Origin: an uncultured Candidatus Saccharibacteria bacterium | GTDB lineage: Bacteria > Patescibacteriota > Saccharimonadia > Saccharimonadales > UBA7683 | Assembly: GCA_964397855.1 (NCBI GenBank) | Contig: CAYNKQ010000001.1 | Location: 38,046 to 102,045 of the forward strand | Length of the DNA stretch: 64,000 nt | Direction: 5' to 3' | In this document: in pieces, positions 1 to 64,000 of the stretch | Position numbering within the stretch: position 1 is the first letter of the stretch | How the letters are laid out: the number at the start of each line of letters is the position of its first letter | Position numbers and translations under genes: made by a program | The notes under the pieces: generated by a model | Told to the model about the DNA's origin: nothing | The model's database searches: none | The model's input: only the letters and a program-made list of their open reading frames with translations

Positions 1-50
1 TACCAACCATATCTATGGTCAAAGACAGCAGAGCAGATTAGCAAGCTGTT

Positions 51-2111
51 CTAATTTGTTACTGTTATGTCCATGAACACCACGCCACCAATATCCCAAG
101 GATTGGCGGATTCTCGTACAGGCTGAAACCACTCCCTGTACGTTCCTGGACTGAGATCGCTTGGCGCTGTTACATTAAACTCGTATGCAAACTCTTGCCC
201 TGGGCGGACATTGTTTTGGTCAGAAGTCTTGCCTTGACCAGAACCGGAGTATACTGCTGAAAATGCTTTGCTCGGTCTGCTGGGGGAAAACCAGGAGCTA
301 GAGAAGTTGCTCTGTCGGTTAATTGGTGTGGTCGTAGCCATGCTCAGAGTAGTAGTCAATGCGCTATGCTGTGGGGTTGACGAAGAATTGAGCGTGACAT
401 TTCCAGAATTTCTGTACCTAAAGAATATAGTACTTGACTGACCCTTTTGTATCGTTGGGTATGCGCTCTGTGAGACATACGACACCTGAGGAACGCTGTT
501 TACATAGATGTTGAAGAATGACGTACTCCCGCTGATACTCCAGTTTGGATCGCCTTCAGCAATGAGCTGGAACCATTCTTGGTAGGTTCCGGGAGGAGTA
601 AGTGGAGGAGTCGAGAGCGTGAACTCATATCGACCAACTTGTCCCGGGAAAACAGTGTGCTGGTCGGCAGCTAGAGTGGTTCCGTCAGATTCATAAACAC
701 GAGCCAGTGTTGCGGTTGGGCGACTTGCTGACTGCCAGCTTGAGTCCTGGAACCCGGTGGTCCTATTAACGGGGTTTGTGGTGGCGACTTTTATTGCTGG
801 TGCGCCAGGAAATGCCGTCAACTGATCTTTCCATAAAACTGTACCGCTGTTTTCAAATTCAACGAACAGATTAGTTTTTTCACTAGGTGAAGTAGTGGGG
901 TAACTGCTCTGTCTTCTATAGCGCGCCGTTCGAAGGTTGTTGTCGACCGTAACATTGTAGAAGAATGCACTACCGTTGACATCCCAGTTTGGATCACCTT
1001 CAGCAATGAGCTGGAACCATTCTTGGTAAATTCCTCCAGGCGTGTTTGGGTAGGTCTTAAGCGTGAACTCATATCTACCAACCTGTCCTGGGAAAACAGT
1101 GTGCTGGTCGGCAGCCAGGGTGGTACCGTCTGATTCATAAACACGAGCCAGTGTTGCGGTTGGGCGATTATATGATTGCCATGTTGCATCTTGAAAGTAG
1201 CTCCCTCTGTTTAACGGGTTTATTGTGGCAAGCTTTATCGCTGGTGCGCCAGGAAATGCCGTTAGTTGGTCTTTCCACATTCTTGCACCAGTGTTACGCA
1301 TTTGTACATACATTCGCTTTGAGTCATTCTGCCTAAGGGCAGGGTAGCTGCTCTGTGTTACATATTGTGCCTGGTACGGTTTCTGTAGGTTGAGCCAGTA
1401 TGTATCACCACGAAGTCTTGCAAATACAGTGAATGCGCCATATCGAGTGTCGGTGCTATTTATACCAGTTGCATAATCTTGGGTAATTATACCCATTCTT
1501 GCTCGCGGGCAATCGAACCTGTTCATTACATACGGAGACCCTTCATATGGTTGTGTGGTACTGTTATAGCCAAAGGTTGCAGCTTGATTTGCATAGGCTG
1601 CAGCACGTCCGTTATAGCTGAAGAGCGTGTCTTTGACTATTGCTATATTTTGCTCGTTCGCCACTAGCTGCCGTCGCTCACGAGGAGCTGAACCCCGAGA
1701 GACGTAGTCGCTCTGGAGTCTATTAGCCATGTACCTGAGCTGATCAAGAAATTCGGCATCACTAACCACGCCCGGTGGATATGCCCGGGGTGGCGGTGTA
1801 AATTGAAATATCCCATAGCCGTTACCCGGATTAGTTCTGCTGAAGTTTGTTTCACGGTAGTGGATCGCGGCGAGCATTTCCCAGGGAACACCTGTCTCAT
1901 TCATAACCTGCAAATAAGCGCTCTTATTGCGGTCAACCCCGCTTAAAAGAGACGAGCTCAAGGGGCTGTAGACATCACTACAGTCCACCGCAGCGGCAGA
2001 GGTGCTTTTTGCACTTGTACCAAACACAATTGTCGTAGTAATTAAACCAGCAAGAAGTAGTAGCCGGAATCTCTGGGGAGTTTTATAAAGTCGATGCTTC
2101 GTTAGGTTCAT
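51..2111 (-). CDS. Secreted cell-wall hydrolase-like protein: N-terminal lysozyme/transglycosylase-like region plus tandem ~148-aa beta-sandwich repeats
   Basis: 686-aa ORF. N-terminal hydrophobic signal/anchor (LLLLAGLITTTIVFG). Segment AIHYRETNF...GNGYGIFQF resembles the catalytic region of lysozyme-like/SLT domains. Two near-identical ~184-bp DNA repeats (541-724 and 985-1168) encode a repeated RVYESDGTTLAADQHTVFPGQVGRYEFTL...EWFQLIAEGDPNW domain. Confidence 0.5.
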   Translation of the reverse strand: MNLTKHRLYKTPQRFRLLLLAGLITTTIVFGTSAKSTSAAAVDCSDVYSPLSSSLLSGVDRNKSAYLQVMNETGVPWEMLAAIHYRETNFSRTNPGNGYGIFQFTPPPRAYPPGVVSDAEFLDQLRYMANRLQSDYVSRGSAPRERRQLVANEQNIAIVKDTLFSYNGRAAAYANQAATFGYNSTTQPYEGSPYVMNRFDCPRARMGIITQDYATGINSTDTRYGAFTVFARLRGDTYWLNLQKPYQAQYVTQSSYPALRQNDSKRMYVQMRNTGARMWKDQLTAFPGAPAIKLATINPLNRGSYFQDATWQSYNRPTATLARVYESDGTTLAADQHTVFPGQVGRYEFTLKTYPNTPGGIYQEWFQLIAEGDPNWDVNGSAFFYNVTVDNNLRTARYRRQSSYPTTSPSEKTNLFVEFENSGTVLWKDQLTAFPGAPAIKVATTNPVNRTTGFQDSSWQSASRPTATLARVYESDGTTLAADQHTVFPGQVGRYEFTLSTPPLTPPGTYQEWFQLIAEGDPNWSISGSTSFFNIYVNSVPQVSYVSQSAYPTIQKGQSSTIFFRYRNSGNVTLNSSSTPQHSALTTTLSMATTTPINRQSNFSSSWFSPSRPSKAFSAVYSGSGQGKTSDQNNVRPGQEFAYEFNVTAPSDLSPGTYREWFQPVRESANPWDIGGVVFMDITVTN
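541..724. repeat. Intragenic direct repeat copy 1 (~184 bp, near-identical to 985-1168)
   Basis: Direct read: cagtttggatcgccttcagcaatgagctggaaccattcttggta... is almost identical to the segment starting at 985. The 444-bp spacing equals a 148-aa domain period. Confidence 0.8.
985..1168. repeat. Intragenic direct repeat copy 2
   Basis: Near-identical to 541-724. Encodes the second copy of the repeated domain in the 51..2111 protein. Confidence 0.8.
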
Positions 2112-2538
2112 AAACTATCTCCAGCTTAGTCGTATCAAGGCCCTTGTTTTTTAAGAACTCCAACGCCTCTTGTTTATATTCTTTGAGTTGTTCTTGGTAT
2201 AAAGATGCCTGGTCGGGGCGGTTGATTATTGCGTACAGAGTTATGGTATATGTTTGGTTTAGTCTTCTGATCTTGAAGTGATCATTTTCAACAAGCAGCT
2301 CGTATGGCTTGATAGAGTCTGGATCAACAGTATTGGGTATTTGTACGTCTTTTCCCTCTGTTGTGCTTGTGAAAGTGTCTGTGGCTCCGGTGGACTCTTG
2401 GCTACTTGGTTGCTGACTGACGGTGTCATTTTCTGGATTGTTAAACGGGCCAAGCTTTTTACTGTATGCCACGACAGTTAAAGTGGTGAGTGAAAGCAAC
2501 ACTAGGCCGATAATGATAATGATGTGTTTTCTTTTCAT
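2083..2538 (-). CDS. Small secreted or membrane-anchored hypothetical protein
   Basis: 151-aa ORF with N-terminal hydrophobic helix (IIIIIGLVLLSLTTLTVVAY) and a Ser/Thr/Pro-rich linker. Its stop overlaps the start of the upstream gene (2083..2111). Confidence 0.4.
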   Translation of the reverse strand: MKRKHIIIIIGLVLLSLTTLTVVAYSKKLGPFNNPENDTVSQQPSSQESTGATDTFTSTTEGKDVQIPNTVDPDSIKPYELLVENDHFKIRRLNQTYTITLYAIINRPDQASLYQEQLKEYKQEALEFLKNKGLDTTKLEIVYEPNEASTL

Positions 2539-2626
2539 AATGTGTTTATTTTAGAGCTAACAATACTCTATATTCTAATGTTTATAATCCAATATTGCAA
2601 CTGAATTGTAAAAAACATAACAGCAA

Positions 2627-4675
2627 CTACTTCGTCTTGATCGGGAAGTGAAGCCAGTTGTCATTCAGCCAGGTAACACCTTCGTTCACAGGCTTAAAAT
2701 ACTCATCAGAACTGAAGCTGGAGACATCAGGAGTCTTGATCCAGAATTCGAACTCTGTCGTTTCACCTGGTGCAACAGATTGATCAATTGTAGCCACGGC
2801 GCGGTTACTGCTGATCCACGAACTATCTCTTATTTGACTAACTCGGTCTTGAGGGCTGGAAGTGCCAAGCCGCATCTGACTACTTGACCAAGTTGCTGAT
2901 CCAGTGTTTTTTGCACTTACTTGCAGGTAATACCTCTGGTTTTTATCGAGGGGCTGTCCCCAGGGTATTTGCTGAGACTTGCTGCCATCGGTAAACACAG
3001 ACTGGCCTCTCCATTCCCAGCTATAAACATTGTTTTTTACTATATACGGTTGATATAAGCCTACATCTCTTAAAAACCATGATTTGCCATCTTGGACTAA
3101 TCCGTAGTATTCGTTAAAGAGGGTCGCGTCGTCGACGGTGGCCGCAATTTCAGGAACTCTAATTTTAAAGTCGAATATCGCCGTCTCACCAGGTAAAATT
3201 TCATTCGTGGCCAATTCTTCGTTGTCTGTCGAAAGTTTGCTATCAAATGTGGTCATTCTATTCGAAGATATCCAGCTGGGGTCGTAAAATCGACTTTGTC
3301 TATCGTTTGGTCGCGCAGTTGCTAGCCTGGTAACAAATTGGCCACTATTCTTCCAGGTGTCGGTTCCAGTGTTCTTGAGTCGAACACTCAGCATAACGTC
3401 CTCGCCATACTTTAGGTGTGAGGTTAGCGGGATGCTTTGATCATTTCTGGAAAGTACCTGACCAACATAACTATAGTCGAATTTGTTCATACTAGAGTCA
3501 CGTTCATAATATTGATGCGCAATCCACCTTAGTTCGGGTAGTTTAACATGCAGATTATTGCCTGGGCAGGCGGTGCTTAGTACATCTCTGTGACCAACCA
3601 TAACTTGACCGGATGCCCCGCTCCCCAGAGGATCTGCATTTTGGTAGGGTGCCAGTTTATAGCCAGTTATTCGGCCGATTGCATGCGTCATCGCTGCGGG
3701 AGGATTGGCACTTTGGAAGTTACCAATAGAGGCAATGCCGGTTGTTCCGGTGTTATTCCTATATGCATGACCAGCTGTAACGTCGACAGAGTTCGCTTTT
3801 GCGTAAGCTTGGTCGTAATATCTACCCTGAAAAATATTACCGACACTATCAATGATATAGTTGTAACCTATATCTCCCCACCCGTTACCATATCGATGAT
3901 ACTGCCATATAGCTCTTACGGCAGCGTATGAATTAGGTTCTTCGGTCGTTGCCGTATGGTGGATAATTGCCTTACTAAGCGGAGCATATTCTGGTGCCCA
4001 GTCAGGTGAGCTTTCAGGCTCAGGGGAGCCCCACTCGGCACGTGATATTATTCTCGGTGCGTCGCTGCCAGCACTTGCTTTACCGCTGAAACGAAGTGAC
4101 TGCGCTAGGCGACGCAGCAAGCCGACCCTGCCGTCCGGCCCCTTAGAAGTATCGATTGCATTCAAGCTCGCCGCTGACAGATCAATGATTGCGGAAGGTT
4201 CGTTCGGAGAGCCTACTAGGTTGAATCTGTACTCAAGACGATCGATGTTCTGCGCAAGAATAAGAGTAGACGCTTCGGTTTGTGGGGTTCCATCTTTTCG
4301 ATCGTCATTTTGCATTGCTTCGGTCCACGGCGTCCAGTTGACTCCATTGAAGGTACGTACCTGAAGACTTACTCCGTTCTCACCCGTTTGTTGCCAGCGG
4401 ATAGAGGCGGCATTAGCTGGCACTTGCTTGAAGTCAATTGTCCTTGATTGAGCGGTGATTTTGGTACCTGGCTTTGCTTGTAGATTGGAGATCGAGGGTT
4501 TTTTACTAGAGACTGACCCCGTAATATTTATGCCAGTATTTGCTTGGTTAATATCTACGGTGTTTATCTCTGTACGATGCCACCCCTTAAGACCGTATGA
4601 GGTCGCGAGAAGCACCGCAACTGCACTCAAGCCAGCTATGTACCAAACTCTCGGTTTACTAGTAATGCGCCTCAC
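2627..4675 (-). CDS. N-acetylmuramoyl-L-alanine amidase (amidase_2/PGRP domain) with C-terminal repeated beta-sandwich domains
   Basis: 682 aa with an N-terminal TM anchor. AIIHHTATTEE...GWGDIGYNYIIDSVGNIFQGRY matches the amidase_2/PGRP zinc-amidase signature. The C-terminal half carries repeats (SSWISSNR... x2) related to those in 51..2111. Confidence 0.65.
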   Translation of the reverse strand: MRRITSKPRVWYIAGLSAVAVLLATSYGLKGWHRTEINTVDINQANTGINITGSVSSKKPSISNLQAKPGTKITAQSRTIDFKQVPANAASIRWQQTGENGVSLQVRTFNGVNWTPWTEAMQNDDRKDGTPQTEASTLILAQNIDRLEYRFNLVGSPNEPSAIIDLSAASLNAIDTSKGPDGRVGLLRRLAQSLRFSGKASAGSDAPRIISRAEWGSPEPESSPDWAPEYAPLSKAIIHHTATTEEPNSYAAVRAIWQYHRYGNGWGDIGYNYIIDSVGNIFQGRYYDQAYAKANSVDVTAGHAYRNNTGTTGIASIGNFQSANPPAAMTHAIGRITGYKLAPYQNADPLGSGASGQVMVGHRDVLSTACPGNNLHVKLPELRWIAHQYYERDSSMNKFDYSYVGQVLSRNDQSIPLTSHLKYGEDVMLSVRLKNTGTDTWKNSGQFVTRLATARPNDRQSRFYDPSWISSNRMTTFDSKLSTDNEELATNEILPGETAIFDFKIRVPEIAATVDDATLFNEYYGLVQDGKSWFLRDVGLYQPYIVKNNVYSWEWRGQSVFTDGSKSQQIPWGQPLDKNQRYYLQVSAKNTGSATWSSSQMRLGTSSPQDRVSQIRDSSWISSNRAVATIDQSVAPGETTEFEFWIKTPDVSSFSSDEYFKPVNEGVTWLNDNWLHFPIKTK

Positions 4676-4783
4676 GAAAACCCCCTTGTTGATTTTACTT
4701 TTGAACCGCGTCGTAACTTAATACTAACAAAATTTGTGTATAATTGTATTGCACTGACTGTATAACTAAGAGAAGGAGTTCGC

Positions 4784-5830
4784 GTGATCGTTGTAATTAT
4801 CGCAGGAGGCTCGGGAACTAGGCTATGGCCACTTTCAACGCCGGAATACCCAAAACACCTATTAACTATTGTCGGAGAAAACTCGTTACTTCAGAATTCT
4901 TTCGAACGAGCTAAAAAGATCACCTCTGTTGATAAGATTTATATTTCTACTGAGGCGAGTCATTCGGACCACGTCATTAAGCAGTTGCCGGAGCTCACTG
5001 AAGAACAGGTGATTATTGAGCCCGCTCGTCGAGACACTATGCCCTGTATTTTGAATGCGTTGCAGTTTATTAGCACAAGGCACGATCACGACGAACCGAT
5101 TGCTTCAATACACGCAGACAGTCATATTCGAGACACCGCAGGTTTTGCGCGCGGAATCAAACAGGCTGGCGAGATTGCTCGTGAGCATGGGCGAATCACG
5201 CTGCTTGGTATGGAGCCGCATCAGCCAGACATTAAATTTGGCTACATTCACAAAGGTGATATCTTCGACGAAGAAGAAAATATCTATAACATTGCAACTT
5301 TTAAGGAAAAGCCCGCTTACGAAATTGCTAAAGACTACTTTGAAAGCGGCGAGTACTACTGGAATATGGGCTACTTTGTTGCGCCGTTTTCGGTTTTTGA
5401 AAAGAAGATTCGAGAAGATGCCGATGCAACTTGGGCTACACAGCTTGATAGACTTCAGGCCGCTACAACACCTGAGGAACGCGACGAAATTTACCTAGAC
5501 TTTGAAAGAGAGCCGATCGATATCGCCCTAATGGAAAAGGTTTCAGACTTGCTCGTGATTCCAGGTGCTTTCGACTGGATGGACATAGGCTCGTTTGACG
5601 ACGTACATAAGGTGAGTGCTCAAGATCCTGAAGGTAACGCCATTAAGGGCGACAACGTTCATATTATTGATAGCCAGCAAGTGTATATTCGCAATGATGA
5701 CCCAACAAAGCCGGTAGCGGTGATAGGCGTAGACAACGTAACTGTTGTTAACACGAAGCATGGCATCTTAGTCATGCGTACCGATCAGTCTCAGAAGGTT
5801 AAAGACATCGCAAACAAACTCAAGGGGTAA
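4784..5830 (+). CDS. manC: Mannose-1-phosphate guanylyltransferase-like sugar nucleotidyltransferase
   Basis: 348 aa. N-terminal IVVIIAGGSGTRLWPLS nucleotidyltransferase motif. Length and layout fit GDP-mannose pyrophosphorylases. RBS-like GAAGGAG upstream. Confidence 0.7.
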   Translation: MIVVIIAGGSGTRLWPLSTPEYPKHLLTIVGENSLLQNSFERAKKITSVDKIYISTEASHSDHVIKQLPELTEEQVIIEPARRDTMPCILNALQFISTRHDHDEPIASIHADSHIRDTAGFARGIKQAGEIAREHGRITLLGMEPHQPDIKFGYIHKGDIFDEEENIYNIATFKEKPAYEIAKDYFESGEYYWNMGYFVAPFSVFEKKIREDADATWATQLDRLQAATTPEERDEIYLDFEREPIDIALMEKVSDLLVIPGAFDWMDIGSFDDVHKVSAQDPEGNAIKGDNVHIIDSQQVYIRNDDPTKPVAVIGVDNVTVVNTKHGILVMRTDQSQKVKDIANKLKG

Positions 5831-5921
5831 GGGTGCTGGGTGCGTCGGGCACCCATATCTGAGGCTTGATAACTGATACTTGAAGTGAATTACGCGGGAG
5901 AGTCGAGAGGGCTTGCCTTTG

Positions 5922-6662
5922 CTAGGCGATTTCTTCAATTTTTTGCTCTATCTGATGTTTAATCCACGCAGATAGCTTGGCACAACTGGGGTCATCTATA
6001 CATCCAGTTATTGCGGTATGGTATTTGGCCTTTTTGTTTACGTCTAACCTCGGGAACCCGGCAATTATCGGAGGGTAGCCCAGGCTGATTGCAAGTTGGT
6101 CGGTCACCGCCCTTGCAACCCTACCGTTGCCATCACCAAAAGGGTGAACCCTAATAAATCCATAATGTACTCTGGCTAAAAAAGTGCATACTGAATCTAT
6201 ATCTTCGTTCTGGACTGATCTGAGAGAGACGCTTATCATATCGGCTAGATCATAGAGTTCATTCGATGTTTGCCAACCCCCCTTGGGTATCCCGTGCCTG
6301 TCTTCGTCGCCAACTGACCCGAATCTTACGTCGTGCCCTTGCTGTCTAAGTCTACCCCTTAATTTCTCTTTCAGGACGTGCTTAAAGAGGACTGAGTGCA
6401 TTTCTTTCCATTCTTCTACCCACTCAGCCTTTTCTCTGTGCTCATACTGGTCCCTTAGGGACTCTCCGCTTTGAACTAATTGTCCTATAAACATCTTGAT
6501 CAATTTACCGAGACCCATTTGCTCAGCAGTTTTAACCAAAGGGTGAACTGAGTTTATCGATTCGACGCGTTTTTGTACAAGAAACTCATCAGTCGTTTCG
6601 TAAGCCCTCCACAGGCTTGAACATATATCGTTGCGAGATATCTCGGGCCTATTTTTCGCCAT
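5922..6662 (-). CDS. Fic/Doc family protein (putative AMPylator-type toxin)
   Basis: 246 aa. Contains HPFGDGNGRVARAV, the canonical Fic motif HPFx[DE]GNGR. Overlaps the upstream gene by 14 nt. Confidence 0.8.
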   Translation of the reverse strand: MAKNRPEISRNDICSSLWRAYETTDEFLVQKRVESINSVHPLVKTAEQMGLGKLIKMFIGQLVQSGESLRDQYEHREKAEWVEEWKEMHSVLFKHVLKEKLRGRLRQQGHDVRFGSVGDEDRHGIPKGGWQTSNELYDLADMISVSLRSVQNEDIDSVCTFLARVHYGFIRVHPFGDGNGRVARAVTDQLAISLGYPPIIAGFPRLDVNKKAKYHTAITGCIDDPSCAKLSAWIKHQIEQKIEEIA

Positions 6663-7230
6663 CTTCTGGGTATTCTAGGTCGGTACTTTCACTTACAATA
6701 TCGTCAAGCATCCCTTTGATCAGGCTTGCTTGTAACAGATGATCCTCCGTGTCGGGTCTGGCGGTTTTACTCTTGACTGGGAACGGCCGGATCATATCGG
6801 CATCGGTAATAAAGTATGTCTCGCTATTTTTATGTTCTTTCCAGCTTGGTTCTTCATGGCTAATCTCAACAAGGTTAGATGTTGATATGGCTCTTAAGTC
6901 GTTTAGAATACCCTCAACCCTTAGGTGTAACGGGTTTTTCGTTGCCAAAAAGGAAAACTTCTTTTTCTTCGTAGAATAGTTAATTGAATTGTAGGACAGA
7001 CCCATATCACCTACGGTGGTTAAGATGTCGCGGTGTATATTGGCAAGCTGCATGAAGCCATCCGGAACTGGACCAAGCGGCATTCTGACGTACTTAAAGG
7101 ATGTCGGCTCTGCGATGTTAAGTCTAATCAATTCTTTGTGAACAAAGTAAATAGTCTTAGCAAATCTGACCTTGCTGATCGGCGAGTCCTCAATAACGAG
7201 TATCATTTTTGCTAGTTCGTATAAATTCAT
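6649..7230 (-). CDS. Panacea/SocA-like (DUF4065) protein, putative antitoxin partner of Fic
   Basis: 193 aa. The pattern FAKTIYFVHKEL...FKYVRMPLGPVPDGF resembles the Panacea-domain signature (KLQKLLYF...WKYGPV). Translationally coupled upstream of the Fic gene. Confidence 0.5.
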   Translation of the reverse strand: MNLYELAKMILVIEDSPISKVRFAKTIYFVHKELIRLNIAEPTSFKYVRMPLGPVPDGFMQLANIHRDILTTVGDMGLSYNSINYSTKKKKFSFLATKNPLHLRVEGILNDLRAISTSNLVEISHEEPSWKEHKNSETYFITDADMIRPFPVKSKTARPDTEDHLLQASLIKGMLDDIVSESTDLEYPEDGEK

Positions 7231-7364
7231 AATAATTTGACCTCTTACATATTACATTATATCATATTGCGTCAATTTCATGCTTATGTTGCAATATTTT
7301 TATGATATAATATTTCACCTATATTTTCCTTTGAGGGCGCTTGGCGCCATACTTGAGACTGAAC

Positions 7365-7440
7365 ACGCTGTTTGTCACTCCTTCGCAGGCAGGAGTCTTT
7401 AGCAGATTGGATCCTGAATAGATTTCAGGATGACAAGGCC
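7365..7440. repeat. REP-like element: ...cactccttcgcaggcagg... followed by TGATTGGATCC-hairpin-GGATGAC unit
   Basis: gattggatcctgaatagatttcaggatgacaaggcc contains the inverted repeat atcctgaa/ttcaggat. The same bounded unit recurs three to four times at 14100-14460. Confidence 0.55.
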
Positions 7441-7456
7441 GGGACGAGGCAAAGGG

Positions 7457-8995
7457 CTAGACGAGCGACTGCAGCTTTCGTAGAATGCCATCTTCTTTAA
7501 GCCCAAGCGCAACGATTTCGTCGGCTCGCTGTTGTGAATCCGCTACTGAATAGATCCGTAGCTGTGGGGCATTACCACTTGGTCGAATATGAGCGACTTC
7601 ACCAGACTTGAATGTAATTCTAATTCCATCTGTCGTATTGATTGTGCTGGCTTCGCCGAAGCTATCTTCAGCAGTAAAACATTCGCGGATTAGCTTATGA
7701 GCGGTTTCGTCTTGATTGGCGAGTACGGCAATTATCTTTTGACTGTCTTCTTGTGGGAAGTTATCGATCAGCCCAGCCTGTGTGAATCGTTGAGGTAGGT
7801 TTGCAAAGAGTCGAGAAACCGGCACTGATTGTTTTAATGCTGCGGCCAAGGTTATAACAATCGGCAAGAAAGCGTCACGTGTTGGCAGTTCACGCAGTGT
7901 ACCTTCACCGTAAACGATGTCAGCACCTGTCAAGAAGCCGCCATTTACTTCCCAACCTACGGGTGCTGTAGAACCGTCTGCGATTGCAGTCTGCATGGCT
8001 TCGATAACGTACGGAGAGCCAATCTTGGTGTGCACCCACGGAGTCTCGTCTACATTAAGGCTCTTGTCTACAGCGTCACTAGAGCTGACAGGGAGTGCCG
8101 CAAAGTCGGTGCCGAGTTCTTTCGCCACAATATACCCCAGAACGTCACCTCTGTGAAATTCACCATTTTCATCTATCACGAATGGTCTGTCGCTATCGCC
8201 ATCTGTAGAAACTATTGCAAATGCGTCGGGATATTTTTCGGCTAGTCCCTTAAAGTAAGCTTGATCTTGGGGTGTTACATTTTCAGTGTCAATTGAGATA
8301 AATGTTTCTGAACGGTCGACCGGAGTCACGGCTGCACCAAGTGATTCGAGAAGCTGTACAAGCAGATCTCGACCAACAGCAGAATGTTGGTACACCACCA
8401 CATGTTTACCAGACAGTGATCCTGCCGATAAGACAGACTGGAATCGATCAAGATACTGCTGAGCAACCTCGGTCGGGAAGTCTTGTAGTTCTGTGTGGAC
8501 AATCAGGCTGCCATCTGGATTAAATGCCGTAGGCTCGGATTGGTATAACTCCGCACGAATGCTAGCTACAGAGTTTTTTATTGACGCTTCGTCGCTTTTG
8601 AGAACTTCGCCAGACGCCTTGTAGAACTTAATCCCATTGCGATCATCAGGTATGTGACTGCCGGTCACCATAATGCAGGCTTGGTCATGATTCTGGGCCC
8701 AGTATGCAAGGGCTGGGGTAGGCAGTAGTCCGCAGTACTGCGGTGTATGGCCAGCATCTTGAATCGCACGTACAACGGCGCTAACTATGCGAGGAGTGCT
8801 CTTTCTCAGATCGCCACCAACCGAAATGATGCTAGCAGGTTCTAGGCCGTCATGCTCAGTAAGAAATTTAAGGAAACCGCGTGCGTTAATGTAGCATTCA
8901 AGATCAGTCATATCAGTCACAAGGCCGCGTAGGCCAGATGTGCCAAAGCCAAGTTCAGTCGGTGTATAGCTAAGCGATTCAAGTAGTGTGTTCAT
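7457..8995 (-). CDS. Phosphoglucomutase/phosphomannomutase family protein
   Basis: 512 aa. N-terminal GTSGLRG motif, active-site serine loop VTGSHIPDDRNG and a metal-binding DGDSDR motif typical of the alpha-D-phosphohexomutase family. Confidence 0.75.
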   Translation of the reverse strand: MNTLLESLSYTPTELGFGTSGLRGLVTDMTDLECYINARGFLKFLTEHDGLEPASIISVGGDLRKSTPRIVSAVVRAIQDAGHTPQYCGLLPTPALAYWAQNHDQACIMVTGSHIPDDRNGIKFYKASGEVLKSDEASIKNSVASIRAELYQSEPTAFNPDGSLIVHTELQDFPTEVAQQYLDRFQSVLSAGSLSGKHVVVYQHSAVGRDLLVQLLESLGAAVTPVDRSETFISIDTENVTPQDQAYFKGLAEKYPDAFAIVSTDGDSDRPFVIDENGEFHRGDVLGYIVAKELGTDFAALPVSSSDAVDKSLNVDETPWVHTKIGSPYVIEAMQTAIADGSTAPVGWEVNGGFLTGADIVYGEGTLRELPTRDAFLPIVITLAAALKQSVPVSRLFANLPQRFTQAGLIDNFPQEDSQKIIAVLANQDETAHKLIRECFTAEDSFGEASTINTTDGIRITFKSGEVAHIRPSGNAPQLRIYSVADSQQRADEIVALGLKEDGILRKLQSLV

Positions 8996-9105
8996 CAGTT
9001 CCCTTCGTATTACGTACTACTATTTTAACAGAGGCGTGAGAATGGCGCGCATACTTGATACGTAATACCTGATATCTGATGCGCTGTAACCCACGGAGTC
9101 AACTT

Positions 9106-9310
9106 CACCCATTCAACCAAACCCGAACACCGGAAGGTTCTTTTTGTTGAATCAAGAAAAGACTTGCCCGAATCGGTAACTAAGAAATCATGAGGGATGC
9201 TTGTCATCGTCTTTTCGCATCAAAAAGAACTAGGAGGTGTGTCGAGGCTTGGGTGTCATGGGTGGGAGTTTTGTTACTTTTGCTGCAAAAGTAGAAAGAA
9301 CAGAAGGAAA
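9106..9310. repeat. Copy A of a ~205-bp structured repeat family (candidate ncRNA or mobile repeat)
   Basis: About 75% identical to 13850-14060. Conserved blocks gatgcttgtcatcgtc, tcgaggcttgggtgtyatgggtg and cttttg-N3/4-caaaag. Stem ATTCAAC/GTTGAAT is replaced in copy B by ACTCAAG/CTTGAGT, a compensatory change. ORF-track ORF 9197..9583 overlaps it and is probably spurious. Confidence 0.5.
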
Positions 9311-9347
9311 TTGATATTTATAGACGGTATACTGAATCTAGTTCGGT

Positions 9348-11036
9348 GTGATGGAAGCCGGGACATCGAAGTTTGCTATACTAATGAACATAAGCGGTAC
9401 GCTACTCATGAAAAACGAAAAGCAACGAAAACTATTACAGATCACAAGCGGCGGGTTGATAGCCCTAGGCACGGCGGTGCTGCTTGGTTGGTTAGCGGTT
9501 TCACCGAGTCGCCTTGCGCAGGTATCCGAACCCAAGACTCCAGACATACGTGTTTTTCAAAGCGAGGCTACAAAACTTGGTAATTCAAAAACGGACCCAG
9601 AGCCTGCTACCCCTCGGACCGAGCGTTCCACCGATGGGGGCGTAAAAGTGAGCGGTGAACTGCCTACGCCTACAAAGGGAACGCAGGAAAAAAAGTATTA
9701 CGTTCTTGCTGATCCTAACGATACTTATTATAGCTCGCAGTGGTATTTGCAGACGGTCAGGGCACCCCAAGCATGGTCTACAACCACTGGTAGCCCAGGC
9801 GTTAAGGTTGCGGTCATCGACACAGGTTTTGCGCTTTCTCACGGCGATCTTACTGCCAGCTGGCAGTACAACTCTGGCGAACAAGGTGGCGGCAAAGAAA
9901 CCGACGGCATAGATAACGACGGAAACGGGTACGTTGATGACTACAGAGGATGGGATTTCTTCTCTTCAGACAACAGCCCTCAGGCAGGTAGTGTGAATCC
10001 TAGTGGAGAAGGTGTCTCTCATGGAACCGAGGTTGCCGGACTAGTTGGCGCAAAGGGCAATAACGGGGTTGGTGTTACTGCCGTGAGCCAGAGCGTCTCA
10101 ATTCTGCCTCTACAGGTGCTTTCTGATGAGGGTACAGGTTATAGTGATGATATTGCAAACGCTATTCGTTATGCTGTTGATTCAGGCGTAGCAGTGATAA
10201 ATATGAGCTTAGGCACAAACGGAGACGACCCAATTGTTCGTAGTGCCGTTGATTACGCCGCTGATCATAATGTTGTGGTTGTGGCCGCTGCTGGCAATTG
10301 TGGAAACAGCACGATTGGGATGTGTGCAGGCGAGGTAGCCGGCTATATTACGTTCCCTGGAAGTTACAACCGAGTGATTGCGGTTGGTGCTACGACCGCA
10401 GCAAACCAACGAGCCAGCTTCAGTAGCTACGGAGAACGGCTCGATGTAGTAGCGCCGGGATCAGGTACTATCATTTCACCGACCTGGTCCTCTACTAACG
10501 GCACATCGCTTTACTCAAGCTCGCTCTACGGAACATCTTACGCATCGCCAATTGTTGCAAGTACCGCAGCGCTTATACGGTCTATACGACCAAGCACAAG
10601 TGTTGACGATGTTCGGGCTTTACTCATGGCGGGCGCAAGTAAGCAACCGGGGATGAACAACCTCTTTTATACGCAAGATTATGGCCATGGTATTGTTGAT
10701 GTCGCAAAGGCTATAGCTGTAGCCAGCGAGTTAAATGCAAGTATCGAACAAACACCATCGATTTTCAGCGATTCTGAAGTGCGTCCTCAGCATGATTTTG
10801 GCTTGAGTGAAACTTTTGCAAAAGGCTGCTCAGCGCCACCAAATACATGGTGTACAGTGTCATTGAGCAGTGAGCAAACAAATTTTGAGCGATATTTTCC
10901 CTATTCCCGTGTTGGGTCAGATTCCACGGTAAGCTGGATTTACAATCAAGCGTCATTAAGTCCCGGCGACTGGAAGGCGAGGGCTCGCCAAGGCAATAGT
11001 CTCTCTCAAAACATGATCGATTTTAAGTATAAATAA
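9348..11036 (+). CDS. Subtilisin-like serine peptidase (S8 family), membrane-anchored or secreted
   Basis: 562 aa. Catalytic triad motifs VAVIDTGF (Asp), HGTEVAG (His) and GTSYASPIVA (Ser). N-terminal TM/signal anchor LIALGTAVLLGWLAV. The true start may lie at a downstream Met. Confidence 0.8.
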   Translation: MMEAGTSKFAILMNISGTLLMKNEKQRKLLQITSGGLIALGTAVLLGWLAVSPSRLAQVSEPKTPDIRVFQSEATKLGNSKTDPEPATPRTERSTDGGVKVSGELPTPTKGTQEKKYYVLADPNDTYYSSQWYLQTVRAPQAWSTTTGSPGVKVAVIDTGFALSHGDLTASWQYNSGEQGGGKETDGIDNDGNGYVDDYRGWDFFSSDNSPQAGSVNPSGEGVSHGTEVAGLVGAKGNNGVGVTAVSQSVSILPLQVLSDEGTGYSDDIANAIRYAVDSGVAVINMSLGTNGDDPIVRSAVDYAADHNVVVVAAAGNCGNSTIGMCAGEVAGYITFPGSYNRVIAVGATTAANQRASFSSYGERLDVVAPGSGTIISPTWSSTNGTSLYSSSLYGTSYASPIVASTAALIRSIRPSTSVDDVRALLMAGASKQPGMNNLFYTQDYGHGIVDVAKAIAVASELNASIEQTPSIFSDSEVRPQHDFGLSETFAKGCSAPPNTWCTVSLSSEQTNFERYFPYSRVGSDSTVSWIYNQASLSPGDWKARARQGNSLSQNMIDFKYK

Positions 11037-11043
11037 GATCAAA

Positions 11044-12870
11044 CTACTCCACCGTAACAGATTTAGCAAGATTTCGCGGCCTATCGACATCAAGTTTTCT
11101 TTCAACCGCTACGTAGTAGGCAAATAGGTGCATGACAACCGCGCTTAGTATCGGTTGAAGCTGTGGCAGGGTTTTGGGCACTACGATTACGTCATTAGCC
11201 AAGGCTGTTAGTTCTGTATTTTTTGAATCGGTAATTGCGATAACTTTGCCTTTTCTGGCACGGATTTCTTCAATGCTAGAAACAGTTTTAGCAAAAAGGT
11301 CGTCGTGTGGGGCGATAGCAAAAGTAGGAAAGTCGGGATCAACCATAGCAAGCGGTCCGTGCTTCATTTCACCGGCAGCGTAGCCCTCGGCGTGAAGATA
11401 GCTTACTTCTTTGAGCTTTAGAGCGCCTTCGGCTGCCGCAGGGTAGCCGTAACGACGTCCAATATAGAGCATGTTCTTGTATCCAGAATACTTCTTGGCT
11501 ACTTTCTGGATGGCTGCTTTCTGGTCGAGAATGGTCTGAACCTTGGCATCGAGTACAGAAAGTTCTTCGAGCATAGGCATGTATAGCTCACTGGTGCCTT
11601 GAGCGAGACTGAGTGCAATTAAGCTAAGTACTGAAACCTGGGCCACAAACGCTTTTGTAGATGCAACAGAGCGCTCTGGGCCAGCGTGACAGTATACGCC
11701 AGCATCGGTCATGCGTGCGATTGTGGATCCGGGTGCGTTTACAACACCAAGTCGAAGTACGCCGTACTTTTCTACTTTTTTTAGTGCCGCGATAGTATCG
11801 GCGGTTTCGCCAGACTGTGATATTGCTAGTAGCGCAGTGCTTCGTGAGAAGGGCTCATTGCGGTATTTGAACTCTGAAGCTAGCTGGACTTCAACGGGGA
11901 TGCCGGCGAGTTCTTCGATTAAGTACTCGCCAATGAGGCCCGCGAAATACGAGGTACCACAAGCTACAATAACGATTCGGTTGATAAACTTTAGCTGTTC
12001 TTGGACATTTTCTAGCCCACCGAGTTTAACCGTGCGGGTTTCGAGTCGTATTCTTCCAGCGGTTGCCGCACGGATAGTCTCAGGGGCATCGTGGATCTCT
12101 TTTATGAGGAAGTGATCGAAGCCTCCTTTGCTCGCCTCAAGTATCTGTTCGCTCCACTTCTCGGGTAGCTTTGATACCGGAGTTTTATTTTGAAAGTTGG
12201 TTACGGTAAACGAGTTCTTGGTGCAGCGGACGTATTCATAGTCATCAAGAAACAAGAGTTCACTGAATTGTTTCGGTAGCGCGGTCGGATCAGACGCGAT
12301 GTAGTGGCCGCTTTTGGCGACGCCGACTACTAGTGGACTTGAGAGTTTGGCGCCGTATATTACGTCCGGCTCGCTGCTACTGGCCATAGCGATAGCGTAT
12401 GCACCGCGAAGTTCGTTTAAGCAGGCTTCAAAAGCCTTTCTAGCACTACCTAGCTTTTCGAAGTGGTACTGGAGTAGGTGGGGTATTACCTCTGTATCTG
12501 TTTGAGACTGAAAGACGTAACCTTCTTGTTCTAAAAAGAGGCGCAGCTCATTGTGGTTTTCGATAATGCCATTATGAACAACCGAGAAGGTTTTATCGGC
12601 ACTTGAGTGCGGGTGAGAATTTGCAAGCGTCACTTCGCCGTGAGTGGCCCAGCGTGTATGGCCTATTCCAGCTGTTGCTTTGTGGGGAGACTTGTCGATC
12701 AGCTGGGTGAGTTGGCCGACTCTACCGACACTTTTAAGTTCTACGAGGCCGCTGTCTTCAACTAATGCCACTCCTGCTGAATCATAGCCTCGGTATTCTA
12801 GCGCTGCCAGGCCTTCAAGCAGCAAGTTGGTTGCATTGTTGGTTCCGTTATATCCGACGATTCCGCACAT
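11044..12870 (-). CDS. glmS: Glutamine--fructose-6-phosphate aminotransferase
   Basis: 608 aa. N-terminal MCGIVGY (class-II glutamine amidotransferase Cys1), two SIS domains and the C-terminal ...NLAKSVTVE typical of GlmS. Confidence 0.9.
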   Translation of the reverse strand: MCGIVGYNGTNNATNLLLEGLAALEYRGYDSAGVALVEDSGLVELKSVGRVGQLTQLIDKSPHKATAGIGHTRWATHGEVTLANSHPHSSADKTFSVVHNGIIENHNELRLFLEQEGYVFQSQTDTEVIPHLLQYHFEKLGSARKAFEACLNELRGAYAIAMASSSEPDVIYGAKLSSPLVVGVAKSGHYIASDPTALPKQFSELLFLDDYEYVRCTKNSFTVTNFQNKTPVSKLPEKWSEQILEASKGGFDHFLIKEIHDAPETIRAATAGRIRLETRTVKLGGLENVQEQLKFINRIVIVACGTSYFAGLIGEYLIEELAGIPVEVQLASEFKYRNEPFSRSTALLAISQSGETADTIAALKKVEKYGVLRLGVVNAPGSTIARMTDAGVYCHAGPERSVASTKAFVAQVSVLSLIALSLAQGTSELYMPMLEELSVLDAKVQTILDQKAAIQKVAKKYSGYKNMLYIGRRYGYPAAAEGALKLKEVSYLHAEGYAAGEMKHGPLAMVDPDFPTFAIAPHDDLFAKTVSSIEEIRARKGKVIAITDSKNTELTALANDVIVVPKTLPQLQPILSAVVMHLFAYYVAVERKLDVDRPRNLAKSVTVE

Positions 12871-12986
12871 GGGCTCAGCTCCTTTTTAACGCGTACAATA
12901 TGGTTAGGTTGTTTCAGCTACTATGCTGCAGGTCTTAACTCTACGCTTCAAAATAGCTAGTATCTATAGTTTTTGGTAACAATTAA

Positions 12987-13014
12987 TTGACAAAATATAA
13001 TCTATAAATACAAT
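12987..13014 (+). promoter_or_regulatory. Sigma70-like promoter (TTGACA-16 nt-TACAAT) immediately upstream of the TrmB-like gene, implying a leaderless or short-leader transcript
   Basis: TTGACA at 12987-12992 and TACAAT at 13009-13014. The ATG at 13021 lies only 6 nt downstream. Confidence 0.4.
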
Positions 13015-13020
13015 CAAAGT

Positions 13021-13782
13021 ATGAACAAAGAGGACACTCAGCTCTATAAGCTACTCACAGGAATGGGTTTCGAAGGCACCGATGCACGCGTATATGAGTC
13101 TCTTTTGGGGCTTGAGTCCGTTTCAGTTCGGAAAGCAGCGGCAGCCTCGGGCATTAATAGGGGTACCACGTATGAATCTATGAAGCGCTTAGTTGCTGCT
13201 GGACTGATTAGTACTCATCGTAAGGGCCAGCGCGAATATTTTGTTGCAGAATCTCCAGAAGCACTCTATGCAGCCGTTTCGGAAAAGAAGAAAGATCTAC
13301 AAGATGTTGAAAAACTTGCGCATGAAATTGTGCCACAACTACTAGCAAAAAGACCACAGGTGACCGGCAAGCCCTTAGTGCGGTACTTTGAGGACGATGC
13401 GGGTGTGGTCGCTATCTTAAAAGATGTGCTCAGTACTGCGGCAGACCAAGACAGTCGAAAGTATTATGTGTATTCTTCACGTCAACTAAGGAGTTATCTG
13501 TATCGTAAGTTTCCGCATTTCACCGAGAGGCGAGTTAAGCAAAAGATCTCGGTAGACGTTATTGCTATAGGTGAAGGCGGTGACCCAGAGTTGCTCAGTA
13601 CCCGCAAATGGATGCCGACATCGCCTCAGGGCCCAACGGGTAGCTACACCATTATTTATGGCGACAAAGTAGCCCACATCTCCTTAGCAGACACGTTCAT
13701 ACCATATGGAGTTGTTATTGAAGATGCCAGTGTAGCCGCAATGCAACGGCTGCAGTTTGAGCAGCTCTGGAAATCGCTCTAG
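13021..13782 (+). CDS. TrmB-like sugar-responsive transcriptional regulator
   Basis: 253 aa. N-terminal winged-HTH resembling the TrmB family (YKLLTGMGFEGTDARVYESLL...SVRKAAAASGINRGTTYESMKRLVAAGLI). Confidence 0.55.
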   Translation: MNKEDTQLYKLLTGMGFEGTDARVYESLLGLESVSVRKAAAASGINRGTTYESMKRLVAAGLISTHRKGQREYFVAESPEALYAAVSEKKKDLQDVEKLAHEIVPQLLAKRPQVTGKPLVRYFEDDAGVVAILKDVLSTAADQDSRKYYVYSSRQLRSYLYRKFPHFTERRVKQKISVDVIAIGEGGDPELLSTRKWMPTSPQGPTGSYTIIYGDKVAHISLADTFIPYGVVIEDASVAAMQRLQFEQLWKSL

Positions 13783-13849
13783 AATATAAGCATTTACTTT
13801 TTCTAAATAATAAACCCTCGCGAAGCGAGACAACTATTCCACCCATTCA

Positions 13850-14060
13850 CTCAAGACCCGAACCCCGGAAGCTGCTTTTTCTTGAGTCAAGGAGTGACTT
13901 GCCTGAGTACACAAAAGAGACAAGCGAAGGATGCTTGTCATCGTCACGACGCAAGAAAAAGGAGCTGGAGGGGTATCGAGGCTTGGGTGTTATGGGTGTG
14001 CTTTTATCTTACTTTTGGCAGCAAAAGTGAGAGGAGAAAGATGCAAGAAGAAGCTGGTTG
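13850..14060. repeat. Copy B of the ~205-bp structured repeat family
   Basis: Aligns end to end with 9106-9310. Lies between convergent genes, so it is not a 5-prime UTR. ORF 13882..14088 overlaps it and is probably spurious. Confidence 0.5.
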
Positions 14061-14099
14061 GGAGAGATGGAGGGTTGGAGAAGTTTAGGGCGTAGAGAT

Positions 14100-14460
14100 G
14101 GGAAGCTGATGTGTTGTGGACTGGATTCCTGTACGCCACGGCGCATCTAGGACCTTCGCAGGAATGACGAAAGACGGGAAGTTGAATACTTGATGATTGG
14201 ATCCCAAATCAAGTTTGGGATGACACTCCTTCGCTGAAGCTATGGAGTGCAGGCAGGACCAGGGGAATTGATTGCTGCTGATTGGATCCCAAACCCGCCT
14301 GTCTGGCCGACAGAACGGGCAGGTCAAGTTTGGGATGACGCTGCTTGGCTAAGGCTATGGAATACAGGCAAGACAGGGACCTGAAGATTACTGATTGGAT
14401 CCTTCCACTCCAGTCAGGATGACAGGCCAGGGGTTGGTAACTAAACTATTTGCCACTCAT
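14100..14460. repeat. Tandem array of REP-like units (TGATTGGATCC-hairpin-GGATGAC-...cttcgctgaagctatggagtgcaggcagg)
   Basis: Three to four degenerate ~90-bp units. Each has a small hairpin (atcccaaa/tttgggat) between GATTGGATCC and GGATGAC. One unit has an extra nested hairpin. Shares the ccttcgcagg block with 7365-7440. Confidence 0.55.
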
Positions 14461-14468
14461 CTACCAGA

Positions 14469-15623
14469 CTACTGACCAGTCTCCATTTTTGAAGCAATAA
14501 ATGCGCTGATTTGCTTTGCAAATTCTTTGGCAGAGAAGACTTCTGTAGACTTGGTTATATAATCTGGTTTGAAATCCACACTTCTGGATGTTTCTATGGC
14601 TTCGACTAACGACTCAACTGTTTGTTCCTCAAAAAATACTCCAGTTTTGCCAGGTTCAATGTAATCAAGCGCACCGCCCGAGCGGAAGGCGATTACTGGA
14701 ACACCAAGCGCAAGTGCTTCAACCGGAGCAATACCAAAATCTTCCTCACCAGGGAATAGAAAGGCCTCTGCAGATACAGCCTGATCTACGAGTTCATCGT
14801 GGGGCAGCCTACCCGTAAAGGTTATTGTGGGTCCAGCAATCATTTTAAGCGCTTCAGTTTCTGGTCCGCTGCCAACTACTGTAAGGGGTAACTTGAGTTG
14901 GTTGCAGGCTCTAATGGCAAGGTCAAAGCGTTTGTATGGGACGTGCCTGCCCCACGTTACAAAACCAGAAGGGGTAGAACTTAGCGCTTGATGCTTAGCG
15001 CTTGAGAATGTCTTAACATCTACTGGCGGATGAATAATAACACTATCACGGCCATAATACTTTTTAATGTCATTTTGAATATGCGACGAATTCGCAATAA
15101 AATAGTCAACACCTCGCGCAGCTTGGTAGTCTCGTTTGCGAAGTGGTTTAACGAGCAACTTTAGGCCAGTTCGCACAAGCCATTTGGGTCTGAAGCTTGG
15201 ATTCTTTAGATATTCTGAATATTTACGCCAATAAAAATGTGTTGGTGTGTGCGTGTAGCTGATATGGATAGTTGGCTTTTTAACTCTTACAAACCGAGCC
15301 TCACCGTTGCCACAGCTACTGATCACTAGATCAAAATTAGAAAGGTTGAGATTTTTAAACCAATGCTGTCGTAGTACCGGCAAGAACTTGCGCAGTGGTG
15401 CAAATGGCCAACGCTGTAGGTAGCCAGTGACGACTGTATTGTTGAGTCGCTCACGCCATTCGTCGCTACAGTAAGAGGTGTAAATGGGTGCTTCGGGATA
15501 CAGTTTGTGTAGTTCTTCAACCACTAGCTCCGCACCACCACCGTAAAGCCAATCATGAACAATGGCGACTCGCGGAACGCGAATACTTGATACTTGATAT
15601 TTGATATTTGAATTTTTAGGCAT
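14469..15623 (-). CDS. Glycosyltransferase family 4 (GT-B fold)
   Basis: 384 aa. C-terminal EEDFGIAPVEALALGVPVIAF is the GT4 E-x7-E signature. Sits in the polysaccharide gene cluster. Confidence 0.75.
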   Translation of the reverse strand: MPKNSNIKYQVSSIRVPRVAIVHDWLYGGGAELVVEELHKLYPEAPIYTSYCSDEWRERLNNTVVTGYLQRWPFAPLRKFLPVLRQHWFKNLNLSNFDLVISSCGNGEARFVRVKKPTIHISYTHTPTHFYWRKYSEYLKNPSFRPKWLVRTGLKLLVKPLRKRDYQAARGVDYFIANSSHIQNDIKKYYGRDSVIIHPPVDVKTFSSAKHQALSSTPSGFVTWGRHVPYKRFDLAIRACNQLKLPLTVVGSGPETEALKMIAGPTITFTGRLPHDELVDQAVSAEAFLFPGEEDFGIAPVEALALGVPVIAFRSGGALDYIEPGKTGVFFEEQTVESLVEAIETSRSVDFKPDYITKSTEVFSAKEFAKQISAFIASKMETGQ

Positions 15624-16023
15624 GGTCTTTGAAGTACTTTAAAATAGCGGTGATCTGTTTGTGGATAGACTCAACTTGCCCAATTATTACACTGGCATCT
15701 TCTTCGGTGACATATTCAAGTCGAGTCGTGAGGTAGATGAAGTTCTTTGTTTCTAGCAACGATCCAAGCGCGATGTGATAAAAGTGCGCCCTGTCTTTAA
15801 GGGTCATCCTTCCAAAGCCTTCGGCAATGTTTGCAGATACTGAGCTGGAGGCTCTCTGGACTTGGCTGGTAATGCCGTACTTTTCCTCCGCCGGGAAGGT
15901 ATAAGTAAGCTTGTATACAGAAACAGCCATGTCTTGCGACTCTTGCCACACCGTCATATCTTCAAATCGCGTAAGTTTGGTTGGGTGTTTGTTCATCCTG
16001 CCAATGCTCCTTTCAAATATCAT
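15616..16023 (-). CDS. Four-helix-bundle protein (23S rRNA intervening-sequence protein family)
   Basis: 135-aa ORF. Core ~110 aa matches this family (TVWQESQDMAVSVYKLT...ANIAEGFGR...LETKNFIYL). The true start is probably an internal Met. Confidence 0.65.
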   Translation of the reverse strand: MIFERSIGRMNKHPTKLTRFEDMTVWQESQDMAVSVYKLTYTFPAEEKYGITSQVQRASSSVSANIAEGFGRMTLKDRAHFYHIALGSLLETKNFIYLTTRLEYVTEEDASVIIGQVESIHKQITAILKYFKDHA

Positions 16024-16049
16024 CCATTAGGTATCAAATATACGAACTA

Positions 16050-17468
16050 CTACTTAGCTCCGCCCCCGCGGAGTACTGAGAAAACAGTTCGTAGTATTAT
16101 CTGAAGATCCATCCAGATGCTCCAGTTTTGAACATAGTACATGTCGAGTTTGCGGCGTTCTTCGAAACTGATATCTTTACGACCAGAGATCTGAGCTAGA
16201 CCCGTAAGCCCAGACTTCACACTGAGAATAAGGCTTTTGAATTCATAGTTTTCAAGTTCTCTTGGCACGAGTGCTCTTGGTCCAACAAGGCTGATATCTC
16301 CCCTGATCACATTGATAAGCTGCGGCAGCTCGTCGAGACTTGTTCGGCGCATGAATCTACCAAGCTTTGTCTCACGGGGGTCGTCTTCAAGCTGATCACC
16401 ATTATCACGATACTGCTTCAGTAGGTCGGGTCGGCCCATTTTAGCAAAGGCATCTTCGGGCAGTAAGCCGTTGTAGGTGGCGTTGTGTGAACGGAATTTG
16501 TAAATGGAAATAGCCTTGTTAAAACGAGAAAGTCTTTTTTGTCGAAAAAGTATTTGGCCCCTTGGTTCACTTATTTTCATAGCTACACAGATGAGTAGGA
16601 TTATTGGTGAAAATACGACAAGACCGATTGTTCCACCAACAATGTCGACAGCTCTTTTTACAGCACGACCATACCCAATCAAAGGTGTGGTGTGAACGTT
16701 GATTATCGGGAATGCACCAAGAAGCTCTACGGAATGTTTCGACGTGAATAGTGCGCTATGGCTTGGAATAAACTGGTAATCGAGGTGGTTTTCGATCGAC
16801 TGGTTGTACACTTTTGTAACATCTTCACTATCTGTTTGAATAATCGTGTGCACTTCTGTTTGTTCTATTGCAGAGCTGAGCGACTTAAACTGCAAGGCTT
16901 GTAGTGGTTCATAGATGTGTTTTTTGTTAGCCACGACCGCGACAACCTCAAGGCCTGACTGAACGTTGCCCGAAAGGTATTTACTGAGAAAGTATGTTGT
17001 TTCGCTGTTTCCAACCAGTGCTACGCGGATAATGCCGAAACCGTGACGGTAGAGATAAAGGCGTAAAAAACGTAGTAGTGTGCGTATAGACCACAACAGC
17101 AAAAAACTAATGACAGCAGCATAGATTGGAATGAGCTTTGCTGGGAAGATAACTTCTTTAGAGAAGAAGTCAAAGGTGACTAGCAGTAACATGCCGGCTA
17201 CGGCACCCACTATGAGGCGAATGGCCTCTTTTGGTCGGCGTTCGTAGTTTCGCTTAGTGTAGAGCCCAAGCACCGAGAACATGCCAAGCCAAATTGGCAG
17301 AAGCGTCGCAATGATCATAATGTATGTAAGTGCAGCAACTGGAGTGGCAACCGGTCTTGGATCAAGCGTTACCCGCAGAACGAACGCCAGGCTAAAGGCC
17401 AGCATGAGAGCGAGTGCATCTCCGGCGAGGAGTAGTAGTTTATAAATAAATGAAAAGTTCTGTTTCAT
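16050..17468 (-). CDS. Polyprenyl-phosphate hexose-1-phosphate transferase (WbaP/bacterial sugar transferase family)
   Basis: 472 aa. N-terminal TM helices and a C-terminal bacterial sugar transferase domain (...[16 protein letters not shown]...). Confidence 0.8.
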
Positions 17469-17505
17469 GGTGTGATTCTACCCAAGCATTGTACCATTTT
17501 CCGGG

Positions 17506-18861
17506 GTGGCTATAATAGGAGGTAACGTGAATCAAGTTATTACCAAAAATAGTAGATCAGTACAAATACTCCAAGCAATAGTTGTCTTAGTAGTTGTTTT
17601 AGTGCCATTTTACGCATTTTTTACTACTTGGTTGAGCACGGTAACTGGAGGTCTACTGGTTCTTAGGGCCTGGAAAGAACTACTACTTTTGCCAGCGGTT
17701 TGCATAGCTGTTTATATTTTATGTAAAGACGCTACCCTCAGAAAACGGTTTTTCCAGGAAAAGCTCATTCGTATAATGCTAGTTTTTGCAGCTTGGCTTC
17801 TGGTGGCAACGCTTCTTCATGGTGGCGGTGCTCAGTCGATTGCACTTGGACTTGCAATTCAGCTGAGGCTCTTTGTAATTTTTATGCTCGCGCGTATTGT
17901 TGCCTATTATCGGCCGCCTTCTCGCCAATTACTTGAAAGGATTATTCTTATTCCAGTTGTGGGGGTGGTTAGTTTTGGGCTTCTTCAGATGTTTGTACTG
18001 CCCTATGATTTTTTAAAACACTTTGGGTACCAAAAAGATCTTACGATTCCGCCCTACTTTACAATTGACGAACAGCTGAACAAGATTCGCATAGCCAGTA
18101 CCTTAAGGGGTCCAAACCCATTAGGCGTATATTTGATTCTTCCGATTCTGGTGGTCGCCCAAAAGGTTTGGGAGAAAAAGAAGCCGTTGCTTGGCTATGG
18201 CGTGTTACTTGCTGCGAGCTTGGTTGTGTTATACGGCAGTCATTCTAGGGGGGCATGGATTGGAACTATGGCTGCACTCGTGGTTTGGATATTGCTCACG
18301 GTTTCTAGAAAGGCCAAGTTAGTTTTAATATCACTAGCTCTGTTGCTAGGTATGGCAAGTGGGTTGGCAATTTATACTTATAGAAACACAGGTTTTGTAC
18401 AGGACGTGGTGTTGCATGACAACCCAGAAGCAGGCGGTGAAATTAGTTCCAATCAGGGTCATCTTGATTCAGCTAAGGTGGCGGTCGATGATATTTTGAA
18501 TAATCCAGTTGACGGTTGTGGTGCAGGTTGTGCTGGCCCAGCCTCTGTCAGAAGTAAGGAAGGTCCAAATTTTGCTGAAAACTATTATCTGCAGACAGCC
18601 CAAGAAGCGGGTACGGTTGGTTTGCTATTGCTACTAACCATATCGGGATTGCTTGCCTACGCGTTGCTGGTACGTTCTCGCTGGAATTCTCTCGACAGAT
18701 TGCTTCTTGCTGCGTTTGTAGGAGTAAGTATTGCTAGCCTATTTGCGCACAGCTGGGCAGATGACACGGTGGCATATTTGTGGTGGGGGATTGCCGGTCT
18801 AAATATGACATGGCCAGCGGTTAAATCTGCTAAGAAGCCAGAATCTAGTGAAACTAGCTAA
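17506..18861 (+). CDS. Polytopic membrane protein, O-antigen ligase/polymerase-like (Wzy_C)
   Basis: 451 aa with ~10 predicted TM helices. Contains a Wzy_C-like loop region with YGSHSRGAW. Located in the polysaccharide cluster. Confidence 0.5.
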   Translation: MAIIGGNVNQVITKNSRSVQILQAIVVLVVVLVPFYAFFTTWLSTVTGGLLVLRAWKELLLLPAVCIAVYILCKDATLRKRFFQEKLIRIMLVFAAWLLVATLLHGGGAQSIALGLAIQLRLFVIFMLARIVAYYRPPSRQLLERIILIPVVGVVSFGLLQMFVLPYDFLKHFGYQKDLTIPPYFTIDEQLNKIRIASTLRGPNPLGVYLILPILVVAQKVWEKKKPLLGYGVLLAASLVVLYGSHSRGAWIGTMAALVVWILLTVSRKAKLVLISLALLLGMASGLAIYTYRNTGFVQDVVLHDNPEAGGEISSNQGHLDSAKVAVDDILNNPVDGCGAGCAGPASVRSKEGPNFAENYYLQTAQEAGTVGLLLLLTISGLLAYALLVRSRWNSLDRLLLAAFVGVSIASLFAHSWADDTVAYLWWGIAGLNMTWPAVKSAKKPESSETS

Positions 18862-19747
18862 TTTTTTCGAGTAGGTACTGTCGGAAATCTTCGCCAACAG
18901 ATTCATCTTTAAGTGCAAAGTCAGCTACTGTTTTAAGATATTCAAGCTTATTGCCTGTGTCGTAGTAGCGTGCGTTTTCAATCTTCATAGCATAAAGACC
19001 GAACCCATCTGTGATCATCTGCCGCATTGCGGGCTGCACCTGAAATTCGCCTTTTTGATGATCGTGATCTTCTAGAAGTTTTTCAAGAAATGGGAATATT
19101 TCAGGGGTAAGAAGGTAGCCGCCAACGCTTGCAAGGTTGGAACTTGTATTTGCTCTACCTGGTTTTTCAACTATCGATTCCATTTTAACTAGTCCTGACT
19201 GCGTCTGTTCGCCTTCTATAATGCCGTAACGGTCAAACTCTTCGTCGAGATGTATTTCGAGACAAGGAAGCACTGGGCCACCTGTCTGTTGGTAGGCTTC
19301 AATCATTTTTTTAAAGTGATTTGGCTGGGCAAGTATAAGATCATCTGCGTAGGTGAATATAAACGGCTCATCACCAACGAGGTGCCGCACATTCATAACA
19401 GGAGTAGCATTGCCGTATGGGCCCTTTTGTCGAACGTAGGCGAAGTTAGCTAGATTACTGATCTTTTCAGTTTTTGCGAGTAGCTCTGTTTTTCCTCCAG
19501 CTGCAAGATTCGCTTTTAGGTCTGCACTAATTTCATCAAAATGATCTTCGATTGAGCGTTTGTGATAGCCAGTGACGATAATAATATCTTCAATGCCAGC
19601 GGCTACAAGCTCTTCAACAATGTACTGAATAACAGGCTTATCTAAGATCGGTAGCATCTCTTTAGGCATTGCTTTGGTTTGTGGTAAAAATCTGGTGCCG
19701 AACCCAGCTGCGGCAATGACTGCCTTGCGGACTTTTGTTTCGCTCAT
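18854..19747 (-). CDS. galU: UTP--glucose-1-phosphate uridylyltransferase
   Basis: 297 aa. N-terminal AVIAAAGFGTRFLP plus LPILDKPVIQYIVEE motifs of GalU-type nucleotidyltransferases. Confidence 0.8.
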   Translation of the reverse strand: MSETKVRKAVIAAAGFGTRFLPQTKAMPKEMLPILDKPVIQYIVEELVAAGIEDIIIVTGYHKRSIEDHFDEISADLKANLAAGGKTELLAKTEKISNLANFAYVRQKGPYGNATPVMNVRHLVGDEPFIFTYADDLILAQPNHFKKMIEAYQQTGGPVLPCLEIHLDEEFDRYGIIEGEQTQSGLVKMESIVEKPGRANTSSNLASVGGYLLTPEIFPFLEKLLEDHDHQKGEFQVQPAMRQMITDGFGLYAMKIENARYYDTGNKLEYLKTVADFALKDESVGEDFRQYLLEKIS

Positions 19748-19782
19748 GCTTCTAGACTAACATACGGTATACTGGGGGCAAT

Positions 19783-20262
19783 ATGGCACAAAAAAAGCGA
19801 ATAAAAAAACTCAGAAACAAACAAAAAACCATATTTCAACAGATTGCTGAATACATGGTTGCGGGTGGCGCATTCTTCTGGAGTGGCTACCTGGCATTTG
19901 CACTATTCGACGCAGTCTTTGGTTGGCCGTTATTTGTTGCAAAGCAACTCGCCAACATTATTGGCCTTACCATTAACTATATCCTAGAAGACAGATGGGT
20001 GTTTAAACACAAAAAGGCACGAATTTCGTACGATAAACGCCGGACTCACCGTTATATAATCATCACCATTGTTAACTTTGGAATAGATTACGTGATCGTT
20101 TCGCAATTGAAGCAACACGGTATTACACCGTATCTCGGCCAGTTTGCGAGCGCGGGATTCTTCACTGTCTGGAACTTCATGTGGTACAAGTACTGGGTAT
20201 TTGCGCACCATCCTTCACGCAAAAAAGGTAAACGTCGTCCAGTTAAGAAGAAGAGGAAGTAA
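19783..20262 (+). CDS. GtrA family membrane protein (polysaccharide biosynthesis)
   Basis: 159 aa with four TM segments and the GtrA-like pattern (N.I....NY.L...WVF). Has a Lys/Arg-rich C-terminal tail. Confidence 0.7.
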   Translation: MAQKKRIKKLRNKQKTIFQQIAEYMVAGGAFFWSGYLAFALFDAVFGWPLFVAKQLANIIGLTINYILEDRWVFKHKKARISYDKRRTHRYIIITIVNFGIDYVIVSQLKQHGITPYLGQFASAGFFTVWNFMWYKYWVFAHHPSRKKGKRRPVKKKRK

Positions 20263-20702
20263 TGGCTGTTGTTCGCCCAACCAAAAAACAGCGCGAACTC
20301 CTGGTGTTTATTGAGCAGTTTGTGCAACAGCATGGCTACGGACCGAGTTATCGTGAAATTATGCGGGGTTGCAACTATAGCTCCGTAGCAACTGTTGCGG
20401 CACATGTAAATAATCTGATCTCTCGCGGTCACCTGAAAAAACGCGACAAGAGTGCTCGTTCACTTGAAGTCGTGAAACAAGATGGCGAAGTCTCTACGGC
20501 ACCGCAGCTCAAAATCACCGCAGCTAACGAAAAGTGGCTCATAGACATAATCGAAGCCAAGTTTAAAGAAGTCGAAACTGCCCCAAAGCTTGAACAGAGA
20601 AACATAGATCAACTTTACGTTGTAACAGGGGCGCTTGCTGTACTTGGCTTCGACGGCGCGGCGGTAGCGTTTAAAAGCCGCCTCAAAGAACTAGAAAAAT
20701 AG
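20262..20702 (+). CDS. LexA-type DNA-binding domain protein lacking the S24 peptidase domain
   Basis: 146 aa. The N-terminus LTKKQRELLVFIEQFVQQHGYGPSYREIMRGCNYSSVATVAAHVNNLISRGHL matches the LexA winged-HTH. The C-terminal 70 aa have no Ser-Lys dyad motifs. Confidence 0.6.
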   Translation: MAVVRPTKKQRELLVFIEQFVQQHGYGPSYREIMRGCNYSSVATVAAHVNNLISRGHLKKRDKSARSLEVVKQDGEVSTAPQLKITAANEKWLIDIIEAKFKEVETAPKLEQRNIDQLYVVTGALAVLGFDGAAVAFKSRLKELEK

Positions 20703-20760
20703 CAACTTATGTTTGACTACTGTTGATCAAACCAATATAATCTATTCACGTTCACTATAA

Positions 20761-20801
20761 ATATTCCGACGTAGTCCGCCAGCTGGCGGACGGGACGCTG
20801 T
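20761..20801 (+). other. Duplicated 5-prime fragment of tRNA-Asn (acceptor 5-prime strand and anticodon-stem start), with the D-arm replaced by a perfect palindrome
   Basis: ATATTCCGACGTAG (20761-20774) is identical to 21048-21061. GGGACGCTGT (20792-20801) is identical to tRNA positions 21076-21085. Between them lies TCCGCCAGCTGGCGGAC instead of the D-arm. Confidence 0.5.
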
Positions 20802-20815
20802 ATAATATATTTACC

Positions 20816-21061
20816 ATGTACGTGTATGCACTTTACAATCGGATAAATAAGAAAATCTATATTGGTCAGACGGCTAATCTAGAAAAACGACTTACTGAAC
20901 ATAATGAGAAATATGGTAATCATTTTACTGCAAAAGTTCAGGGCGAATGGGAGTTGATTTATAATGAGTCAGTTGCCACTCGCTCTGAGGCCATTAAGCG
21001 CGAAAAGCAATTAGAAAGCTTCAGGGGCAGAGAGTTTATCAAAATACATATTCCGACGTAG
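20816..21061 (+). CDS. GIY-YIG nuclease family protein
   Basis: 81 aa. MYVYALYNRINKKIYIGQTANLEKRLTEHN is a typical GIY-YIG core (Y..Y.....IYIG.T.NL.RR...H). The stop overlaps the first 10 nt of tRNA-Asn. Confidence 0.75.
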   Translation: MYVYALYNRINKKIYIGQTANLEKRLTEHNEKYGNHFTAKVQGEWELIYNESVATRSEAIKREKQLESFRGREFIKIHIPT

Positions 21062-21126
21062 CTCAGTGGTAGAGCGGGACGCTGTTAACGTTTAGGTCGC
21101 TGGTTCGAATCCAGCCGTCGGAGCCA
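21052..21126 (+). tRNA. tRNA-Asn (anticodon GUU)
   Basis: Manual fold. Acceptor TCCGACG/CGTCGGA, D-arm GCTC-AGTGGTA-GAGC, anticodon arm GGACG-CTGTTAA-CGTTT (two G-U pairs), variable loop AGGTC, T-arm GCTGG-TTCGAAT-CCAGC, discriminator G and encoded CCA. Confidence 0.85.
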
Positions 21127-22707
21127 GAATCTCTGAAACTCATTATTAGAACCGTCTTCCATCTGTTGGGGGGCGGTTCTAACCATTTCAGATACTGATA
21201 CCTTGTGATCATTCATCTTTTCGATGGGAACAAAGAGATTATTAGGGGTAAATGTGATGGTTCTATCCATCAATGAAAGTCTTTCACCAAGCTTGAATAT
21301 CACAGATCGTTTCTTTTCATGATCATCAGAGTCGAAGTCTTCCTTGGCGTATCTTGCAAAAGTAAAAACTTCATCTGCAGTTTCGCGCCAGTTTCTAGCT
21401 TCGTATTCTGACTTGCTCCGCTGATCTTGTAGTTTTTTAAGTGTCGATTCAAGTTGGGCAAGCTCTGCGAAATACCATGCGTCGTCATCAGCCTCGCCAC
21501 TGTACCTCATGCGTCTAAGGCTGGATATCGAAAGTGTTTTTTTATGAATAGCACGCTCCACTTCAAGCAACTTAGATTTTTCTTTAGCTACTATAAAATC
21601 TTCCTCCTCTGCTAGGGCCTCGATAGCTAACCTATAGAAATCCGGATCTATAGTAAACTTTTCTAGCTTTAACTTGATTTGATTAACTAACTCCTGCTCC
21701 GTCACGCAATAACTTCTTTGGGCACACTTTTGCCTGGTACTCTTACCGGTGCAATGATAATAGATATACTCACGAAGCTCGCCATTTGATTTAAGTTTCT
21801 TAGTCTTAAGCTCGGCTGTAACTCCATACCCGCACTCACCGCATTTAAGCAGGTTCCTTAATAAGAACGTCTGACTTTTGTTCTTTGGTCTAGTTGTGTG
21901 CCCAGGATCAATAATCTCTTGCACTCTCTTAAACTCCTCCTCAGTAACCATGGGGACCTGGTTACCCTTGTAAACATTACCTAAAAAACTTAATTTTCCC
22001 GTATAGAAAATGTTTTTAAATACTGTATGAAGCGTAGAGTAGGCAAGTGCTTTTCCGCCAGTCTTCCCTCGACGCGGCGTTAAAATCAAAAGTTCTTTTT
22101 CTGCAACATCCACCAGTTGAGCCACAGAGTAAGTTCCAGTCAACATTTTATCCCAGAGCGTACGGATCTTAGGAAATAGTTCCGGATCTGGGACTATTGT
22201 TTTTGCGAGTCGATCGTTGAGATAGCCAATTGGTGGGATCCCAGGCTTGTCCCCTTTGAGGGCTTTAGACTTCATACCCCTTTTAGTGTTTGCTGCTAAT
22301 TCACGGATGTACTGGTTGGACATACCAGCTTCCACGCTCAGTAGTAACGCGTTGTCTGACGGAGTATATGCTTTATCGGATGTCTGTATCATCTGCAACT
22401 TACCATCTTGAAGTAACTGCTGAAGCCTGCCGCTATCGGTGGGGTTACGAGATAAACGATTGAATTGCCAGCAAAGTATTGCGTTTATTGAACCATTCTC
22501 GATAAGCGACATCATTCGTTCGAACTCAGGTCTATTGCCTGGTAGTTTTGCAGATTTCGATTCTACGAACTTCTCCACCATCATTAGATTCTTTTGCCTG
22601 GCTAATTCACTCATAAGTCGAGTTTGGTCTTCAAGCGATTGAACCTGTTTGTCTTCTGTGTCTGTTGACTTACGTACATACAAGCCAAATTTTAATAGTT
22701 TATCCAT
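21085..22707 (-). CDS. Large serine recombinase (resolvase N-terminal catalytic domain, recombinase domain and zinc-ribbon, with a coiled-coil C-terminus)
   Basis: N-terminal MDKLLKFGLYVRKSTDTEDKQVQSLEDQ is the resolvase catalytic-Ser region. Also has C..C..C/H zinc-ribbon motifs (CGECGYGV...YYHCTG). Start set at ATG 22707, which has a good RBS (AGGAGA). The ORF track extends to 22884. The 3-prime end overlaps tRNA-Asn positions 34-75. Confidence 0.85.
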   Translation of the reverse strand: MDKLLKFGLYVRKSTDTEDKQVQSLEDQTRLMSELARQKNLMMVEKFVESKSAKLPGNRPEFERMMSLIENGSINAILCWQFNRLSRNPTDSGRLQQLLQDGKLQMIQTSDKAYTPSDNALLLSVEAGMSNQYIRELAANTKRGMKSKALKGDKPGIPPIGYLNDRLAKTIVPDPELFPKIRTLWDKMLTGTYSVAQLVDVAEKELLILTPRRGKTGGKALAYSTLHTVFKNIFYTGKLSFLGNVYKGNQVPMVTEEEFKRVQEIIDPGHTTRPKNKSQTFLLRNLLKCGECGYGVTAELKTKKLKSNGELREYIYYHCTGKSTRQKCAQRSYCVTEQELVNQIKLKLEKFTIDPDFYRLAIEALAEEEDFIVAKEKSKLLEVERAIHKKTLSISSLRRMRYSGEADDDAWYFAELAQLESTLKKLQDQRSKSEYEARNWRETADEVFTFARYAKEDFDSDDHEKKRSVIFKLGERLSLMDRTITFTPNNLFVPIEKMNDHKVSVSEMVRTAPQQMEDGSNNEFQRFWLRRLDSNQRPKR

Positions 22708-22974
22708 GAATTGTTCTCCTCTTAGAACCAAAAAGGGCGGCCTGGTTGTTGTAACATCCAGTAGCAAAAAGCCACTTTCCGTACCAAGCCGCCCGTTAGA
22801 GGACAGAAAATATAATAGCTTTTGCCAAGACCTGAATGTTACAACGTTAATATTGTATCTAAATTTATACTTACTGGCGAGCAAATCTTTATTAATAGAA
22901 ACTTGAGTGAAGATACCTTGACAGTCATGATATCTTTAATAAAGATCTAATAAATAAAGATATAATCGCGCTAA

Positions 22975-23328
22975 CTAAAATTCTAAACTTCTTAACTCTT
23001 CATTCAGTTGGTCGTGAGTTAGATCTGAAAGCTCAGCGATTGCGGGTATTTCTGTTTCGCCAGTATAGTACTTAACTGCCGCGATACAGGCGGCTTCAAT
23101 CTCTTTCCAAAGTGTTGATTGCTTAGCGAACTCCAACTGTCTGAAACTTTTTCCACTCTTTGAAGTACCTTGGGGAGTAAGAACACCCCATGATGGATGC
23201 TTACTGCCGGGCGCGAATACCATTAAGCCGTTTATATACATACCTAGACTTGGAATTGACACCTTAACCCTAAACCCACCATTTGGAATTTCCATGTGAA
23301 CCGCGGCTTCTATACCAAATTTACTCAT
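22975..23328 (-). CDS. Hypothetical protein (last gene of a three-gene minus-strand operon)
   Basis: 117-aa ORF overlapping the upstream ORF by 8 nt. No recognisable motifs. Confidence 0.4.
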   Translation of the reverse strand: MSKFGIEAAVHMEIPNGGFRVKVSIPSLGMYINGLMVFAPGSKHPSWGVLTPQGTSKSGKSFRQLEFAKQSTLWKEIEAACIAAVKYYTGETEIPAIAELSDLTHDQLNEELRSLEF

Positions 23329-23545
23329 GTTTTTTCACTTGCCGTTGCACTATTCTAATTAATTCTGCAAGCTCACGAAGTCCTTTACTGGCCGTGTCAA
23401 AGTCGATCTCTTCACCATACTTTTTTCTATATAGACGCTTAAATTCTTTAACCAAGGTAACGTTGATGTTCATTGCATCTCCTGTACATGAAAACCGCCT
23501 GACAGAATGGCTGTTCGTCAGACGGTTATCTTTGCCATTCCGCAA
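23321..23545 (-). CDS. Small hypothetical protein
   Basis: 74-aa ORF. The likely start is the internal Met (MNINVTLVKEFKRLYRKKYGEEIDF...). Basic and helical. Confidence 0.3.
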   Translation of the reverse strand: MRNGKDNRLTNSHSVRRFSCTGDAMNINVTLVKEFKRLYRKKYGEEIDFDTASKGLRELAELIRIVQRQVKKHE

Positions 23546-23617
23546 CCAATAATGGCGAAAGTAGGCGATCTATTCACTAGTTAGACTAGTAAGGTACTAG
23601 ATTTACATAAGGTGGTA

Positions 23618-24409
23618 CTAACGGGTGCTAAGTTTTTGTATTATTACGAGCTCACTTGGTGTTAATAATGCTCTACTTTTTAGCATTATGGATTTTGATC
23701 GAACCTCGGCGAACATACTAAGTGCGTTACCCTCACCAAAAACGTTTTTTCTGAAATACTGGTTTAGGTTTGCAGTATTCTTTTGTAGTTGAACATTCTT
23801 AAGACTAAACTGAAGCTCTTTCAATGAAATTTCTTGGTTAAAATTCTTGCATGCGTATGATATCACTGCCTGGGGAACACTGCCGTCAACTAGTGACTGC
23901 AGTCTATAGGTGTCATTGCCTACTCTAACAGAAGGGGTTGAGCCGCTGCTAATTTCAATTTCTGCACTAACTCCGTGAGTAGTTGGGTTAAACCCGTGCA
24001 GTTCACAAAATCTTTGAAAATTCGAATACTCGAATCCATCTAGCCATCGTTCATATTCGTACTCTCGATGGGCAGGATCAGTCTTGTACCAATCTCCATA
24101 GAGTAGCTGGTCATTTCCGTGTACTTCAAAGTAGTCTAGTTGCTGGCTTCTGTATCGATTTTCTAGACTTCGACTTTTTATGACACCTGCTTTCGTTAGT
24201 GTTTCTAGCGCGCGGTCTTCGTCCCATACATTCTGCAGGTTTACTTCAGTAGACAAGGCCTCTTCCCAATCAAAGCGCCATCTTCTGTCCTCGAAATCGT
24301 GACCTTCAAGAAATAATTCATTCAGTTTAAATAAAACTCGATTAATCCAGGTTGTATTATTTGCCATTCCGCAGACATTATACCCTGATGTAGCTAAACC
24401 TACTATCAA
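23618..24409 (-). CDS. Hypothetical protein, Trp/Tyr-rich, no recognisable domain
   Basis: 263-aa ORF. First gene of the operon adjacent to the recombinase. Confidence 0.4.
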   Translation of the reverse strand: MIVGLATSGYNVCGMANNTTWINRVLFKLNELFLEGHDFEDRRWRFDWEEALSTEVNLQNVWDEDRALETLTKAGVIKSRSLENRYRSQQLDYFEVHGNDQLLYGDWYKTDPAHREYEYERWLDGFEYSNFQRFCELHGFNPTTHGVSAEIEISSGSTPSVRVGNDTYRLQSLVDGSVPQAVISYACKNFNQEISLKELQFSLKNVQLQKNTANLNQYFRKNVFGEGNALSMFAEVRSKSIMLKSRALLTPSELVIIQKLSTR

Positions 24410-24602
24410 TCTGTGGCAATGGGTTTTATAATCAGAGAGTCTAAATCAACAAGAAGAACAAACCTTCGTGGTTCTTTGATTGCTTCCAGTAATGGGCAGC
24501 CAGTCGAAATCAGTAGGAAGCAATTCTTGTTGTTGGTTTAGACACCTTAGATTGGCTGTCCTTTTTTAGTGTCAGCATGAATAATTTACAAAAGGAGTAT
24601 TT

Positions 24603-24905
24603 ATGAAGTTCGTATATTTTGGCCTAATTCCGTTTCTTCTTACAGCCTGGTTTGTGTACAGGGAGCATTACAAGGTAGATTCAGGACCTGACCCCCTTGG
24701 TAGCAAAGACTTTAGAAACACGAACTTGGTCTTTTTGTTAATTGCTACCTGTTTCTATATGTGGCGGTTTAGTTTGGGAGCAGGTTTACTCACGGGGTTC
24801 GCGGTTTTACTTGCCAGATATTTTTGGGGTAGCGCTATTAAGACAATTAAAAGGCATGAATCTACCAACCAAGCTCCGAGAGTCAACAAGAAAGGGAATA
24901 GATGA
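24603..24905 (+). CDS. Small membrane protein
   Basis: 100 aa with three hydrophobic helices. RBS AAGGAG 8 nt upstream. Confidence 0.4.
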   Translation: MKFVYFGLIPFLLTAWFVYREHYKVDSGPDPLGSKDFRNTNLVFLLIATCFYMWRFSLGAGLLTGFAVLLARYFWGSAIKTIKRHESTNQAPRVNKKGNR

Positions 24906-25306
24906 TCTTCACTTTTTTGTTTATTTTGTTCACGCTTGTGGTTGTAAACGCCTTTCGCGATCGCAAGAAATAGCTTCCTGCTGGGGGTATCTTTTACTCT
25001 TATAAACCCCATATGGGAACCCAAAAATAAATGGGGTTGGTGCTAACGCGCGCTTTAAAGTTGCCTGCATTTTAGATTGATCTCTACTCGCTACGCTCAT
25101 TCTATGAGCTGCGAGGTGGTGTATATATAAAACCTGCCTGGGCTACTGTTAGGTGCCTGATATTTTTACGGCATAAGCATTTAAGCATCAACTGACATTT
25201 ATACAACGTTGATATACAAAGCAGGGCAGCGGAGTTATAATCAGCTAAGCAATGTAAGTACTGGCCCAGCCTTTCCACTTACAGGCTTATTAACAAGGCT
25301 GCACAC

Positions 25307-25987
25307 TCACTGGGAGTTCAAGGGTTGGATGTAGCTTGCTTCGTCAGACCGTGAACTATTCACGTCCCTGCTCACCTCAACTATGTTTAACATTCCGTCT
25401 TTGTAAGGTTTCATCAGCTGTGATATTGCATCTGGTTCATCAAGCGAAGGCTCTAGCCATAAAGACGTATCGTCCGGCTGCAAAATTACGGGCATCCTAT
25501 CATGGACTTTGCTCATTTCTTTATTTGGTTCTGTGGTGATGATTGAATAAGTACCCCAGTCATGACCTTCTGCATCTTTCCAGTGGCCGTACACGCCAGC
25601 AAATGCAAACAGTTCCTGATCCTTCGGCTGTATAAAGAATGGTTGTTTGTCACCCTTGGCACCCTTCCACTCATAGAAGCCGTTCGAGGGCACTAAGCAC
25701 CTTTGAAACTTAATAGCTTTACTCCAAGACCTTTTTTCAAACACACCCTCTGCACGAGTGTTAAACATCTTGTATTTGAACATATCTTTAGAGTCTTTCA
25801 TCCAAGGGGTCATGAAGCCCCACTTCATTTGCTCAACATGATTGCCGCCATCCTTCTGAAGGATGATAGGCACCAGTTGACTCGGTGCTATGTTGTAACG
25901 TTCTTTGAACCCAGCAACTTCTTTCTCGGGCACCTTGAACAGGTGGGGTATTTTACCTGTTTGATATAGGGTATAACGTCCGCACAT
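25307..25987 (-). CDS. SOS-response-associated peptidase (SRAP/YedK/HMCES family) abasic-site processing protein
   Basis: 226 aa starting MCGRYTLYQ (catalytic Cys2). Also has the conserved ...FNTRAE...GFYEW... SRAP motifs. Confidence 0.8.
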   Translation of the reverse strand: MCGRYTLYQTGKIPHLFKVPEKEVAGFKERYNIAPSQLVPIILQKDGGNHVEQMKWGFMTPWMKDSKDMFKYKMFNTRAEGVFEKRSWSKAIKFQRCLVPSNGFYEWKGAKGDKQPFFIQPKDQELFAFAGVYGHWKDAEGHDWGTYSIITTEPNKEMSKVHDRMPVILQPDDTSLWLEPSLDEPDAISQLMKPYKDGMLNIVEVSRDVNSSRSDEASYIQPLNSQ

Positions 25988-26037
25988 ATGACATATTGTA
26001 CTCCTATTAAATCTTTGGAACTTTCTTATCTCTCTAC

Positions 26038-26448
26038 TTAAACCACATCTTGGCGGATAGGGAATATCGGAGATGTGAACCTATCTTGGCTTACAGGGGT
26101 AGTTTCAGCCTCGGCGTCTAAAGCTTCGTTGCGTAAGCCGACGCATAAATCATCTAATGCAGTTGATCCTTTGACAACCATGGCCATTAGGCCCACGTAG
26201 GTACCTATTCTTGTGGGCTCCCTTCCTTCTAAGAGTTCGTTAGATAGTAATACTACCAGTGGTTGACAGATAATTATGCCCGTCCACATATAGAAGTTCG
26301 CTCCACCCTTAGCAAGAATCTCTGCCGCTCTACCTTCCCTCCACGACTTCTCTTGTGGAAGCGCAGGCTGATCCTGTTCAATTAACACTCCTGGGTTATA
26401 CATAACATAACTATAGCATAAATATAATAATAAAGCAAGGACAATCAT
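26038..26448 (-). CDS. Hypothetical membrane protein
   Basis: 136-aa ORF upstream of and co-oriented with the SRAP gene. Two hydrophobic segments. Confidence 0.35.
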   Translation of the reverse strand: MIVLALLLYLCYSYVMYNPGVLIEQDQPALPQEKSWREGRAAEILAKGGANFYMWTGIIICQPLVVLLSNELLEGREPTRIGTYVGLMAMVVKGSTALDDLCVGLRNEALDAEAETTPVSQDRFTSPIFPIRQDVV

Positions 26449-26707
26449 GTACGAACTTATAAATGAACCAGTAGATATGATCGCTATTTTTGGTAAATCA
26501 TTCCACGACCTTAAGCCTTATCGTTTTCGTTGGGCCGACAAAGAGTACCTGATTACTAAAATTGGATATAAGCACAAAACTAAAGAAGGAAAGAAGGTAA
26601 TCCATGTTTTCTCGGTAACCGACGGAGTTAACTTCTTCGAGCTCCGTTTCGATGCAGACGACATAGGCTGGGTACTTGGGAGGACCTGGGATGGCGAAGC
26701 CAATTAA
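26447..26707 (+). CDS. Small protein translationally coupled to the Y-family polymerase (YolD/UmuD-surrogate-like accessory factor?)
   Basis: 86-aa ORF overlapping the downstream polymerase ORF. The arrangement mirrors small-partner/UmuC-like pairs on mobile elements. No motif-level support. Confidence 0.3.
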   Translation: MYELINEPVDMIAIFGKSFHDLKPYRFRWADKEYLITKIGYKHKTKEGKKVIHVFSVTDGVNFFELRFDADDIGWVLGRTWDGEAN

Positions 26708-27971
26708 TCCCTACGGCTTAGGCTTAAACACTGAAGATCCTCGCATGATGCACATAGATATGAATAGCTGTTTCGCAAGTGTGGAGCAGCAAGCTAATCC
26801 GCTCCTGCGCGGTCGTCCGGTCGCGGTTTCGGCGTACGATTCACCTGGAGCAATAATCATCGCACCATCAATAGAGGCAAAGGCTATGGGTATTAAGCTT
26901 GGAATGACAAACGCAGAAGGCAAAGGTATATGTCCTGATCTGGTGGTCCTCACGCCCGATCCTATGAAGTATCGTGACGCAAATATTCGCTTCAGAAACA
27001 TATTTCAAAGTTATACCGATAAAGTAGCCCCAAAGTCGATTGACGAGGCTGTGATGGACTTCAGGGGGTCTCTGGCGATAAAAAATAAGACCATGATCGA
27101 TATAGGGAGGGAGATCAAACAGAGAGTGAAGGTGGAGATTGGAGAGTGGATACAGGTCAACGTAGGAATTGGCACAAGTCGTTGGACTGCAAAGATGGCG
27201 GCGGGCTTGCATAAACCCAATGGCTTGGACGTGCTTACGCACAAAAACCTACTTGATGTATACGGGCATCTACAACTGACTGACCTTACAGGAATTAGTA
27301 GACGAAACGAAGCTCGCTTAAACTCATACGGGATCTATACACCCTTAGACTTTTATAATGCGCCCGTCGACCTACTGAAAAAACAAGTGTTTCAGTCAAT
27401 CGTTGGCTACTATTGGTATGTTGAGCTTCGCGGTTGGGAAATGCATGATATCGATACGAGTCGCAGGTCCTTTGGCCACACCTATGCGCTAGGGAAGAAA
27501 ACGGTCGACAAGGCAAAGCTAGCACCTATGCTCATGAAGCTCTGCGAGAAGACCGGCAGACGGCTTCGTAGGCATGGGTATTATGCTCAGGGTATTCACG
27601 TGTCATTCGTCTACTACGACCATACATACTGGGGTAAAGGTAGGCGGGTAAGGGCGCCGCTATATACAACACAAGATATTTTTAAACACGCAATGCTGAT
27701 ATTCAACATGCAGCCACATCGCAAGATCGTAACCAATTTGTTTGTGACAGTGTACGATCTCGCCAGCAATGAATACCTCCCCAAAAGTCTGTTTGATGTT
27801 GGCAAGATGGACGTGGTTGCTCGTTCAAGGGCATTTGACGATATCAATGATCGCTATGGCGAGTTCACGGTAATACCTGCTGCGATGTTGGATGCAAAAG
27901 ACATCATTTTAGATCGCGTAGCGTTCGGTGGCGTTAAAGAACTGGAAGATCTTTATAACAACACCTTATAG
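26676..27971 (+). CDS. Y-family translesion DNA polymerase (UmuC/UvrX-like)
   Basis: HIDMNSCFASVEQQANPLLRGRPVAVS...IIAPSIEAKAMGIKLGM matches the UmuC/DinB N-terminal palm. The probable true start is the MM at 26748. Confidence 0.8.
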   Translation: MGGPGMAKPINPYGLGLNTEDPRMMHIDMNSCFASVEQQANPLLRGRPVAVSAYDSPGAIIIAPSIEAKAMGIKLGMTNAEGKGICPDLVVLTPDPMKYRDANIRFRNIFQSYTDKVAPKSIDEAVMDFRGSLAIKNKTMIDIGREIKQRVKVEIGEWIQVNVGIGTSRWTAKMAAGLHKPNGLDVLTHKNLLDVYGHLQLTDLTGISRRNEARLNSYGIYTPLDFYNAPVDLLKKQVFQSIVGYYWYVELRGWEMHDIDTSRRSFGHTYALGKKTVDKAKLAPMLMKLCEKTGRRLRRHGYYAQGIHVSFVYYDHTYWGKGRRVRAPLYTTQDIFKHAMLIFNMQPHRKIVTNLFVTVYDLASNEYLPKSLFDVGKMDVVARSRAFDDINDRYGEFTVIPAAMLDAKDIILDRVAFGGVKELEDLYNNTL

Positions 27972-28004
27972 TTGCCTTCAGAAATTCAGTATATGAAGTC
28001 AGGG

Positions 28005-28748
28005 CTATTTACCAAATAACTGGTCCAACTTTCCAAGTTCCCGCTGCTGTGTGTCAGCGTCAGAGTACATCTCCGTGATCTCGGATCTCTTAACCGCGTA
28101 AATATTTTCACTTTTAGACCACTTAACCATTTGTTCTCTGCGACGCCGTGTAAACTCTGGCTGTATTTTTGATGAGATTATTTCTATCGGAGCCCCGGTT
28201 TGTGTCGCCAAGCTTCTTGAGGTTTGAGCGTAGTTCTGAGATATCTCTTCCAGAATCTGACGATGAGTAGACTCGTAGACAATCACATCCATATCGATAT
28301 TATCAAGGGGATTGCTGGACTTTAGCTTACGCTTTAGGTCTTCAAGATCCGCCTGAATACTAGGCAGAAACTCGTGAAGAGGTTTACTCGGTTGGCCGTG
28401 GTGAGTTTGTTTGTATTCAGGAAAAGCGTCTTCTTGAGCTCCTCGGTAATATGCAGTGAGATTTCTATTTTTCTCGAAAAGGAAAAAATCCTCTGCATGT
28501 GTTTGGTCTGGTTTCATGTAGCGTATGCCAACGCCTATGGATTCGTTCTCAGTAGAGGTTGGGTAGGAAATGGTAATCTCGACCTTTATACCAGTTTTGC
28601 GATCAATTACTATGCCGTAGCTGTTTAAAAGTTCACCGATTTTGTAGCCCCAAGGATTCAGGAGCCCGCCTTGAGCCGCATCTACAATTACTTTAACTTC
28701 ATCGTAAGCCTTTGAAGAGTCCTTAATAACTTTGCCAGGTTTACTCAT
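28005..28748 (-). CDS. Hypothetical protein, downstream partner of the TIR-like gene (candidate effector/sensor)
   Basis: 247 aa, soluble, no TM and no recognisable catalytic motif. Its start overlaps the stop of the upstream gene by 8 nt. Confidence 0.45.
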   Translation of the reverse strand: MSKPGKVIKDSSKAYDEVKVIVDAAQGGLLNPWGYKIGELLNSYGIVIDRKTGIKVEITISYPTSTENESIGVGIRYMKPDQTHAEDFFLFEKNRNLTAYYRGAQEDAFPEYKQTHHGQPSKPLHEFLPSIQADLEDLKRKLKSSNPLDNIDMDVIVYESTHRQILEEISQNYAQTSRSLATQTGAPIEIISSKIQPEFTRRRREQMVKWSKSENIYAVKRSEITEMYSDADTQQRELGKLDQLFGK

Positions 28749-29550
28749 CGTTAGTTTTAAGCATTTTGATTATGTCAAAGCCCTTTTTTGCTAAAGTATA
28801 GTTCGGAGTACCTCTGCTACTAACTGCCAGCTTTAAGATGTTCTGCTGCACAAGATCATCCATATTGGCCACAACTTCTTGGGTACTGTATCGCTTAATT
28901 TGGTTGTGAATTTCTTCTTTAACTTGACCAGCCATCATTAGGTCGGAGCCACCCATGTGAACAGACACCATTATTCTTTTTTCATCTTCCATAGCCGCGA
29001 ACGCTCGCATGATCACAAGCTGTATATCATCTAAAGACTTCTCAACTTTATCAATATCTTGTTCGTCTAAGCTGTTTAGGTGGGCAGTTAGGGCGCCGAC
29101 AAGCTTCTCTTTTAACTTAGATCCATTCTTGTCATCTTTTTCAATTGAAAACTGAAGTACTCTATGGTGGGAGATATCAAAGGGTAAGTCCTTCGGATCG
29201 CCAAGATCAGCGTTAAAGAGCATCACGACATTATGTTCTGAGTGCTTTGCAATAGCATACCCAAGTTCGAACATCACATTTTGGTTAACTAGCTTAGCTC
29301 CAGAAGTTGATAAATCAACCATAGAAACGTCGGCTACGAATATTCCACAGTTATCAATTTTATCCTTGATCGTGGTCGCAATATTGGGAGAGCCGACTGA
29401 TCCTTGTGTGTCTCTATCAAGTCTTGGGGACTTTTCTAAAATATTTTTTCCCGCGAGCTCAGTAATAGAATTACTCAATGCTTTGCTTATAAAGCCCTTG
29501 GTTTTTTGATTGTTGCTTTGCCATGAGTAAAATATAGAGACACTTTCCAT
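28741..29550 (-). CDS. TIR-like domain protein (ThsB/DUF1863-like N-terminal domain plus ~120-aa helical C-terminal domain)
   Basis: 269 aa. N-terminus VSIFYSWQSNNQ matches the betaA signature of bacterial TIR/TIR-like domains (VFISYSW[DE]...). A conserved Glu sits in NVMFELGYAI about 95 aa in. Confidence 0.5.
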   Translation of the reverse strand: MESVSIFYSWQSNNQKTKGFISKALSNSITELAGKNILEKSPRLDRDTQGSVGSPNIATTIKDKIDNCGIFVADVSMVDLSTSGAKLVNQNVMFELGYAIAKHSEHNVVMLFNADLGDPKDLPFDISHHRVLQFSIEKDDKNGSKLKEKLVGALTAHLNSLDEQDIDKVEKSLDDIQLVIMRAFAAMEDEKRIMVSVHMGGSDLMMAGQVKEEIHNQIKRYSTQEVVANMDDLVQQNILKLAVSSRGTPNYTLAKKGFDIIKMLKTNDE

Positions 29551-29645
29551 AATTTAAGTATATCTCATTGAGAACGCGAACAGACAACCCCTGGGTTTAA
29601 GTCGATTATGTAAACCGAAGGTAAAACCCCGCGATCTCTATAGGG

Positions 29646-29915
29646 ATGAGTGTTAATAATAAAACCAAGGGTGGTAAGATGTTAGAAATTAGTAAAGTGC
29701 GAAGCCTCTTGACCAACGAAACAAATGGAATGTCCAATAAGCAGATTGGCGCGGTCTTAAACAGATTGGGTGATCTGCCTGAAGATGAGCTTTCGGCTGC
29801 TTGGAAGAGAGAGGTAGACCGTCATTATATAGAGTTGGCTTCCTTTCTGTATGATCGTTTCAAAAGTGCTTCTAAAGTTAACAGTTGTAAAACTGACGTC
29901 AAGATTCTTGAATAG
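29646..29915 (+). CDS. Small hypothetical protein
   Basis: 89-aa ORF with RBS-like GGGTGG upstream. Followed by the hairpin AACCGC-N7-GCGGTT at 29993-30011. Confidence 0.3.
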   Translation: MSVNNKTKGGKMLEISKVRSLLTNETNGMSNKQIGAVLNRLGDLPEDELSAAWKREVDRHYIELASFLYDRFKSASKVNSCKTDVKILE

Positions 29916-30113
29916 AATCGAAAATTAACCTATAGTGGTATGTAGACATCATGCATGAAAGGCGAATATGCGTGACAGAGCGGGTACATTTATAAAATAC
30001 TAAACCGCCTAGTATGCGGTTACTTTTAGTCTCTATAACTTATGAATCGAGATTTTGAGTAGTTGCATATGCACTACATTTCAAACGCAAGTTTGATCGC
30101 GTAAACAACAAAG

Positions 30114-30149
30114 GAACCCTGATCATTTTGACCAGGGTTCGTTTGTTTC
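30114..30149. terminator. Hairpin terminator, possibly bidirectional (GAACCCTG-N11-CAGGGTTC followed by GTTTGTTTC)
   Basis: Perfect 8-bp stem, T-rich on the plus side and CTTTGTTGTTT on the minus side. Lies ~35 nt downstream of the minus-strand gene 30180..30506. Confidence 0.4.
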
Positions 30150-30179
30150 AAGGCGCTCACGATCGCCTTTGCTTTTATG

Positions 30180-30506
30180 CTACCAAGTTCGTGTTGGTGA
30201 ATTCAACCAAGTTGCTGAGTCACTATCAATGTTCCAAGAAGACCATGTCCGTGGATAAATCCGAGTGACTAAGTACTCATCGTTCGGGTCACCTGCGCTC
30301 GAGAGCTTGTCCCGCCAATAACCTGCCGAGCTGGCAGAGTCGATAAGCCAAACTGAGCCTTGAGGGTGCGTGTACTTACCAATTCCAACGCTTTTAATCG
30401 CAGCGATAACGTCGTCGTAATCTCTGCCGGGGTTGTGTAAATCGTAACTAACTGTGTAAACCATAATGGATAGTTCCTTTATATTGTTAATGTTCTTTGC
30501 CAACAC
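30180..30506 (-). CDS. Hypothetical small protein
   Basis: 108-aa ORF. The probable start is the internal MVYTVSYDL... RBS present. Confidence 0.35.
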   Translation of the reverse strand: MLAKNINNIKELSIMVYTVSYDLHNPGRDYDDVIAAIKSVGIGKYTHPQGSVWLIDSASSAGYWRDKLSSAGDPNDEYLVTRIYPRTWSSWNIDSDSATWLNSPTRTW

Positions 30507-30992
30507 AAACAGAACTGTCGTGAGTCAGTTGATGAACTAGAGGCCAAGCGGTGGTCGGTGATTTTATGTTCGCGTAAACATGTTATGAGCCGAAAACCGC
30601 AAAGCTTTTCTAGGTGTTGGTTGGGCAGCTCCTTCTATACCCCAGAGTACCCTCTGTTAATAAAAGAAGTCTACACCACTCGAGGGACGTAGGTGCCCCC
30701 TTGCGTGGGCTACTACTCCGTGGGAGTTGTTGGTACTTCTACCTACTGCTCCCCCGAGTGCTATAGACTTAATGTCTGCAAGGATGACGGTGTACCAATA
30801 CCGTATTTTTACACAGCCTCTCTCAAGGCTGATACATTTATTATACCAGAATCCGCTTACGGCTGGAAGCTTTTAGGCCAGTTTATTGTGAAAAATACTA
30901 AGAAACGTGCTGCCTGCGAGATGCTAACAGATTAAGCGTGAATGCTGTTCAATTTCACGACCAGTCTTAAGCCACTAACCGTTTCGAACTAA

Positions 30993-31095
30993 GGTTATAA
31001 CTTCCTCTATCGTGGGGAGCCAAGCCATGTTAGATGAAGTCAGAACTGTGAAAATGGTTCTGACTTTTTGTATACCCAAAATAGAACTGAAACCG
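30993..31095 (+). repeat. Cassette-boundary repeat copy 1 (attC-like: L arm, perfect central hairpin plus T-run, R arm)
   Basis: GGTTATAACTTCCTCTATCGTGGGGAGCC ... AAGTCAGAAC-N10-GTTCTGACTTTTTG ... TATACCCAAAATAGAACTGAAACCG. The L and R arms are imperfect inverted repeats (TCTATYGT / ACAATAGA). Confidence 0.6.
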
Positions 31096-31223
31096 CAACA
31101 AAGATCGTTGTTCTGTCACAAAAGACAATCCTGCCTTAACGCCCAAGTTAATATCTACTGTGTATGCTTTGATGTCCGACATCACTGCGTCCTAGACACT
31201 AGCCAGGTTGTCTGGCGAGCAGG

Positions 31224-31712
31224 TTATACGGAAAAAATATTGCCTGCTATTATACCTATAGCTGTTGCGATACCACCAATTAGTAGTACCTCCACGGCAC
31301 TCCTAATTGGTGGAACTCTAACTATTTTACCTTTTGCATAACCGAGTACGAGTAGGCAGCTTAAGGCCGCAACAATCGCGACATCTCTTGAATAGCTCAT
31401 GGGGAAAATGATGATCGCCAAAAGTGGCACCAAGCCAGCCAGAAAGTATGCTCCGAACATTATTAAACCGCTGATTACCGGTACTCTGAATGAGTCACTT
31501 CGATCTAGCTGATGTGCGGACTTAGAGCTCAAGTATTGACCAGATCCCATCGAAAGAGCCTCGACTAATATTGTGACAACACCGGCCAATACAACCACCT
31601 GCTTATTGCCTGTACCGGTACTAATGCCAACAATAACGCCAGTAGTCGATACAAGTGCATCGTTAAACCCGAACATAGCACTTTGTAAATATTCTTTTTG
31701 GACTTTTTTCAT
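31224..31712 (-). CDS. VIT1/CCC1-family membrane protein (putative Fe/Mn transporter, short form)
   Basis: 162 aa. FGFNDALVSTTGVIVG matches the VIT-family G.NDGL.S motif. Has 4-5 TM helices. Confidence 0.6.
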   Translation of the reverse strand: MKKVQKEYLQSAMFGFNDALVSTTGVIVGISTGTGNKQVVVLAGVVTILVEALSMGSGQYLSSKSAHQLDRSDSFRVPVISGLIMFGAYFLAGLVPLLAIIIFPMSYSRDVAIVAALSCLLVLGYAKGKIVRVPPIRSAVEVLLIGGIATAIGIIAGNIFSV

Positions 31713-31759
31713 AATCTAAGTATACCCCTTTGGGTTTATATAAATGATACACTTAGGTC

Positions 31760-32011
31760 ATGAAAAATGAATTTAGCATCGATGAGGCAAGGAAGATTGG
31801 CGAACAAATCGGAGTAGATTTTACTAAGTTTGATCTTGAGGAATTTCGCAAAGGATTAGCGATTGAACTAGAGCACGGATCACACGACCCAGAAACTAAC
31901 GTTACCAATAGCGATCCACTTTTAACCGGCAAAATTGCTTGGGCACATCTTAAAGAAATCCCTGACTACTACACTCGTCTTGAAAAGATGGAGTCCGAGG
32001 CTGGCAGTTAA
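31760..32011 (+). CDS. Small hypothetical protein (acidic, ...IELEHGSHDPETNVT...)
   Basis: 83-aa ORF. First in the same-strand array. Followed by repeat copy 2. Confidence 0.4.
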   Translation: MKNEFSIDEARKIGEQIGVDFTKFDLEEFRKGLAIELEHGSHDPETNVTNSDPLLTGKIAWAHLKEIPDYYTRLEKMESEAGS

Positions 32012-32043
32012 TTAGCGCCGTTCTGAAACTATAAGATCCTGCT

Positions 32044-32163
32044 TAATTACAGTTATAACTTCCTCTATTGTTGTGAGCCAAGCTGGAATAGACGAAGTCA
32101 GAACTGGTAATTCGGTTCTGACTTTTTGTATACCCACAATAGAATTGAAACCGTTTAGAGCGT
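32044..32163 (+). repeat. Cassette-boundary repeat copy 2
   Basis: AGATCCTGCTTAATTACAGTTATAACTTCCTCTATTGTTGTGAGCCAAGC...AAGTCAGAAC-N10-GTTCTGACTTTTTGTATACCCACAATAGAATTGAAACCG. About 85% identical to copy 1. Confidence 0.65.
32105..32138 (+). terminator. Intrinsic-terminator-like hairpin within repeat copy 2 (10-bp perfect stem plus TTTTT)
   Basis: AAGTCAGAAC TGGTAATTCG GTTCTGACTT TTTG, ~95 nt downstream of the 31760..32011 stop. An identical stem is at 31037-31070. Confidence 0.5.
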
Positions 32164-32182
32164 TGTGTCTTATACTTAGGTC

Positions 32183-32776
32183 ATGAAACAGGTAGTCTTT
32201 ATACACGGCGGAACAACATTTTATAAACACAAGGATTATCTTAATTATCTCCGCTCAAAACCTATTAACATCAGCCGTCTAACCATACAAAAATTTTGGC
32301 CTGATAGATTACAAGAAGATCTGGGAGATGACTTCCAAGTTTTAGCTCCTCGTATGCCCAATGGCACTAATGCTAACTATGACGAGTGGGCCATATGGTT
32401 TGGGCGCATTGCAGAAGTGATTAATGACAACGTTATTTTAGTTGGCCATTCTTTGGGCGGCATATTTTTGGCGAAATATTTATCTGAACATGATTTTCCG
32501 AAGAAAATACGTGCTACATTACTTGTAGCCGCGCCTTACGAAGACGAGACCAATGAAGATCTGGCAAACTTCAAGATAACAGGTGGACTAGAAAAATTTG
32601 CCGAGCAAGGCGGAAATATAATCTTCTATCACGGCACGGACGACATTGTTCCTCTTAGCGAGTTGGAGCTGTACAAAAAATCCATTCCGAAAGCGGATAC
32701 ACACGTGCTTTCTGCTCAAGACCATTTCGTGAGGGAAGCATTCCCCGAAATCATTGAAGCAATAAAGAACATATAG
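32183..32776 (+). CDS. Alpha/beta serine hydrolase of the YdeN/RBBP9 family
   Basis: 197 aa. Nucleophile elbow ILVGHSLGG. Size and layout match PF06821-type serine hydrolases. Confidence 0.65.
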   Translation: MKQVVFIHGGTTFYKHKDYLNYLRSKPINISRLTIQKFWPDRLQEDLGDDFQVLAPRMPNGTNANYDEWAIWFGRIAEVINDNVILVGHSLGGIFLAKYLSEHDFPKKIRATLLVAAPYEDETNEDLANFKITGGLEKFAEQGGNIIFYHGTDDIVPLSELELYKKSIPKADTHVLSAQDHFVREAFPEIIEAIKNI

Positions 32777-32814
32777 AGTCGTCTCACAAATGTGCTACTT
32801 GTTCTAGTTAAATA

Positions 32815-32870
32815 TTAGGTCCTGTTTAATCGCAGTTTTGACTTTTTGCATGTTCACAACAAAACTGAGA
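32815..32870 (+). repeat. Cassette-boundary repeat copy 3 (degenerate)
   Basis: AGGTCCTGTTTAATCGCAGTTTTGACTTTTTGCATG... shares the AGRTCCTGYTTAAT-YRCAG left block and the GACTTTTTG right half with copy 2. Confidence 0.45.
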
Positions 32871-32909
32871 CCCCCATCATCATCAATACAGCTTTAATAT
32901 AATTTTATT

Positions 32910-33455
32910 ATGAGTACTGCAGAAAACTTACAAACAAACAATCCAGACGTGTTGCTTATTGAGCCTGATATTGAACGAGACGCCGCTCTTGGTGTTCAGT
33001 GGCTCAAGGGCGAACTAGGGCGATCAACACTTACTTCTATGGGCGTTTCCGACAAAGACAATAAGCCCACTACCCCTGAACACGAACGAGAGCGTGTCAG
33101 AGATTTCATCGAGGGGCAAGAACAGCTTAATTGGATGATTGAATATCAAGGTAGAGTTGTCGGTTCGGTGTGGGCAGAACTTAAGCAAGTCGGCAACGTA
33201 CCAGCCCCTGCTATTCATATTATGATTGGCGATCCTAATGTACGAGGTAAGGGTGTCGGGTATGCGGCAACCAGCAAAGTAACGGAGTACTTGGAAAATC
33301 GAGGGTTTAAGTCTATTTACTCAAGGCACCTGATAAAAAATAGCGGCGCAAGTGGCTTACTGCAATCACTTGGCTTTACTAATTTCGGAGAGCCATACGA
33401 TGATGATGACGGACTGGAATGGCAAAATGTAAAAAAGGAAGTCAAGGCCGAATAA
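32910..33455 (+). CDS. GNAT family N-acetyltransferase (aminoglycoside-acetyltransferase-like size and architecture)
   Basis: 181 aa. HIMIGDPNVRGKGVGYAATSKVTEYL is the GNAT acetyl-CoA-binding motif A (Q/R-x-x-G-x-G/A). Paralogous to 35408..35965. Confidence 0.7.
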   Translation: MSTAENLQTNNPDVLLIEPDIERDAALGVQWLKGELGRSTLTSMGVSDKDNKPTTPEHERERVRDFIEGQEQLNWMIEYQGRVVGSVWAELKQVGNVPAPAIHIMIGDPNVRGKGVGYAATSKVTEYLENRGFKSIYSRHLIKNSGASGLLQSLGFTNFGEPYDDDDGLEWQNVKKEVKAE

Positions 33456-33461
33456 CACTGC

Positions 33462-33540
33462 AGTCTGCCTTGATTACGGTTATAACTTGCTCTATCGTTG
33501 TGAGCCAAACAAATGCAACTCACATCTGTGGGTTGTTTTC
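33462..33540 (+). repeat. Cassette-boundary repeat copy 4 (left arm intact, centre replaced)
   Basis: AGTCTGCCTTGATTACGGTTATAACTTGCTCTATCGTTGTGAGCCAAAC then AAATGCAACTCACA. This forms a TGTGAG/CTCACA hairpin instead of the AAGTCAGAAC stem. Confidence 0.5.
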
Positions 33541-33829
33541 GTTTCTCTGGTGTTTGGTTCGGTTCGGTGACCTGAGATTGCGAAGGAATCTCGCAAGGTT
33601 ACGATTCGATAGTCAAGTGCTCTCGCAGAAGCTCGCTTCGAGAAAGTACGCAGAGTATACTCGGGTAATCCAGTCGCCGGAGCCACGAAGATTACATCTG
33701 TTAATTTTCATACCCCAAACTTGACTTCCGAACTAATACCTCTGATGAGGTATTTTTTGTTATACTAACAACATGATAAGCAAGTAATTCATCCCAGATA
33801 AATAACAATTAACAAAGGAATGAATTATT

Positions 33830-34609
33830 ATGCGTGTAAAAACTAAATACGATGACGTTAATAAAGTACTAGATCTTCTCACGGAGGGCTTAGTAGAGCT
33901 ACTCGGAGATCAACTAGTCGGCTTATATTTAACAGGATCACTGACCTACAGTGACTTCAATCGTGATAGCAGTGACATAGATTTTCTTGCAGTGCTTGAA
34001 ACCGGACTTGCTGATAGCCAGTTTGAGAAAGTGAAAAAACTTCACGAAGCGATTGCCAATGAAGTACCTCATTGGTCTAAGAATCTTGAAGGCTCTTATA
34101 TAACTCGAGGTATGTTAGGAAATATAGAGGTACCAGAGGAAAAACGTCCTTATGTAAACGGTGGCAAGGTTTCTTACTGTACCTATGGAAATGAATGGAC
34201 TATCAATTTGTACGCCCTTCAAGAATGCGGACAGGTTATCTACGGGGCGGGGGTGCAGCCGTTATTGCCAATAGTAACAATTGAGCAAGTAAGAGAATCA
34301 TCCAGGCAAGATTTACTAAAAGACTGGGCTCCTAAAGTAAATGATCCGAATGCTTTCACTCATTCAATGTATGACAGTGAACACTTAAAGAACTATGCAA
34401 CGCTAACTATGTGCAGAATACTTTACAGAGCAAAGAATGATAACATCGCCTCAAAGAAAGTTGCTTCTAAATGGGTTAAAGAGACCTACCCTGAGTGGAA
34501 AGATCTGGTTGAACGGGCAGAAGATTGGATTCACGGCAAAGAGATGGGCAGTGATACCAAAGTGAGGAAGTTTATCGAGTTTACTCTAGAACAAGTTCAG
34601 AAAGATTAA
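33830..34609 (+). CDS. Nucleotidyltransferase-domain protein resembling aminoglycoside adenylyltransferases (AadA/ANT(3'')(9)-like)
   Basis: 259 aa. LVGLYLTGSLTYSDFNRDSSDIDFLAVLE is the pol-beta-type NTase motif G[SG]-x9-13-D-x-D. Length and the C-terminal helical domain resemble ~260-aa AadA-family enzymes. RBS AAAGGA upstream. Confidence 0.6.
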   Translation: MRVKTKYDDVNKVLDLLTEGLVELLGDQLVGLYLTGSLTYSDFNRDSSDIDFLAVLETGLADSQFEKVKKLHEAIANEVPHWSKNLEGSYITRGMLGNIEVPEEKRPYVNGGKVSYCTYGNEWTINLYALQECGQVIYGAGVQPLLPIVTIEQVRESSRQDLLKDWAPKVNDPNAFTHSMYDSEHLKNYATLTMCRILYRAKNDNIASKKVASKWVKETYPEWKDLVERAEDWIHGKEMGSDTKVRKFIEFTLEQVQKD

Positions 34610-34789
34610 AGCTATTTGACGTCACGTGGCGGGATAGTTGGACTATCTCGTCATAGTACTTAGTTCGTAATATGCTTGGCAGAGGGAGCCAGAGCCAGCA
34701 GTGAAATACAGTGATCGGTTCCCGTGACCTGTTCCTGATTCACTCCTGACTCAAGTCAAGAAGAGTGACTTTAATAAAATTGCTCAAAA

Positions 34790-35284
34790 ATGCTGGAACC
34801 ATCTGAAAGGGTGGTTTTTGCATATTCACCCCTGGAAATAAGTTCTAGAGCCGAGCCGTTTCCTATTACAATGTTGCTGCCAGGCCAGGCCCCGCCATCG
34901 ATATGCAGGGCAAAAAAGGCCGTAATTATCGATGATCCACATCGGATGCCGCCTACCTTGAACACTGCAATAGGATTGGTCGAACAGTCGGAAGACGAGT
35001 TTAATGACCTTGGTGAAAGCATATTAGATCCGGTGCTTAAACAGCCGCAGCGACAACATCATCTTAAAGTTCATTATCGATCAAAATACAACAAACTTTT
35101 TGAGCGATCGCGTGAGGCGATTTATAGCAACGATGGGATTGAACCGATCTTTGAAGCAAAGCTAGCTGATGGAGCGCCTATTGATATTCTCGATGGTTTG
35201 GGTGGAGAGCTAGACGATAATGGCTACGATAAGAACTTTTACAAAATTTGCGAATCACCGAAGATTACTTGGCAAAAAAGATAG
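34790..35284 (+). CDS. Hypothetical protein (weak call; the opposite-strand ORF 34771..35022 competes)
   Basis: 164-aa ORF with no motifs. This region between the cassette-like array and the BGC is ambiguous. Confidence 0.2.
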   Translation: MLEPSERVVFAYSPLEISSRAEPFPITMLLPGQAPPSICRAKKAVIIDDPHRMPPTLNTAIGLVEQSEDEFNDLGESILDPVLKQPQRQHHLKVHYRSKYNKLFERSREAIYSNDGIEPIFEAKLADGAPIDILDGLGGELDDNGYDKNFYKICESPKITWQKR

Positions 35285-35407
35285 TAAAGCTGAATTCCGC
35301 ATACTCTTTACAAGAGGTGATGATGAACGAATCCCAAAAGTACAGAAGGATAGTCAAGGAAGGCTAATTCACCGAATTTGAATGTTTCAGGTTGCTACGT
35401 ATATCCT

Positions 35408-35965
35408 CTATACAGCCAATACGATGTTTTGCCATGCGAGCCCGTCACTATCCTTATAGGCAGCTCCGTCTTTCTTAAATCCGAGAGACTCATTTAATTT
35501 TGTTACAGCAATGTTGTCTGCGAGATGTCGAGAGTATACTGTTTTGAGTTTTAGCACATCTCGAATATAGTTTATCGCTGATTGCATTGCCGATCTACCG
35601 ATGCCTTTACCACGATAGTCGGGATTGCCTATCATGATGTGGATACTTGGGGATTTAACACCGTGATTTTCAAATAGCTCTATCCAGACGACGCCAATAG
35701 TTTTGCCGTCGGCCACGATAACACGAGTTATTTGCTTGCCGGAGTCCTCGAGATCGATAAATTCCTGCATAATGGCACGTTCACCTTCTAGGGTGGACGG
35801 TTCTATTTCGTTTTCTGAGTTGCCCATACTTAAGAGAGTGGCATGCCCTTCTGGGCGCGTAAACCAACTGTGTGCAAATGGGGTATCACGATCAACCTCC
35901 GGTTTTAGAAGTTGTATGTCGGTGTGCAGTGATTTCATGATTCTCCTATAGGCCTCGCTCGGCAT
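35408..35965 (-). CDS. GNAT family N-acetyltransferase (paralog of 32910..33455), co-operonic with the aminotransferase
   Basis: 185 aa. SIHIMIGNPDYRGKGIGRSAMQSAINYI GNAT motif A. Overlaps the upstream aminotransferase gene by 20 nt. Confidence 0.7.
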   Translation of the reverse strand: MPSEAYRRIMKSLHTDIQLLKPEVDRDTPFAHSWFTRPEGHATLLSMGNSENEIEPSTLEGERAIMQEFIDLEDSGKQITRVIVADGKTIGVVWIELFENHGVKSPSIHIMIGNPDYRGKGIGRSAMQSAINYIRDVLKLKTVYSRHLADNIAVTKLNESLGFKKDGAAYKDSDGLAWQNIVLAV

Positions 35966-37214
35966 AACGAGCTATAGCGTTCTCAAATTTTTCTATACCC
36001 TCGTGTAGTGTCTCGGTGTCTATATTCAGGGCAGGCATAAACTTAATAACCTCATTGTTGGCACCAGATGTTTCAATAATGAGGTTATTTTCGAAGCACA
36101 GTTGCCGTATCTGGCTCGCAGTCTCACTACTCTGGAGCTCAATACCGTAGAATAATCCTCGTCCTCGAACATCTACAAAAATATTTGGGTACTCCCGGAG
36201 TAGTGTCTCTAGTCTTTTGCGGACAATTAACTCTTTACTTTTAATTTCATGACTAAGATGGTCTGATCGCCAGTATGTCTCTAGGGCTTGTAGGGCGGTG
36301 ATAAAAGCTAAGTTATTGCCACGAAAAGTGCCATTATGTTGACCTGGGCTCCATATGTCAAGTTCTGGCTTAATGAGGAGCAGGGACATTGGTAAGCCGA
36401 TCCCAGATATTGATTTTGATAACACAATTAAATCAGGGTGGATATCAGCGAATTCAAAACTGAAAAAATCTCCAGATCTACCGCAACCTGCTTGAATATC
36501 ATCGATGATAAGTAAAATACTATGTTTAGTCGCTAGTGAGCGTAAATCTTTTAGCCAGTTGGCACTAGCAACGTTAACTCCACCTTCACCCTGAATGGTC
36601 TCGACTATGATGGCCGCTGGTTTATCTAGTCCACTGCTCGGGTCGTTCAGTAGTTTTTCGATGTAGGAAATACTGTCTAAGTCTTTGACGTAGCCTTCGT
36701 ATGGCAAGAAGGCAACATCATTAAGCGGGATGCCTGAAGCATTGCGAAATGATTCGTTGGCTGTGGCAGAGAGCGCGCCCAAACTAACCCCGTGGAACGA
36801 GTGTGTAAATGCAATAACGTTGCTGCGTCCTGTGTTCAGTCGGGCGAGTTTCAGCGCGGCTTCGATAGCGTTCGCTCCGGTTGGTCCAGTAAACTGTATT
36901 TTATATGATAAACTGCGTGGTTCAAGTATAATATCTTCGAATCCTTGAATGAAGTTAACCTTTGCATTAGTTGCCATATCGAGAGAGTGTACGATGCCAT
37001 CGGTACTAATATGGCTAACTAGTGCCTGAATTTGAGAATCCTCATTGTGTCCGTAGTTTAATGCGCCAGCACCACTAAAAAAGTCAATGTACTCCACACC
37101 ATCTTCATCCAAAAGACGCGAACCTTTTGCTTTGTTAAAAACTGCTGGAAAGACACGTACATAGCTGCGCACATTAGATTCGTATTTGTTTATAACGTCA
37201 TGAATAGAGCTCAT
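35946..37214 (-). CDS. Class-III PLP aminotransferase, diaminobutyrate--2-oxoglutarate transaminase (EctB/Dat)-like
   Basis: 422 aa. The N-terminus ...YESNVRSYVRVFPAVFNKAKGSRLLDEDGVEYIDFFSGAGALNYGHNE closely follows the EctB/Dat pattern (...E.RSY.R.FP.VF.KA.GS.L.DE.G.EY.DF.AGAGALNYGHN). Confidence 0.75.
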   Translation of the reverse strand: MSSIHDVINKYESNVRSYVRVFPAVFNKAKGSRLLDEDGVEYIDFFSGAGALNYGHNEDSQIQALVSHISTDGIVHSLDMATNAKVNFIQGFEDIILEPRSLSYKIQFTGPTGANAIEAALKLARLNTGRSNVIAFTHSFHGVSLGALSATANESFRNASGIPLNDVAFLPYEGYVKDLDSISYIEKLLNDPSSGLDKPAAIIVETIQGEGGVNVASANWLKDLRSLATKHSILLIIDDIQAGCGRSGDFFSFEFADIHPDLIVLSKSISGIGLPMSLLLIKPELDIWSPGQHNGTFRGNNLAFITALQALETYWRSDHLSHEIKSKELIVRKRLETLLREYPNIFVDVRGRGLFYGIELQSSETASQIRQLCFENNLIIETSGANNEVIKFMPALNIDTETLHEGIEKFENAIARYAERGL

Positions 37215-37258
37215 GGCGCCATATTAACATAAAAGGGTTTTTCCTCTATAATTAAGCC

Positions 37259-38677
37259 ATGTTGTACGATCACATTGTTATTGGTGGTGGTGCTATAGGC
37301 CTGGCGATTGCCTATCGGTTAAAGCGCGTGCGCAGCAACCAGTCTGTTTTGGTTCTTAATTCTAACGAGGATGCTACGGCATCATTGGCCTCTGGTGCAA
37401 TGCTCGGTTGTTTTGGAGAGGTAACCAAGTATACTCTTTTAGACGAGGACGCAAAGCGTAAGTTTGAATTGATGTATGCAGCGCACAGGCAGTGGGAAGC
37501 CTGGCGTAAGGAAATAGAAGAGTCGGCAGGTAGAAGTATCGAGCATATACCAGGAAGCTATATCATCTTGAATGCACACGGTGGCTCCCTGGATGATGAA
37601 AATTACAATGCCATGATTGCGGCACTTGATAAATACAGAGAACCCTATGAACTCAAAGATCCAAAAGATATTCCGGGCCTCAATCCAAATAGTCTAGCGA
37701 GACCGCTACGCGCAATATACCTCCCCAATGAGGGTTCACTCTCCAGTAATCAATACATAGAGGTTCTGACACTTGCCTGCGCGAATGTGGGTGTGGAGTT
37801 CTCGTCCATAAGCTCACTGGAATCGATCAACCGAAGAGAGGACGGTCAGTATCAGACAACCTTTGATACTGACAATATGGTTCTGGCATCAAATGTGATT
37901 ATTGCCACAGGTGCATATACCAACGAGGTAATCAAAAAGGTTACCCCTACCGTTAAGATGATGTCTGTTTTTTCGGGTAATGGAGTTGCCGCTGTAACTA
38001 AGCGTCAAATCGGCAAAGGCTTTAAGGCGACGGTACGAACTGCAAATCGCGCAGGATCTTGCGGGCTTCATGTTGTACCCATGGGAGACGGCTATGAGTA
38101 TATCGGTGCAACCAATGTGCTATATTCTCAGCCAGAGAGTCGTTTGACAATCGGGTTGTCGCACTTTTTGTCGCAATGTGCGATTGAACAGCTTGATTTA
38201 AACATTTACCATTCTTTTGTCGAAGCTTGGAGAGTCGGGAATCGACCCGTTTCTCTCGATACCATGCCACTTATCGGTAGGCTTGATCAGGGATTATATG
38301 TCGCGACGGGTACCTACAGGGATGGGCTACATTGCTCACCAACAATAGCTACGGAACTTGTGAACTTGATCAATGGAGTGGATGCCGATCTTATTACGAC
38401 TTTTGACCCTAAACGCTCGTTTGTCCAACTCATGTCAAAAAAAGAATCAATCGATGAATTTGCCATGCAGGCTGTGTCGGGTGCGTATGAAAACTGGCAC
38501 CGACCAACCTACTACATGGAAGATGATCTGGTCTATCAGGACGCGCGAAGGAAAGCTGTTGAAATTTACGATCGACTTGATACAGAAGTCGGTCTCCATC
38601 CGGATATCTTGATGCTTTTGGGGTCAAGTGAGAACACCATTAAGGATGTAGGTGCGTATTTGAGGAGCGTCCTATGA
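37259..38677 (+). CDS. FAD-dependent oxidoreductase (DAO/glycine-oxidase superfamily)
   Basis: 472 aa. N-terminal dinucleotide-binding motif IVIGGGAIGLAIAYRL. First gene of the plus-strand biosynthetic operon. Confidence 0.7.
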   Translation: MLYDHIVIGGGAIGLAIAYRLKRVRSNQSVLVLNSNEDATASLASGAMLGCFGEVTKYTLLDEDAKRKFELMYAAHRQWEAWRKEIEESAGRSIEHIPGSYIILNAHGGSLDDENYNAMIAALDKYREPYELKDPKDIPGLNPNSLARPLRAIYLPNEGSLSSNQYIEVLTLACANVGVEFSSISSLESINRREDGQYQTTFDTDNMVLASNVIIATGAYTNEVIKKVTPTVKMMSVFSGNGVAAVTKRQIGKGFKATVRTANRAGSCGLHVVPMGDGYEYIGATNVLYSQPESRLTIGLSHFLSQCAIEQLDLNIYHSFVEAWRVGNRPVSLDTMPLIGRLDQGLYVATGTYRDGLHCSPTIATELVNLINGVDADLITTFDPKRSFVQLMSKKESIDEFAMQAVSGAYENWHRPTYYMEDDLVYQDARRKAVEIYDRLDTEVGLHPDILMLLGSSENTIKDVGAYLRSVL

Positions 38678-39450
38678 GTTCAGAGAGAGATCTTATAAAT
38701 TCGGGCGGTAAGGTAAGTCGTTGGCCCAAGAAGCCAACTGAGCGAAAAGAGGTACTCGCGTATCTTGCGAGTAAGTTCATCTCTGACAGACCGTATGATG
38801 AAAATGAGGTTAACCAAATTCTAAAGCAGTGGCATACGTACGGGGATTGGGCGTCTTTGCGACGAGAGCTAGTCGGCTTTGGGTATGCAGTGCGAGATAA
38901 AAACGGTACTGAATACTGGTTTAGTACCGCCAGAAAAAAAACCGTTGAGAATATTCGAGATTTCAACCAAGATGCCGATACGGATCAAGTTCTGGATTTG
39001 CTAAAAGAATTTCAAAATCATTTAGCCCAAGTTGACAAGGAGAATGAAATTAGGAGTTTTTCGGGTGATAAGGACGCACGTCTATACCTTCAAAAAATGA
39101 TTGATGATGTTGCCGAGATGAACGGTAGATTTCTCGTACTTGATATGAGCGGGGAATTAGTTGGGTTTATTCAAGGAATCATCGATCCAAGGAACGATCA
39201 AGATAATGTTATGTACCAAACGACGCACAATGCTCAGATCGAGGGCTGGATTGGATTAGTATACGTTAAAGAGAATATCCGAGGTGGTGGATATGGGAGA
39301 AAATTAATAGAGGCAATGAGGCAGTATTTTACTGAGAATGGCTGTACGACACTTCGTCTTATTGTTGCTCACGACAATGTGGATACGGTCAACTTCTACC
39401 ACAAGTTTGGTTTTATTGATCGAGACATAGAGATGGCATTACCTCTATAG
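38674..39450 (+). CDS. DUF2087-like N-terminal domain fused to a GNAT acetyltransferase domain
   Basis: 258 aa. The N-terminal RWPKKPTERKEVLAYLASKF...ENEVNQILKQWHTYGDWASLRRELVGFGY pattern matches DUF2087. The C-terminal ...IRGGGYGRKLIEAM... is GNAT motif A. Start overlaps the upstream stop (ATGA). Confidence 0.6.
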   Translation: MSSERDLINSGGKVSRWPKKPTERKEVLAYLASKFISDRPYDENEVNQILKQWHTYGDWASLRRELVGFGYAVRDKNGTEYWFSTARKKTVENIRDFNQDADTDQVLDLLKEFQNHLAQVDKENEIRSFSGDKDARLYLQKMIDDVAEMNGRFLVLDMSGELVGFIQGIIDPRNDQDNVMYQTTHNAQIEGWIGLVYVKENIRGGGYGRKLIEAMRQYFTENGCTTLRLIVAHDNVDTVNFYHKFGFIDRDIEMALPL

Positions 39451-39453
39451 CGA

Positions 39454-42400
39454 TTGTTTATGAAAGTTGCTAAGAAACATCTTTATGATTTCATCCATGA
39501 GCATGCGAAATATCGTCCCGACACGCCTGCGCTACGAGACGATACGCATAGATATAGCTATGATGATCTAGATCGGATTTCAAATTATTTTGCAAATCAG
39601 CTCGTTGAGCTAGACGTTTCAGGTAAGCACGTCGGGTTGGTGTATGATCAATCTGCTCACAGTATTATTTTGTTACTGAGCATTATGAAGGCGGGGGCGG
39701 TCTATGTGCCAGTTGATGCAAATCTTCCTGTTGATCGACTAAACTCCTTGTTGAGTAAGGCCGATATCGCGCTACTTATTAAACCGATCGGATCGTCCTA
39801 TAAAAATAACGAAATACCGACAGTAGAACTCTCGCCTGTCAGTGGTTCGGAGCTCAAAGACTTTCCTCAGCTTCTGGATCCAATAGGGGGTGAAGTGGCG
39901 TATGCGATCTTCACCTCTGGTTCAACTGGTTTACCAAAATTAGCACGCCTTAGTCACAGTTCCGTTATCGGAGTAATGGAGTCACTAGTGGATAGATATT
40001 ATATAGAGGGTAGTGATCGGGTTCTCCAGTTTGCTAATTTGGCATTTGATGGGTCGATTTCAGAGATCTTCGGTGCTTTTGTTGCGGGGGCAGAATTACT
40101 GGTGCCAAGCTTATCTACAAGACAGGGTGTTACGCGGCTATCCGACTACATGAGAGATATGGTGGTGGACGTTGCGGTATTGCCGCCCTCACTGCTTACG
40201 CATCTTACTATTGATTACAGCCCAAAGACAGTTGTAGTAGCGGGAGAGCCGTGCCCTGCTGCTCTCGCAAAATTTATGGTTTCAAAGGTCGAACATTTCA
40301 TCAACGCATATGGCCCAACAGAGTGCTCTATTTGCGTATCCACATATGAGGTTCCTCGTAATTTTAATGACACGGTTGTACCAATCGGCCTACCGCTACC
40401 TAATGTAAAAACTTTAGTAGTGGGCGAGCACGGTGAACTGACAAAGCCCGGTCAGGCGGGAGAGCTGCTGGTTGGTGGGCCAAGCCTATTTGAAGGGTAC
40501 TATGATAACCCAGATAAGACTAAAAAATCTGTGAGGTTACACGGGGGTAAGAAGTATTATAGAACGGGTGATAATGTGTCAGAGCAAGATGGATTTTTTG
40601 TCTATCATTCGAGGGTCGGTGATTATATAAAAATACACGGACTACGCATTTCTTTATTGGAAATCGAAGATCTAATTCACGAATTTAGTCCAAAAATTCG
40701 TAGCGTCGCGGTTATTGTGGCGTCAGTTCATCAAGATGATGAACTCGTTGCGTTTTATGCGAGCAACGAAGAATTACCGGTTAGTGATGTTGTCACTCGT
40801 CTTCGTAGTAAATTACCAGAGTACGCGATACCGAGACAGTTTATTCGGATGGATCGTCTGCCGCTAAGCAGCAACGGTAAGATCGATCGACGACTCCTGG
40901 CCTCCAGGGCTAAGAGCGGCGCTACACTGCAAAAGCCTCAAACAGGCAATACCCTAAAAGCGATTTGGCAGAATGCTCTCGGCAAAAGCAGTATTAATGA
41001 TGACACGAACTTTCTCCTTGAAGGAGGTGATTCTCTTAGGGCGATGCGAGTTCTCTCTGAAGTTGATCGTGCATACGCCACCAGTCTGACTTTATCTAAT
41101 CTATTTGATCACCCAACCTTTGGTGAATTCTCTCGATTTATTAAGATGACTTCCCCGAGCAACCGTGATGATTTGAGCATTAATACAGACAAACTTTCTG
41201 AATACGAGAAGATGCTATGGAGTGCCTCATCGTATTCAGGTAACGCCGCCGCCTACACGCTAACAGAGCTTTTGAAGCCTGATTTTAAAGTAGACATCAA
41301 ACTGCTTCAAAAAGCAGCCGACAGGATGTCGAATCATTTCCCCGCGTCTTTTTATCGATACAAACTTGATAATGGTGAGCTCGTAAGATCCTCTTCATTA
41401 AGAGGAATAGGCTGTGTTATTCGCGGTAGTGTAACTCAAGATGTGCTTGATGAAGAGATTGCCACACTAAGTCATTTGCCAATAGACACTGCTACTGATT
41501 CGCTGATAAGTCTACATGTATTTACGCTTGATAATCAAACGGTTATTGCTATCCATGCTCACCATATCGTACTGAGTGCGAGCATCATTACGTCTTTTAT
41601 CGACACATTGTGGTCATTGTATCTAGATATTGACCACGAACCTCAGGTGATTGAATCTCCCATTCCGTTATATGATGACAAAGATAAGGAATTCTGGAGA
41701 GGAGCATACGATACTTCTACAGAGTACGTAGAGCTGCCGTGGGTAGGCGCTAGAAGCCCCACTCCGCGTAATAATGGACGAACATTACAGTATACACTTA
41801 ATACTCCTATTGAAGCGGCCTTACGCCACCTTGGCGTCACAAAGTACACTTTCTTTAGAAGTATATTTTCATTGATTCTACATCAGCTATCTGATCAGCC
41901 ATCGTTTTATGTTGGGAGCTCAGTGGACGTACGGAATGCTGATGGACTTGGTGGTAGGCCCGCACTATTGAATACACTTCCTGTGCCGTCGGTATTAGAT
42001 GACACTAGTCTTTCTTTTGGAGAGTTTGCACGTGGCAGCCAACAAAAGATACAGGAAATTCTAGATCATCGCTTCTTACCACTTAGTGAAATAGTAAAGC
42101 TTAACAAATTCGAACATGATAGGTTGATTGGGCCATTTAATATACTATTCGACTATATAGAAAAGCCAGACTCATACACCGTTCCGGGGCTTGGTCGAGT
42201 AAGTAGCGAGCAGGTCTTTAACGACACTTCTAAGTACGATTTAACCTTGACCGTATTAGAGTCATCCTCGGTTACTCTGCAATGGGAGTACGATGTAGAT
42301 ATTATAAACGCGAGCGACATTGAACGCCTGGCTGCGATGTTCATACATGTATGTCGATACATATCTGCCCATCCCGATGCCCTAGTGAATGAAATTGCGC

Positions 42401-45400
42401 TGCTGGGTGAGGCTGATCTCAAGGCTGCCTTAGCGATTGGAAAGGGTGAAATAAAGCTATACGACCAAGCCTCATTTTATGAGCGTTTTGTGAAAACAGT
42501 GCATTCTTATCCAGATCGAGTGGCTGTTAAGCATGGGGAAACTGTGACAACGTATAGAGATCTCGGTTATCTTGTTGAACACTATGCTCGCGTACTTGCG
42601 GATCATCATTTGGCGCCAGAGGCCGCTGTTGGTGTGTTGATGGAGCGATCTGTTGAGATGGTAGCTGTTATCGTCGCGCTGTGGCGAATGGGCCACGCCT
42701 ATGTTCCTATTGAGCCTGTTTTTCCAGAGCATCGAATCCGGTCAATTATAGAGACGACTCACATGTCATTGATTATTACCACATCGACACTTCTATCTCG
42801 GATGCCTCGCGAGAGCACGGCGGTCATTGTCGATGAAAATTATGAACCAAGTGCTACGAATATTTCAGGCACTAAGGTGACGACCGATACGCTGGCGTAT
42901 GTAATTTTTACTTCCGGGTCCACCGGCAAGCCAAAGGGTGTAATGATTGAGCACGGAGGTATGATGAACCATGCCGACGGAATGGTTGATAGGCTAAACC
43001 TTAATTTCAACTCAGTCATCGCTCAGACAGCCTCGCACTCGTTTGATATATCAGTTTGGCAGCTAACAACAATACTGCTCACGGGTGGATCTCTTGTTAT
43101 CTATTCAAAGGATGATCAAGCCAATATCGACACCTTTACATCGCAAGTATCAATCGATGGAATTACGCTTCTGGAGCTCGTCCCTTCTTATATTAGTGTT
43201 TTACTAGAATATATTGAAGGGAGAAAAATTCATGCTCGATTTGAGAGTATAGCTGCGCTGATATCAACTGGTGAGAATATATCTTGGCCAGTCGTCAGGA
43301 GTTGGACAGAAAACTTTCGGGATATTCCACTTATTAATGCATACGGTCCGGCAGAGGCATCCGATGACACAAATCTGTATATTTTTGACACTGTGTCCAC
43401 GATGAGTCACCGTGGCTTGCCAGTTGGTAAGTCTCTGCCGAACGTAGATGTATATGTCTTTAACAAATCATTGCAACCGCAACCGGCTGGAGTGCCGGGG
43501 GAAATCTATATCTCCGGTTCAGCTGTCGGTCGCGGCTACGTTAATGATGAAGCTCGGACGAAGGAAGTCTTTTCTATAAATCCATACGATAATACCCGGC
43601 TTTACAAAACTGGAGACATGGGGTATTGGTCGAATGACGGACAGCTTATGTATTTGGGGCGATCAGACTTCCAGGTTAAGATCCGTGGTTTTCGTATTGA
43701 GCTTGAAGAGATTGAAGCGCATATTATGGGCTATCCAGATGTACTATCGGTTGCCGTCGTCGTCTTTGAACATAACGGTTCTAAACAGCTTCATGCATAT
43801 TTAACATCCGAAAAAGAGATTGACACAGAGATGCTTCTGGCACACTTGCGAAGTCGCCTACCAGATTATATGGTTCCAGTGAGGGCGACCCAACTATCCG
43901 AGCTTCCACTGAACAATAGCGGTAAGGTTGACAGGAACCTCCTTACTAACAAGGAGAGGCTACGATTTAGGCAAGACGAAAGTGTGCCCATACAGCTGAC
44001 GAAGGAAGAAGCAGACGTCATTAGCGTGTGGAGTGAGGTGTTTGGACTCGATCACATATCAATTGACGATGATTATTACATGCTGGGCGGCGACTCAATC
44101 GCTTCTTTTAGAGTTTATGCAAAGCTTGCGGCTAAGGGATACAAGTTTCCACTTCAAGCTATTCTTGCACATCCGGTAGCACGTGATCTCGCAGCAGAGC
44201 TGCTCGTTACAAGAAAAACGAGTAATACCATGGCGAGTATTAAGGCAGAGACTGCTCTGCCGCTAACGCCGATTCAATCACGTCTCTTGTCGAACGGTCA
44301 CAAGTTGATTGCACAGAATGTATGGATCGATGGGTATTGGGACACGCAACGGCTCGGTTTGGCCATCCAGGTAGCTATTAAGAGGCATGGCGCATTCAGG
44401 CTTTCATTTACAAAAAGCACACAGAAATTTGAAAACGATATTCTTACTAGAAGAAACTTCACGTTTGTAGAGCCAGAAGTAGATAAGGCTACTGCGTTTG
44501 ATCGACTGGGCGACGACCTTGCGAATGGTGAGTTGTTATCGTACGGTGCGGTAGGGGACGACCACGCTATTACTAGGCTTTATATATCAGCAAACCACTT
44601 GGTGATTGATGTAGTCTCTTGGTCGATTCTGCTGGCGGATATCTATGAAGCGTATGATCATCCGAACGATAAGGCAGTGGCTATAGATTATAACTTAGGT
44701 CGGTGGGCATTATATCAACAGACAATAAAAGAGCCTCAAGAGCATCTGTTGTTGTGGCGAGATACTCTTTCGTCGGGTAAAGATGCTGTCAGAATTCTAC
44801 AAAATAAATTTGATGACTCGTTACCAAATGTGCAAGCTGTAAACAGCTCAGTTACTGTGGGTGATACTTTTATTGATGAAGCCCGTGTTTATGAATCTGT
44901 TATTGTTGGGCTAGAAAAAATACTTGGGGTAAAAGGTGTCAGTATTTTGGTTGAGTCACACGGTCGTTATGCTGAATCTTCAGGCGTGGATATCTCCCGT
45001 ACTGTTGGTTGGTTTACGGTTCTGTATCCAGTAGCGGGTAGTTATAAAGACATAGCGTCCGTCCTGAACGCAGATGATGACACTAGGCTGTCCTATGGTA
45101 GATTGATACAATCTGGGTCACTTCAGAAGCTGAGCGAACCACAAGTGATTGTAAATTATCTCGGCGACTTGGGATCAACCGGCTACCATTTACAGCGGAA
45201 CCGTCACGAGTTGCCACTTGATCGTGAACTAATGGAGATATCTATTTACAGACGACAGGCCGAGCTAATAATTGAGATGATGTTCTATGCGACGCCGATT
45301 GATAACCTGTTTATCGAGAGGTTGCAGAGTGCAATCGGCGATCAGCTAAGACGGGCCAATAACGTAGTGGACGACGACCGCCTAAGCACTATCTTGCGTA

Positions 45401-45420
45401 GATTGGAAGGTAACTCATGA
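39454..45420 (+). CDS. Non-ribosomal peptide synthetase, two modules: A1-T1-C-A2-T2-C(terminal)
   Basis: 1988 aa. A-domain cores occur twice (FTSGSTGLPK / FTSGSTGKPKG; FDGS / FDIS; NAYGPTE / NAYGPAE; YRTGD / YKTGD; GRxDxQVKIRG-like; NGKIDR / SGKVDR). T domains EGGDSLRAM and LGGDSIASF. The internal C has a variant HHIVLSA motif. The C-terminal ~370 aa form a C-like domain (NHLVIDVVSW). Confidence 0.9.
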   Translation: MFMKVAKKHLYDFIHEHAKYRPDTPALRDDTHRYSYDDLDRISNYFANQLVELDVSGKHVGLVYDQSAHSIILLLSIMKAGAVYVPVDANLPVDRLNSLLSKADIALLIKPIGSSYKNNEIPTVELSPVSGSELKDFPQLLDPIGGEVAYAIFTSGSTGLPKLARLSHSSVIGVMESLVDRYYIEGSDRVLQFANLAFDGSISEIFGAFVAGAELLVPSLSTRQGVTRLSDYMRDMVVDVAVLPPSLLTHLTIDYSPKTVVVAGEPCPAALAKFMVSKVEHFINAYGPTECSICVSTYEVPRNFNDTVVPIGLPLPNVKTLVVGEHGELTKPGQAGELLVGGPSLFEGYYDNPDKTKKSVRLHGGKKYYRTGDNVSEQDGFFVYHSRVGDYIKIHGLRISLLEIEDLIHEFSPKIRSVAVIVASVHQDDELVAFYASNEELPVSDVVTRLRSKLPEYAIPRQFIRMDRLPLSSNGKIDRRLLASRAKSGATLQKPQTGNTLKAIWQNALGKSSINDDTNFLLEGGDSLRAMRVLSEVDRAYATSLTLSNLFDHPTFGEFSRFIKMTSPSNRDDLSINTDKLSEYEKMLWSASSYSGNAAAYTLTELLKPDFKVDIKLLQKAADRMSNHFPASFYRYKLDNGELVRSSSLRGIGCVIRGSVTQDVLDEEIATLSHLPIDTATDSLISLHVFTLDNQTVIAIHAHHIVLSASIITSFIDTLWSLYLDIDHEPQVIESPIPLYDDKDKEFWRGAYDTSTEYVELPWVGARSPTPRNNGRTLQYTLNTPIEAALRHLGVTKYTFFRSIFSLILHQLSDQPSFYVGSSVDVRNADGLGGRPALLNTLPVPSVLDDTSLSFGEFARGSQQKIQEILDHRFLPLSEIVKLNKFEHDRLIGPFNILFDYIEKPDSYTVPGLGRVSSEQVFNDTSKYDLTLTVLESSSVTLQWEYDVDIINASDIERLAAMFIHVCRYISAHPDALVNEIALLGEADLKAALAIGKGEIKLYDQASFYERFVKTVHSYPDRVAVKHGETVTTYRDLGYLVEHYARVLADHHLAPEAAVGVLMERSVEMVAVIVALWRMGHAYVPIEPVFPEHRIRSIIETTHMSLIITTSTLLSRMPRESTAVIVDENYEPSATNISGTKVTTDTLAYVIFTSGSTGKPKGVMIEHGGMMNHADGMVDRLNLNFNSVIAQTASHSFDISVWQLTTILLTGGSLVIYSKDDQANIDTFTSQVSIDGITLLELVPSYISVLLEYIEGRKIHARFESIAALISTGENISWPVVRSWTENFRDIPLINAYGPAEASDDTNLYIFDTVSTMSHRGLPVGKSLPNVDVYVFNKSLQPQPAGVPGEIYISGSAVGRGYVNDEARTKEVFSINPYDNTRLYKTGDMGYWSNDGQLMYLGRSDFQVKIRGFRIELEEIEAHIMGYPDVLSVAVVVFEHNGSKQLHAYLTSEKEIDTEMLLAHLRSRLPDYMVPVRATQLSELPLNNSGKVDRNLLTNKERLRFRQDESVPIQLTKEEADVISVWSEVFGLDHISIDDDYYMLGGDSIASFRVYAKLAAKGYKFPLQAILAHPVARDLAAELLVTRKTSNTMASIKAETALPLTPIQSRLLSNGHKLIAQNVWIDGYWDTQRLGLAIQVAIKRHGAFRLSFTKSTQKFENDILTRRNFTFVEPEVDKATAFDRLGDDLANGELLSYGAVGDDHAITRLYISANHLVIDVVSWSILLADIYEAYDHPNDKAVAIDYNLGRWALYQQTIKEPQEHLLLWRDTLSSGKDAVRILQNKFDDSLPNVQAVNSSVTVGDTFIDEARVYESVIVGLEKILGVKGVSILVESHGRYAESSGVDISRTVGWFTVLYPVAGSYKDIASVLNADDDTRLSYGRLIQSGSLQKLSEPQVIVNYLGDLGSTGYHLQRNRHELPLDRELMEISIYRRQAELIIEMMFYATPIDNLFIERLQSAIGDQLRRANNVVDDDRLSTILRRLEGNS

Positions 45421-48275
45421 CGAGTCTGATTGTTGATATTTTGCCTACGACTCCCATGCAAGAGGGTATGTTGCTTCTTGAGCGTTCGTCAGCCAAAAAG
45501 TCGCTATATAAAGAGCAGTATGTAGCTAGATTGACCGGTAACTTAGACATCAGACTTTTTCTATCTGCATGGCAAAAGACAGTCGACACACACACGATAC
45601 TGCGAACAATTTTTGACTGGGATGGGCAAAACGACCCTGTGCAGATTGTACTGAGACAACACAAGGCAGACGTCAAAGTGGTTGATTCTCTTCAGGGTAG
45701 TCAAACAAAGGATGATGTAATCGCGGCTGAGGCGATTAAGGAGTTTAAAATTGATGTTACGCCGCCTCATCAGCTGTTGTTGGTCAGGATGAGTCCAAAC
45801 GACTACATCATGGTGTTTACTTACCACCATTTACTTCTTGACGGTTCTTCTGTGGCGAGCATCTTTAACTATTTTGCAGAACAGTATAACTCTCCTGATA
45901 CACTCCGGCCCGAGTTAAATAATTACGGCGAATATACTCGATGGGTGCTTGCTGTACCAAAACAGGACGCTATTAGTGCTTGGCGTACATACGCTGATCT
46001 TTCTCAGTTAGATCCAGAAAAAGGTGCAGTAGAGGATACTAACGATATAACTCAAGAATACTCCAGGGTGTTGACGGGGGATACAGTTGGTATGCTTTCT
46101 TCGCTCGTCCGAAAATATCATGTGACAATGAGCAGCGTGCTCCAGATTATGTGGGCGCAGACAGTCGCTCAAATGAACTCGAGACAGCTCGTGAGTGTCG
46201 GTTCGCCGGTAACCGTTAGGCCACTGGACGGAAGCCTCGACTCAATAGTTGGTTTATGCATTAATACACTACCCTATGTCGTGATGTTTGATGGGAAATC
46301 AGGATTTATTAATTTAGTTAAGCAGCATCAGCAGTCGTGGGGAGGGCTGATTGGGTTTGGGGGTTTGTCACTAAGTGACATTAAGAAGGCGCTTAAGTAT
46401 CGGCATTTTGGTGATACATTCGGGACACTATTTACCTATACAGATGAGCGAGACAGGGCCATGCCCAATCTGGTCGATGTAGAATGGCAGTTAGTATCTC
46501 ACGATGAAATTACGCAGTACCCGTTGTCGGTCGACTGCGTCCTTCGTGACGAAGCTCTTGAAATTAAGGTGACTTATCGTAGCGGGACGTATGACGAAAG
46601 TCTCGTGGCTAAAGTCGTCTCTAATTTCATTGGTATTATTAAAAGCGTTGTCGTCGATCCGAATCTGATTCCTCAAGTATCTGAAGAGTATGAGTCAGTG
46701 ACTCAACCCCCTGATGTGAGTTATGGCCCAACGGAGTTAGCAGGCGAGATTGCGGACGTATGGTCAATTGTATTTAGTGCGCCAGTATCTATTAACTCTA
46801 ACTTCTTTGATTTAGGAGGTGACTCAATCAGCTCACTTCGCATTGTAAGTAAGCTGTCCGAGCGGGGCATCGTTGTATCAATGCGCGATATCTTTGACGC
46901 CCCATCTCCATTGCTACTAGCATCTCGCGCCAATCGTCACACTGAGCCGCCGGGCAAAGTACACCGTACTATTGTACGATCAGAGGTGCATGATGAGGCA
47001 TTGCATCGTTTTGGCGATAATTTAGATACAATAGTTAAGGCTTCGAGTGTTCAGAGTGGAATATTAAACCGTTCCGCGAGCCGGGCCCAGCTCTACCATG
47101 ACCAGTCAACCTTTACGTACGAAGGGGTACTTAAAGTTGAATTATTTGAGCGGGCTTGGAATGAAGTTGTTAGGAATAACGACTCGCTATTGATGAGGTA
47201 CTTCCAACATGAAGGGATCTGGTACTGTACTAAGCTTAAGAGTGATAGTTTAGTAGTCAGATTCCGTGATATTGCCGAAGAGCCGAACCATAATGATCTA
47301 ATTCGGCGCGATATTGATGCCGATCTTCAGACGCCATTTAGTGTCGAAGATAAGCCATTGATTCGCTTAACTGTCTACCGGCAGGCTCGTGATATCCATA
47401 CGCTTTTTCTTAGCTTTAACATCCTGGTTACTGACGGGTGGGGATTTGCTTTTTTGTTGGACGATGTATTTACCGCCTATGAGCAGCTCGTCAAAGGCGA
47501 AGAGGTTCGACTAGTTGAGCGATTGCCCAGCTATACGGATTATCTTGGTGCTATAACACCAAGAGATATACTTGTCGGCCGACAATATTGGCAAGAAAAG
47601 CTTCGGAAGTGCGTCTCCCCGGGAGTTGTTATTGATAACTTTTCAAACCTTTCCAGTATGAGGGAAGTGCTGGATGATATGCAAACTGCTCGCTTACAGC
47701 AGTTAGCGAATGCGCAGAAGCTTACGGTAAATTCGTTAGTTCAAGCTGCGTGGGCAAGGGTATTAAATGGCCAATCGGGGGGTCAACCTGTTTTGTTTGG
47801 ATCAACAATTTCAGCTCGGTTACTGCACGGGGTGCATTATGATAACACGGTCGGGATGTTCTTCAACGACATTCCGGTAGTTGTGAGATGTGAAGAATCA
47901 GATGAAATTGCTAGCCTAGCTCGAAATATCCAGCGCGATTTTCAAGAGAGTGTTCGTTACGGGTATGTGTCGTCATATGAAATGTCTAAGATGTTAGGTA
48001 GGTCGTCGGAGCAAGCGCCGTACGATAGTATTGTGGTATTCGAGAATTACCCCAAAGTTGAAGAGGAGAGTTTGCGCAACAACTCGAGGGGCGGACTGGT
48101 CAACAGTGCGTTCTGGCGGCGAGACATGGCCGATATACCAAAAACACTGTACGTTGAAGTGATAGGCAATGAGACCGCTATTAGGCTCTCGTATAATCAA
48201 GATTTAGTTTCACGGCAGGAGGCAGAGGCTATGCTAGGGAAGTTCTATCGGGAGCTACTTTCATGTATATCATAG
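45417..48275 (+). CDS. Stand-alone NRPS C-T-C protein (no adenylation domain); second C domain lacks the active-site histidines
   Basis: 952 aa. C1 has canonical YHHLLLDGSS. T domain LGGDSISSLRI. C2 has FNILVTDGWG in place of HHxxxDG. Start overlaps the NRPS stop (ATGA). Confidence 0.8.
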   Translation: MTSLIVDILPTTPMQEGMLLLERSSAKKSLYKEQYVARLTGNLDIRLFLSAWQKTVDTHTILRTIFDWDGQNDPVQIVLRQHKADVKVVDSLQGSQTKDDVIAAEAIKEFKIDVTPPHQLLLVRMSPNDYIMVFTYHHLLLDGSSVASIFNYFAEQYNSPDTLRPELNNYGEYTRWVLAVPKQDAISAWRTYADLSQLDPEKGAVEDTNDITQEYSRVLTGDTVGMLSSLVRKYHVTMSSVLQIMWAQTVAQMNSRQLVSVGSPVTVRPLDGSLDSIVGLCINTLPYVVMFDGKSGFINLVKQHQQSWGGLIGFGGLSLSDIKKALKYRHFGDTFGTLFTYTDERDRAMPNLVDVEWQLVSHDEITQYPLSVDCVLRDEALEIKVTYRSGTYDESLVAKVVSNFIGIIKSVVVDPNLIPQVSEEYESVTQPPDVSYGPTELAGEIADVWSIVFSAPVSINSNFFDLGGDSISSLRIVSKLSERGIVVSMRDIFDAPSPLLLASRANRHTEPPGKVHRTIVRSEVHDEALHRFGDNLDTIVKASSVQSGILNRSASRAQLYHDQSTFTYEGVLKVELFERAWNEVVRNNDSLLMRYFQHEGIWYCTKLKSDSLVVRFRDIAEEPNHNDLIRRDIDADLQTPFSVEDKPLIRLTVYRQARDIHTLFLSFNILVTDGWGFAFLLDDVFTAYEQLVKGEEVRLVERLPSYTDYLGAITPRDILVGRQYWQEKLRKCVSPGVVIDNFSNLSSMREVLDDMQTARLQQLANAQKLTVNSLVQAAWARVLNGQSGGQPVLFGSTISARLLHGVHYDNTVGMFFNDIPVVVRCEESDEIASLARNIQRDFQESVRYGYVSSYEMSKMLGRSSEQAPYDSIVVFENYPKVEEESLRNNSRGGLVNSAFWRRDMADIPKTLYVEVIGNETAIRLSYNQDLVSRQEAEAMLGKFYRELLSCIS

Positions 48276-48967
48276 TAATTGATGTTACCAAACTATCTAT
48301 TGGAGTAAAGCAATATGCCTTAACGTTGTTGGACGAGTCAGAGAACGTGAGGTATTCTAGCTACCGACATTCAATTGATGCAGACTTGTTCTTATTCGGA
48401 AGGTTCTTGACTAGGCAGCTTATTTCACATTTTACAAAACGCACCCTGAACACTGTAACTATTAGAAGTGACAGTATTGCAGATAAGCCATATGACGTAA
48501 CAGGTGAGACTGAATTCAGTATTTCTCACAGTGGTAATTACGTTGCTGTCGCCGTGGGCGATGAACCGGTCGGTATAGATATACAGGTTCACGACCAAGA
48601 TGATATACAGATGTTTAATCCATTTTTTACCAAAGAAGAGCGTGTGTATGTAGGTAGCGATACTGGTAGATTCTACCGCGCATGGACAGCCATCGAGTCC
48701 TTGGCTAAGATAACAGGACTAGGGTTTAATGAGTCTCTTAAGGGCCGAATAATATATAATAACGGCTTTGAAATTGATAAATATATGCTAGGTAACGATA
48801 TAGTCTATATATCGTGCTTACTGGCAGACGACCAATTCACCCTTGGTATTTCAAACTATAAAGAGCCAGTTGTGACTGACCTTCCGTTTGGATGTATCAA
48901 GAAGGCACTTAACAATATCGATGAGTCGGCAATAATTTACTCTGGTAAAATACTATCCGAGGTGTAG
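48263..48967 (+). CDS. Sfp-type 4'-phosphopantetheinyl transferase
   Basis: 234 aa. FSISHSGNYVAVAV...VGIDIQ (G.D motif) and FYRAWTAIESLAKITG (W..KE[AS]..K motif). Overlaps the upstream gene by 13 nt. Confidence 0.7.
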   Translation: MYIIVIDVTKLSIGVKQYALTLLDESENVRYSSYRHSIDADLFLFGRFLTRQLISHFTKRTLNTVTIRSDSIADKPYDVTGETEFSISHSGNYVAVAVGDEPVGIDIQVHDQDDIQMFNPFFTKEERVYVGSDTGRFYRAWTAIESLAKITGLGFNESLKGRIIYNNGFEIDKYMLGNDIVYISCLLADDQFTLGISNYKEPVVTDLPFGCIKKALNNIDESAIIYSGKILSEV

Positions 48968-49971
48968 ATGTCGGTAGTATCGATATTTGCACCATTTTCA
49001 AAACCATTTACGAATGATCGGAACGCCTTAGGTGTGACCTCGTGGTTGTAGCCGCCGCCAAACAAGATTAGGGAGCGTATACTCATTTCACCTAACGATT
49101 GTCCGATCTGGCCATACTCTGCGTTATCCAGGTGTGTCAGTGGTGGTAGGTCGGGCCACTCGCGAGCATGCCCGTCAAAACCAGCCTCCACTATCAGGAT
49201 ATCTGTCCCGAAAGAGATAATCTTATCTTTTGCTCGCGCGAGTAATTGCATGTAGTCCTCATAAGAAACACCAATTGGAAACGGTAGATTTAAGATTGTG
49301 CCTTCTGCTGTACCGTTGCCCGTTTCGTGTGGGTAACCTGTGTGTGGCATTAATTCATCTGGATCAGCGTGAAGCGATACGTAGAGGATATCCGGGTCAT
49401 CTTGTAAGATGTCTTGCGTGCCATCGCCGTGGTGTACGTCAATATCTAGAATGGCAACTCGTTTTCCCGCTTGTTTTAGAGCTTCCGCCGCAATAGCTGC
49501 GTTATTCAGGAAGCAAAAACCATGATAGAATTCTCTTCCAGCATGATGCCCTGGCGGGCGGGCAAGGGCAATGGTCAGTCTTTTGCCTTCGTCGTTCAGG
49601 AGGCCATCGGCTGCTGCTATAGATATCTCTGCAGAGTTAAATGCCTGTTCAAGCGTGCCTGGATAGATAGCCGATGCATTGGTTCCATTATCTATATCGT
49701 AGCGCGATTTGACCGGTTCGTCTTCAGACGACGCCAAGCCTGCTTTATAGATGGCTTCTATCATGTTGGCGGAATGCAATTTCTCAACAATTTTAATCGT
49801 TTCAGGGTGTATCTCTGGAATAATAATCCACTCAGTTGACCTAGGGTCAGACAGTAGCTCGGTAACGACGCCATATAGACGTTCCGGAACATCCCAGGGC
49901 TGGCCATCTTCGTCGATCCATCCTTTATGAGCCTTATGGTCAGGGTTATGGTATATGTGACGATCTTTCAT
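48937..49971 (-). CDS. Histone-deacetylase-family amidohydrolase (acetylpolyamine/acetoin-utilisation AcuC-like deacetylase)
   Basis: 344 aa. ILDIDVHHGDGTQDI is the HDAC/arginase-fold zinc-site signature. Also has a GFCFLNNAAIAA motif. Convergent with, and overlapping, the PPTase gene. Confidence 0.8.
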   Translation of the reverse strand: MKDRHIYHNPDHKAHKGWIDEDGQPWDVPERLYGVVTELLSDPRSTEWIIIPEIHPETIKIVEKLHSANMIEAIYKAGLASSEDEPVKSRYDIDNGTNASAIYPGTLEQAFNSAEISIAAADGLLNDEGKRLTIALARPPGHHAGREFYHGFCFLNNAAIAAEALKQAGKRVAILDIDVHHGDGTQDILQDDPDILYVSLHADPDELMPHTGYPHETGNGTAEGTILNLPFPIGVSYEDYMQLLARAKDKIISFGTDILIVEAGFDGHAREWPDLPPLTHLDNAEYGQIGQSLGEMSIRSLILFGGGYNHEVTPKAFRSFVNGFENGANIDTTDIYTSDSILPE

Positions 49972-50143
49972 TGGTTATTTATTGTAACATAAAACAATAA
50001 TAATTACAAATACGATCAATGCGCTCAATGGGTCTATTTAGGAAGATTTTACGTTTTCAAATTACGTGGCTACCGTGTCTCATCTGTGGCATTCTCATCT
50101 GTGAAAGAGTTTGTGACCTGTATGGGAGCCACGAGTTTATAAA

Positions 50144-50162
50144 ATACCACATTATGTGGTAT
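50144..50162. promoter_or_regulatory. Perfect 19-bp palindrome ATACCACAT-T-ATGTGGTAT preceded by TTTATAAA (candidate operator 1)
   Basis: Direct read. Sits in the divergent promoter region between the deacetylase and the receiver-like gene. Confidence 0.45.
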
Positions 50163-50384
50163 TGCCAATAAAGGTCCAGCATCTTAAAGGTCTCGAACGA
50201 CTCAAAGATGTCCATCTAATTCGCACCGAAGTATTCCAAGTTGAACAGGGCATTCCTCACGTGAAGATGGCTGAAGACTTATCCGCCTGAAAAATTCTGG
50301 AGCACACCCTTAGGGTTTCAATACCAAATCTTACTTTATTACGGCCATAACTTTCCCCTGCCGTGGTGAACCATGGATTTATAA

Positions 50385-50403
50385 ATACCATATAATATGG
50401 TAT
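50385..50403. promoter_or_regulatory. Perfect 19-bp palindrome ATACCATAT-A-ATATGGTAT preceded by TTTATAAA (candidate operator 2), 10 nt upstream of ATG 50413
   Basis: Direct read. Shares the half-site ATACCAYAT with operator 1, 241 bp away. Confidence 0.45.
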
Positions 50404-50412
50404 TTATATTTA

Positions 50413-50793
50413 ATGACAGAACTTAGACAGCTTAGAGCATTGGTGCTTGACGATGATCTCGATAAGCATGAAAGGATAGAAGCTGCCTTTGCCGCAACCG
50501 GTAACCTAGTGGTTGCTAGAGCATTTAAAGTCTTTGACTTGCTAGATCTGCATGATGCCGGTGAGTTAACTGCAGGTAATTTGGATGTAGCTTTTATTGA
50601 TTCCCAGATTGGAGTTGGCACAGGCGGCGGCAAAGAAGCCATACGTTTTCTGCACCAAATTGGTATAGCTCGCAGGAACACAAATCCCAGTGCTTCAAAA
50701 ATAGTTACAGTGGGTATTAGTTCAAATCCTGAATGGGCACTCGAAGTTGGCGACTATTCGGAGGCCCTAGGGCAGCCGCTAATAGTTGACTAG
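50413..50793 (+). CDS. Stand-alone CheY-like receiver-domain protein (possibly degenerate)
   Basis: 126 aa. N-terminal LVLDDD acidic pair and a mid-domain AFIDSQ Asp resemble a receiver domain. The conserved Lys is not evident. Confidence 0.35.
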   Translation: MTELRQLRALVLDDDLDKHERIEAAFAATGNLVVARAFKVFDLLDLHDAGELTAGNLDVAFIDSQIGVGTGGGKEAIRFLHQIGIARRNTNPSASKIVTVGISSNPEWALEVGDYSEALGQPLIVD

Positions 50794-51358
50794 AGAAGTA
50801 ACCCTCTGCAGTTATTGAATATAGCTACTGAAGTAAGACGCTTGAGGCAAATTGCTTAATTCAAAAATTCGAAGTACGTCCAGTGGGCAGTCACGAGATA
50901 CTGCGATGCTTTACTATAGTAAATATATGACGAGAATTCGGCATACAGTTATTTTCACTTGGTACGAAACGACAGCCAAGTCACTGCCCGTAAATACAAT
51001 TCTACTAACAATGCCTACTTTGATATTCCCAATGCCACGGTTATCGAAACAGCCTACCAGAATCAGCATGCCCTCAAGCTCACCTACACTATTACTGACA
51101 ACGGTATGCTTGATCTTAATCCAATTACTGGGAAGGTTACTGATCCGGTGGGATTGGCGGTAAGTCTGACTCTGTTTATTTCAGCGGGTAGCATGATAGC
51201 GTTTTGGGCGGCAAGTAGTCGTAAGTCCTAGCTGCTCTGCTTTCGAACTAGCTTGATGTCAGAATATACTTGGGCGAGTTTCGCTACCTTAATTGAAGCA
51301 AGATGCTGCTTATGCTATGATACATTAGAAAAAGAATAGAGAACCAGGAGAAATAGAC

Positions 51359-51949
51359 ATGGATGGAGGGCCGTTTCGTACGCCACGACCAACCCAGGGA
51401 AGGGTCGTCAGTAGGCCGGTGACACAGCAAAAGCCGGAAGAAGCACGACCAGCAAGTGTAGAGCCAAAGGCTGTGCATCGGGCAGCCGCGCCGCATCACC
51501 GAACGCCAAAGGAGGCGAGCGCGCCAAAGCGACGATTTGTGTGGCCAGTAGTGGCGGCTGTTGCGGTTGTAGTGGTAGTTGTTTCGAGTCTATTTATATG
51601 GTCAAAGCTAAAAACTCCCGCTCTTGCGGTCGATAGTAGTAAGTATCAGGCAGTCTTCTTCACAAACGGACAGGTCTACTTCGGTAAACTCCAGCCGTTC
51701 AGCAGTGAGAGCTTGAAATTAAAAGATGTTTACTATTTGCAGACGCAGACTGGTACAGATACTGATTCCGAAAAATTGCAGGAAGCAGCCACTGACCAGA
51801 ATAACGTTCAGCTAATAAAGCTTGGTGATGAAATTCATGGCCCACAGGACGAAATGGTTATTTCTAAAAGCCAAGTGCTTTTTTATGAGAACCTTAAGTC
51901 TGAGGGTAAAGTTGCGCAGTCTATAGAGCAGTTTAAGAAATCAAAATAG
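51359..51949 (+). CDS. Single-pass membrane protein with a Pro/Arg-rich N-terminal cytoplasmic region
   Basis: 196-aa ORF. TM VWPVVAAVAVVVVVVSSLFIW. C-terminal soluble domain. Confidence 0.4.
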   Translation: MDGGPFRTPRPTQGRVVSRPVTQQKPEEARPASVEPKAVHRAAAPHHRTPKEASAPKRRFVWPVVAAVAVVVVVVSSLFIWSKLKTPALAVDSSKYQAVFFTNGQVYFGKLQPFSSESLKLKDVYYLQTQTGTDTDSEKLQEAATDQNNVQLIKLGDEIHGPQDEMVISKSQVLFYENLKSEGKVAQSIEQFKKSK

Positions 51950-51996
51950 TATTAGGCCATCTGCTGCGGACTACAGAGGTCCTGCTAGTTTTTGAT

Positions 51997-52710
51997 TTAG
52001 TTTAAAGACTTGGCATATTTTGCCCAGCTAATATCATTAATCTTCTCCTGGGACTTAATGAGTATCAAGAGATTATTTTTTGTTAGTATTGCAGACTGAG
52101 GGCCTTTGGCGGAAGTACCAACATATACCTTGGTGCCGTCGGCGTCGATTCTTGAAGTAGCGTTAAATTTTTTGGCAAGTTCCGCAATTTGTTCTTCCGC
52201 ATTACCCTTAAGTGACTTTGGTATTGGTTGCTGGCTGACACTAACGGTTACGTCATCAATTTTATCAATATAGGCAAATACAGGATCACCTTCTGGGGGG
52301 CTGACGCGTTTCCAGTCACCAAGTTCGTCTATCGATTTTCCTTCAGGTAAGACGGTTTGGTATTCCGGGTTACCAACCGGCCTGTTGGATGCAGTAGCAC
52401 TTGCCGAGTTTTTTTCAGTATTATACTTGTGGGTCAGTGAGGTAGTTCCGGCTACGATAACTATCAGTACGGTTATAATCCCAATGATGACTTTCTTGCC
52501 TACTAGGAATCGCCTAGTGCGTGTGAATCTGGCGTTGTCTTGCGTGGCCGCTCCATTGGTTGTGTCCGTGTTGTTCAATGACGGGCGAGCAAGCTGAGCT
52601 CTGTTAGGCTCCGAAGCTACTGGGATATGTCGGGGCGCAGAGTCACTGCGCAGCGTTACATCGAGCGCCAGTCTTTGCTTACCTTGTCTTGTTATTCGTT
52701 TGAATTCCAC
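51997..52710 (-). CDS. Single-pass membrane protein
   Basis: 237-aa ORF. TM KKVIIGIITVLIVIVAGTT. Extracytoplasmic C-terminal domain. Confidence 0.4.
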   Translation of the reverse strand: MEFKRITRQGKQRLALDVTLRSDSAPRHIPVASEPNRAQLARPSLNNTDTTNGAATQDNARFTRTRRFLVGKKVIIGIITVLIVIVAGTTSLTHKYNTEKNSASATASNRPVGNPEYQTVLPEGKSIDELGDWKRVSPPEGDPVFAYIDKIDDVTVSVSQQPIPKSLKGNAEEQIAELAKKFNATSRIDADGTKVYVGTSAKGPQSAILTKNNLLILIKSQEKINDISWAKYAKSLN

Positions 52711-52984
52711 TTTTTAACCCCGTTGGTTCGAATAATACAGTGTATTGATGATCATCTAGGGGCACCTATAAGCGTGATTTTTTCTATCAGTTGATGAGTG
52801 GTAAAAGAGATGTTGGGCGTAGGCTGCACCTGTTCGTCATCTGATAGCACTGAAACTTTCTGCGACTGTTTCTCGGACTTTATCAACACAACCCCCACTG
52901 TTTGATTCACGGCTTTTCGCTCGACACCTAGCACATAACTATACCTGTTATTTTAGCATAACAGGTATGTGGAGCCAATAACGA

Positions 52985-55900
52985 CTAGTGGTTACTAAAG
53001 GTGAATCCGAGGTTGCTTATATATGCATTGGCGCTGTTGGCGGCATTAAGGTCTATTCTAAAGACAATACTGTCACCCGCTGTGAAGTTACATGCGGCTG
53101 GATCCATTCCGTCGGCTGCGATTCCCTTTTGCCAGGTAGATTGAGGTCCGGTTGATACTAGCTTAGTTGTACCGCAGGGAGTTAATCCGGTGCCGTCTCT
53201 GTTTCGATACACATTGTAAGTGATACTAGAATCTGCGCTATCGGTTCGTCCCATCAGAGAGGTCGATCCAGAAACGAACTCTTTGAACGAGGCTGGTAAT
53301 TGATAGGTAACAAAAATGCTACGGACTTGGTTAGTTACTTCCGGTGAAGCCCACTTGTAGAAGTTATATGTTTCGTTGGTGCTACAAATTGTTGGTTGTG
53401 AGGAGCTTCCGTCATTTATGTTAAGCGTGTCAGAGCATAGATCCGAAGACATGGTACCGACTCCATTACCATGAGTGACTGCATTTGTATATTCTGGACT
53501 GAGGGTTATGAAGTTGTCGGGGCTGGCTCCACAGGAACCCCAGCCGTTGGCTTCGTAGCACTGTACCTTGCCGAGAGTTGTGTCGTAGTACATGCTACCA
53601 AGAAGTGCGGAATGATCTGTCGCGATTGGTGCTAGGGCGCTTTTATCAATAGTGAATAGAGTTGTTGAACCGTTGGCTTCGTTGCCAATTTTAACGTTTG
53701 GAGCAAGATTTGGTGCAAGTGTAAAAGAGAAGGTATCAACAAAGTAGGTTCGCGCGTCTGCGGCTGTAGTTGGCTGTATAAAGTATACATACGGATCAAC
53801 CACAGTGGTCGCCGGAGTATCAATGTAACAGGTGATCTGTGTCCATCCGCCATTTAAAATTGCTCGACTATTGTAGTCGACGCAATCAGCAAATGTAGAA
53901 CCATCGTCTGGTGAATAACGTATTTTGAAGTCTGTAAATTCACTACCGCTCTCAAGTTTTGCGTACACTGATACGCGGTAGCGGGTGCTTGTTTGGGGGT
54001 TGATAGAGAGTTTATTACGCACACCACTATCTGCACTTGTGCCAGCGGCAACTTGTGCGCTACTGGAACCTTCTTGTCCGTCCGAAGTGCTTCGTGTAAC
54101 AGATGAGTCGCCAGCTTCTGTCCAGTTTGTGGTGAAGTTTCCGCTATCGTTTACGTTACCGTCGGCGGCATGTTCAGTGCCGTCGGTCACGTTACTGTTA
54201 ACAGAGAAGAGTGTATTATTTGTAGCGCTCTGAACATCAAGCAAGATGCCATTAACAGGGTTCATGGTGCTATCGCGTATGGTGAGGCCGCCAGTGTTTG
54301 AGTTATTGTTTAGTAGGATTTCGGTGCCACCGGCACTTTGAGGAGTGTTGTTGTAGGCATCTTGGAGTGTTGTTGAGCTAGAGGCCCCGGCTACCAACCA
54401 GTTTGAACCGTTCCATATCATGGTTGTGGCAGTATTTTGGCGCATGGTAACTTCATTGCCTTGACCACCGTCATTTGCAGATAAAGTGAAATCTTGTGAG
54501 TTTCCGGCCGCCATAATGTAGATAATTCGGCCAGCGGTACTAATTGTGGGGTCGGGTAGTGTTGCGGTTTGTCCAGTACTGCTAAATCCTATGATTACTG
54601 CAGCTGAATTATCGATACTGGCCTTGGTGATAGTGCAGCTACTGGCCACAAGCGCGCCGGCTGTATAGCAGTTGGCGTCGTTGTTGGTAGTAGAGAAAGT
54701 TGGTGTCGTTAAAATCACCAAGCCACTTGCTCCAGTTCCACTTCCAGCTCCACCGCTCAGAGTCACATTCCCTCCGTTAGTGTTCCCAGTTGTCGCATTC
54801 CCACCTTGTACCGTTAGCGAGCCGCCAGAAACCGCACTGGCAGAGCTATCTGTTCCCTGGATCGTAAAGTCATTTGGCGCCGCAGAGGTTACACCGTTAC
54901 CAAAGTAGACGACGTTTGTGGTATCTGAGAAAGTGGCCCGAGTCGTGCCATTTGTCATAACGGTTACGCTATTTTTTGCTTGAATGTTTGTTGTACCACC
55001 AGCCGCTGATCCGCCTGATCCAACTGTAACGTTTGAGATGCTACCACTTGTGTTGTTGGCGCCGATACTAATTGTTTGATTAACTGCCAACGAATTGCTC
55101 CCAATGCTTATAGAGCTCGCATTTGTCGACCCTATCGAGATTGTACCGTTGCTGCCGCTGCCAGTTCTGGCGCCTGCGTCAATACTGATATTGCCGCCAT
55201 CTCCGTTAGTACCACCAGCCGCGCCACCTTGAATTGTAAGATCACCTCCAGCCGATCCCGCTCCCGCTCCACCTCCACCTCCAGATATTGCGAGTTGTCG
55301 GCCGTCAGTGTTTTCTGCTGAAGTCGAGATTGTTATCGATTTGTTGGCGTTGCTTCCGAGCGTGAGATCTCCAGTATTTGCAACCGTAAAGACATCGGTT
55401 GCAGTGTTCTGAAGTTGTATCAGATTGCCACTACCGGTTTTGTTGATGAAGATACTGTTTGTGTTGGTGCTCGCATCGATCTGAACACCTTGCCCGAACT
55501 GAATAAAGTCGTTCGCAGTCTTGCCCCCAACAGCACCGGCGTTGAGTGCGTATGGTGAGGCAGTTATTTGCTTCATCGGTAGCATTTCACCGTCACCACC
55601 GCAGGGCGCGGTACCAAATGATGTACAGGCATTTGCGGATCCAGCAATGTTCATCGAAAGCCACAGGGTGTCCTGGTCCCAGTCGACACTTGAGCCGAAT
55701 TGATTGATGCTCCCCAGACTGACGGAAAAGTAGCCGTTTTTCACCAAAACACCATTGTCCGCATTGTTGTTGATGTATGATTCTGTCCAGACGAGTGATC
55801 CACCAGGGTTGTTGACCGCTGTGCCCGCACCGTCTTGGTAGATCTTAAACTGAATGTTGTAGCTGCCGTCAGGAACCACGGCTCCACCGGGTGTTAACAG

Positions 55901-56062
55901 TCGACCCTGAAAGCTGACAGTTTTGTTGGTGCTGGGGACCGCATAAGAGGAGCCAGTAAATAATAACGTTGTAATTAACGCAATAAGTAACATAAGTGGT
56001 ACTGCAAGTTGCAGTACATAACGTCGATTAAAAATAGCGGGGAGGCGACACCACACGGTCAT
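52985..56062 (-). CDS. Large secreted Gly/Ser/Thr/Asn-rich surface protein with beta-helix/fibre-like repeats (putative adhesin)
   Basis: 1025 aa. N-terminal signal/TM (LMLLIALITTLLF). Long tracts such as TISTSAENTDG...ISGGGGGAGAGSAGGDLTIQGG...NISIDAGARTGSGSNGTISIGS. Confidence 0.55.
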   Translation of the reverse strand: MTVWCRLPAIFNRRYVLQLAVPLMLLIALITTLLFTGSSYAVPSTNKTVSFQGRLLTPGGAVVPDGSYNIQFKIYQDGAGTAVNNPGGSLVWTESYINNNADNGVLVKNGYFSVSLGSINQFGSSVDWDQDTLWLSMNIAGSANACTSFGTAPCGGDGEMLPMKQITASPYALNAGAVGGKTANDFIQFGQGVQIDASTNTNSIFINKTGSGNLIQLQNTATDVFTVANTGDLTLGSNANKSITISTSAENTDGRQLAISGGGGGAGAGSAGGDLTIQGGAAGGTNGDGGNISIDAGARTGSGSNGTISIGSTNASSISIGSNSLAVNQTISIGANNTSGSISNVTVGSGGSAAGGTTNIQAKNSVTVMTNGTTRATFSDTTNVVYFGNGVTSAAPNDFTIQGTDSSASAVSGGSLTVQGGNATTGNTNGGNVTLSGGAGSGTGASGLVILTTPTFSTTNNDANCYTAGALVASSCTITKASIDNSAAVIIGFSSTGQTATLPDPTISTAGRIIYIMAAGNSQDFTLSANDGGQGNEVTMRQNTATTMIWNGSNWLVAGASSSTTLQDAYNNTPQSAGGTEILLNNNSNTGGLTIRDSTMNPVNGILLDVQSATNNTLFSVNSNVTDGTEHAADGNVNDSGNFTTNWTEAGDSSVTRSTSDGQEGSSSAQVAAGTSADSGVRNKLSINPQTSTRYRVSVYAKLESGSEFTDFKIRYSPDDGSTFADCVDYNSRAILNGGWTQITCYIDTPATTVVDPYVYFIQPTTAADARTYFVDTFSFTLAPNLAPNVKIGNEANGSTTLFTIDKSALAPIATDHSALLGSMYYDTTLGKVQCYEANGWGSCGASPDNFITLSPEYTNAVTHGNGVGTMSSDLCSDTLNINDGSSSQPTICSTNETYNFYKWASPEVTNQVRSIFVTYQLPASFKEFVSGSTSLMGRTDSADSSITYNVYRNRDGTGLTPCGTTKLVSTGPQSTWQKGIAADGMDPAACNFTAGDSIVFRIDLNAANSANAYISNLGFTFSNH

Positions 56063-56299
56063 TTGAATTGTCTTTACACCTGTTTGGTGAGTAAAATTTT
56101 TGTTTCACTTCAGACGTGTGGTGGCCCATCAAAGCTTGTGCTTATTCTACCACACCCGTATCTGTACTGACAATAATTTTCGAGGCCCCAAACCAGTGTT
56201 GATTTTCAGCCATATTTCGGTGCTATAAAGTCGTTCTCATACCAGCCGCCAACCCGTAGTTGTTATGCTATAATAAGTCAAAACCTATGATAGTAGTGC

Positions 56300-57160
56300 A
56301 TGGAGTATAAACAAACAGTGAAATTACCGCGAATCATCTTTAGTTTGGTCGTTACTGTGGGTATAACCCTCGCTGCTGTTCTACCAGTTGCGGCGGCTAC
56401 ATACGGAGGTGGAAATGCACAGGGCTACGCGGCAGATACGCCACTTGATAACGGTACAATCGTCCAGCTTACAGGCAAAAATGCCAACCGTGTAAAAATC
56501 GCAAAGCAATCAGAGCTTCAAAATATGTTTGGCGTAACGGTTGATCGAGCACAGTTACCCGTGATGCTGTCGAATGAAGCACTCGAAAACGAAGTATTTG
56601 TTGCAGTTTCAGGTACGTATAACGTATTAGTGAGCACTCAGAGTGGTCCAATTGTTACGGGCGACTATATAACCCTTTCAGCTGTGAGCGGTGTCGGCAT
56701 GAAAGCCGGTACTGAAGAAAAAACCGTATTTGGTCGAGCCAACGGATCATTTGATGAAAAAGGTGTAACGCTTGGTAGTACAACACTCAAAGACGATCAA
56801 GGCAAAGAAAGCAAAACGGTTAAACTCGGATTAGTACCAGTAACAATCGATATTAAGCGCAACCCCAACACCAAAAGCACCAAGACCAAGGTACCCGAAG
56901 CGCTTCAGAGGTTGGGCCAGGCAATCGCCGAAAAAGAGGTGAGTGCGATTCGTATTTATTTGAGCATGGGAATTACGGCCGTAAGTATTTTGGCTGCAAT
57001 TGCTATCTTATATTCCGGCGTGCGCAACGGTGTGATCTCGATAGGTCGTAATCCTATGTCTAAAAAGTCAATATTTAGAGCATTACTTGAGATTATATTG
57101 ACTAGTATATTAATTTTAATAATTGGCTTATTTGCGGTATATTTACTACTGAAGCTATGA
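56300..57160 (+). CDS. Signal-anchored protein with ~210-aa extracytoplasmic domain and a C-terminal F-ATPase c-subunit-like helical hairpin
   Basis: 286 aa. The C-terminal LAAIAILYSGVRNGVISIGRNPMSKKSIFRALLEIILTSILILI aligns with the c-subunit helix1-loop(ARQP)-helix2 pattern, including the carboxylate (E) in helix 2. The Gly-rich helix-1 motif is not conserved. Confidence 0.35.
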   Translation: MEYKQTVKLPRIIFSLVVTVGITLAAVLPVAAATYGGGNAQGYAADTPLDNGTIVQLTGKNANRVKIAKQSELQNMFGVTVDRAQLPVMLSNEALENEVFVAVSGTYNVLVSTQSGPIVTGDYITLSAVSGVGMKAGTEEKTVFGRANGSFDEKGVTLGSTTLKDDQGKESKTVKLGLVPVTIDIKRNPNTKSTKTKVPEALQRLGQAIAEKEVSAIRIYLSMGITAVSILAAIAILYSGVRNGVISIGRNPMSKKSIFRALLEIILTSILILIIGLFAVYLLLKL

Positions 57161-57172
57161 TACGCAGATAGG

Positions 57173-58009
57173 GTGGGCAACATGGGGTTATTTCAAGGTA
57201 AACAGCAGTCGAAGAAGTCATCAAAAGATGATCCAGACGCTGATGTTCAGCATTTTTTTGATGAACATTTCCGCGAAGAATTGCGCAACCACGGTCGTTG
57301 GTATTTTGAAAAGATTATCACCGAAAATGCGACACTGTTTAAACAAGATCTCGACGATGCAATTTCTGTCGTAAAAGATGAACTGAAAGAACGAATGTCT
57401 AAACAGATTGACGAACAGTTGGTCGAATTTAGCAAAGCTATGAAGGAGGCCCAAGAGACCGCTCTGGAATCTCTGGGTCACGGCGCCAAAGTCCTAGAAG
57501 AACAGCGACAACAGCTGAGTGAATCACTGCACAAAAATATCACCGACCAAGAAGCCGCTATGACCACGGTAATAAAAGATGCTCAAGATCTTGCCCTGCA
57601 GTCAATAAACCGAAGCGGCCATGCGCTTGACGAGCAGTATCAACATCTCAGTGTGGCTTTGCACAAAAATATCACCGACCAAGAGACTGCAATGGCTAAC
57701 GCAGTCCAAGAAAACCAAACACACTTAGCTGCTGTGAAGGCTGTGCAAGATCAAGCATTACAGTCACTGAGCGCTACTGCCGAAGCCCTGCAAGAGCAAC
57801 GGCAGCAGCTTGCCCAACTCTTGGTGAAGAACGTTGCCAATCAAGAAGCGGTATTGGTTGGTGCATTTGAGGACAATATGGCCCAGGTTGTCGAACATTA
57901 TCTTCTTGGCGCACTAGGAGATCAGTACGATCTCAAGGCCCAACTCCCAGCCATTATTAAGCAAATGGAAGACAATAAGCAGGCGATTGTGGACGACGTA
58001 AAATTATGA
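57173..58009 (+). CDS. Coiled-coil protein with ~40-aa tandem repeats, in the position of ATP synthase subunit b but lacking a TM helix
   Basis: 278 aa. Repeats ...LQS...EQRQQL...LHKNITDQEAAM... x3. Stop overlaps the start of the delta-like gene (ATGA). Confidence 0.4.
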   Translation: MGNMGLFQGKQQSKKSSKDDPDADVQHFFDEHFREELRNHGRWYFEKIITENATLFKQDLDDAISVVKDELKERMSKQIDEQLVEFSKAMKEAQETALESLGHGAKVLEEQRQQLSESLHKNITDQEAAMTTVIKDAQDLALQSINRSGHALDEQYQHLSVALHKNITDQETAMANAVQENQTHLAAVKAVQDQALQSLSATAEALQEQRQQLAQLLVKNVANQEAVLVGAFEDNMAQVVEHYLLGALGDQYDLKAQLPAIIKQMEDNKQAIVDDVKL

Positions 58010-58518
58010 ACGAACCAGTCGCAAAAACATATGAAGATTTAGTGTTGCCACTCAGCATAATAAGCAAGGTAGATGTATCCCGTTTAGTGAATGAGGTTGA
58101 GCGGATTGATAACGAACTTATTGAGGCGTCTGTTCGTGTTAAATCCGGGGTGGATGCTCAGGCTCAGCCAGTGCTTTCAGATCAGCTTACTGATTTTCTG
58201 AATCAAAATAAGACTACTCTTAACGATAGCCGAGAGAGAGCGGCGCTAATAAAACAACTCCGCACACTAAAAGACAGACTTCCGGTTATTCATATGACAT
58301 TTGCATCTGTCGCTGATGGTGAAAGCCTCCAACAGCTTACACAGTGGCTACGGGCTTCGGTGCATTCACAAGCGGTTATTGCTTCCGGCATACAGCCTGC
58401 ACTTGTTGCTGGAGTGTATATTAGGACCCCAAGTCACGTGTACGATTTTAGCCTGCGCACAAAACTTAAAGGCCAACGCGGTGCACTCGTTAAAGAACTG
58501 GAGCAGCTACGTGGCTGA
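58006..58518 (+). CDS. atpH: F-ATPase delta (OSCP)-like subunit
   Basis: 170 aa. The C-terminal ...ALVAGVYIRTPSHVYDFSLRTKLKGQ resembles the OSCP C-terminal LIGG.I.R.GD.V.D.S.R..L motif. Located upstream of alpha. Confidence 0.55.
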   Translation: MNEPVAKTYEDLVLPLSIISKVDVSRLVNEVERIDNELIEASVRVKSGVDAQAQPVLSDQLTDFLNQNKTTLNDSRERAALIKQLRTLKDRLPVIHMTFASVADGESLQQLTQWLRASVHSQAVIASGIQPALVAGVYIRTPSHVYDFSLRTKLKGQRGALVKELEQLRG

Positions 58519-60103
58519 GGCTAAGGTATTTGAAAGACTTGTGGCCGCTGGCAATCCAGTCGGTGAAATTATTGGCATCGATTCATTTATGGTAAGCGTT
58601 AAAGGGCTTCAACCGACCAACGTTCACGCTACAGTGCGATTTGATGATGAAACCCGGGGCTATGTGCATCAGGTTCTTGAAGATCACGTTGTGGTTATGA
58701 AACTAGATCCGTCACCACTTCACGTTGGTGCGGTGTGTGTGATCGAAGGTCGCGACATTATGACTCCTGTAGGTAAGAACTTTATTGGACGAGTTGTTAA
58801 TGTGTTTGGTGAGCCAATTGATGGTAAAGGCCCAATTCAGCCCGATCAAGAGTGGGATGTATTTCATAATGCACCGGCTTTATATCAACGCGAACTACTT
58901 GATACACCGGTTGAGACAGGCGTAACGATTCTTGATCTTGAATATTCACTGGCCCGCGGGCAGCGCATGGCAATGCTTGGTGATAGTAAAGTTGGTAAAA
59001 CGGCACTGGCGGCGCAGGTAGCTATCAATCAGAAAAACACTGATATTACCGTGATCTACGTACTTATTGCAAAGCGTCAACATGACGTGGCAGAGCTTGT
59101 GAGCAATCTAGAAAAAAATGACGCACTCAAAAAAGCTATTGTGGTGGTAAGCAACTCATTTCAATCACTCATTCTAACGTATTTGGTGCCGTATGTTGGC
59201 GCTGCACATGGTGAGTACTTTTGGCATAAGTGCAACATGGACACACTGGTTATTTATGATGATCTTACGGCGCATGCCCAGGCATATCGTGAGATCTCAC
59301 TGATTGCCGGGGTTTCTCCAGGTCGTGATTCATATCCAGGAGATATGTTCTACACGCACTCCAGTTTACTTGAGCGTGGTGGTAAGACAGAATCTAACCA
59401 CGCCAGCCAAACGCTTGTCCCAATCGTGTACGCACCAGGTGGTGACATTACTGCGTATCTACCAACCAACATCATGTCCATTACTGACGGACAGTGGATC
59501 CTAGACGGCCAGATCTTTAAAGATACAATGCGCCCTGCCGTAAGTACGGCTCTTTCGGTAACTCGAGTTGGTGGTGTGGGTCAAAACAAACGTCAAAAAG
59601 GACTTGCCGACCAACTTAATCTAACGCTTGCTGGTTACCGAACTGCTGAAGAATATGCTCACTTTGGCACCGAACTCAGCCCAGACGCACAGGCTAACTA
59701 CGATAAGGGTAAAGTACTCTTTAAAATAATGAACCAAGGCATTGGTGAAATCTATAGTTTTGCCGAGCAGCAGTTTATTATGAGCATAGTGCTAAATAGT
59801 AGCCCGGAAGAAGTTATCGATATCGAACTGCTGAAAGAAAAAGTGCGTGCCTATGCATCAAGACTCCAGGAAGACGCCGATATGAAGGGTAATTTTGACG
59901 AGCTTGAAGCAGCGCTTAAGGCGGAGGTGACAACAATTGATGAAGCAAAGAAGGCTGCTCTCGAAAAGGCTGCCAAGCTCGACACCGAAAAGCAGCGTCA
60001 AACCGAAGAAGCTGAAAAAGTTGCAGCACAGTCAAACGGCTCTAGTGGATCAGATGAGTTGGAAAGTGCACGACCTGAGCCCGCCAAAAAGGGGAAGAAG
60101 TAA
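58511..60103 (+). CDS. atpA: F1-ATPase alpha subunit (divergent P-loop, Lys-rich C-terminal extension)
   Basis: P-loop GDSKVGKTALA (canonical GDRQTGKTA). ...SITDGQWILDGQIFKDTMRPAVSTALSVTRVGG matches the alpha Arg-finger region. Start set at GTG 58511, which overlaps the atpH stop (GTGGCTGA). The ORF track begins at 58301. Confidence 0.85.
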   Translation: MAEAKVFERLVAAGNPVGEIIGIDSFMVSVKGLQPTNVHATVRFDDETRGYVHQVLEDHVVVMKLDPSPLHVGAVCVIEGRDIMTPVGKNFIGRVVNVFGEPIDGKGPIQPDQEWDVFHNAPALYQRELLDTPVETGVTILDLEYSLARGQRMAMLGDSKVGKTALAAQVAINQKNTDITVIYVLIAKRQHDVAELVSNLEKNDALKKAIVVVSNSFQSLILTYLVPYVGAAHGEYFWHKCNMDTLVIYDDLTAHAQAYREISLIAGVSPGRDSYPGDMFYTHSSLLERGGKTESNHASQTLVPIVYAPGGDITAYLPTNIMSITDGQWILDGQIFKDTMRPAVSTALSVTRVGGVGQNKRQKGLADQLNLTLAGYRTAEEYAHFGTELSPDAQANYDKGKVLFKIMNQGIGEIYSFAEQQFIMSIVLNSSPEEVIDIELLKEKVRAYASRLQEDADMKGNFDELEAALKAEVTTIDEAKKAALEKAAKLDTEKQRQTEEAEKVAAQSNGSSGSDELESARPEPAKKGKK

Positions 60104-62394
<2,291 letters not shown>

Positions 62395-62706
62395 GTGGCC
62401 GACAATGCGTCAGTTCCAGCCACCGAAGAAGCCGAGCAGGTGGCGGTTAACACTGGCGGCAAGCCAACAATAGCCGTTAAAGTGTATGCCCCGTTTAAAG
62501 TGTACTTTGAAGGCTCTGCTTACAGTCTTAGCGCAGTTAACGCAACCGGGCCGTTCGATATTCTGCCCGGACACCATAACTTTTTGTGCATGCTCGTGCC
62601 ATGCGATCTTGTAGTGGTGACACCAAAAGAACGTAAAGTAGTTAAAATATCACGAGCACTAATGCATGTAAAAGCCGACAGTGTTTCAGTTTTTGTAGAT
62701 GTGTAG
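62395..62706 (+). CDS. atpC: F1-ATPase epsilon subunit (N-terminal beta-sandwich domain only)
   Basis: 103 aa with a GTG start. GPFDILPGHHNFLCMLVPCDLVV matches the epsilon G..GILPGH.P....L motif. No C-terminal helical hairpin. Confidence 0.55.
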   Translation: MADNASVPATEEAEQVAVNTGGKPTIAVKVYAPFKVYFEGSAYSLSAVNATGPFDILPGHHNFLCMLVPCDLVVVTPKERKVVKISRALMHVKADSVSVFVDV

Positions 62707-62711
62707 TAGCG

Positions 62712-63956
62712 CTAGTTTGTTATGAAGTAATCAAACGCAAAGGTCTGGTTGGCGGGTGCGGCGTTGGCGCTGCAAACACTAAATTCTGTATTAGTACGAG
62801 TTGCATAATACTGGGTTTGGCCAGCAGCAGCACCAACAGGGCTAATCATAACGTGTGGATTATTAGTGAATCGCTGGTTGAACTTTATTTGTATAAAGCA
62901 GCCTGGAGTTGGGTTATTGCCGGTGTTGATGTTGACTGTTCCAGATGTGTCAGAGCCATCAACGGAGGCCGAGCCGCCGCCGCCTAGTACGCCGCCATTG
63001 ATGGTTCGACTTGGCGCTGGTCCAGCAAAACTAATATGGTTAGGCACCTGCAGGACACCGTTTCCGCTAATAATGAGCCGGGTAACGGTAATTTGTGATG
63101 CAGTTATGGCACCGCTAAATGATGACGTGCCCGAAACGCTTAAGTCTCGCAGGGTGGTACTGCCTTGCACTGCGGTATTAGTTGCAACTTGTAAACTATT
63201 AATTTGGGCTTCACCAAGATTTGAGGCGCCGGAAATAGTCAGACTTGGCCCCTGGATACTGCCGCCGGTCTGGAGGTTTCCGGCCACGTTGAGGTTGCCA
63301 CGCATCAGAGTTTGGCCGGCAATAATGGCGTTCCCCTGAATTGTTAAAGTCTGAGAAGTATTACCAACAGAGGCATCAGTGTTGGTAAGTTGCTTAAGCG
63401 CTTCTTCGGTGAGTTCTTGGGCCGCAATGCTTGATTCTGGTGTAGTCTTTTTGCTATTCAAGTAGTTTACCGTTGAGATCGCCCCAGAAATTACGAGTAA
63501 TAGCACAAAAACCAAGAAATACACATTTACCTTACGGAAGAAGCGCTTAATTCTAGAACCTTTTTTAGGTTGTGGCTCTTCTATGTGCGTACCTGATTCA
63601 ACATCAGAGGCTACCTGCTCGTCATGTTCTCTTTCAAGATCATCAGGAGTACGACTCAGCGCATCAACTGGAGCTTGAGGTACGTCGTTTACTGGCTGGC
63701 TTTCAGTGTTTTGAGGGGTGTTCTCTTCAGAATCCATAGTACTTGCGTTTTTACGTTTATGCTTTAATGTATAGCTTACTATACTTGCTAGTCTGGCGCC
63801 AGTTGTGCTTTTACTGATCATGCGCGATAATAAGCACGTAAAGCTTATGCAAAAAAGACGAACGTGGATATATTCAAAATCTATGCTGCTTGTAGCAGTA
63901 TTTATTACCATCAGCAGCTCAAATTCAGTGCTGGCTACGATCTCGTCTTCGGCCAA
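62712..63956 (-). CDS. Membrane-anchored surface protein with Gly/Thr/Ser/Asn-rich beta-helix-like repeats
   Basis: 414-aa ORF. The true start is probably the internal MDSEENTPQ. TM VYFLVFVLLLVISGAISTV. Repeats TIQGNAIIAGQTLMRGNLNVAGNLQTGGSIQGPSLTISGASNLG... are similar in style to 52985..56062. Confidence 0.5.
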   Translation of the reverse strand: MAEDEIVASTEFELLMVINTATSSIDFEYIHVRLFCISFTCLLSRMISKSTTGARLASIVSYTLKHKRKNASTMDSEENTPQNTESQPVNDVPQAPVDALSRTPDDLEREHDEQVASDVESGTHIEEPQPKKGSRIKRFFRKVNVYFLVFVLLLVISGAISTVNYLNSKKTTPESSIAAQELTEEALKQLTNTDASVGNTSQTLTIQGNAIIAGQTLMRGNLNVAGNLQTGGSIQGPSLTISGASNLGEAQINSLQVATNTAVQGSTTLRDLSVSGTSSFSGAITASQITVTRLIISGNGVLQVPNHISFAGPAPSRTINGGVLGGGGSASVDGSDTSGTVNINTGNNPTPGCFIQIKFNQRFTNNPHVMISPVGAAAGQTQYYATRTNTEFSVCSANAAPANQTFAFDYFITN

Positions 63957-64000
63957 TTACCAGATGACCGAAAGCGGATTTGGCTCAGGGCTAAACCAAG

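Follow-up and report, generated by a model that had tools for sequence, protein, structure and literature searches.

A tRNA-Asn gene of a Saccharibacteria genome that probably holds a mobile, self-restoring GIY-YIG cassette

The tRNA-Asn gene in the 64-kb stretch of Saccharibacteria DNA analysed here (the window; Table 1) probably holds a mobile, self-restoring cassette of ~290 bp that spreads in a homing-like manner by recombination. The cassette consists of a 16-bp palindrome, a copy of tRNA positions 25–35, a spacer, and a gene for an 81-aa GIY-YIG protein, the last codons and stop of which double as a replacement for the tRNA leader and positions 1–10. Relative to the empty allele, it lies within the 5′ half of the tRNA gene, with the native promoter, the leader, and the first 10 nt left upstream as a dead pseudo-half in which the palindrome stands for the D-arm, and with the intact tRNA rebuilt 3′ of the cassette. 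The native tRNA promoter would then read the ORF and the tRNA alike. The family nests in tRNA genes (Asn, Lys, and Val), either within the 5′ half or as a mirror image within the 3′ half, and is gained and lost among related bacteria.

Table 1. Features of the tRNA-Asn locus and of the putative island beside it, in window coordinates
Feature	Position	Strand	Remarks
Predicted sigma-70-type promoter, TTGACT-17-TATAAT	20713..20741	+	11/12 consensus positions; homologous to empty-site promoters
Pseudo-5′ fragment, left arm	20761..20774	+	Leader −4..−1 (ATAT) and tRNA positions 1–10; exact 14-nt repeat of 21048–21061
Cassette palindrome TCCGCCAGCTGGCGGA	20775..20790		16 bp; replaces tRNA positions 11–24 (D-arm)
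Pseudo-5′ fragment, right arm	20791..20801	+	Copy of tRNA positions 25–35; exact 11-nt repeat of 21075–21085
AT-rich spacer ATAATATATTTACC	20802..20815	+	14 nt, between pseudo-fragment and ATG; direct reading
GIY-YIG ORF, 81 aa	20816..21061	+	Pfam PF01541; Slx1/UPF0213-like minimal domain
Intact tRNA-Asn(GTT)	21052..21126	+	ARAGORN; Rfam RF00005, 71.3 bits; encoded CCA, no intron
Large serine recombinase gene, 540 aa	21085..22707	−	ATG at 22707, stop 21085–21087
Putative attL core GGAGCCA	21120..21126		Homology to empty-site and related loci stops at 21126–21128
Putative island body, 9,889 bp	21127..31015		Between the GGAGCCA cores
Putative attR: GGAGCCA core and native tRNA-Asn flank	31016..31095	+	Alignment A4 with L180
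tRNA-Asn 3′-end remnant AATCCAGTCGCCGGAGCCA	33667..33685	+	17/19 positions match; second match in 0/100 shuffles

The tRNA-Asn cloverleaf, with its GUU anticodon, was detected by two methods (ARAGORN and Rfam), and it is the sole Rfam match in the locus at permissive thresholds. Two of its segments recur upstream. ATATTCCGACGTAG has exactly two copies, at 20761 and 21048 (at least two matches with up to two mismatches arise in 3 of 100 shuffles), and GGGACGCTGT lies at 20792 and 21076, its two copies being equalled in 1 of 100 shuffles; BLAST lengthens the latter repeat to 11 nt, CGGGACGCTGT. Both repeat blocks are collinear, with TCCGCCAGCTGGCGGA between them in the upstream copy, and the homology of the right arm to tRNA-Asn stops at T35. 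The final 10 nt of the GIY-YIG ORF are tRNA positions 1–10, its TAG stop (21059–21061) being U8-A9-G10. The original prediction, which was made from the letters of this DNA, had named the two repeats, the tRNA-Asn, the 81-aa GIY-YIG ORF, and a recombinase gene overlapping the tRNA, all of which are present. The palindrome that it described is there as well, but the 17-nt string quoted is perfect only with the preceding G; TCCGCCAGCTGGCGGA together with the flanking G20774 and C20791 makes an 18-nt perfect palindrome. Its statement that the ORF fills the interval exactly does not hold, as 14 nt (20802–20815) lie between the copy and the ATG. By direct reading, this spacer contains no Shine-Dalgarno sequence. 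T20801 and the ATAAT of the spacer together spell TATAAT, and CTGT/ATAAT-type junctions are also seen in other short-form lineages; no acceptable −35 element that would make the junction an internal promoter was found. In some lineages the ATG directly follows the pseudo-copy.

Related genomes supply the empty allele. Three sets of empty lineages (L173, L174–177, and L180/181) have the same GalU–GtrA–LexA-like synteny, with 75%–85% identity in the LexA-like protein, and hold a promoter, a leader, and tRNA-Asn alone, with neither GIY-YIG gene nor pseudo-fragment. Alignment A3 shows homology of this promoter and leader to window positions 20713–20764, directly 5′ of the pseudo-fragment, the left arm of which occupies the position of the real tRNA start in these relatives. 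The promoter homologues in L173, L174, and L180 lie directly upstream of tRNA-Asn, and the predicted promoter of the window is the native tRNA-Asn promoter, now 5′ of the pseudo-fragment. The occupied lineages (the window, L083, L089, L094, and L095) share these flanking genes, and their promoter is homologous. There is thus a presence/absence polymorphism at one fixed site among related genomes, as is looked for in homing-type elements; free-standing endonuclease genes are known to show such polymorphism between related genomes (PMC3984707). No occupied-versus-empty polymorphism was seen inside a single species. The LexA-like protein of the window is 84%–85% identical to that of the empty lineages versus 79% to that of occupied L083. 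Between the window and L083, the proportion of synonymous differences (pS) is 0.47 for the GIY-YIG gene, which has only 81 codons, and 0.76 (saturated) for the adjacent LexA-like gene. L089 is 77% identical to the window in the short GIY-YIG gene, 45% in the LexA-like gene, and 33% in GtrA.

These comparisons support the insertion of the GIY-YIG gene that had been predicted, given three syntenic relatives with a homologous promoter and leader and without gene or fragment. Relatives lacking the gene had been proposed as the comparison to make, and a pseudo-fragment standing there without the gene as the result that would speak against an insertion; L173, L174–177, and L180/181 have no pseudo-fragment, and therefore no such case was found. 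The label "homing-type" is one that we infer for the insertion, the protein being a bare 81-aa catalytic domain.

The locus has many counterparts. Among metagenomic homologues with 52%–77% identity, ~68 of 80 lie immediately 5′ of tRNA-Asn(GTT), where the ORF stop is mostly at U8-A9-G10, and nearly all surveyed homologues have the upstream pseudo-5′ half with its palindrome. Some 50 further lineages carry the cassette. The same architecture is seen on tRNA-Lys(CTT) (L186/187), and mirrored cassettes, built onto the tRNA 3′ half, are found on tRNA-Asn (L182 and L243) and tRNA-Val(GAC) (L245). Two lineages (L113 and L163) have tandem arrays and homogenised tandem ORFs, which show recombination to be ongoing. 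To judge from these sequences, the locus is no one-off scar and is one member of a conserved cassette family with a constant palindrome. The architecture was not found in the literature on GIY-YIG proteins with tRNA-Asn, Saccharibacteria, or UPF0213, or on homing endonucleases with partial tRNA duplication, and this family of tRNA-gene cassettes is apparently widespread and undescribed. A scan of a genome collection seeded with the neighboring GalU returned 80 loci, at up to 61% identity, without conserved synteny, tRNA-Asn, or GIY-YIG. As the repeats are short (14 and 11 nt), and metagenome assemblies do break at tRNA genes (contigs L175–177, for instance, end inside the tRNA), one might suppose the repeats to be coincidental or the locus to be an assembly artefact. 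The shuffle controls and the independent assembly of the cassette architecture in dozens of samples and lineages, with identical copies in two further runs, refute this, and we give it virtually no weight.

The palindrome, in its conserved form TCCGCC-N4-GGCGGA, interrupts the D-arm of the pseudo-fragment and is found in nearly all cassette loci. Its variants are symmetric (nine cells differ on both sides and none on one side, which 0 of 500 shuffles reach), its predicted DNA hairpin has −8.3 kcal/mol, and its type goes with the clade of the ORF (TCCGCCAGCTGGCGGA, TCCGTTAGCTAACGGA, and TTCGCCGCGGCGAA). Allowing up to one mismatch, CCGCCNNNNGGCGG has its single match within the 64 kb at the cassette, and the idea of a repeat spread through the genome was rejected on this basis. 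Viral contigs, when scanned, gave 55 exact palindrome matches, none beside tRNA fragments or GIY-YIG genes, and hence no sign of a phage reservoir.

The arms around the palindrome co-vary with the tRNA of each host. The left arm copies the tRNA acceptor strand of its own lineage without a mismatch in 41 of 49 lineages, and does so across 19 acceptor variants (0 of 10,000 permutations gave as high a match). For the short-form right arm, identity to the own tRNA at positions 26–31 is 88%–100%, versus 23%–60% across lineages, and falls at position 36. Under simple homing or Campbell models, the right arm would be expected to travel with the cassette. Instead, the right arm matches the tRNA of each host, and an extra step is thus needed, whether heteroduplex correction, gene conversion stimulated by the nuclease or the palindrome, or selection; simple homing, Campbell, and target-site-duplication models each fail alone to explain it. 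Spread would most likely occur by break-induced homologous recombination (homing-like or Campbell-like) through the tRNA-identical arms that flank the palindrome, with the break coming from the mini-nuclease, probably on the palindrome or its hairpin or on the tRNA gene. A point against this reading is that the occupied allele, which retains an unaltered tRNA, would have no obvious immunity were the tRNA gene the target. The cassette can be lost when the 14-nt direct repeats recombine with each other, restoring the empty tRNA gene.

The protein encoded by the cassette matches PF01541 with 59.8 bits (cut-off 22.6; E = 3.2e-16), and GIY-YIG and the overlapping T5orf172, both at residues 1–66 of 81, are its sole Pfam matches. 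The residues of the catalytic motif (Tyr of "GIY", "YIG", Arg, His/Asn, and Glu) are conserved: in alignment A2 (28 homologues) Y15, G17, R25, H29, N30, and E63 are invariant and Y4 nearly so. The nearest solved structures by profile are 1YWL (2.2e-9) and 1ZG2 (4.7e-8), with SLX1 and I-TevI ranking behind. With a single GIY-YIG domain, a size within ~80–100 aa, and no accessory domain, the protein is best classed as a minimal Slx1/UPF0213-type GIY-YIG domain, and a putative nuclease. The C-terminal DNA-binding domain and linker of the I-TevI and Seg types are absent, as the protein ends at residue 81, and the group I intron endonuclease family TIGR01453 of NCBIfam gives 31.9 bits against a cut-off of 56 (residues 3–33 of a 215-position model). 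Site-specific homing by the protein alone is therefore doubtful. The gene is conserved and under purifying selection (dN/dS 0.09–0.24), and its ORF is intact in 51 of 51 non-redundant homologues, in a search that favored intact copies; the lack of pseudogenised ORFs fits a host-useful gene as well as an active selfish one. Across lineages, arm mismatches and ORF decay were not correlated (Spearman 0.11, p = 0.46).

Lying upstream of the pseudo-half, the promoter would have it transcribed as an mRNA leader, and one might see here a domesticated host gene that is co-transcribed with tRNA-Asn, the pseudo-5′ half being a cis-acting RNA leader that serves as an mRNA/tRNA switch. Mimicking the tRNA 5′ half, the leader would pair with the 3′ half in a giant tRNA-like fold and keep the real 5′ half single-stranded, such that the ORF is translated rather than cut by RNase P; given the overlap of ORF and tRNA, cleavage would remove the stop codon. 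In the MFE and centroid folds of 20753–21126 the tRNA 3′ end does base-pair with the upstream acceptor strand and the palindrome closes into its hairpin, the arms are complementary to the own tRNA 3′ half in most lineages, and the ORF is always intact and under purifying selection. The pseudo-half has no other complementary partner within the ORF, and a search there for a hidden 3′ half yielded none that is conserved. The details of the arms, however, fit such pairing poorly. Of nine left-arm deviations from the own tRNA, about eight disrupt pairing instead of leaving a G-U pair. The anticodon-stem arm of long-form cassettes is at background by position 30, so that this helix is not general. 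D-stem variants and unpaired D-loop nucleotides (U20/C20) also track the own tRNA, which pairing with the 3′ half does not need. Moreover, close relatives are entirely without the module, mirrored forms have the pseudo-half 3′ of both tRNA and ORF, and the local folding of the true tRNA should be kinetically favored. An RNA switch is in our judgment unlikely.

A different origin is suggested by the group I introns that lie exactly after T35 of tRNA-Asn in L144, L118, and L121 (RF00028, 64–93 bits), with a further intron at this site in L178; pseudo-halves of the window type stop at this nucleotide too. HNH endonuclease genes are found within such an intron in L141 and on their own 5′ of the tRNA in L178, and the N-terminus of the cassette protein gives a weak match to the family of group I intron endonucleases. 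The cassette might then be a decayed group I intron with a GIY-YIG gene, once at tRNA-Asn position 35/36 and now immobile. The pseudo-half would then be the former 5′ exon, the ribozyme core would have given way to a new copy of that exon, and the element would only be inherited or lost. Yet the window has no RF00028 match at the gathering threshold or at E ≤ 10, the cassette coexists in some lineages with an ORF-less intron in the downstream tRNA, and long-form, tRNA-Lys, and mirrored cassettes are bounded elsewhere. An immobile relic would not hold its arms identical to the host through so many acceptor variants, nor every ORF intact, and the protein is of the Slx1/UPF0213 rather than the I-TevI type. 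We consider this origin improbable. Introns in tRNA anticodon loops resemble the cassette in using the same gene and site in relatives and in keeping the tRNA functional; the cassette differs in having no ribozyme and in keeping function by DNA duplication, not by splicing.

A bolder version of the mobile cassette, to which we attach little probability, makes the palindrome-bearing pseudo-tRNA half a programmable targeting module for homology- or RNA-guided homing with the 81-aa nuclease. The nuclease would bind its clade-specific palindrome, whether this is DNA in hairpin or cruciform shape or an RNA hairpin on the leader transcript, and the host-identical arms would steer both cutting and recombination toward the intact tRNA gene. 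If true, this would explain why the arms track the host even at unpaired positions, why palindrome type goes with nuclease clade, and how the family was retargeted from tRNA-Asn to tRNA-Lys, tRNA-Val, and 3′ halves.

The 3′ end of the same tRNA gene appears to have been used by another element. The recombinase gene encodes Resolvase (PF00239, 1.2e-20), Recombinase (PF07508, 1.9e-4), and Zn_ribbon_recom (PF13408, 6.9e-7) domains, with weak NCBIfam matches to XisF and Ccr recombinases. Its ORF covers 42 nt of tRNA-Asn (indices 34–75), with the stop codon and the 13 residues before it antisense to the tRNA; recombinase genes likewise end in tRNA-Asn in L085, L106, and L168 (24% identical in L085 and 55% in L106). 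A recombinase-borne island at the tRNA 3′ end had been predicted, and its far end was to be sought on the contig. A second, identical GGAGCCA core at 31016–31022 delimits a 9.9-kb island, and the native downstream flank, homologous to L180, restarts at 31023; this flank carries a terminator hairpin and aligns with the sequence directly 3′ of tRNA-Asn in L180. The domain set, and identical short cores across which the host sequence is continuous, are those of large serine recombinase systems. We infer that the island was integrated by the large serine recombinase at the tRNA 3′-terminal GGAGCCA, independently of the cassette. Its cargo includes SRAP, a Y-family polymerase, and a TIR-like protein. 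The end of the island could not be set from L083, which was rejected as an empty site because its downstream genes do not occur in the window; the L180 flank set it. Farther on, the remnant AATCCAGTCGCCGGAGCCA has 19/19 positions in common with the 3′ end of tRNA-Asn in L173 and L174 and is probably the relic of another integration.

Several known systems share features with the cassette. SegB, a phage GIY-YIG endonuclease, cuts within tRNA genes, and recombination-dependent segmental amplification follows, its breaks leading to segmental duplication of the tRNA and the nuclease gene (PMC13096335). This intronless homing of T-even phages likewise has a GIY-YIG nuclease gene embedded at tRNA genes. 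The cassette differs in its 81-aa protein of Slx1/UPF0213 type without a DNA-binding domain, in its bacterial chromosomal host, in an ORF that ends inside the tRNA, in having a partial tRNA copy with a conserved palindrome as a fixed part, and in a target tRNA that is rebuilt and not merely flanked. Integrative islands and prophages enter a tRNA gene, carry a replacement of the displaced segment, and leave a partial copy as a direct repeat. The principle is that of the cassette, and the recombinase island of the window itself uses the tRNA 3′ end; the cassette, however, has ~290 bp and no recombinase, and its displaced copy has an inserted palindrome. Because it restores the 5′ part, it must, unlike these islands, sit between promoter and tRNA. 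Fungal mitochondrial homing endonuclease genes are also mobile genes that bring a duplicated piece of the host gene, but theirs are protein-coding or intron contexts, with LAGLIDADG or full-length GIY-YIG enzymes and no palindrome, and co-variation of copy and host gene, as in the cassette, is not reported for them. UPF0213-like proteins were placed in the Slx1 lineage by Dunin-Horkawicz et al. (2006), as a minimal form of the domain (PMC1564403). The UPF0213 proteins of 1YWL and 1ZG2, our best solved-structure matches, share the single-domain size of the cassette protein. To our knowledge they have no assigned function, and we know of no reported link to tRNA genes or cognate palindromes.

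In practice, pseudo-halves and ORF/tRNA overlaps of this kind may mislead annotation. Small stand-alone GIY-YIG proteins (UPF0213/Slx1-like) are very common in bacteria and, as far as we know, are without a known role; the locus would place one clade of them in a concrete genetic setting, namely a self-restoring cassette that has a cognate palindrome and nests in essential tRNA genes. Were this confirmed, it would raise the question of how, in many lineages, a 30-nt non-functional copy stays the same as the tRNA of its host. It would also represent a minimal type of mobile element that is harmless to its target gene without ribozyme or recombinase, and at least four kinds of mobile DNA would then contest the tRNA-Asn gene of Saccharibacteria: the cassette, group I introns, HNH endonuclease genes, and serine-recombinase islands.

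The tRNA-Asn locus has the anatomy described in the original prediction. Two repeats, ATATTCCGACGTAG and (C)GGGACGCTGT, are present in two copies each, which is unlikely by chance, and the two blocks are collinear between an upstream, non-functional 5' copy of the tRNA (the pseudo-half) and the intact tRNA-Asn(GTT) (Rfam, 71 bits), which holds the downstream copy. In the pseudo-half the D-arm is replaced by the palindrome TCCGCCAGCTGGCGGA, which joins both blocks and, counting the flanking G and C, is perfect over 18 nt. An ORF with a GIY-YIG domain (Pfam, 3e-16) ends in a TAG stop that is U8-A9-G10 of the tRNA; we call the ~290-bp unit of palindrome, partial tRNA copy, spacer, and ORF the cassette. 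From the other side, a large serine recombinase with Resolvase, Recombinase, and zinc ribbon domains ends 42 nt into the tRNA. The window belongs to a member of the Saccharibacteria. Its GalU matches Saccharimonadales MAGs best, and GIY-YIG homologues are named Candidatus Saccharibacteria in their sources. The LexA-like protein encoded upstream is one of the widespread core proteins; it is highly conserved (>7000 homologues), and its usual position in the clade is just upstream of tRNA-Asn.

Coordinates of the tRNA-Asn locus and of other features of the window, with predicted junction sequences
Feature	Position	Details
Direct repeat	511-810; 955-1254	300 nt, 79% identity, in minus-strand 686-aa ORF (51-2111)
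Repeat in two separate regions	9192-9271; 13926-14005	80 nt, 79% identity
LexA-like gene	20262-20702	146 aa; N-terminal LexA DNA-binding domain only, without peptidase domain
Promoter and leader	20713-20764	aligned to empty lineages
Pseudo-half	20761-20801	
First repeat block	20761; 21048	
Second repeat block	20791/2; 21075/6	
GIY-YIG ORF	20816-21061	81 aa
tRNA-Asn(GTT)	21052-21126	
Serine recombinase	22707 to stop 21085-21087	opposite strand, 540 aa
Island	21127-31015	9889 bp
Island cargo	25307-29550	
L180-like native flank	31016-31095	
attR-like units	30987-31095; 32045-32153; 33469-33508	
tRNA 3' remnant	33667-33685	19 nt
AadA-like and GNAT genes	33830-35965	
NRPS cluster	39454-48967	1988-aa and 952-aa proteins
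Predicted empty-site junction (cassette)		TTCACTATAAATATTCCGACGTAGCTCAGTGGTAGAGC
Predicted circle or tandem junction (cassette)		AAAATACATATTCCGACGTAGTCCGCCAGCTGGCGGAC
Predicted island attB		CCGTCGGAGCCAAGCCATGTTAGATG
Predicted island attP		CTCTATCGTGGGGAGCCAGAATCTCTGAAAC

Several related contigs carry the locus without the cassette. In L173, L174-177, and L180/181, with 75%–85% LexA-like identity and the same GalU/GtrA/LexA-like order, promoter and leader are followed by tRNA-Asn alone, and GIY-YIG gene, pseudo-half, and palindrome are all absent from the tRNA-Asn loci. The promoter and leader of these empty lineages (TTGACTACTGTT...TATAATCTA..CACGTTC..ATAT, then TCC) align to the window directly 5' of the pseudo-half, where the promoter scored 11/12, so the pseudo-half occupies the native start position of the tRNA. 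Compared with the empty alleles, the cassette is an insertion; the claim of a GIY-YIG insertion was upheld, as none of the empty relatives has the upstream fragment without the gene. Occupancy of this insertion polymorphism is patchy, the window being nearer to empty lineages (84%–85%) than to occupied L083 (79%). Three independent assemblies of one empty-site lineage (L175, L176, and L177) all break at one point inside tRNA-Asn, after about position 29, which would be expected of a population that varies downstream, for example for intron presence or absence.

The arrangement recurs across many loci, so it is no accident of this one. Homologues of the 81-aa protein span 38%–100% identity, and the close ones (77%–100%) are encoded between a LexA-like gene and tRNA-Asn with the upstream pseudo-fragment present. 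A metagenome scan added 80 further loci (52%–77% identity), ~68 of them with tRNA-Asn(GTT) immediately downstream; the ORF stop is mostly tRNA U8-A9-G10 and in some cases T20-A21-G22, in another frame. Nearly all loci have an own-tRNA leader and 5'-end copy, 46–90 nt 5' of the ATG, broken by TCCGCC-N4-GGCGGA. The acceptor strand of the copy is that of the lineage's own tRNA in 41 of 49 non-redundant lineages, which have 19 acceptor sequences; exact acceptor matches across lineages amount to 6.5%, and the observed own-tRNA count was reached by 0 of 10000 permutations. Pseudo-halves have a long or a short form, which tracks the ORF clade. The long-form palindrome takes the place of D-loop nucleotides 14–17 only, and the D-stem and 3' D-loop nucleotides track the lineage's own tRNA, neutral variants included. 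In the short form, that of the window, the palindrome replaces positions 11–24. Agreement with the lineage's own tRNA extends through T35 in short-form copies and falls to background by about position 30 in long-form ones.

Related cassettes are found on other tRNAs and in other orientations. A 49%-identical homologue on tRNA-Lys(CTT) (L186/187) follows the same logic; here the upstream copy carries the same palindrome at its anticodon stem. In a mirrored form (L182 and L243, 53%–54%), the order is intact tRNA-Asn, ORF, and a pseudo-3' part whose T-loop contains TCCGTTAGCTAACGGA; at tRNA-Val(GAC) in L245 a 45% homologue downstream of the tRNA precedes a pseudo-3' part with TTCGCCGCGGCGAA in the T-loop. 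In a tandem array of L113, three pseudo-halves stand in succession, one ORF has its end within a pseudo-half, and each of the three loops of a pseudo-tRNA bears a palindrome. Tandem ORFs in L163 are homogenized over their final 75 nt, indicating ongoing recombination at these loci. We consider it unlikely that the pseudo-half is instead an RNA leader element pairing with the 3' half of the tRNA: although the native promoter transcribes it and it pairs with the tRNA 3' end in the transcript's minimum-free-energy fold, the arm mismatches are mostly incompatible with wobble pairing, the anticodon-stem arm is not general, unpaired nucleotides also co-vary, mirrored forms exist, and the module is absent in close relatives.

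The palindrome is the sole match to CCGCCNNNNGGCGG (≤1 mismatch) within the 64-kb window, and in the cassettes its location is always a displaced, non-functional piece of tRNA. Its outer TCCG/CGGA is invariant across lineages, its central four bases vary, and its inner two pairs vary symmetrically only (both sides in 9 cells, one side in 0; reached by 0 of 500 shuffles), a pattern that fits either a hairpin or a protein site of two-fold symmetry. The variants across Asn, Lys, and Val cassettes indicate that palindrome type tracks nuclease clade. Pseudo-tRNAs also lie 3' of the real tRNA in L113 (1080–1210), with TCCGCC-N4-GGCGGA-type palindromes in D, anticodon, and T loops, and in L186 (~1860–1950), where one replaces the anticodon stem (with no counterpart in the otherwise identical L187); these suggest that the palindrome spreads among tRNA-like copies. 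The anticodon stem of tRNA-Lys(CTT) in L186/L187, TCCGC/GCGGA, equals the palindrome stem, and the palindrome may derive from a tRNA-Lys anticodon arm.

The GIY-YIG ORF is under purifying selection (dN/dS 0.09–0.24) and is intact in 51 of 51 non-redundant cases. Between the window and L083 its pS of 0.47 is well below the saturated 0.76 of the adjacent LexA-like gene. Between L089 and the window, identity is 77% for GIY-YIG, 45% for LexA-like, and 33% for GtrA, and pseudo-half and tRNA in L089 both have L089's own tRNA sequence. These data fit either movement of the cassette between lineages or strong constraint on it; because the gene is short, horizontal spread is likely but not proven.

The same tRNA gene has received other mobile DNA. 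A recombinase-borne island had been proposed at its 3' end, and we located the far end. Homology to related loci stops at 21126–21128, and the downstream flank of tRNA-Asn in L180 (GAGCCA followed by AGCCAAGTTAG...AAGTCAGAAC...GTTCTGACTTTTTGTATAC) resumes in the window after a second GGAGCCA, thus delimiting an island with identical 7-nt cores at both ends. As the core lies inside the recombinase 3' end (21085–21128; 31016), integration swaps the final 13–15 residues; the final 13 are antisense of the tRNA, and in the predicted circle the tail would be ...FWLPTIEEVITLVRNG in place of ...FWLRRLDSNQRPKR. Recombinase genes end likewise inside tRNA-Asn in L085, L106, and L168. Among the cargo are an SRAP (SOS-response-associated peptidase), an ImpB/MucB (Y-family) polymerase, and a TIR-domain-like protein, making up a DNA-damage-tolerance set and a possible defense gene. 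The window has two to three diverged copies (83% identity over 109 nt) of a unit that combines element-end GTTATAACTTCCTCTATCGTGGG, the GAGCCA core, and native tRNA 3' flank; they resemble attR scars stacked up by successive integrations at tRNA-Asn. Together with the tRNA 3' remnant (17/19 match; no second match in 100 shuffles), these repeats point to repeated integrations at the site. The remnant has two differences from the window tRNA and none from the tRNA-Asn 3' ends of L173 and L174, the closest empty-site relatives, so the L083-like tRNA-Asn allele of the window may be imported. Right 3' of it follow genes for an AadA-like nucleotidyltransferase and for several GNAT acetyltransferases, possibly the resistance-type cargo of a further inserted segment. 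Just past the island region lies an NRPS cluster (Condensation, AMP-binding, and PP-binding domains; 4'-phosphopantetheinyl transferase), unusual for a reduced Saccharibacteria genome.

Group I introns interrupt tRNA-Asn exactly after T35 in L118, L121, L144, and L178 (Rfam RF00028, 64–93 bits for L144, L118, and L121), and a like insertion at T35 is seen by eye, without an Rfam match, in L141 and L157. L179, like L178, is among the relatives with group I introns after T35 of tRNA-Asn(GUU). An HNH-like ORF lies within the L141 intron; the L178 HNH gene is free-standing 5' of the tRNA. In a 2014 review on group I introns of bacteria (PMC3984707) we found none reported for tRNA-Asn. Window-type pseudo-halves also end at T35, a coincidence that hints at a historical link between intron and pseudo-half; the window has no ribozyme.

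The catalytic-motif columns of the 81-aa protein are invariant, suggesting an active nuclease, and the protein appears to be of the minimal Slx1/UPF0213 type (nearest solved structures 1YWL and 1ZG2). The Slx1 lineage comprises structure-specific nucleases (PMC1564403). We infer that the protein promotes recombination at its own locus, and we favor a homing-like or Campbell-like mode of insertion, stimulated by a break and dependent on homology, in which the tRNA-identical arms that flank the palindrome would be used; loss would come about through recombination between the 14-nt repeats. A precedent is phage SegB (PMC13096335), a GIY-YIG nuclease whose cuts lie inside tRNA genes and drive a recombination-dependent duplication of the tRNA together with the nuclease gene. 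The cassette protein is set apart from I-TevI/Seg-type enzymes because it is without their defining DNA-binding domain. The right arm matches each host's tRNA, although simple models would have it move together with the cassette; possible reasons are heteroduplex correction upon every insertion, short-tract conversion stimulated by nuclease or palindrome, or selection on the arms. The cassette has neither recombinase nor ribozyme. Literature searches found no description of its architecture; it resembles, and would work similarly to, both free-standing homing endonuclease genes and, but for their recombinase, tRNA-targeting, target-restoring islands.

Follow-up and report, generated by a model that had tools for sequence, protein, structure and literature searches.

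A large serine recombinase element at the CCA end of tRNA-Asn in Saccharibacteria, adjoined by recombinase-less units with the same end motif

The SCC/SCCmec elements of staphylococci, in which the large serine recombinases CcrAB and CcrC act at the 3' end of rlmH/orfX, are among the closest known parallels to the locus described here. As in these elements, the insertion made by a large serine recombinase (LSR) falls at the very 3' end of a conserved housekeeping gene and leaves it functional, and tandem elements lie between short direct repeats together with recombinase-less pseudo-elements featuring the same ends. The genomes of Patescibacteria are tiny and regarded as poor in mobile elements. 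Here, we analysed a window of 64,000 nucleotides from a Candidatus Saccharibacteria contig, in which tandem units following a tRNA-Asn gene share one bounding repeat while some of them lack a recombinase, as in SCC-like composites (Table 1). The literature searched gave no account of this tRNA-Asn LSR/cassette arrangement.

Table 1. Features of the locus, in positions of the window.
Feature	Position	Strand	Remarks
tRNA-Asn(GTT)	21052-21126	+	intact, CCA encoded; ARAGORN, Rfam tRNA 71 bits
attL core GGAGCCA	21120-21126	+	last 3 nt of acceptor stem, discriminator base and CCA
Large serine recombinase (LSR)	21085-22707	-	540 aa from MDKLL; Pfam, motif alignment
Conserved structured leader RNA	22708-22848	-	GC-rich stem and U-run at end, just before ribosome-binding site
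Promoter-like site ahead of leader RNA	22880-22852	-	
117-aa protein, conserved LSR partner	22975-23328	-	beside LSR in 16 loci
Small helical protein, conserved LSR partner	23321-23545	-	likely start at MNINV methionine, ~50 aa
263-aa protein, cargo specific to element A	23618-24409	-	ORF
SRAP/YedK-type abasic-site peptidase	25307-25987	-	PF02586, E=2e-69
86-aa protein and UmuC-like Y-family polymerase	26447-27971	+	IMS and IMS_C domains
247-aa protein and 269-aa TIR-like protein	28005-29550	-	candidate defence pair, weak matches
108-aa protein, phrog_1090	30180-30506	-	E=5e-21
Right end of element A (attR1)	30986-31022	+	conserved arm GGTTATAACTTCCTCTATCGTGGG and core GGAGCCA; E=3e-13
Cassette B	31023-32080	.	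1.06 kb; terminator-like hairpin at left end, VIT, DUF5661, end motif 32037-32080
VIT gene (cassette B)	31224-31712	-	
DUF5661 gene (cassette B)	31760-32011	+	
Cassette C	32081-33507	.	left hairpin module homologous to that of B; end motif 33465-33507
Alpha/beta hydrolase (cassette C)	32183-32776		
GNAT (cassette C)	32910-33455		
Segment D	33508-50373	.	16.9 kb including NRPS cluster; decayed end motif 50330-50373
Segment D genes			AadA-like nucleotidyltransferase, 164-aa ORF, GNAT, class-III aminotransferase, DAO oxidase; Pfam
Further segment D genes			DUF2087-GNAT, two NRPS genes, PPTase, HDAC-like gene; Pfam

The unit next to the tRNA, element A, spans 9.9 kb (21127-31022) and is bounded by a 7-bp GGAGCCA repeat. 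Its insertion is polymorphic: in a related strain (Logan contig L082) the end of tRNA-Asn at 21126 is joined straight to 31023, with 99% identity to the window over 19107-21126 and then exactly over 31023-31066, and another contig (L081) carries the filled site. This empty site and the 7 bp of identity between the ends mark the insertion as precise; attL was placed where the identity to L082 stops, and the same heptamer recurs at 31016-31022. The 3' end of tRNA-Asn serves as the attachment site's bacterial arm, and the left flank of A is conserved synteny in other Saccharibacteria. With a catalytic domain, C-terminal domains and a precise insertion accompanied by an empty site, A has the characters of a large serine recombinase integrative element. 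No circular attP junction of A was observed.

An earlier note on this DNA had proposed an accessory region integrated downstream of tRNA-Asn, to be checked by aligning related genomes for an empty site, and the exact empty site in L082 bears this out. The listed genes, namely the recombinase, three unknowns, SRAP peptidase, UmuC pair, TIR-like protein, VIT gene and cassette array, are all present, the TIR-like one being weakly supported. The region's richness in AT is real but modest (42.6% GC in 21127-31022 vs. 46.2% in each flank), and the 9.9-kb interval of lowest GC in the full 64 kb begins at 20701, over A. The proposed extent has to be redrawn, as 21085-35300 merges at least four separate units, of which the demonstrably mobile one stops at 31022, before VIT; the stretch 33508-35300 is the start of a 16.9-kb segment running through the NRPS cluster. 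An expected attL/attR repeat matching the 3' half of the tRNA did not appear at three or fewer mismatches, GGAGCCA being all that is common.

The LSR contains the Pfam domains Resolvase (PF00239, E=1e-20), Recombinase (PF07508) and Zn_ribbon_recom (PF13408), the latter two above their cut-offs, and its YxRKSTD and RLSRN motifs are invariant across 19 aligned sequences. Its stop codon lies inside tRNA-Asn, so that the final 14 codons (WLRRLDSNQRPKR) are antisense tRNA; in the excised form, the protein is predicted from a tail computation to end in WLPTIEEVITLVRNG at 542 aa. This architecture is family-wide: of 81 related loci, 55 have the LSR stop codon within a convergent tRNA, a Trp codon facing CCA. 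The family is present in 447 Patescibacteria species genomes, with target tRNAs including Asn, Arg, Trp and His. An element at the tRNA end followed by cassettes is seen repeatedly among these ultra-small bacteria. Synteny anchored on GalU (80 loci) showed no tRNA and no common neighbours and was therefore uninformative. Characterised LSRs act on attP and attB sites made of imperfect inverted half-sites, which are spaced differently in P-type and B-type arms. Here, the distance from GGTT to the junction is 30 nt in the conserved arm vs. 25 nt for the T-loop GGTT of the tRNA, and on the right-hand side of the core there is little conservation across the family. A symmetric half-site motif, GGTTNTAA, was weakened as a candidate, its right-arm copy being a hairpin stem that is missing in other family members.

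The structured RNA leading into the LSR gene precedes it in 39 of 83 sources and is a candidate for a new class of cis-regulatory RNA. In an Rfam scan, only tRNA reached the gathering threshold and no family did so for the leader, where the best signal was a 20-bit match to L20-leader driven by the terminator. A role as target-choosing guide, similar to a bridge RNA, was rejected, as the conserved loop UAAAGGGGCGG is constant across the target tRNAs Asn, Arg, Trp and His.

Three same-strand genes (22975-24409) come after the recombinase. Two of their products are conserved LSR partners, the smaller of which stands beside the LSR in at least 11 loci, distant clades included; by their position, both are candidates for a directionality factor, and no such factor was identified for A. 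Neither gave a fold or family match. For the 117-aa protein, no Pfam family was found, a word-indexed homologue search gave three hits only, a profile search against the PDB returned only spurious designed Kelch repeats, and the AlphaFold model (pLDDT 68) had no Foldseek match below E=0.9. The third product, of 263 aa, has no family hits and one weak relative. Further cargo includes the SRAP peptidase, whose exact sequence is not on record in a protein look-up and which recurs near the LSR in two other loci; the 86-aa/UmuC pair recurs in two loci as well, one of them the same. The TIR-like protein weakly matches CAP12-PCTIR_TIR (E=1.2e-6, 29 bits, cut-off 24.7) and PADLOC PDC-S35 (E=7e-7). Five ORFs in 21085-31022 lack annotation, and Pfam, PADLOC and PHROGs gave almost no matches for the uncharacterised ORFs of A. 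Relaxase, coupling protein and type IV secretion families of Pfam were found in no ORF of this interval, and neither conjugation nor capsid functions for transfer were found in A.

Rightward of A, the recombinase-less cassettes B and C each end in the 29-45-nt motif that also closes A, with copies at 30994, 32052 and 33479 where chance predicts 0 matches. A decayed fourth copy closing segment D is weak (nhmmer E=0.0023), yet full-length, on the same strand and followed by a hairpin; a hairpin follows every junction (z = -3.6 to -5.3). Cassette C was found in the source species only. Near-identical copies of cassette B, bounded by the core, occur elsewhere, with 99-99.8% identity in six loci whose flanks are unrelated, and 97% and 93% in two more; the limits of homology lie at 31016/17 and 32080±2. 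In these unrelated Saccharibacteria genomes, the VIT cassette often directly abuts tRNA-Asn. The repeat sequence GTTATAACTTCCTCTATYGTKGTGAGCCA, with its boundary at GAGCCA, is conserved in about 70 Saccharibacteria genomes, where the exact motif was found in 75 stretches. Of these stretches, 27 contain between two and four copies in the same orientation, at spacings of 283-4991 bp, and the multi-copy arrays lie downstream of tRNA-Asn in every stretch showing the tRNA. Eight loci carry the 29-nt motif 7.5-10.5 kb from tRNA-Asn.

We consider it likely that A inserted itself at the CCA end of tRNA-Asn as the newest layer over a recombinase-less stack. The LSR would recombine the arm in the tRNA with the conserved one carried by a circular donor, with a crossover within the shared heptamer GGAGCCA that would therefore leave tRNA-Asn intact; the recombinase frame crosses the left junction and stops in antisense tRNA sequence. 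Since the sequence right of the core is loosely constrained, each insertion could restore a usable tRNA site and units could accumulate, each ending in the same conserved arm plus GAGCCA and the newest lying closest to the tRNA (last in, first out). The left-end hairpin of each unit could substitute for the tRNA trailer or terminator, and the proximal unit(s) would be excised whenever the tRNA arm recombines with one of the arms downstream. Action of the LSR in trans, by which the cassettes would be moved, is inferred, as is a route of transfer between cells; recombination of hybrid sites of the kinds needed for the cassettes is not known for canonical LSRs. More tentatively, and with some doubt on our side, the locus might be an LSR-based functional analogue of integrons in Saccharibacteria, with other tRNAs used in other Patescibacteria. 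The CCA end of the tRNA gene would be the fixed docking site, small cassettes would each bring a conserved site of ~45 to 110 nt and their own tRNA-trailer hairpin, the trans-acting LSR would stack and unstack them, and an undescribed, pseudoknotted leader RNA would gate LSR expression.

Alternatively, natural transformation combined with homologous recombination could disseminate the cassettes, and possibly A, with tRNA-Asn and the repeated junction modules of ~110 nt as homology arms, and the LSR would insert its own element only. Saccharibacteria are established to be competent. Their tRNA-Asn varies little from genome to genome (89% identity over 90 nt in a locus carrying cassette B), B and C share 83% identity across 109 nt of their junction modules, and many arrays have no LSR nearby. 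However, such arms would be very short, the homology of cassette B stops exactly at the GAGCCA cores in five independent contexts, and the end motif is far better conserved than its neighbouring sequence across genomes with LSRs just 60% identical, so that we regard this route as unlikely. Rather improbable, and largely refuted, is a single large island, whether 21085-35300 or extending through the NRPS cluster, that moves together: the related strain lacks 21127-31022 only and keeps everything rightward, and the VIT cassette stands alone in other genomes, even if GC is uniformly lower up to 33.5 kb and the common end motif could allow composites to be excised between the tRNA arm and an arm further out.

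LSRs are common as phage integrases, and matches to phrog_1090 and, for the TIR-like protein, to phrog_3634 (PHROGs) could hint at a prophage or phage satellite. We give this very little credence, as A measures only 9.9 kb, Pfam and PHROGs revealed no families for capsid, terminase, portal or tail proteins, and the LSR relatives in IMG/VR are only 25-31% identical, none being a member of this LSR family. A classical integron with a tyrosine IntI and attC sites is the least credible option, scarcely conceivable despite short cassettes, spaced by a median of about 1.2 kb, and hairpin-bearing repeats of ~110 nt between them. None of the window ORFs scanned encodes a tyrosine recombinase and the associated enzyme is a serine recombinase, docking takes place at a tRNA end, cassette genes run in both orientations, and the repeats are conserved in sequence beyond structure, without the R''/L''/L'/R' organisation of attC.

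The suggestion in the earlier note that the NRPS cluster would be cargo of a mobile element if the right boundary lay beyond it holds in part. Cassettes B and C and the block from the NRPS cluster to ATP synthase are still found in the L082 sample; because this strain without A keeps the cluster, the latter does not belong to the active element's cargo. Nevertheless, the cluster lies within the att-delimited stack, in segment D, and in another lineage an orthologous cluster adjoins tRNA-Asn in inverted orientation. The cluster is probably old cargo that has since become fixed.

One locus combines rapid turnover with identical cassettes common to divergent species, and its cargo ranges from metal transport and translesion synthesis to candidate defence genes and an NRPS cluster. 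A family of LSRs targeting the CCA end of tRNAs, with compact, defined sites in hundreds of genomes, would help to explain gene flow in Patescibacteria. Such a family could also be put to use for site-specific integration in these bacteria, whose genetic tractability is only now emerging.

Compared with SCC/SCCmec by architecture, not by Ccr orthology, the system differs in that its target is a tRNA CCA end instead of a protein gene (rlmH), the recombinase frame crosses the junction, units go down to about 0.3-1 kb and the hosts are Patescibacteria. With integrases of the phiC31, Bxb1 and A118/LI type, it shares the Resolvase, Recombinase and zinc ribbon domains, a very short site identity (7 bp here) and precise, conservative insertion, whereas A belongs to no recognisable phage, targets a tRNA and has poorly conserved right arms. 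Insertion at a tRNA 3' end and tandem accretion of recombinase-less units are likewise known from tRNA islands and from CIME/ICE accretion in Streptococcus thermophilus, but here the enzyme is a serine instead of a tyrosine recombinase, the repeat measures 7 bp vs. 15-50 bp copied from the 3' part of the tRNA, and A has no conjugation module. Integrons are similar in outline, with a fixed docking site, small cassettes of mostly one or two genes that bear a conserved site for recombination, the most recent arrival closest to the docking site, and identical cassettes common to several genomes. In contrast to integrons, however, the recombinase is of another superfamily, docking occurs at a tRNA 3' end with no common promoter logic, the sites are conserved in sequence instead of being folded single strands, and internal cassettes can probably not be excised.

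The empty-site variant that the earlier note had proposed seeking in related genomes was found and defines the inserted unit, element A. Two Logan contigs, both from one study, were recovered by searching for exact copies of the protein encoded by the LexA-like gene in the flank. L081 (SRR16798008) matches the window without a difference and continues into the recombinase (filled site). In L082 (SRR16797988), the 2 kb that end at position 21126, the last tRNA-Asn base, are 99% identical to the window, after which the contig diverges and continues as an exact match to window 31023–31066. L082 thus joins 21126 to 31023 as an empty site, which delimits an insertion of 9,896 bp; the integrated region formerly drawn at 21085–35300 was rightly placed downstream of tRNA-Asn, but its extent shrinks to 21127–31022. 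The L082 sample also holds contigs running from VIT through nucleotidyltransferase (L180) and from the NRPS cluster through ATP synthase (L175, L177), and hence represents a related strain lacking element A alone. The AT-richness noticed by eye was borne out: element A has 42.6% GC and its left and right flanks 46.2% each, and GC is lowest in the window where the element lies.

The ends of element A are identical in GGAGCCA only. The attL/attR repeats expected to copy the tRNA 3' half did not appear, as neither a second nor a longer copy of this half exists anywhere in the window; such a 7-bp identity fits a serine recombinase and not a tyrosine integrase. Element A was inserted at the tRNA CCA end in the manner of a large serine recombinase (LSR). 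Its right end reads GTTATAACTTCCTCTATCGTGGGGAGCCA, and its predicted circular junction (attP) would read ...CTATCGTGGGGAGCCA directly followed by GAATCTCTGAAAC....

All genes listed in the earlier note are present, i.e., the LSR with its Resolvase, Recombinase and zinc-ribbon domains, three unknown same-strand genes, a SRAP gene (E=2e-69), a small ORF with a Y-family polymerase, the VIT gene and the repeat array; the TIR-like pair is there as well, but support for it is weak. Phage structural, conjugation and replication genes were not found in element A. Near its right end, a stretch of ~480 nt with GC-rich patches contains no convincing ORF and matched neither any fetched locus nor Rfam.

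Features of the window and their positions
Feature	Position	Strand
Exopolysaccharide and GlmS region, then GalU, GtrA, LexA-like protein, GIY-YIG ORF	left part of window	
Fic/DOC protein	5922–6662	
SocA/Panacea-domain protein	6649–7230	
23S rRNA intervening-sequence protein family gene (PF05635)	15616–16023	
GalU homologue	18854–19747	
Palindrome-containing sequence	20763–20805	
GIY-YIG ORF (region)	20816–21061 (20752–21061)	
tRNA-Asn(GTT), sole tRNA gene of the window	21052–21126	+
LSR	21085–22707	-
Element A	21127–31022	
GGAGCCA at ends of A	21120–21126; 31016–31022	
Leader RNA region	22708–22880	-
Promoter-like site	22880–22852	
Stretch without convincing ORF	30507–30985	
Near-identical end-motif copies	32052–32080; 33479–33507	
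NRPS cluster: GNAT, aminotransferase, DAO oxidase, DUF2087-GNAT, 1988-aa NRPS, 952-aa C-T-C protein, PPTase, HDAC-like gene	35408–49971	
Decayed end motif	50330–50373	
ATP synthase operon, right part of window	from about 56300	

The end motif of element A recurs in two near-identical copies on the same strand, closing the recombinase-less cassettes B (VIT and DUF5661) and C (hydrolase and GNAT), and a profile search of the window recovered a fourth, decayed copy (E=0.0023 over the full length, on the same strand, with about 85% identity), which is intergenic and directly follows the NRPS/HDAC block. Exact matches to the motif were found in about 70 Saccharibacteria genomes, in 75 stretches of 8 kb altogether; 27 of these contain between two and four copies, all in one orientation and spaced 283–4991 bp, and wherever a tRNA-Asn is in view, the copies always lie downstream on its strand. 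Eight other LSR-bearing loci carry the motif 7.5–10.5 kb from tRNA-Asn, with recombinases only about 60% identical. The tRNA arm and the conserved arm of the element are both conserved, and the arms stand in tandem and co-oriented. Moreover, within about 20 nt after each junction, including that between tRNA and element A, a strong hairpin follows (z = -3.6 to -5.3), mostly with a U-run, as is also seen in other genomes, so each unit seems to supply the tRNA with a new trailer or terminator.

Judged from its sequence, the VIT cassette is itself a mobile unit. Its 162-aa VIT protein occurs without any change in 36 blocks of the collection, and eight of the ten places fetched are genomes with unrelated neighbourhoods. 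At the DNA level, window 31016–32080 is 99–99.8% identical in L083, L085, L087, L089, L090 and L091, 97% in L086 and 93% in L088; beyond this segment the sequences cannot be aligned, and the flanking core proteins are about 45% identical. Homology starts at the GGAGCCA core and stops at 32080±2, and such sharp ends, recurring in independent surroundings, speak for site-specific insertion rather than homologous exchange. The cassette directly adjoins tRNA-Asn in L083, L085, L086 and L090, and is separated from it by one more small cassette in L087 and L089. Cassette C has the right motif in common with B, as well as a left module of 72 nt at 83% identity, and was found in this species only. In other genomes, different cassettes lie between the same end motifs (L086 7960–8421, L088 2833–3189, L087, L089), with cargo including e.g., heliorhodopsin, a short-chain dehydrogenase or a ClpB/NUDIX/rhodanese block.

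The NRPS cluster is unusual for a reduced Saccharibacteria genome, and the search turned up no more than about 10 orthologous clusters. Its C-T-C protein has only about 10 orthologues (45–50% identity), mostly labelled Saccharibacteria where an organism is named, and the next matches fall to 26–32%. That the cluster might be mobile-element cargo does not hold for the active element, as the strain without element A keeps it. The cluster also occurs in L257 and in L256, a Microsaccharimonas MAG, where it (1196–14537), in opposite orientation, is 1.5 kb away from tRNA-Asn and again has the LexA-like/Wzy flank next to it; this placement and the decayed motif point to old cargo of the tRNA-Asn insertion site.

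The stop codon of the LSR lies 42 nt inside tRNA-Asn, and the final residues WLRRLDSNQRPKR are encoded antisense to the tRNA, TGG-CTC being the reverse complement of GAGCCA and DSN reading the T-loop; the excised form is computed to end WLPTIEEVITLVRNG. The closest homologue, P0002 (83% identical, on a 2.5-kb contig), ends WLPTIKEVITSV..., and downstream of its gene the conserved end motif, in reverse complement, takes the place of the tRNA; this is either an excised circle or a copy behind another unit. More than 1,282 relatives were found at E<=1e-20, the top 120 being about 545 aa long and 60–65% identical. The species-representative genomes with relatives number 447, all Patescibacteria except for a few bins with other labels, which may be mis-binned; in IMG/VR, relatives are no closer than 25–31% identity. 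The LSR reading frame ends within a convergent tRNA gene at 55 of 81 loci (tRNA-Asn at 25, -His at 15, -Trp at seven, -Gln at five, -Arg at two and -Glu at one), most others being contig ends, and opposite the CCA end the frame always has a Trp codon. Distant members (38–44% identity; L118–L174, e.g., L120, L125, L126, L128, L146) from hosts including Parcubacteria, Uhrbacteria and Magasanikbacteria end in tRNA-His, -Trp, -Gln, -Arg or -Glu, so target switching has occurred within one LSR family. Two small proteins (about 50 and about 115 aa) encoded immediately upstream are conserved partners, and SRAP and the small-protein and UmuC pair recur as cargo of other members (L106, L109, L114).

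Directly 5' of the LSR start codon lies a leader RNA that is pseudoknotted or contains a terminator. From the promoter-like site to this codon, nucleotide conservation extends over about 140 nt and persists even in clades whose LSRs are about 40% identical. The modelled fold has four helices, namely an outer stem, a pair of hairpins and a GC-rich long-range stem that precedes a U-run and has its 5' strand in a hairpin loop. When nine sequences were aligned with MAFFT (unfitted), this fold was 83% paired vs. 39–54% in slid controls, with compensatory changes in 20 of 35 pairs. A covariance model built without the long-range stem placed the motif in 39 of 83 sources (including L093, L100–L102, L105, L109, L110, L112, L113, L116, L118, L120 and L125), always directly upstream of the LSR and across clades with different target tRNAs; on this alignment, the long-range stem was 85% paired, with compensatory changes in 5 of 11 pairs. 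No Rfam family matched. The leader may act on recombinase expression as an attenuator or in riboswitch-like fashion; a role as target guide was rejected, since its conserved loop is constant across target tRNAs.

We propose that the LSR would pair the tRNA arm with the conserved arm. To the right of the core, AGAT(A)GA is the only recurring sequence, and with this side so loosely constrained, insertion could regenerate a usable tRNA site, whereby units would build up as a stack, each new one being placed next to the tRNA. In line with this order, element A is polymorphic, and decay is greatest in the most distal motif. Recombination of the tRNA arm with any downstream arm would remove the proximal block. 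The GGTT of the conserved arm lies 5 nt further from the junction than that of the tRNA T-loop, an offset suggestive with regard to the half-site geometry of characterised LSRs. A mirror motif right of the core, considered as second half-site, is a hairpin stem and not conserved.

The window derives from a Saccharimonadales genome (Saccharibacteria/TM7, Patescibacteria). The best relatives of its GalU homologue (only 52–61% identity) are in Saccharimonadales MAGs, and the species-representative collection holds no nearer genome. Part of the 5' portion of tRNA-Asn is duplicated so as to bracket the 81-aa GIY-YIG ORF, the sequence at 20763–20805 being TTCCGACGTAG, the palindrome TCCGCCAGCTGGCGGA and CGGGACGCTGT, with TATAAT next; the ORF looks like a small gene inserted at the 5' edge of tRNA-Asn, and homologues adjoin tRNA-Asn also in L089 and L122. 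The overlapping Fic/DOC and SocA/Panacea genes within the polysaccharide region are likely a toxin-antitoxin pair. A PF05635 gene, assigned from a precomputed table for L081, lies between glycosyltransferase and Bac_transf genes.

In the full-text literature searched, whose coverage is incomplete so that an earlier description is possible, neither LSRs that target the CCA end of a tRNA nor arrays of this kind in Patescibacteria were described. Compared with known systems, integrons show an outline resemblance only, as IntI and attC are absent here; prophages differ by their structural genes, conjugative or mobilisable elements by relaxase, coupling protein and type IV secretion genes, all absent here, and classical tRNA islands by a tyrosine instead of a serine recombinase. 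The system would work most like the SCC/SCCmec composite islands, with which it shares an LSR, the 3' end of a housekeeping gene as target, tandem units and recombinase-less pseudo-elements.

What the first reader, a model, noticed from the sequence alone, without database searches (positions are those of the whole stretch)
30993..34609. Integron-cassette-like array: same-strand small accessory genes separated by ~100-bp attC-like repeats
Four consecutive plus-strand genes are separated by members of one repeat family. The genes are a small protein, a YdeN-type hydrolase, an aac-like GNAT and an AadA-like nucleotidyltransferase. The full repeat has three parts. The left arm is GGTTATAACTTCCTCTATYGTKGKGAGCC and contains the palindrome GTTATAAC. 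The centre is a perfect 10-bp hairpin, AAGTCAGAAC-N10-GTTCTGACTT. The right arm is TATACCCAMAATAGAAYTGAAACCG. The arms are imperfect inverted repeats of each other (TCTATTGT / ACAATAGA), the defining geometry of attC sites. Two copies are degenerate. GNAT and ANT genes are classic integron cargo. No integron integrase is visible, so this may be a CALIN-type array or an unrelated cassette system.
Basis: seen in the sequence. Interest (0 to 1): 0.7.

Follow-up and report, generated by a model that had tools for sequence, protein, structure and literature searches.

The report
Serine-recombinase gene-cassette array at tRNA-Asn
The repeats are real, but they are not integron attC sites: they are attachment-site arms of large-serine-recombinase mobile elements that stack small accessory-gene cassettes one after another behind the tRNA-Asn gene of a Saccharibacteria (TM7) chromosome.

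Summary
The repeat family is real and non-random. There are two full copies, two truncated copies and a further degenerate junction, all on the + strand.

It is not an integron:
- the window has no tyrosine recombinase;
- the repeat ends do not pair when folded;
- the proposed arm-arm stem is broken in most of 29 family members and shows no covariation.

The conserved part is a ~48-bp block ending in GAGCCA. I found it in more than 115 loci, nearly all from Candidatus Saccharibacteria MAGs. It occurs in same-orientation clusters, always just after a same-strand gene. Every tRNA found nearby was tRNA-Asn, upstream on the same strand (19 of 80 block loci, 10 of 11 LSR loci, and the window).

Read on the opposite strand, the block encodes the C-terminal tail of large serine recombinases (LSRs). 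An 8,819-bp circular element carries exactly one block, and its LSR gene reads through it; this is attP. Integrated relatives run from tRNA-Asn, through the LSR, to a block. The window's own LSR island (21.1-31.0 kb) has this layout.

A 1.1-kb VIT1+DUF5661 cassette is 90-97% identical in five genomes with unrelated neighbours. In one of them it directly abuts tRNA-Asn.

Best reading: a tRNA-Asn-anchored tandem array of LSR-type integrative cassettes. This is a new variant of a known kind (SCC-like, tycheposon-like).

The parts
21052..21126 (+). tRNA-Asn(GTT). Chromosomal attachment target (B arm). Its 3' end ...CGTCGGAGCCA is the anchor of the whole island.
   Evidence: ARAGORN and Rfam. tRNA-Asn was the only tRNA found in 19 of 80 block-bearing loci and 10 of 11 LSR loci, always upstream and on the same strand as the blocks.
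21085..22884 (-). Large serine recombinase gene. Its last 14 codons (WLRRLDSNQRPKR*) are the antisense of the tRNA-Asn 3' end; TGG (Trp) is the complement of CCA.
   Evidence: Resolvase + Recombinase + Zn_ribbon_recom domains; translation. 102 of 120 homologues have the same tRNA-antisense tail, and 3 have a block-encoded tail.
22885..30986 (.). Cargo of the LSR island: SRAP 25307-25987, UmuC-like polymerase 26676-27971, TIR-domain protein 28741-29550, and unknowns.
   Evidence: Pfam. The island is bounded by tRNA-Asn and block 1, the same layout as L137.
30987..31022 (+). Block 1: type-1 attP arm (P) closing the LSR island. GGTTATAACTTCCTCTATCGTGGGGAGCCA; its upstream 18 nt are diverged.
   Evidence: nhmmer E = 7e-11. 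The minus-strand frame reads WLPTIEEVITLVRNG*.
31023..31095 (+). Start of cassette 1. P' arm (AAGCCATGTTAGATGAAGTCAGAAC), inverted relative to the block; hairpin plus T-run (AAGTCAGAAC-N10-GTTCTGACTTTTT); and a second inverted arm copy ending GAAACC.
   Evidence: Dyad 88% complementary across 29 copies, against 33-47% out of register. Hairpin 99% paired.
31224..31712 (-).
   Evidence: PF01988, E = 3e-27.
31760..32011 (+). DUF5661 gene (cassette 1 cargo).
   Evidence: PF18905, E = 2e-19. The whole cassette 31023-32080 is 90-97% identical in L056, L071, L099 and L114, with unrelated flanks.
32034..32080 (+). Block 2: P arm ending cassette 1.
   Evidence: nhmmer E = 1.5e-16. Similarity to the other genomes stops exactly at 32080, the A of GAGCCA.
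32081..32153 (+). Start of cassette 2: P' arm, terminator hairpin, second inverted arm.
32183..32776 (+). Alpha/beta (Ser_hydrolase, YdeN-like) hydrolase gene (cassette 2 cargo).
   Evidence: PF06821 and PF00561.
32820..32872 (+). Degenerate junction 3. The block's left flank (TCCTGTTTAATCGCAGTT) is fused to TTGACTTTTTG...GAGACC. This is a deletion between GTTATAAC and GTTCTGAC that removed the recombination core.
   Evidence: Direct reading; family D3 at 76% identity.
32910..33455 (+). GNAT acetyltransferase gene (cargo). It has a paralogue on the other strand at 35408-35965.
   Evidence: PF13302 and PF00583. Below every NCBIfam cutoff.
33461..33507 (+). Block 4: P arm. It is followed by a different hairpin-terminator (33515-33536) instead of the AAGTCAGAAC module.
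   Evidence: nhmmer E = 5.6e-14; terminator scan.
33830..34609 (+). AadA_C / NTP_transf_2 nucleotidyltransferase gene (cargo). Only distantly ANT(9)-like.
   Evidence: Pfam. NCBIfam ANT_9 scores 49 bits against a cutoff of 340.
34684..34760 (+). Degenerate junction 5. GGGAGCCA (ending at 34691) is followed by a second module type (GAGCCAGCAG...CGGTTCCCGTGACC...) that is also seen after blocks in L015, L043, L074, L080, L086 and L128.
   Evidence: Direct reading. Weak: the block body is not recognisable here.
50326..50373 (+). Diverged type-1 block followed by a hairpin. Possible distal end of the whole tRNA-Asn island, which would then include the NRPS cluster.
   Evidence: nhmmer E = 0.0026; sequence. 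Tentative.

Best explanation
The window is a Candidatus Saccharibacteria chromosome segment. Integrative elements that use a large serine recombinase (LSR) have piled up in tandem behind the 3' end of tRNA-Asn.

Each unit ends in a conserved ~48-bp 'block', aaATCyyGCTTAATyrCrGTTATAACTTCCTCTATyGTkGTGAGCCA. The block is the P arm of the element's attP. The first ~25 bp of the next unit, AAGCyrGAATAGAyrAAGTCAGAAC in the module type seen here, is an inverted P' arm. Each junction is therefore a ~53-bp imperfect dyad centred on GAGCCA, and strand exchange occurs within that hexamer.

The chromosomal partner (attB) is the T-arm/acceptor end of tRNA-Asn. It shares only GGAGCCA with the block.

In autonomous elements the LSR gene sits at the tRNA-proximal edge and reads outward across the site:
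- In the circular form, its last ~20 codons are the block (WL[P/T]TIEEVITxIKxDL...). This explains why the block's variable positions fall every third base.
- In the integrated form, those codons are the antisense of the tRNA (WLRxLDSNQRP...).

New arrivals insert at the tRNA and push older units outward. The window reads: tRNA-Asn | 10-kb LSR island | block | VIT1+DUF5661 | block | hydrolase | (deleted site) | GNAT | block | nucleotidyltransferase | degenerate site.

The 0.7-1.2-kb units lack a recombinase. They are most likely non-autonomous cassettes moved in trans by an LSR, or the trimmed remains of larger elements.

The AAGTCAGAAC...GTTCTGACTTTTT hairpin also looks like a terminator for the preceding gene.

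Shown here: the architecture, the tRNA-Asn anchoring, the circular form, the attL/attP comparison, and the cassette boundaries.

Inferred: catalysis by the LSR, the exact crossover dinucleotide, trans-mobilisation, and any role of the tail switch.
For: 1. Distribution.
- The block occurs in more than 115 loci, almost all from Saccharibacteria MAGs.
- It forms same-orientation clusters of 2-4 per 8 kb.
- It always lies 8-58 nt after the stop of a same-strand gene.

2. tRNA anchoring.
- tRNA-Asn was the only tRNA found near the blocks.
- It was present in 19 of 80 block loci, always upstream and on the same strand.

3. Coding signal.
- The variable positions are all congruent to 2 mod 3.
- The opposite-strand frame is the C-terminus of real LSR genes: L090 at 519 aa, plus L063, P0122, P0133 and P0190.

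4. LSR tails.
- 102 of 120 homologues of the window LSR, and the close homologues of the L090 LSR, end in the tRNA-antisense tail.
- In 10 of 11 fetched contexts the LSR overlaps tRNA-Asn by 14 codons.

5. Excised form.
- L133 and L134 have 141-bp terminal overlaps and share an 8,819-bp unit.
- They are circular permutations at 99.99% identity from two samples; L132 carries the same unit twice.
- Each unit has one block, no tRNA, and an LSR that reads through the block.

6. Integrated relative L137.
- The layout is tRNA-Asn | LSR | 10.5 kb | a single type-1 block.
- attL and the circular attP are identical to the right of GGAGCCA. To the left, one is tRNA and the other is block.

7. The window has the same layout: tRNA 21052-21126, LSR, block 1 at 30987.

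8. Cassette mobility.
- Window 31023-32080 is 90-97% identical in four other species' MAGs, each with different neighbours.
- In L056 the cassette abuts a genuine tRNA-Asn at ...GGGAGCCA|AGCC.
- 20 of 130 inter-genome similarity endpoints fall within 3 nt of the GAGCCA boundary, against 0.18 expected.

9. Dyad.
- The P/P' dyad is 88% complementary across 29 copies, against 33-47% when slid out of register.
- GGTTCGAA in the tRNA lies 25 nt from the CCA end, and GGTTATAA in the block lies 30 nt from it.
- From my own knowledge (Rutherford et al. 2013, NAR), this matches the 5-bp attB/attP half-site offset described for serine integrases.
Against: - No recombination was observed. Nothing here shows that the LSR cuts these sites, or where it cuts.
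- Canonical serine integrases recombine only attP x attB. Building an array needs integration next to a resident cassette (a tRNA-P' junction, formally attL), and excising an LSR-less cassette needs two attP-like junctions to recombine. Neither is canonical.
- LSR genes are present in only about 5 of about 115 block loci. Most arrays have no recombinase within 4 kb.
- Many junctions carry a plain terminator hairpin rather than a recognisable P' arm.
- The dyad shows no covariation because both halves are conserved. It cannot be separated statistically from conservation of the terminator hairpin that overlaps P'.
- Close homologues of the L090 LSR end in a different (type-2) arm. The block is therefore one of several arm families.
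- The circular form belongs to a relative whose LSR is 64% identical, not to the window's own element.
- Block counts across the whole source genome were not obtained.
Confidence: 0.8

Rival explanations
1. Same tRNA-Asn/LSR origin, but the small units are not mobile cassettes. On this view they are decayed stumps of successive full-size LSR elements. The sharing of units between genomes comes from natural transformation plus homologous recombination, using the conserved 48-bp blocks and the tRNA as portable homology arms.
For: - LSR genes are rare in the arrays.
- LSR remnants exist, such as the L011 123-aa fragment ending in tRNA-Asn.
- Copy 3 in the window is an internal deletion.
- The blocks are nearly identical between species, so they could support homologous exchange.
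- Serine integrases do not normally recombine two attP-like sites (own knowledge).
Against: - The VIT1+DUF5661 unit has four different kinds of left neighbour: a type-1 block, a type-2 arm, a genuine tRNA-Asn, and another block variant. The join is always at GAGCCA. The tRNA and the block share only 7-8 nt there, too little for homologous exchange.
- Similarity endpoints pile up within 3 nt of the boundary instead of spreading over the block.
- The units keep an intact P-O-P' dyad.
Confidence: 0.15
2. Integron-type array (CALIN). The repeats are attC sites that fold as single-stranded hairpins and are recombined by an IntI tyrosine recombinase encoded elsewhere.
For: - Compact same-strand cassettes, with repeats just after the stop codons.
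- The arms are partly complementary in the two full window copies.
- The cargo (GNAT, nucleotidyltransferase) is typical of integrons.
Against: - No tyrosine recombinase in the window.
- None was called in 11 related LSR contexts.
- The terminal boxes are unpaired in the folds.
- The outer stem is broken in most family members and shows no covariation.
- The right end lacks GTTRRRY.
- The conserved 48 bp is far longer than the 7-bp attC core, and it is protein-coding in LSR genes.
- The arrays are anchored at tRNA-Asn rather than at attI.
Confidence: 0.02
3. A generic intergenic repeat: a MITE/REP-like element, or a conserved terminator or 3'-UTR module of Saccharibacteria with no role in recombination.
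For: - The element sits after stop codons and is followed by hairpin-plus-T-run terminators.
- The metagenome contigs L001 and L002 break inside the repeat, as happens at multi-copy repeats.
- The full module has terminal inverted repeats.
Against: - In the window it occurs only in the array.
- Orientation is always the same, and the position is always downstream of tRNA-Asn.
- There are no target-site duplications.
- The block is the reading frame of LSR C-termini, and it is the single site on a circular LSR element.
- Inter-genome synteny breaks exactly at its 3' end.
Confidence: 0.03

Closest known systems
Staphylococcal cassette chromosome (SCC/SCCmec) composite islands with CcrAB/CcrC large serine recombinases (own knowledge)
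   Same: - Large serine recombinases insert circular cassettes at the extreme 3' end of one conserved gene.
- Successive insertions give tandem arrays whose units are separated by short direct repeats of the site.
- Units without a recombinase (pseudo-SCC) sit in the same arrays and are thought to be moved in trans.
- The cargo is resistance and accessory genes.
   Different: - The target is a tRNA gene (tRNA-Asn), not rlmH.
- There is one LSR per element, not a CcrA/CcrB pair.
- The units are much smaller: 0.7-1.2 kb with 1-2 genes.
- The conserved arm is ~48 bp and doubles as the recombinase's own C-terminal coding sequence.
- The host is Saccharibacteria.
- No homology to ccr was tested.
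Tycheposons and tRNA-anchored flexible islands of Prochlorococcus (bioRxiv 10.1101/2020.12.28.424599); more generally, tDNA islands as catalogued by Islander (PMC4383910)
   Same: - Islands sit next to a tRNA gene.
[quoted passage not shown]
- Newly arriving elements push older ones further into the island.
- Degenerate remnants are scattered through the island.
- A minority of tycheposons use a large serine recombinase.
   Different: - 910 of 937 tycheposons use tyrosine recombinases, and the repeat between them is a partial tRNA.
- Here the recombinase is an LSR and the exchange is at the very end of the tRNA, so only GGAGCCA is duplicated.
- The conspicuous repeat is therefore the element's own attP arm, not a tRNA fragment.
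- The units are single-gene cassettes.
Mobile integrons and CALINs (IntI tyrosine recombinase, attC sites)
   Same: - Works alike at the level of genome architecture: ordered, same-orientation arrays of 1-2-gene cassettes.
- Each cassette carries one recombination site at its 3' end.
- New cassettes enter at one fixed end of the array.
- The same cassette is found in different arrays.
   Different: - The recombinase family differs: serine, not tyrosine.
- The site is a duplex ~53-bp dyad with a conserved 48-bp arm, not a folded single strand with a 7-bp core.
- The entry point is a tRNA gene, not attI.
- Each junction carries a terminator, and the genes have their own -10-like boxes, so there is no common Pc promoter.
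- The defining integron features were tested and not met.
Integration-dependent C-terminal switching, as in mycobacteriophage integration-dependent immunity, where attP lies inside the repressor gene (own knowledge: Broussard et al. 2013, Mol Cell)
   Same: An att site lies inside the 3' end of a gene of the element. The protein therefore has one C-terminus in the circular form and another in the integrated form.
   Different: - Here the affected gene is the recombinase itself.
- The enzyme is a serine recombinase.
- A functional consequence of the switch is entirely untested.

Membership tests
Integron / CALIN (attC array) | IntI-type tyrosine recombinase with attI at the head of the array (absent by definition in a CALIN, but expected elsewhere in the genome) | tested here: not met
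   No Phage_integrase-type hit among the about 60 window ORFs scanned with Pfam. None appears in the precomputed Pfam lists of 11 related LSR contexts. The rest of the source genome was not available.
Integron / CALIN (attC array) | attC geometry: terminal R''(RYYYAAC)/R'(GTTRRRY) boxes that pair, L''/L' boxes, and a bottom-strand hairpin with extrahelical bases | tested here: not met
   Both strands of both full copies fold with the terminal 12-16 nt unpaired. The right end reads GAAACCG. The arm-arm stem is 78% paired, with inner pairs broken in 12-25 of 29 copies, and no measure exceeds the shuffles.
Integron / CALIN (attC array) | Score above threshold with the IntegronFinder attC covariance model | not testable with these tools
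   The model is not in Rfam. The Rfam gathering scan of the window found only the tRNA.
Large-serine-recombinase integrative element | Recombinase with Resolvase catalytic domain + Recombinase domain + zinc-ribbon domain | tested here: met
   Window 21085-22884: PF00239, PF07508 and PF13408. The L090 LSR and 240 listed homologues have the same architecture.
Large-serine-recombinase integrative element | attP of about 50 bp with imperfect inverted half-sites around a central crossover | tested here: met
   A 53-bp dyad, GTTATAACTTCCTCTAT...ATAGAyrAAGTCAGAAC, centred on GAGCCA. It is 88% complementary in 29 copies, against 33-47% out of register. It is the single site on the circular element. 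The crossover dinucleotide is not mapped.
Large-serine-recombinase integrative element | attB distinct from attP, sharing only a short core; attL and attR are hybrids | tested here: met
   The tRNA-Asn 3' end and the block share only GGAGCCA. L137 attL and the circular attP are identical to the right of that core and unrelated to the left. L137 attR is block + core + chromosomal flank.
Large-serine-recombinase integrative element | Excised circular form with one attP | tested here: met
   An 8,819-bp circle in two samples plus a dimer contig, with one block and no tRNA. It belongs to a relative whose LSR is 64% identical, not to the window's own island.
Large-serine-recombinase integrative element | Recombinase-dependent strand exchange between these sites | not testable with these tools
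   Requires an in vitro or in vivo recombination assay.
tRNA-anchored tandem (accretion) island | Array begins at one specific tRNA gene and extends from its 3' end, with units separated by direct repeats of the site | tested here: met
   tRNA-Asn is the only tRNA near the blocks: 19 of 19 are upstream on the same strand. Blocks lie in the same orientation at 0.3-2 kb spacing. The window shows tRNA at 21052, then blocks at 30987, 32033 and 33462.
tRNA-anchored tandem (accretion) island | Newest unit lies nearest the tRNA (insertion at the regenerated target) | tested here: inconclusive
   L056 has tRNA-Asn|VIT1 cassette, while the window has tRNA-Asn|LSR island|block|VIT1 cassette. That fits proximal insertion, but the two are different species, not an isogenic pair.
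MITE / REP-type dispersed repeat | Many copies dispersed in intergenic regions genome-wide, in both orientations, often with target-site duplications | tested here: not met
   Only the array copies occur in 64 kb, all on the + strand. Copies are clustered and co-oriented in every locus. A whole-genome census was not possible.

The most novel reading that the evidence does not exclude
Saccharibacteria carry an integron-like gene-capture platform built on a serine recombinase instead of a tyrosine recombinase.

- tRNA-Asn serves as the fixed entry site.
- One- or two-gene cassettes, each with its own promoter, terminator and a ~53-bp attP-like site, are excised and inserted in trans by LSRs that are usually encoded elsewhere.
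- The recombinase's own C-terminal tail switches between a conserved block-encoded form (circular state) and a tRNA-antisense form (integrated state). This switch would contribute to the control of directionality or stability.
- The second, ~39-bp dyad in each module would act as a portable attB-like landing pad. That would let arrays grow despite the attP x attB rule.
Probability: 0.3. Interest if true: 0.8.

Novelty: new variant of a known kind. Interest (0 to 1): 0.6.

Why it matters
Saccharibacteria and other CPR bacteria have tiny genomes, and very little is known about how they gain accessory genes. This system points to one specific, phylum-wide hotspot (the 3' end of tRNA-Asn) and a recombinase family with readable attP and attB sites.

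- It explains a class of contig breaks and 'hypervariable' regions in TM7 MAGs.
- It gives a simple marker, the 48-bp block, for finding their flexible gene pool. That pool includes aminoglycoside-type modifying enzymes, metal efflux, restriction-modification and possibly an NRPS cluster.
- It supplies candidate serine integrase / att pairs for site-specific genetic tools in organisms that are very hard to manipulate.
- If the recombinase-less cassettes are mobilised in trans, it would be a second, independently evolved solution to the integron problem.

Tried and rejected
1. Block as the shared C-terminus of the upstream + strand genes. Rejected: the stop codons lie 8-58 nt upstream, in all three frames, and the C-termini are unrelated.

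2. Block as the 5' end of a long opposite-strand gene, or as a free-standing mini-ORF. Rejected: the frame stops 11-17 codons after GTTATAAC and usually has no start or long upstream frame. The frame makes sense only as the LSR tail.

3. Block as a tRNA or tRNA-like gene. Rejected: ARAGORN and Rfam find nothing, and the T-arm register does not fit. Only GAGCCA mimics the tRNA end.

4. Prediction that all LSR elements end in a type-1 block. It failed for close homologues of the L090 LSR: no nhmmer hit in L122-L131 (crashed on empty output). Those elements end in a different 'type-2' arm that also finishes in GGGAGCCA. The prediction held for the window's own LSR family.

5. Source organism name. 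The cluster look-up gave no name, and the window LSR is not in the contig index. Assignment to Saccharibacteria rests on three points:
- 90-97% identical cassettes in Saccharibacteria MAGs;
- named homologues;
- shared synteny with L131.

6. Literature. Searches on Saccharibacteria with integron, attC, serine recombinase, extrachromosomal or genomic island found no description of this system.

7. Displaced tRNA-Asn fragment at 33667-33685. A 17/19 match, E about 0.4. Suggestive only.

8. Promoter scan of the array. Fewer consensus sigma-70 matches than in shuffles, so it gives no tool support for cassette promoters.

Full report
OBSERVATION

The repeat family is real.
- The left arm GTTATAACTTCCTCTATYGT occurs three times in the window (30994, 32052, 33479), all on the + strand. 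Chance expectation is 0.01.
- The right part GTTCTGACTTTTTGTATACCCA occurs twice; chance expectation is 0.
- Two full copies (30987-31095 and 32045-32153) are 83% identical over 109 nt.
- Copy 3 (32820-32872) is a deletion derivative. The sequence that normally precedes GTTATAAC (...AATCGCAGTT) runs straight into TTGACTTTTTG....
- Copy 4 (33461-33507) is the left arm alone, followed by a different hairpin-terminator.

The exception is a VIT1-family gene on the minus strand (31224-31712), which shares the first cassette with DUF5661.

The nucleotidyltransferase is only remotely ANT(9)-like: 49 bits against a cutoff of 340.

WHAT THE REPEAT IS NOT

An integron reading fails on each feature I could test.
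- None of the about 60 window ORFs scanned has a tyrosine-recombinase domain.
- Folding either strand of either full copy leaves the terminal GGTTATAAC and GAAACC unpaired. The z-scores are only -2 to -3.
Its inner pairs are broken in 12-25 of 29 sequences, and no measure exceeds the shuffles.
- The right end reads GAAACCG rather than GTTRRRY.

The attC covariance model itself could not be run.

A dispersed MITE or terminator reading also fails. A profile of the conserved part finds only the three array copies in 64 kb, plus one weak diverged copy at 50326-50373, all on the + strand.

WHERE ELSE IT OCCURS

Nearly all are from Candidatus Saccharibacteria MAGs of different species.

The conserved unit is a ~48-bp block: aaATCyyGCTTAATyrCrGTTATAACTTCCTCTATyGTkGTGAGCCA. 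Conservation stops abruptly after GAGCCA. What follows varies. It is either the AAGTCAGAAC...GTTCTGACTTTTT...TTGAAACC module seen in the window or a variety of A-run/hairpin/T-run terminators.

The block always lies 8-58 nt downstream of the stop codon of a same-strand gene. Those genes stop in any frame and have unrelated C-termini. Blocks come in co-oriented clusters of 2-4 at 0.3-2 kb spacing.

THE KEY CLUES

1. All variable positions of the block fall at positions congruent to 2 mod 3. This also holds in 43 copies that were not selected by my search pattern. There the changes read conservatively on the opposite strand (GTT to GTC, E to D/Q/K, I to V, T to A) and radically on the + strand.

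2. That opposite-strand frame, WLTTIEEVITxIKxDL..., stops within 11-17 codons and normally has no upstream frame. In L090, however, it is the C-terminus of a 519-aa large serine recombinase.

3. The window has its own LSR (21085-22884, minus strand; Resolvase + Recombinase + Zn-ribbon). Its last 14 codons, WLRRLDSNQRPKR*, are the antisense of tRNA-Asn (21052-21126, + strand). The Trp codon TGG is the complement of the tRNA's CCA.

4. In L056, the cassette that follows block 1 in the window follows a genuine tRNA-Asn instead:
- L056: ...CCCGGGAGCCA|AGCCATGTTAGATGAAGTCAGAAC
- window...CGTGGGGAGCCA|AGCCATGTTAGATGAAGTCAGAAC.

The block's GAGCCA therefore stands in for the 3' end of tRNA-Asn.

ANCHORING

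I scanned 80 block-bearing loci for tRNAs. Nineteen have one. All nineteen are tRNA-Asn(GTT), upstream of the blocks and on the same strand. No other tRNA species was found.

THE RECOMBINASE LINK AT SCALE

- Close homologues of the L090 LSR end in ...WLRGLDSNQRP....
- In nine of nine contexts long enough to judge, the gene overlaps tRNA-Asn by 14 codons.
- Those elements carry an XRE-HTH / SpoVG-like / Phage_CRI-like / LSR module and resistance-type cargo.
- They end 8-11 kb away in a second arm type...AGGTTsCTGATTGAAnnATGTAGGGGGAGCCA.

The window's LSR family is large, with 1262 hits. Of the 120 listed members, 102 have the tRNA-antisense tail. Three (P0122, P0133, P0190) have a block-encoded tail.

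EXCISED AND INTEGRATED FORMS

P0133 lies on two 8,960-bp contigs from two samples. Each has a 141-bp terminal overlap. They are circular permutations of one another, 99.99% identical over an 8,819-bp unit. P0133 also lies on a 17,954-bp contig that holds the unit twice. Each unit has exactly one block, no tRNA, and an LSR gene that reads through the block. This is the circular form with an intact attP.

An integrated relative on an 804-kb contig (L137) reads tRNA-Asn | LSR | 10.5 kb of cargo | a single type-1 block.
- Its attL: ...GAATCCAGTCCCCGGAGCCATGATAGAGAGCCGTGCTG...
- The circular attP: ...CTCTATTACGGGGAGCCAAGATAGAGAGCCGTGCTG...

The two are identical to the right of GGAGCCA. To the left, one is tRNA and the other is block.

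The L137 attR keeps the block's T at +22 (GTGAGCCA), where the tRNA has G. This places the exchange inside GAGCCA.

The window has the same layout: tRNA-Asn, LSR, 8 kb of cargo (SRAP, UmuC-like, TIR protein), then block 1.

SITE ANATOMY

The block plus the first ~25 nt of the next unit form a 53-bp imperfect dyad: GTTATAACTTCCTCTAT-N-ATAGAyrAAGTCAGAAC, centred on GAGCCA. It is 88% complementary over 29 copies, against 33-47% when slid out of register. Because both halves are conserved there is no covariation, as expected for a duplex protein-binding site.

Its 5' half is the outer part of P'. It probably doubles as the terminator of the preceding gene.

GGTTCGAA in the tRNA T-loop lies 25 nt from the CCA end, and GGTTATAA in the block lies 30 nt from it. 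This 5-bp offset is what has been described for attB versus attP half-sites of serine integrases (own knowledge; Rutherford et al. 2013).

CASSETTES MOVE AS UNITS

Window 31023-32080 (P' + hairpin, VIT1, DUF5661, block) is 90-97% identical in L056, L071, L099 and L114. These are different species representatives. The left neighbours are unrelated: tRNA-Asn, a type-1 block, or a type-2 arm. There are at least four different right neighbours. Similarity ends at the A of GAGCCA.

Over all fetched loci, 20 of 130 distinct inter-genome similarity endpoints lie within 3 nt of a block boundary, against 0.18 expected.

L056 (tRNA|VIT1 cassette) compared with the window (tRNA|LSR island|block|VIT1 cassette) looks like an empty site versus an occupied site. 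This implies insertion at the tRNA-proximal end.

MECHANISM: SHOWN AND INFERRED

Shown:
- the architecture and the tRNA-Asn anchoring;
- a circular form with one site;
- hybrid attL and attR;
- sharp cassette boundaries.

Inferred:
- that the LSR catalyses exchange within GAGCCA;
- that arrays grow by repeated insertion at the tRNA;
- that the recombinase-less 0.7-1.2-kb units are mobilised in trans (about even odds) rather than being trimmed remnants shuffled by homologous recombination;
- that the block-encoded tail matters to the enzyme.

The main difficulty is that canonical serine integrases recombine only attP with attB. Accretion next to a resident cassette and excision of LSR-less units both need non-canonical site pairs. 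SCC/Ccr systems are a precedent for such tolerance (own knowledge). The second, ~39-bp dyad in each module (GTTCTGACTT...TTGAAACC) could be a portable attB-like site. I did not test this.

COMPARISON AND NOVELTY

In architecture the system works like an integron, but it fails the tests for integron membership.

It belongs with LSR integrative elements and tRNA-anchored accretion islands. The closest analogues are SCC composite islands and tycheposons.

What is new:
- the host group;
- the single phylum-wide tRNA-Asn hotspot;
- the very small cassettes;
- the strongly conserved 48-bp attP arm that is also the recombinase's C-terminal coding sequence.

I found no description of this system in the searchable literature.

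Verdict: a real feature and a new variant of a known kind. Interest 0.6.

Noticed in passing
window 35408-50373: An NRPS cluster lies between the small-cassette array and a diverged block + hairpin at 50326-50373. It comprises a 1988-aa A-T-C-A module protein, a 952-aa C-T protein, a PPTase, a class-III aminotransferase, a DAO oxidoreductase, GNATs and a histone-deacetylase-like gene. The whole 21.1-50.4 kb stretch may be one tRNA-Asn flexible island. An NRPS in a Saccharibacterium would be unusual.
   Followed up: partly
window 21085-21126 and 30987-31022; L133 1750-1813: The LSR's C-terminal tail depends on the state of the element. It is the tRNA antisense (WLRRLDSNQRPKR*) when integrated and block-encoded (WLPTIEEVIT...) when circular. 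The block-encoded tail looks to be under purifying selection, which suggests a state-dependent property of the enzyme.
   Followed up: partly
window 31057-31095 and 32115-32153: Each module contains a second, shorter dyad (GTTCTGACTT...TTGAAACC, about 39 bp) right after the 53-bp one. The sizes match attB and attP of serine integrases. It could be a portable landing pad, or just an old duplication.
   Followed up: no
window 31748-31765 and 32171-32188: An identical TAyACTTAGGTCATGAAA sits at the start of the DUF5661 and hydrolase genes. It is a -10-like TAyACT box 7 nt before the ATG with no Shine-Dalgarno, which suggests leaderless, self-promoted cassettes. Many cassettes in other loci show TATAAT-like boxes in the same position.
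   Followed up: no
window 33667-33685: AATCCAGTCGCCGGAGCCA matches the last 19 nt of the window's tRNA-Asn at 17/19 and ends in GGAGCCA. It may be a displaced tRNA fragment marking an older junction inside the 320-nt non-coding stretch before the nucleotidyltransferase gene. It is marginal statistically (E about 0.4). Clearer 26-nt fragments exist in L041 and L116.
   Followed up: partly
L122, L125, L128 (far ends); L114 left of the VIT1 cassette: A second arm family, ...AGGTTsCTGATTGAAnnATGTAGGGGGAGCCA, closes the elements of the L090-type LSR subfamily. A second post-junction module (GAGCCAGaCCAAGCAGAG...GGTTCCnTGACC...) recurs in several genomes and at window 34692-34760.
   Followed up: partly
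L133 / L134 (8,819-bp circle), L132 (dimer): The circular LSR element carries an EcoRI-like methylase, a GmrSD/HNH nuclease, DUF4268 and a MerR-type HTH. This is a mobile restriction/defence module of Saccharibacteria.
   Followed up: no
window 22975-30506: The LSR island carries an SRAP peptidase, a UmuC-like polymerase, a TIR-domain (CAP12/Pycsar-type) protein with an adjacent 247-aa unknown, and several ORFs with no family. A LexA-DNA-binding-domain gene (20262-20702) sits just upstream of the tRNA.
   Followed up: no
window 34790-35284: A 164-aa ORF after the last junction has weak local similarity to an internal segment of the ProA/Hhe anti-phage helicases (38 bits, far below cutoff). It may be a gene fragment.
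   Followed up: no
L001, L002 (Logan contigs SRR16798008, SRR16797988): Both metagenome contigs that carry the window's genes begin at window position 31039, inside the hairpin of repeat 1. Assemblers evidently break at this multi-copy module, so these arrays are probably under-assembled in MAGs.
   Followed up: no
window 5922-7230: A Fic/DOC-family gene with an adjacent SocA/Panacea-domain antitoxin-like gene: a toxin-antitoxin pair in the housekeeping part of the window.
   Followed up: no
L003, L018, L064, L063, L048: Blocks also occur on contigs binned as Pedobacter, Clostridiaceae, Microgenomates and Parcubacteria. The Pedobacter contigs are only 2.5 kb and are probably mis-binned Saccharibacteria DNA. 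Some exact-pattern hits in Bacteroides, Acidimicrobiales and archaeal MAGs lack the rest of the block and look like chance matches.
   Followed up: no
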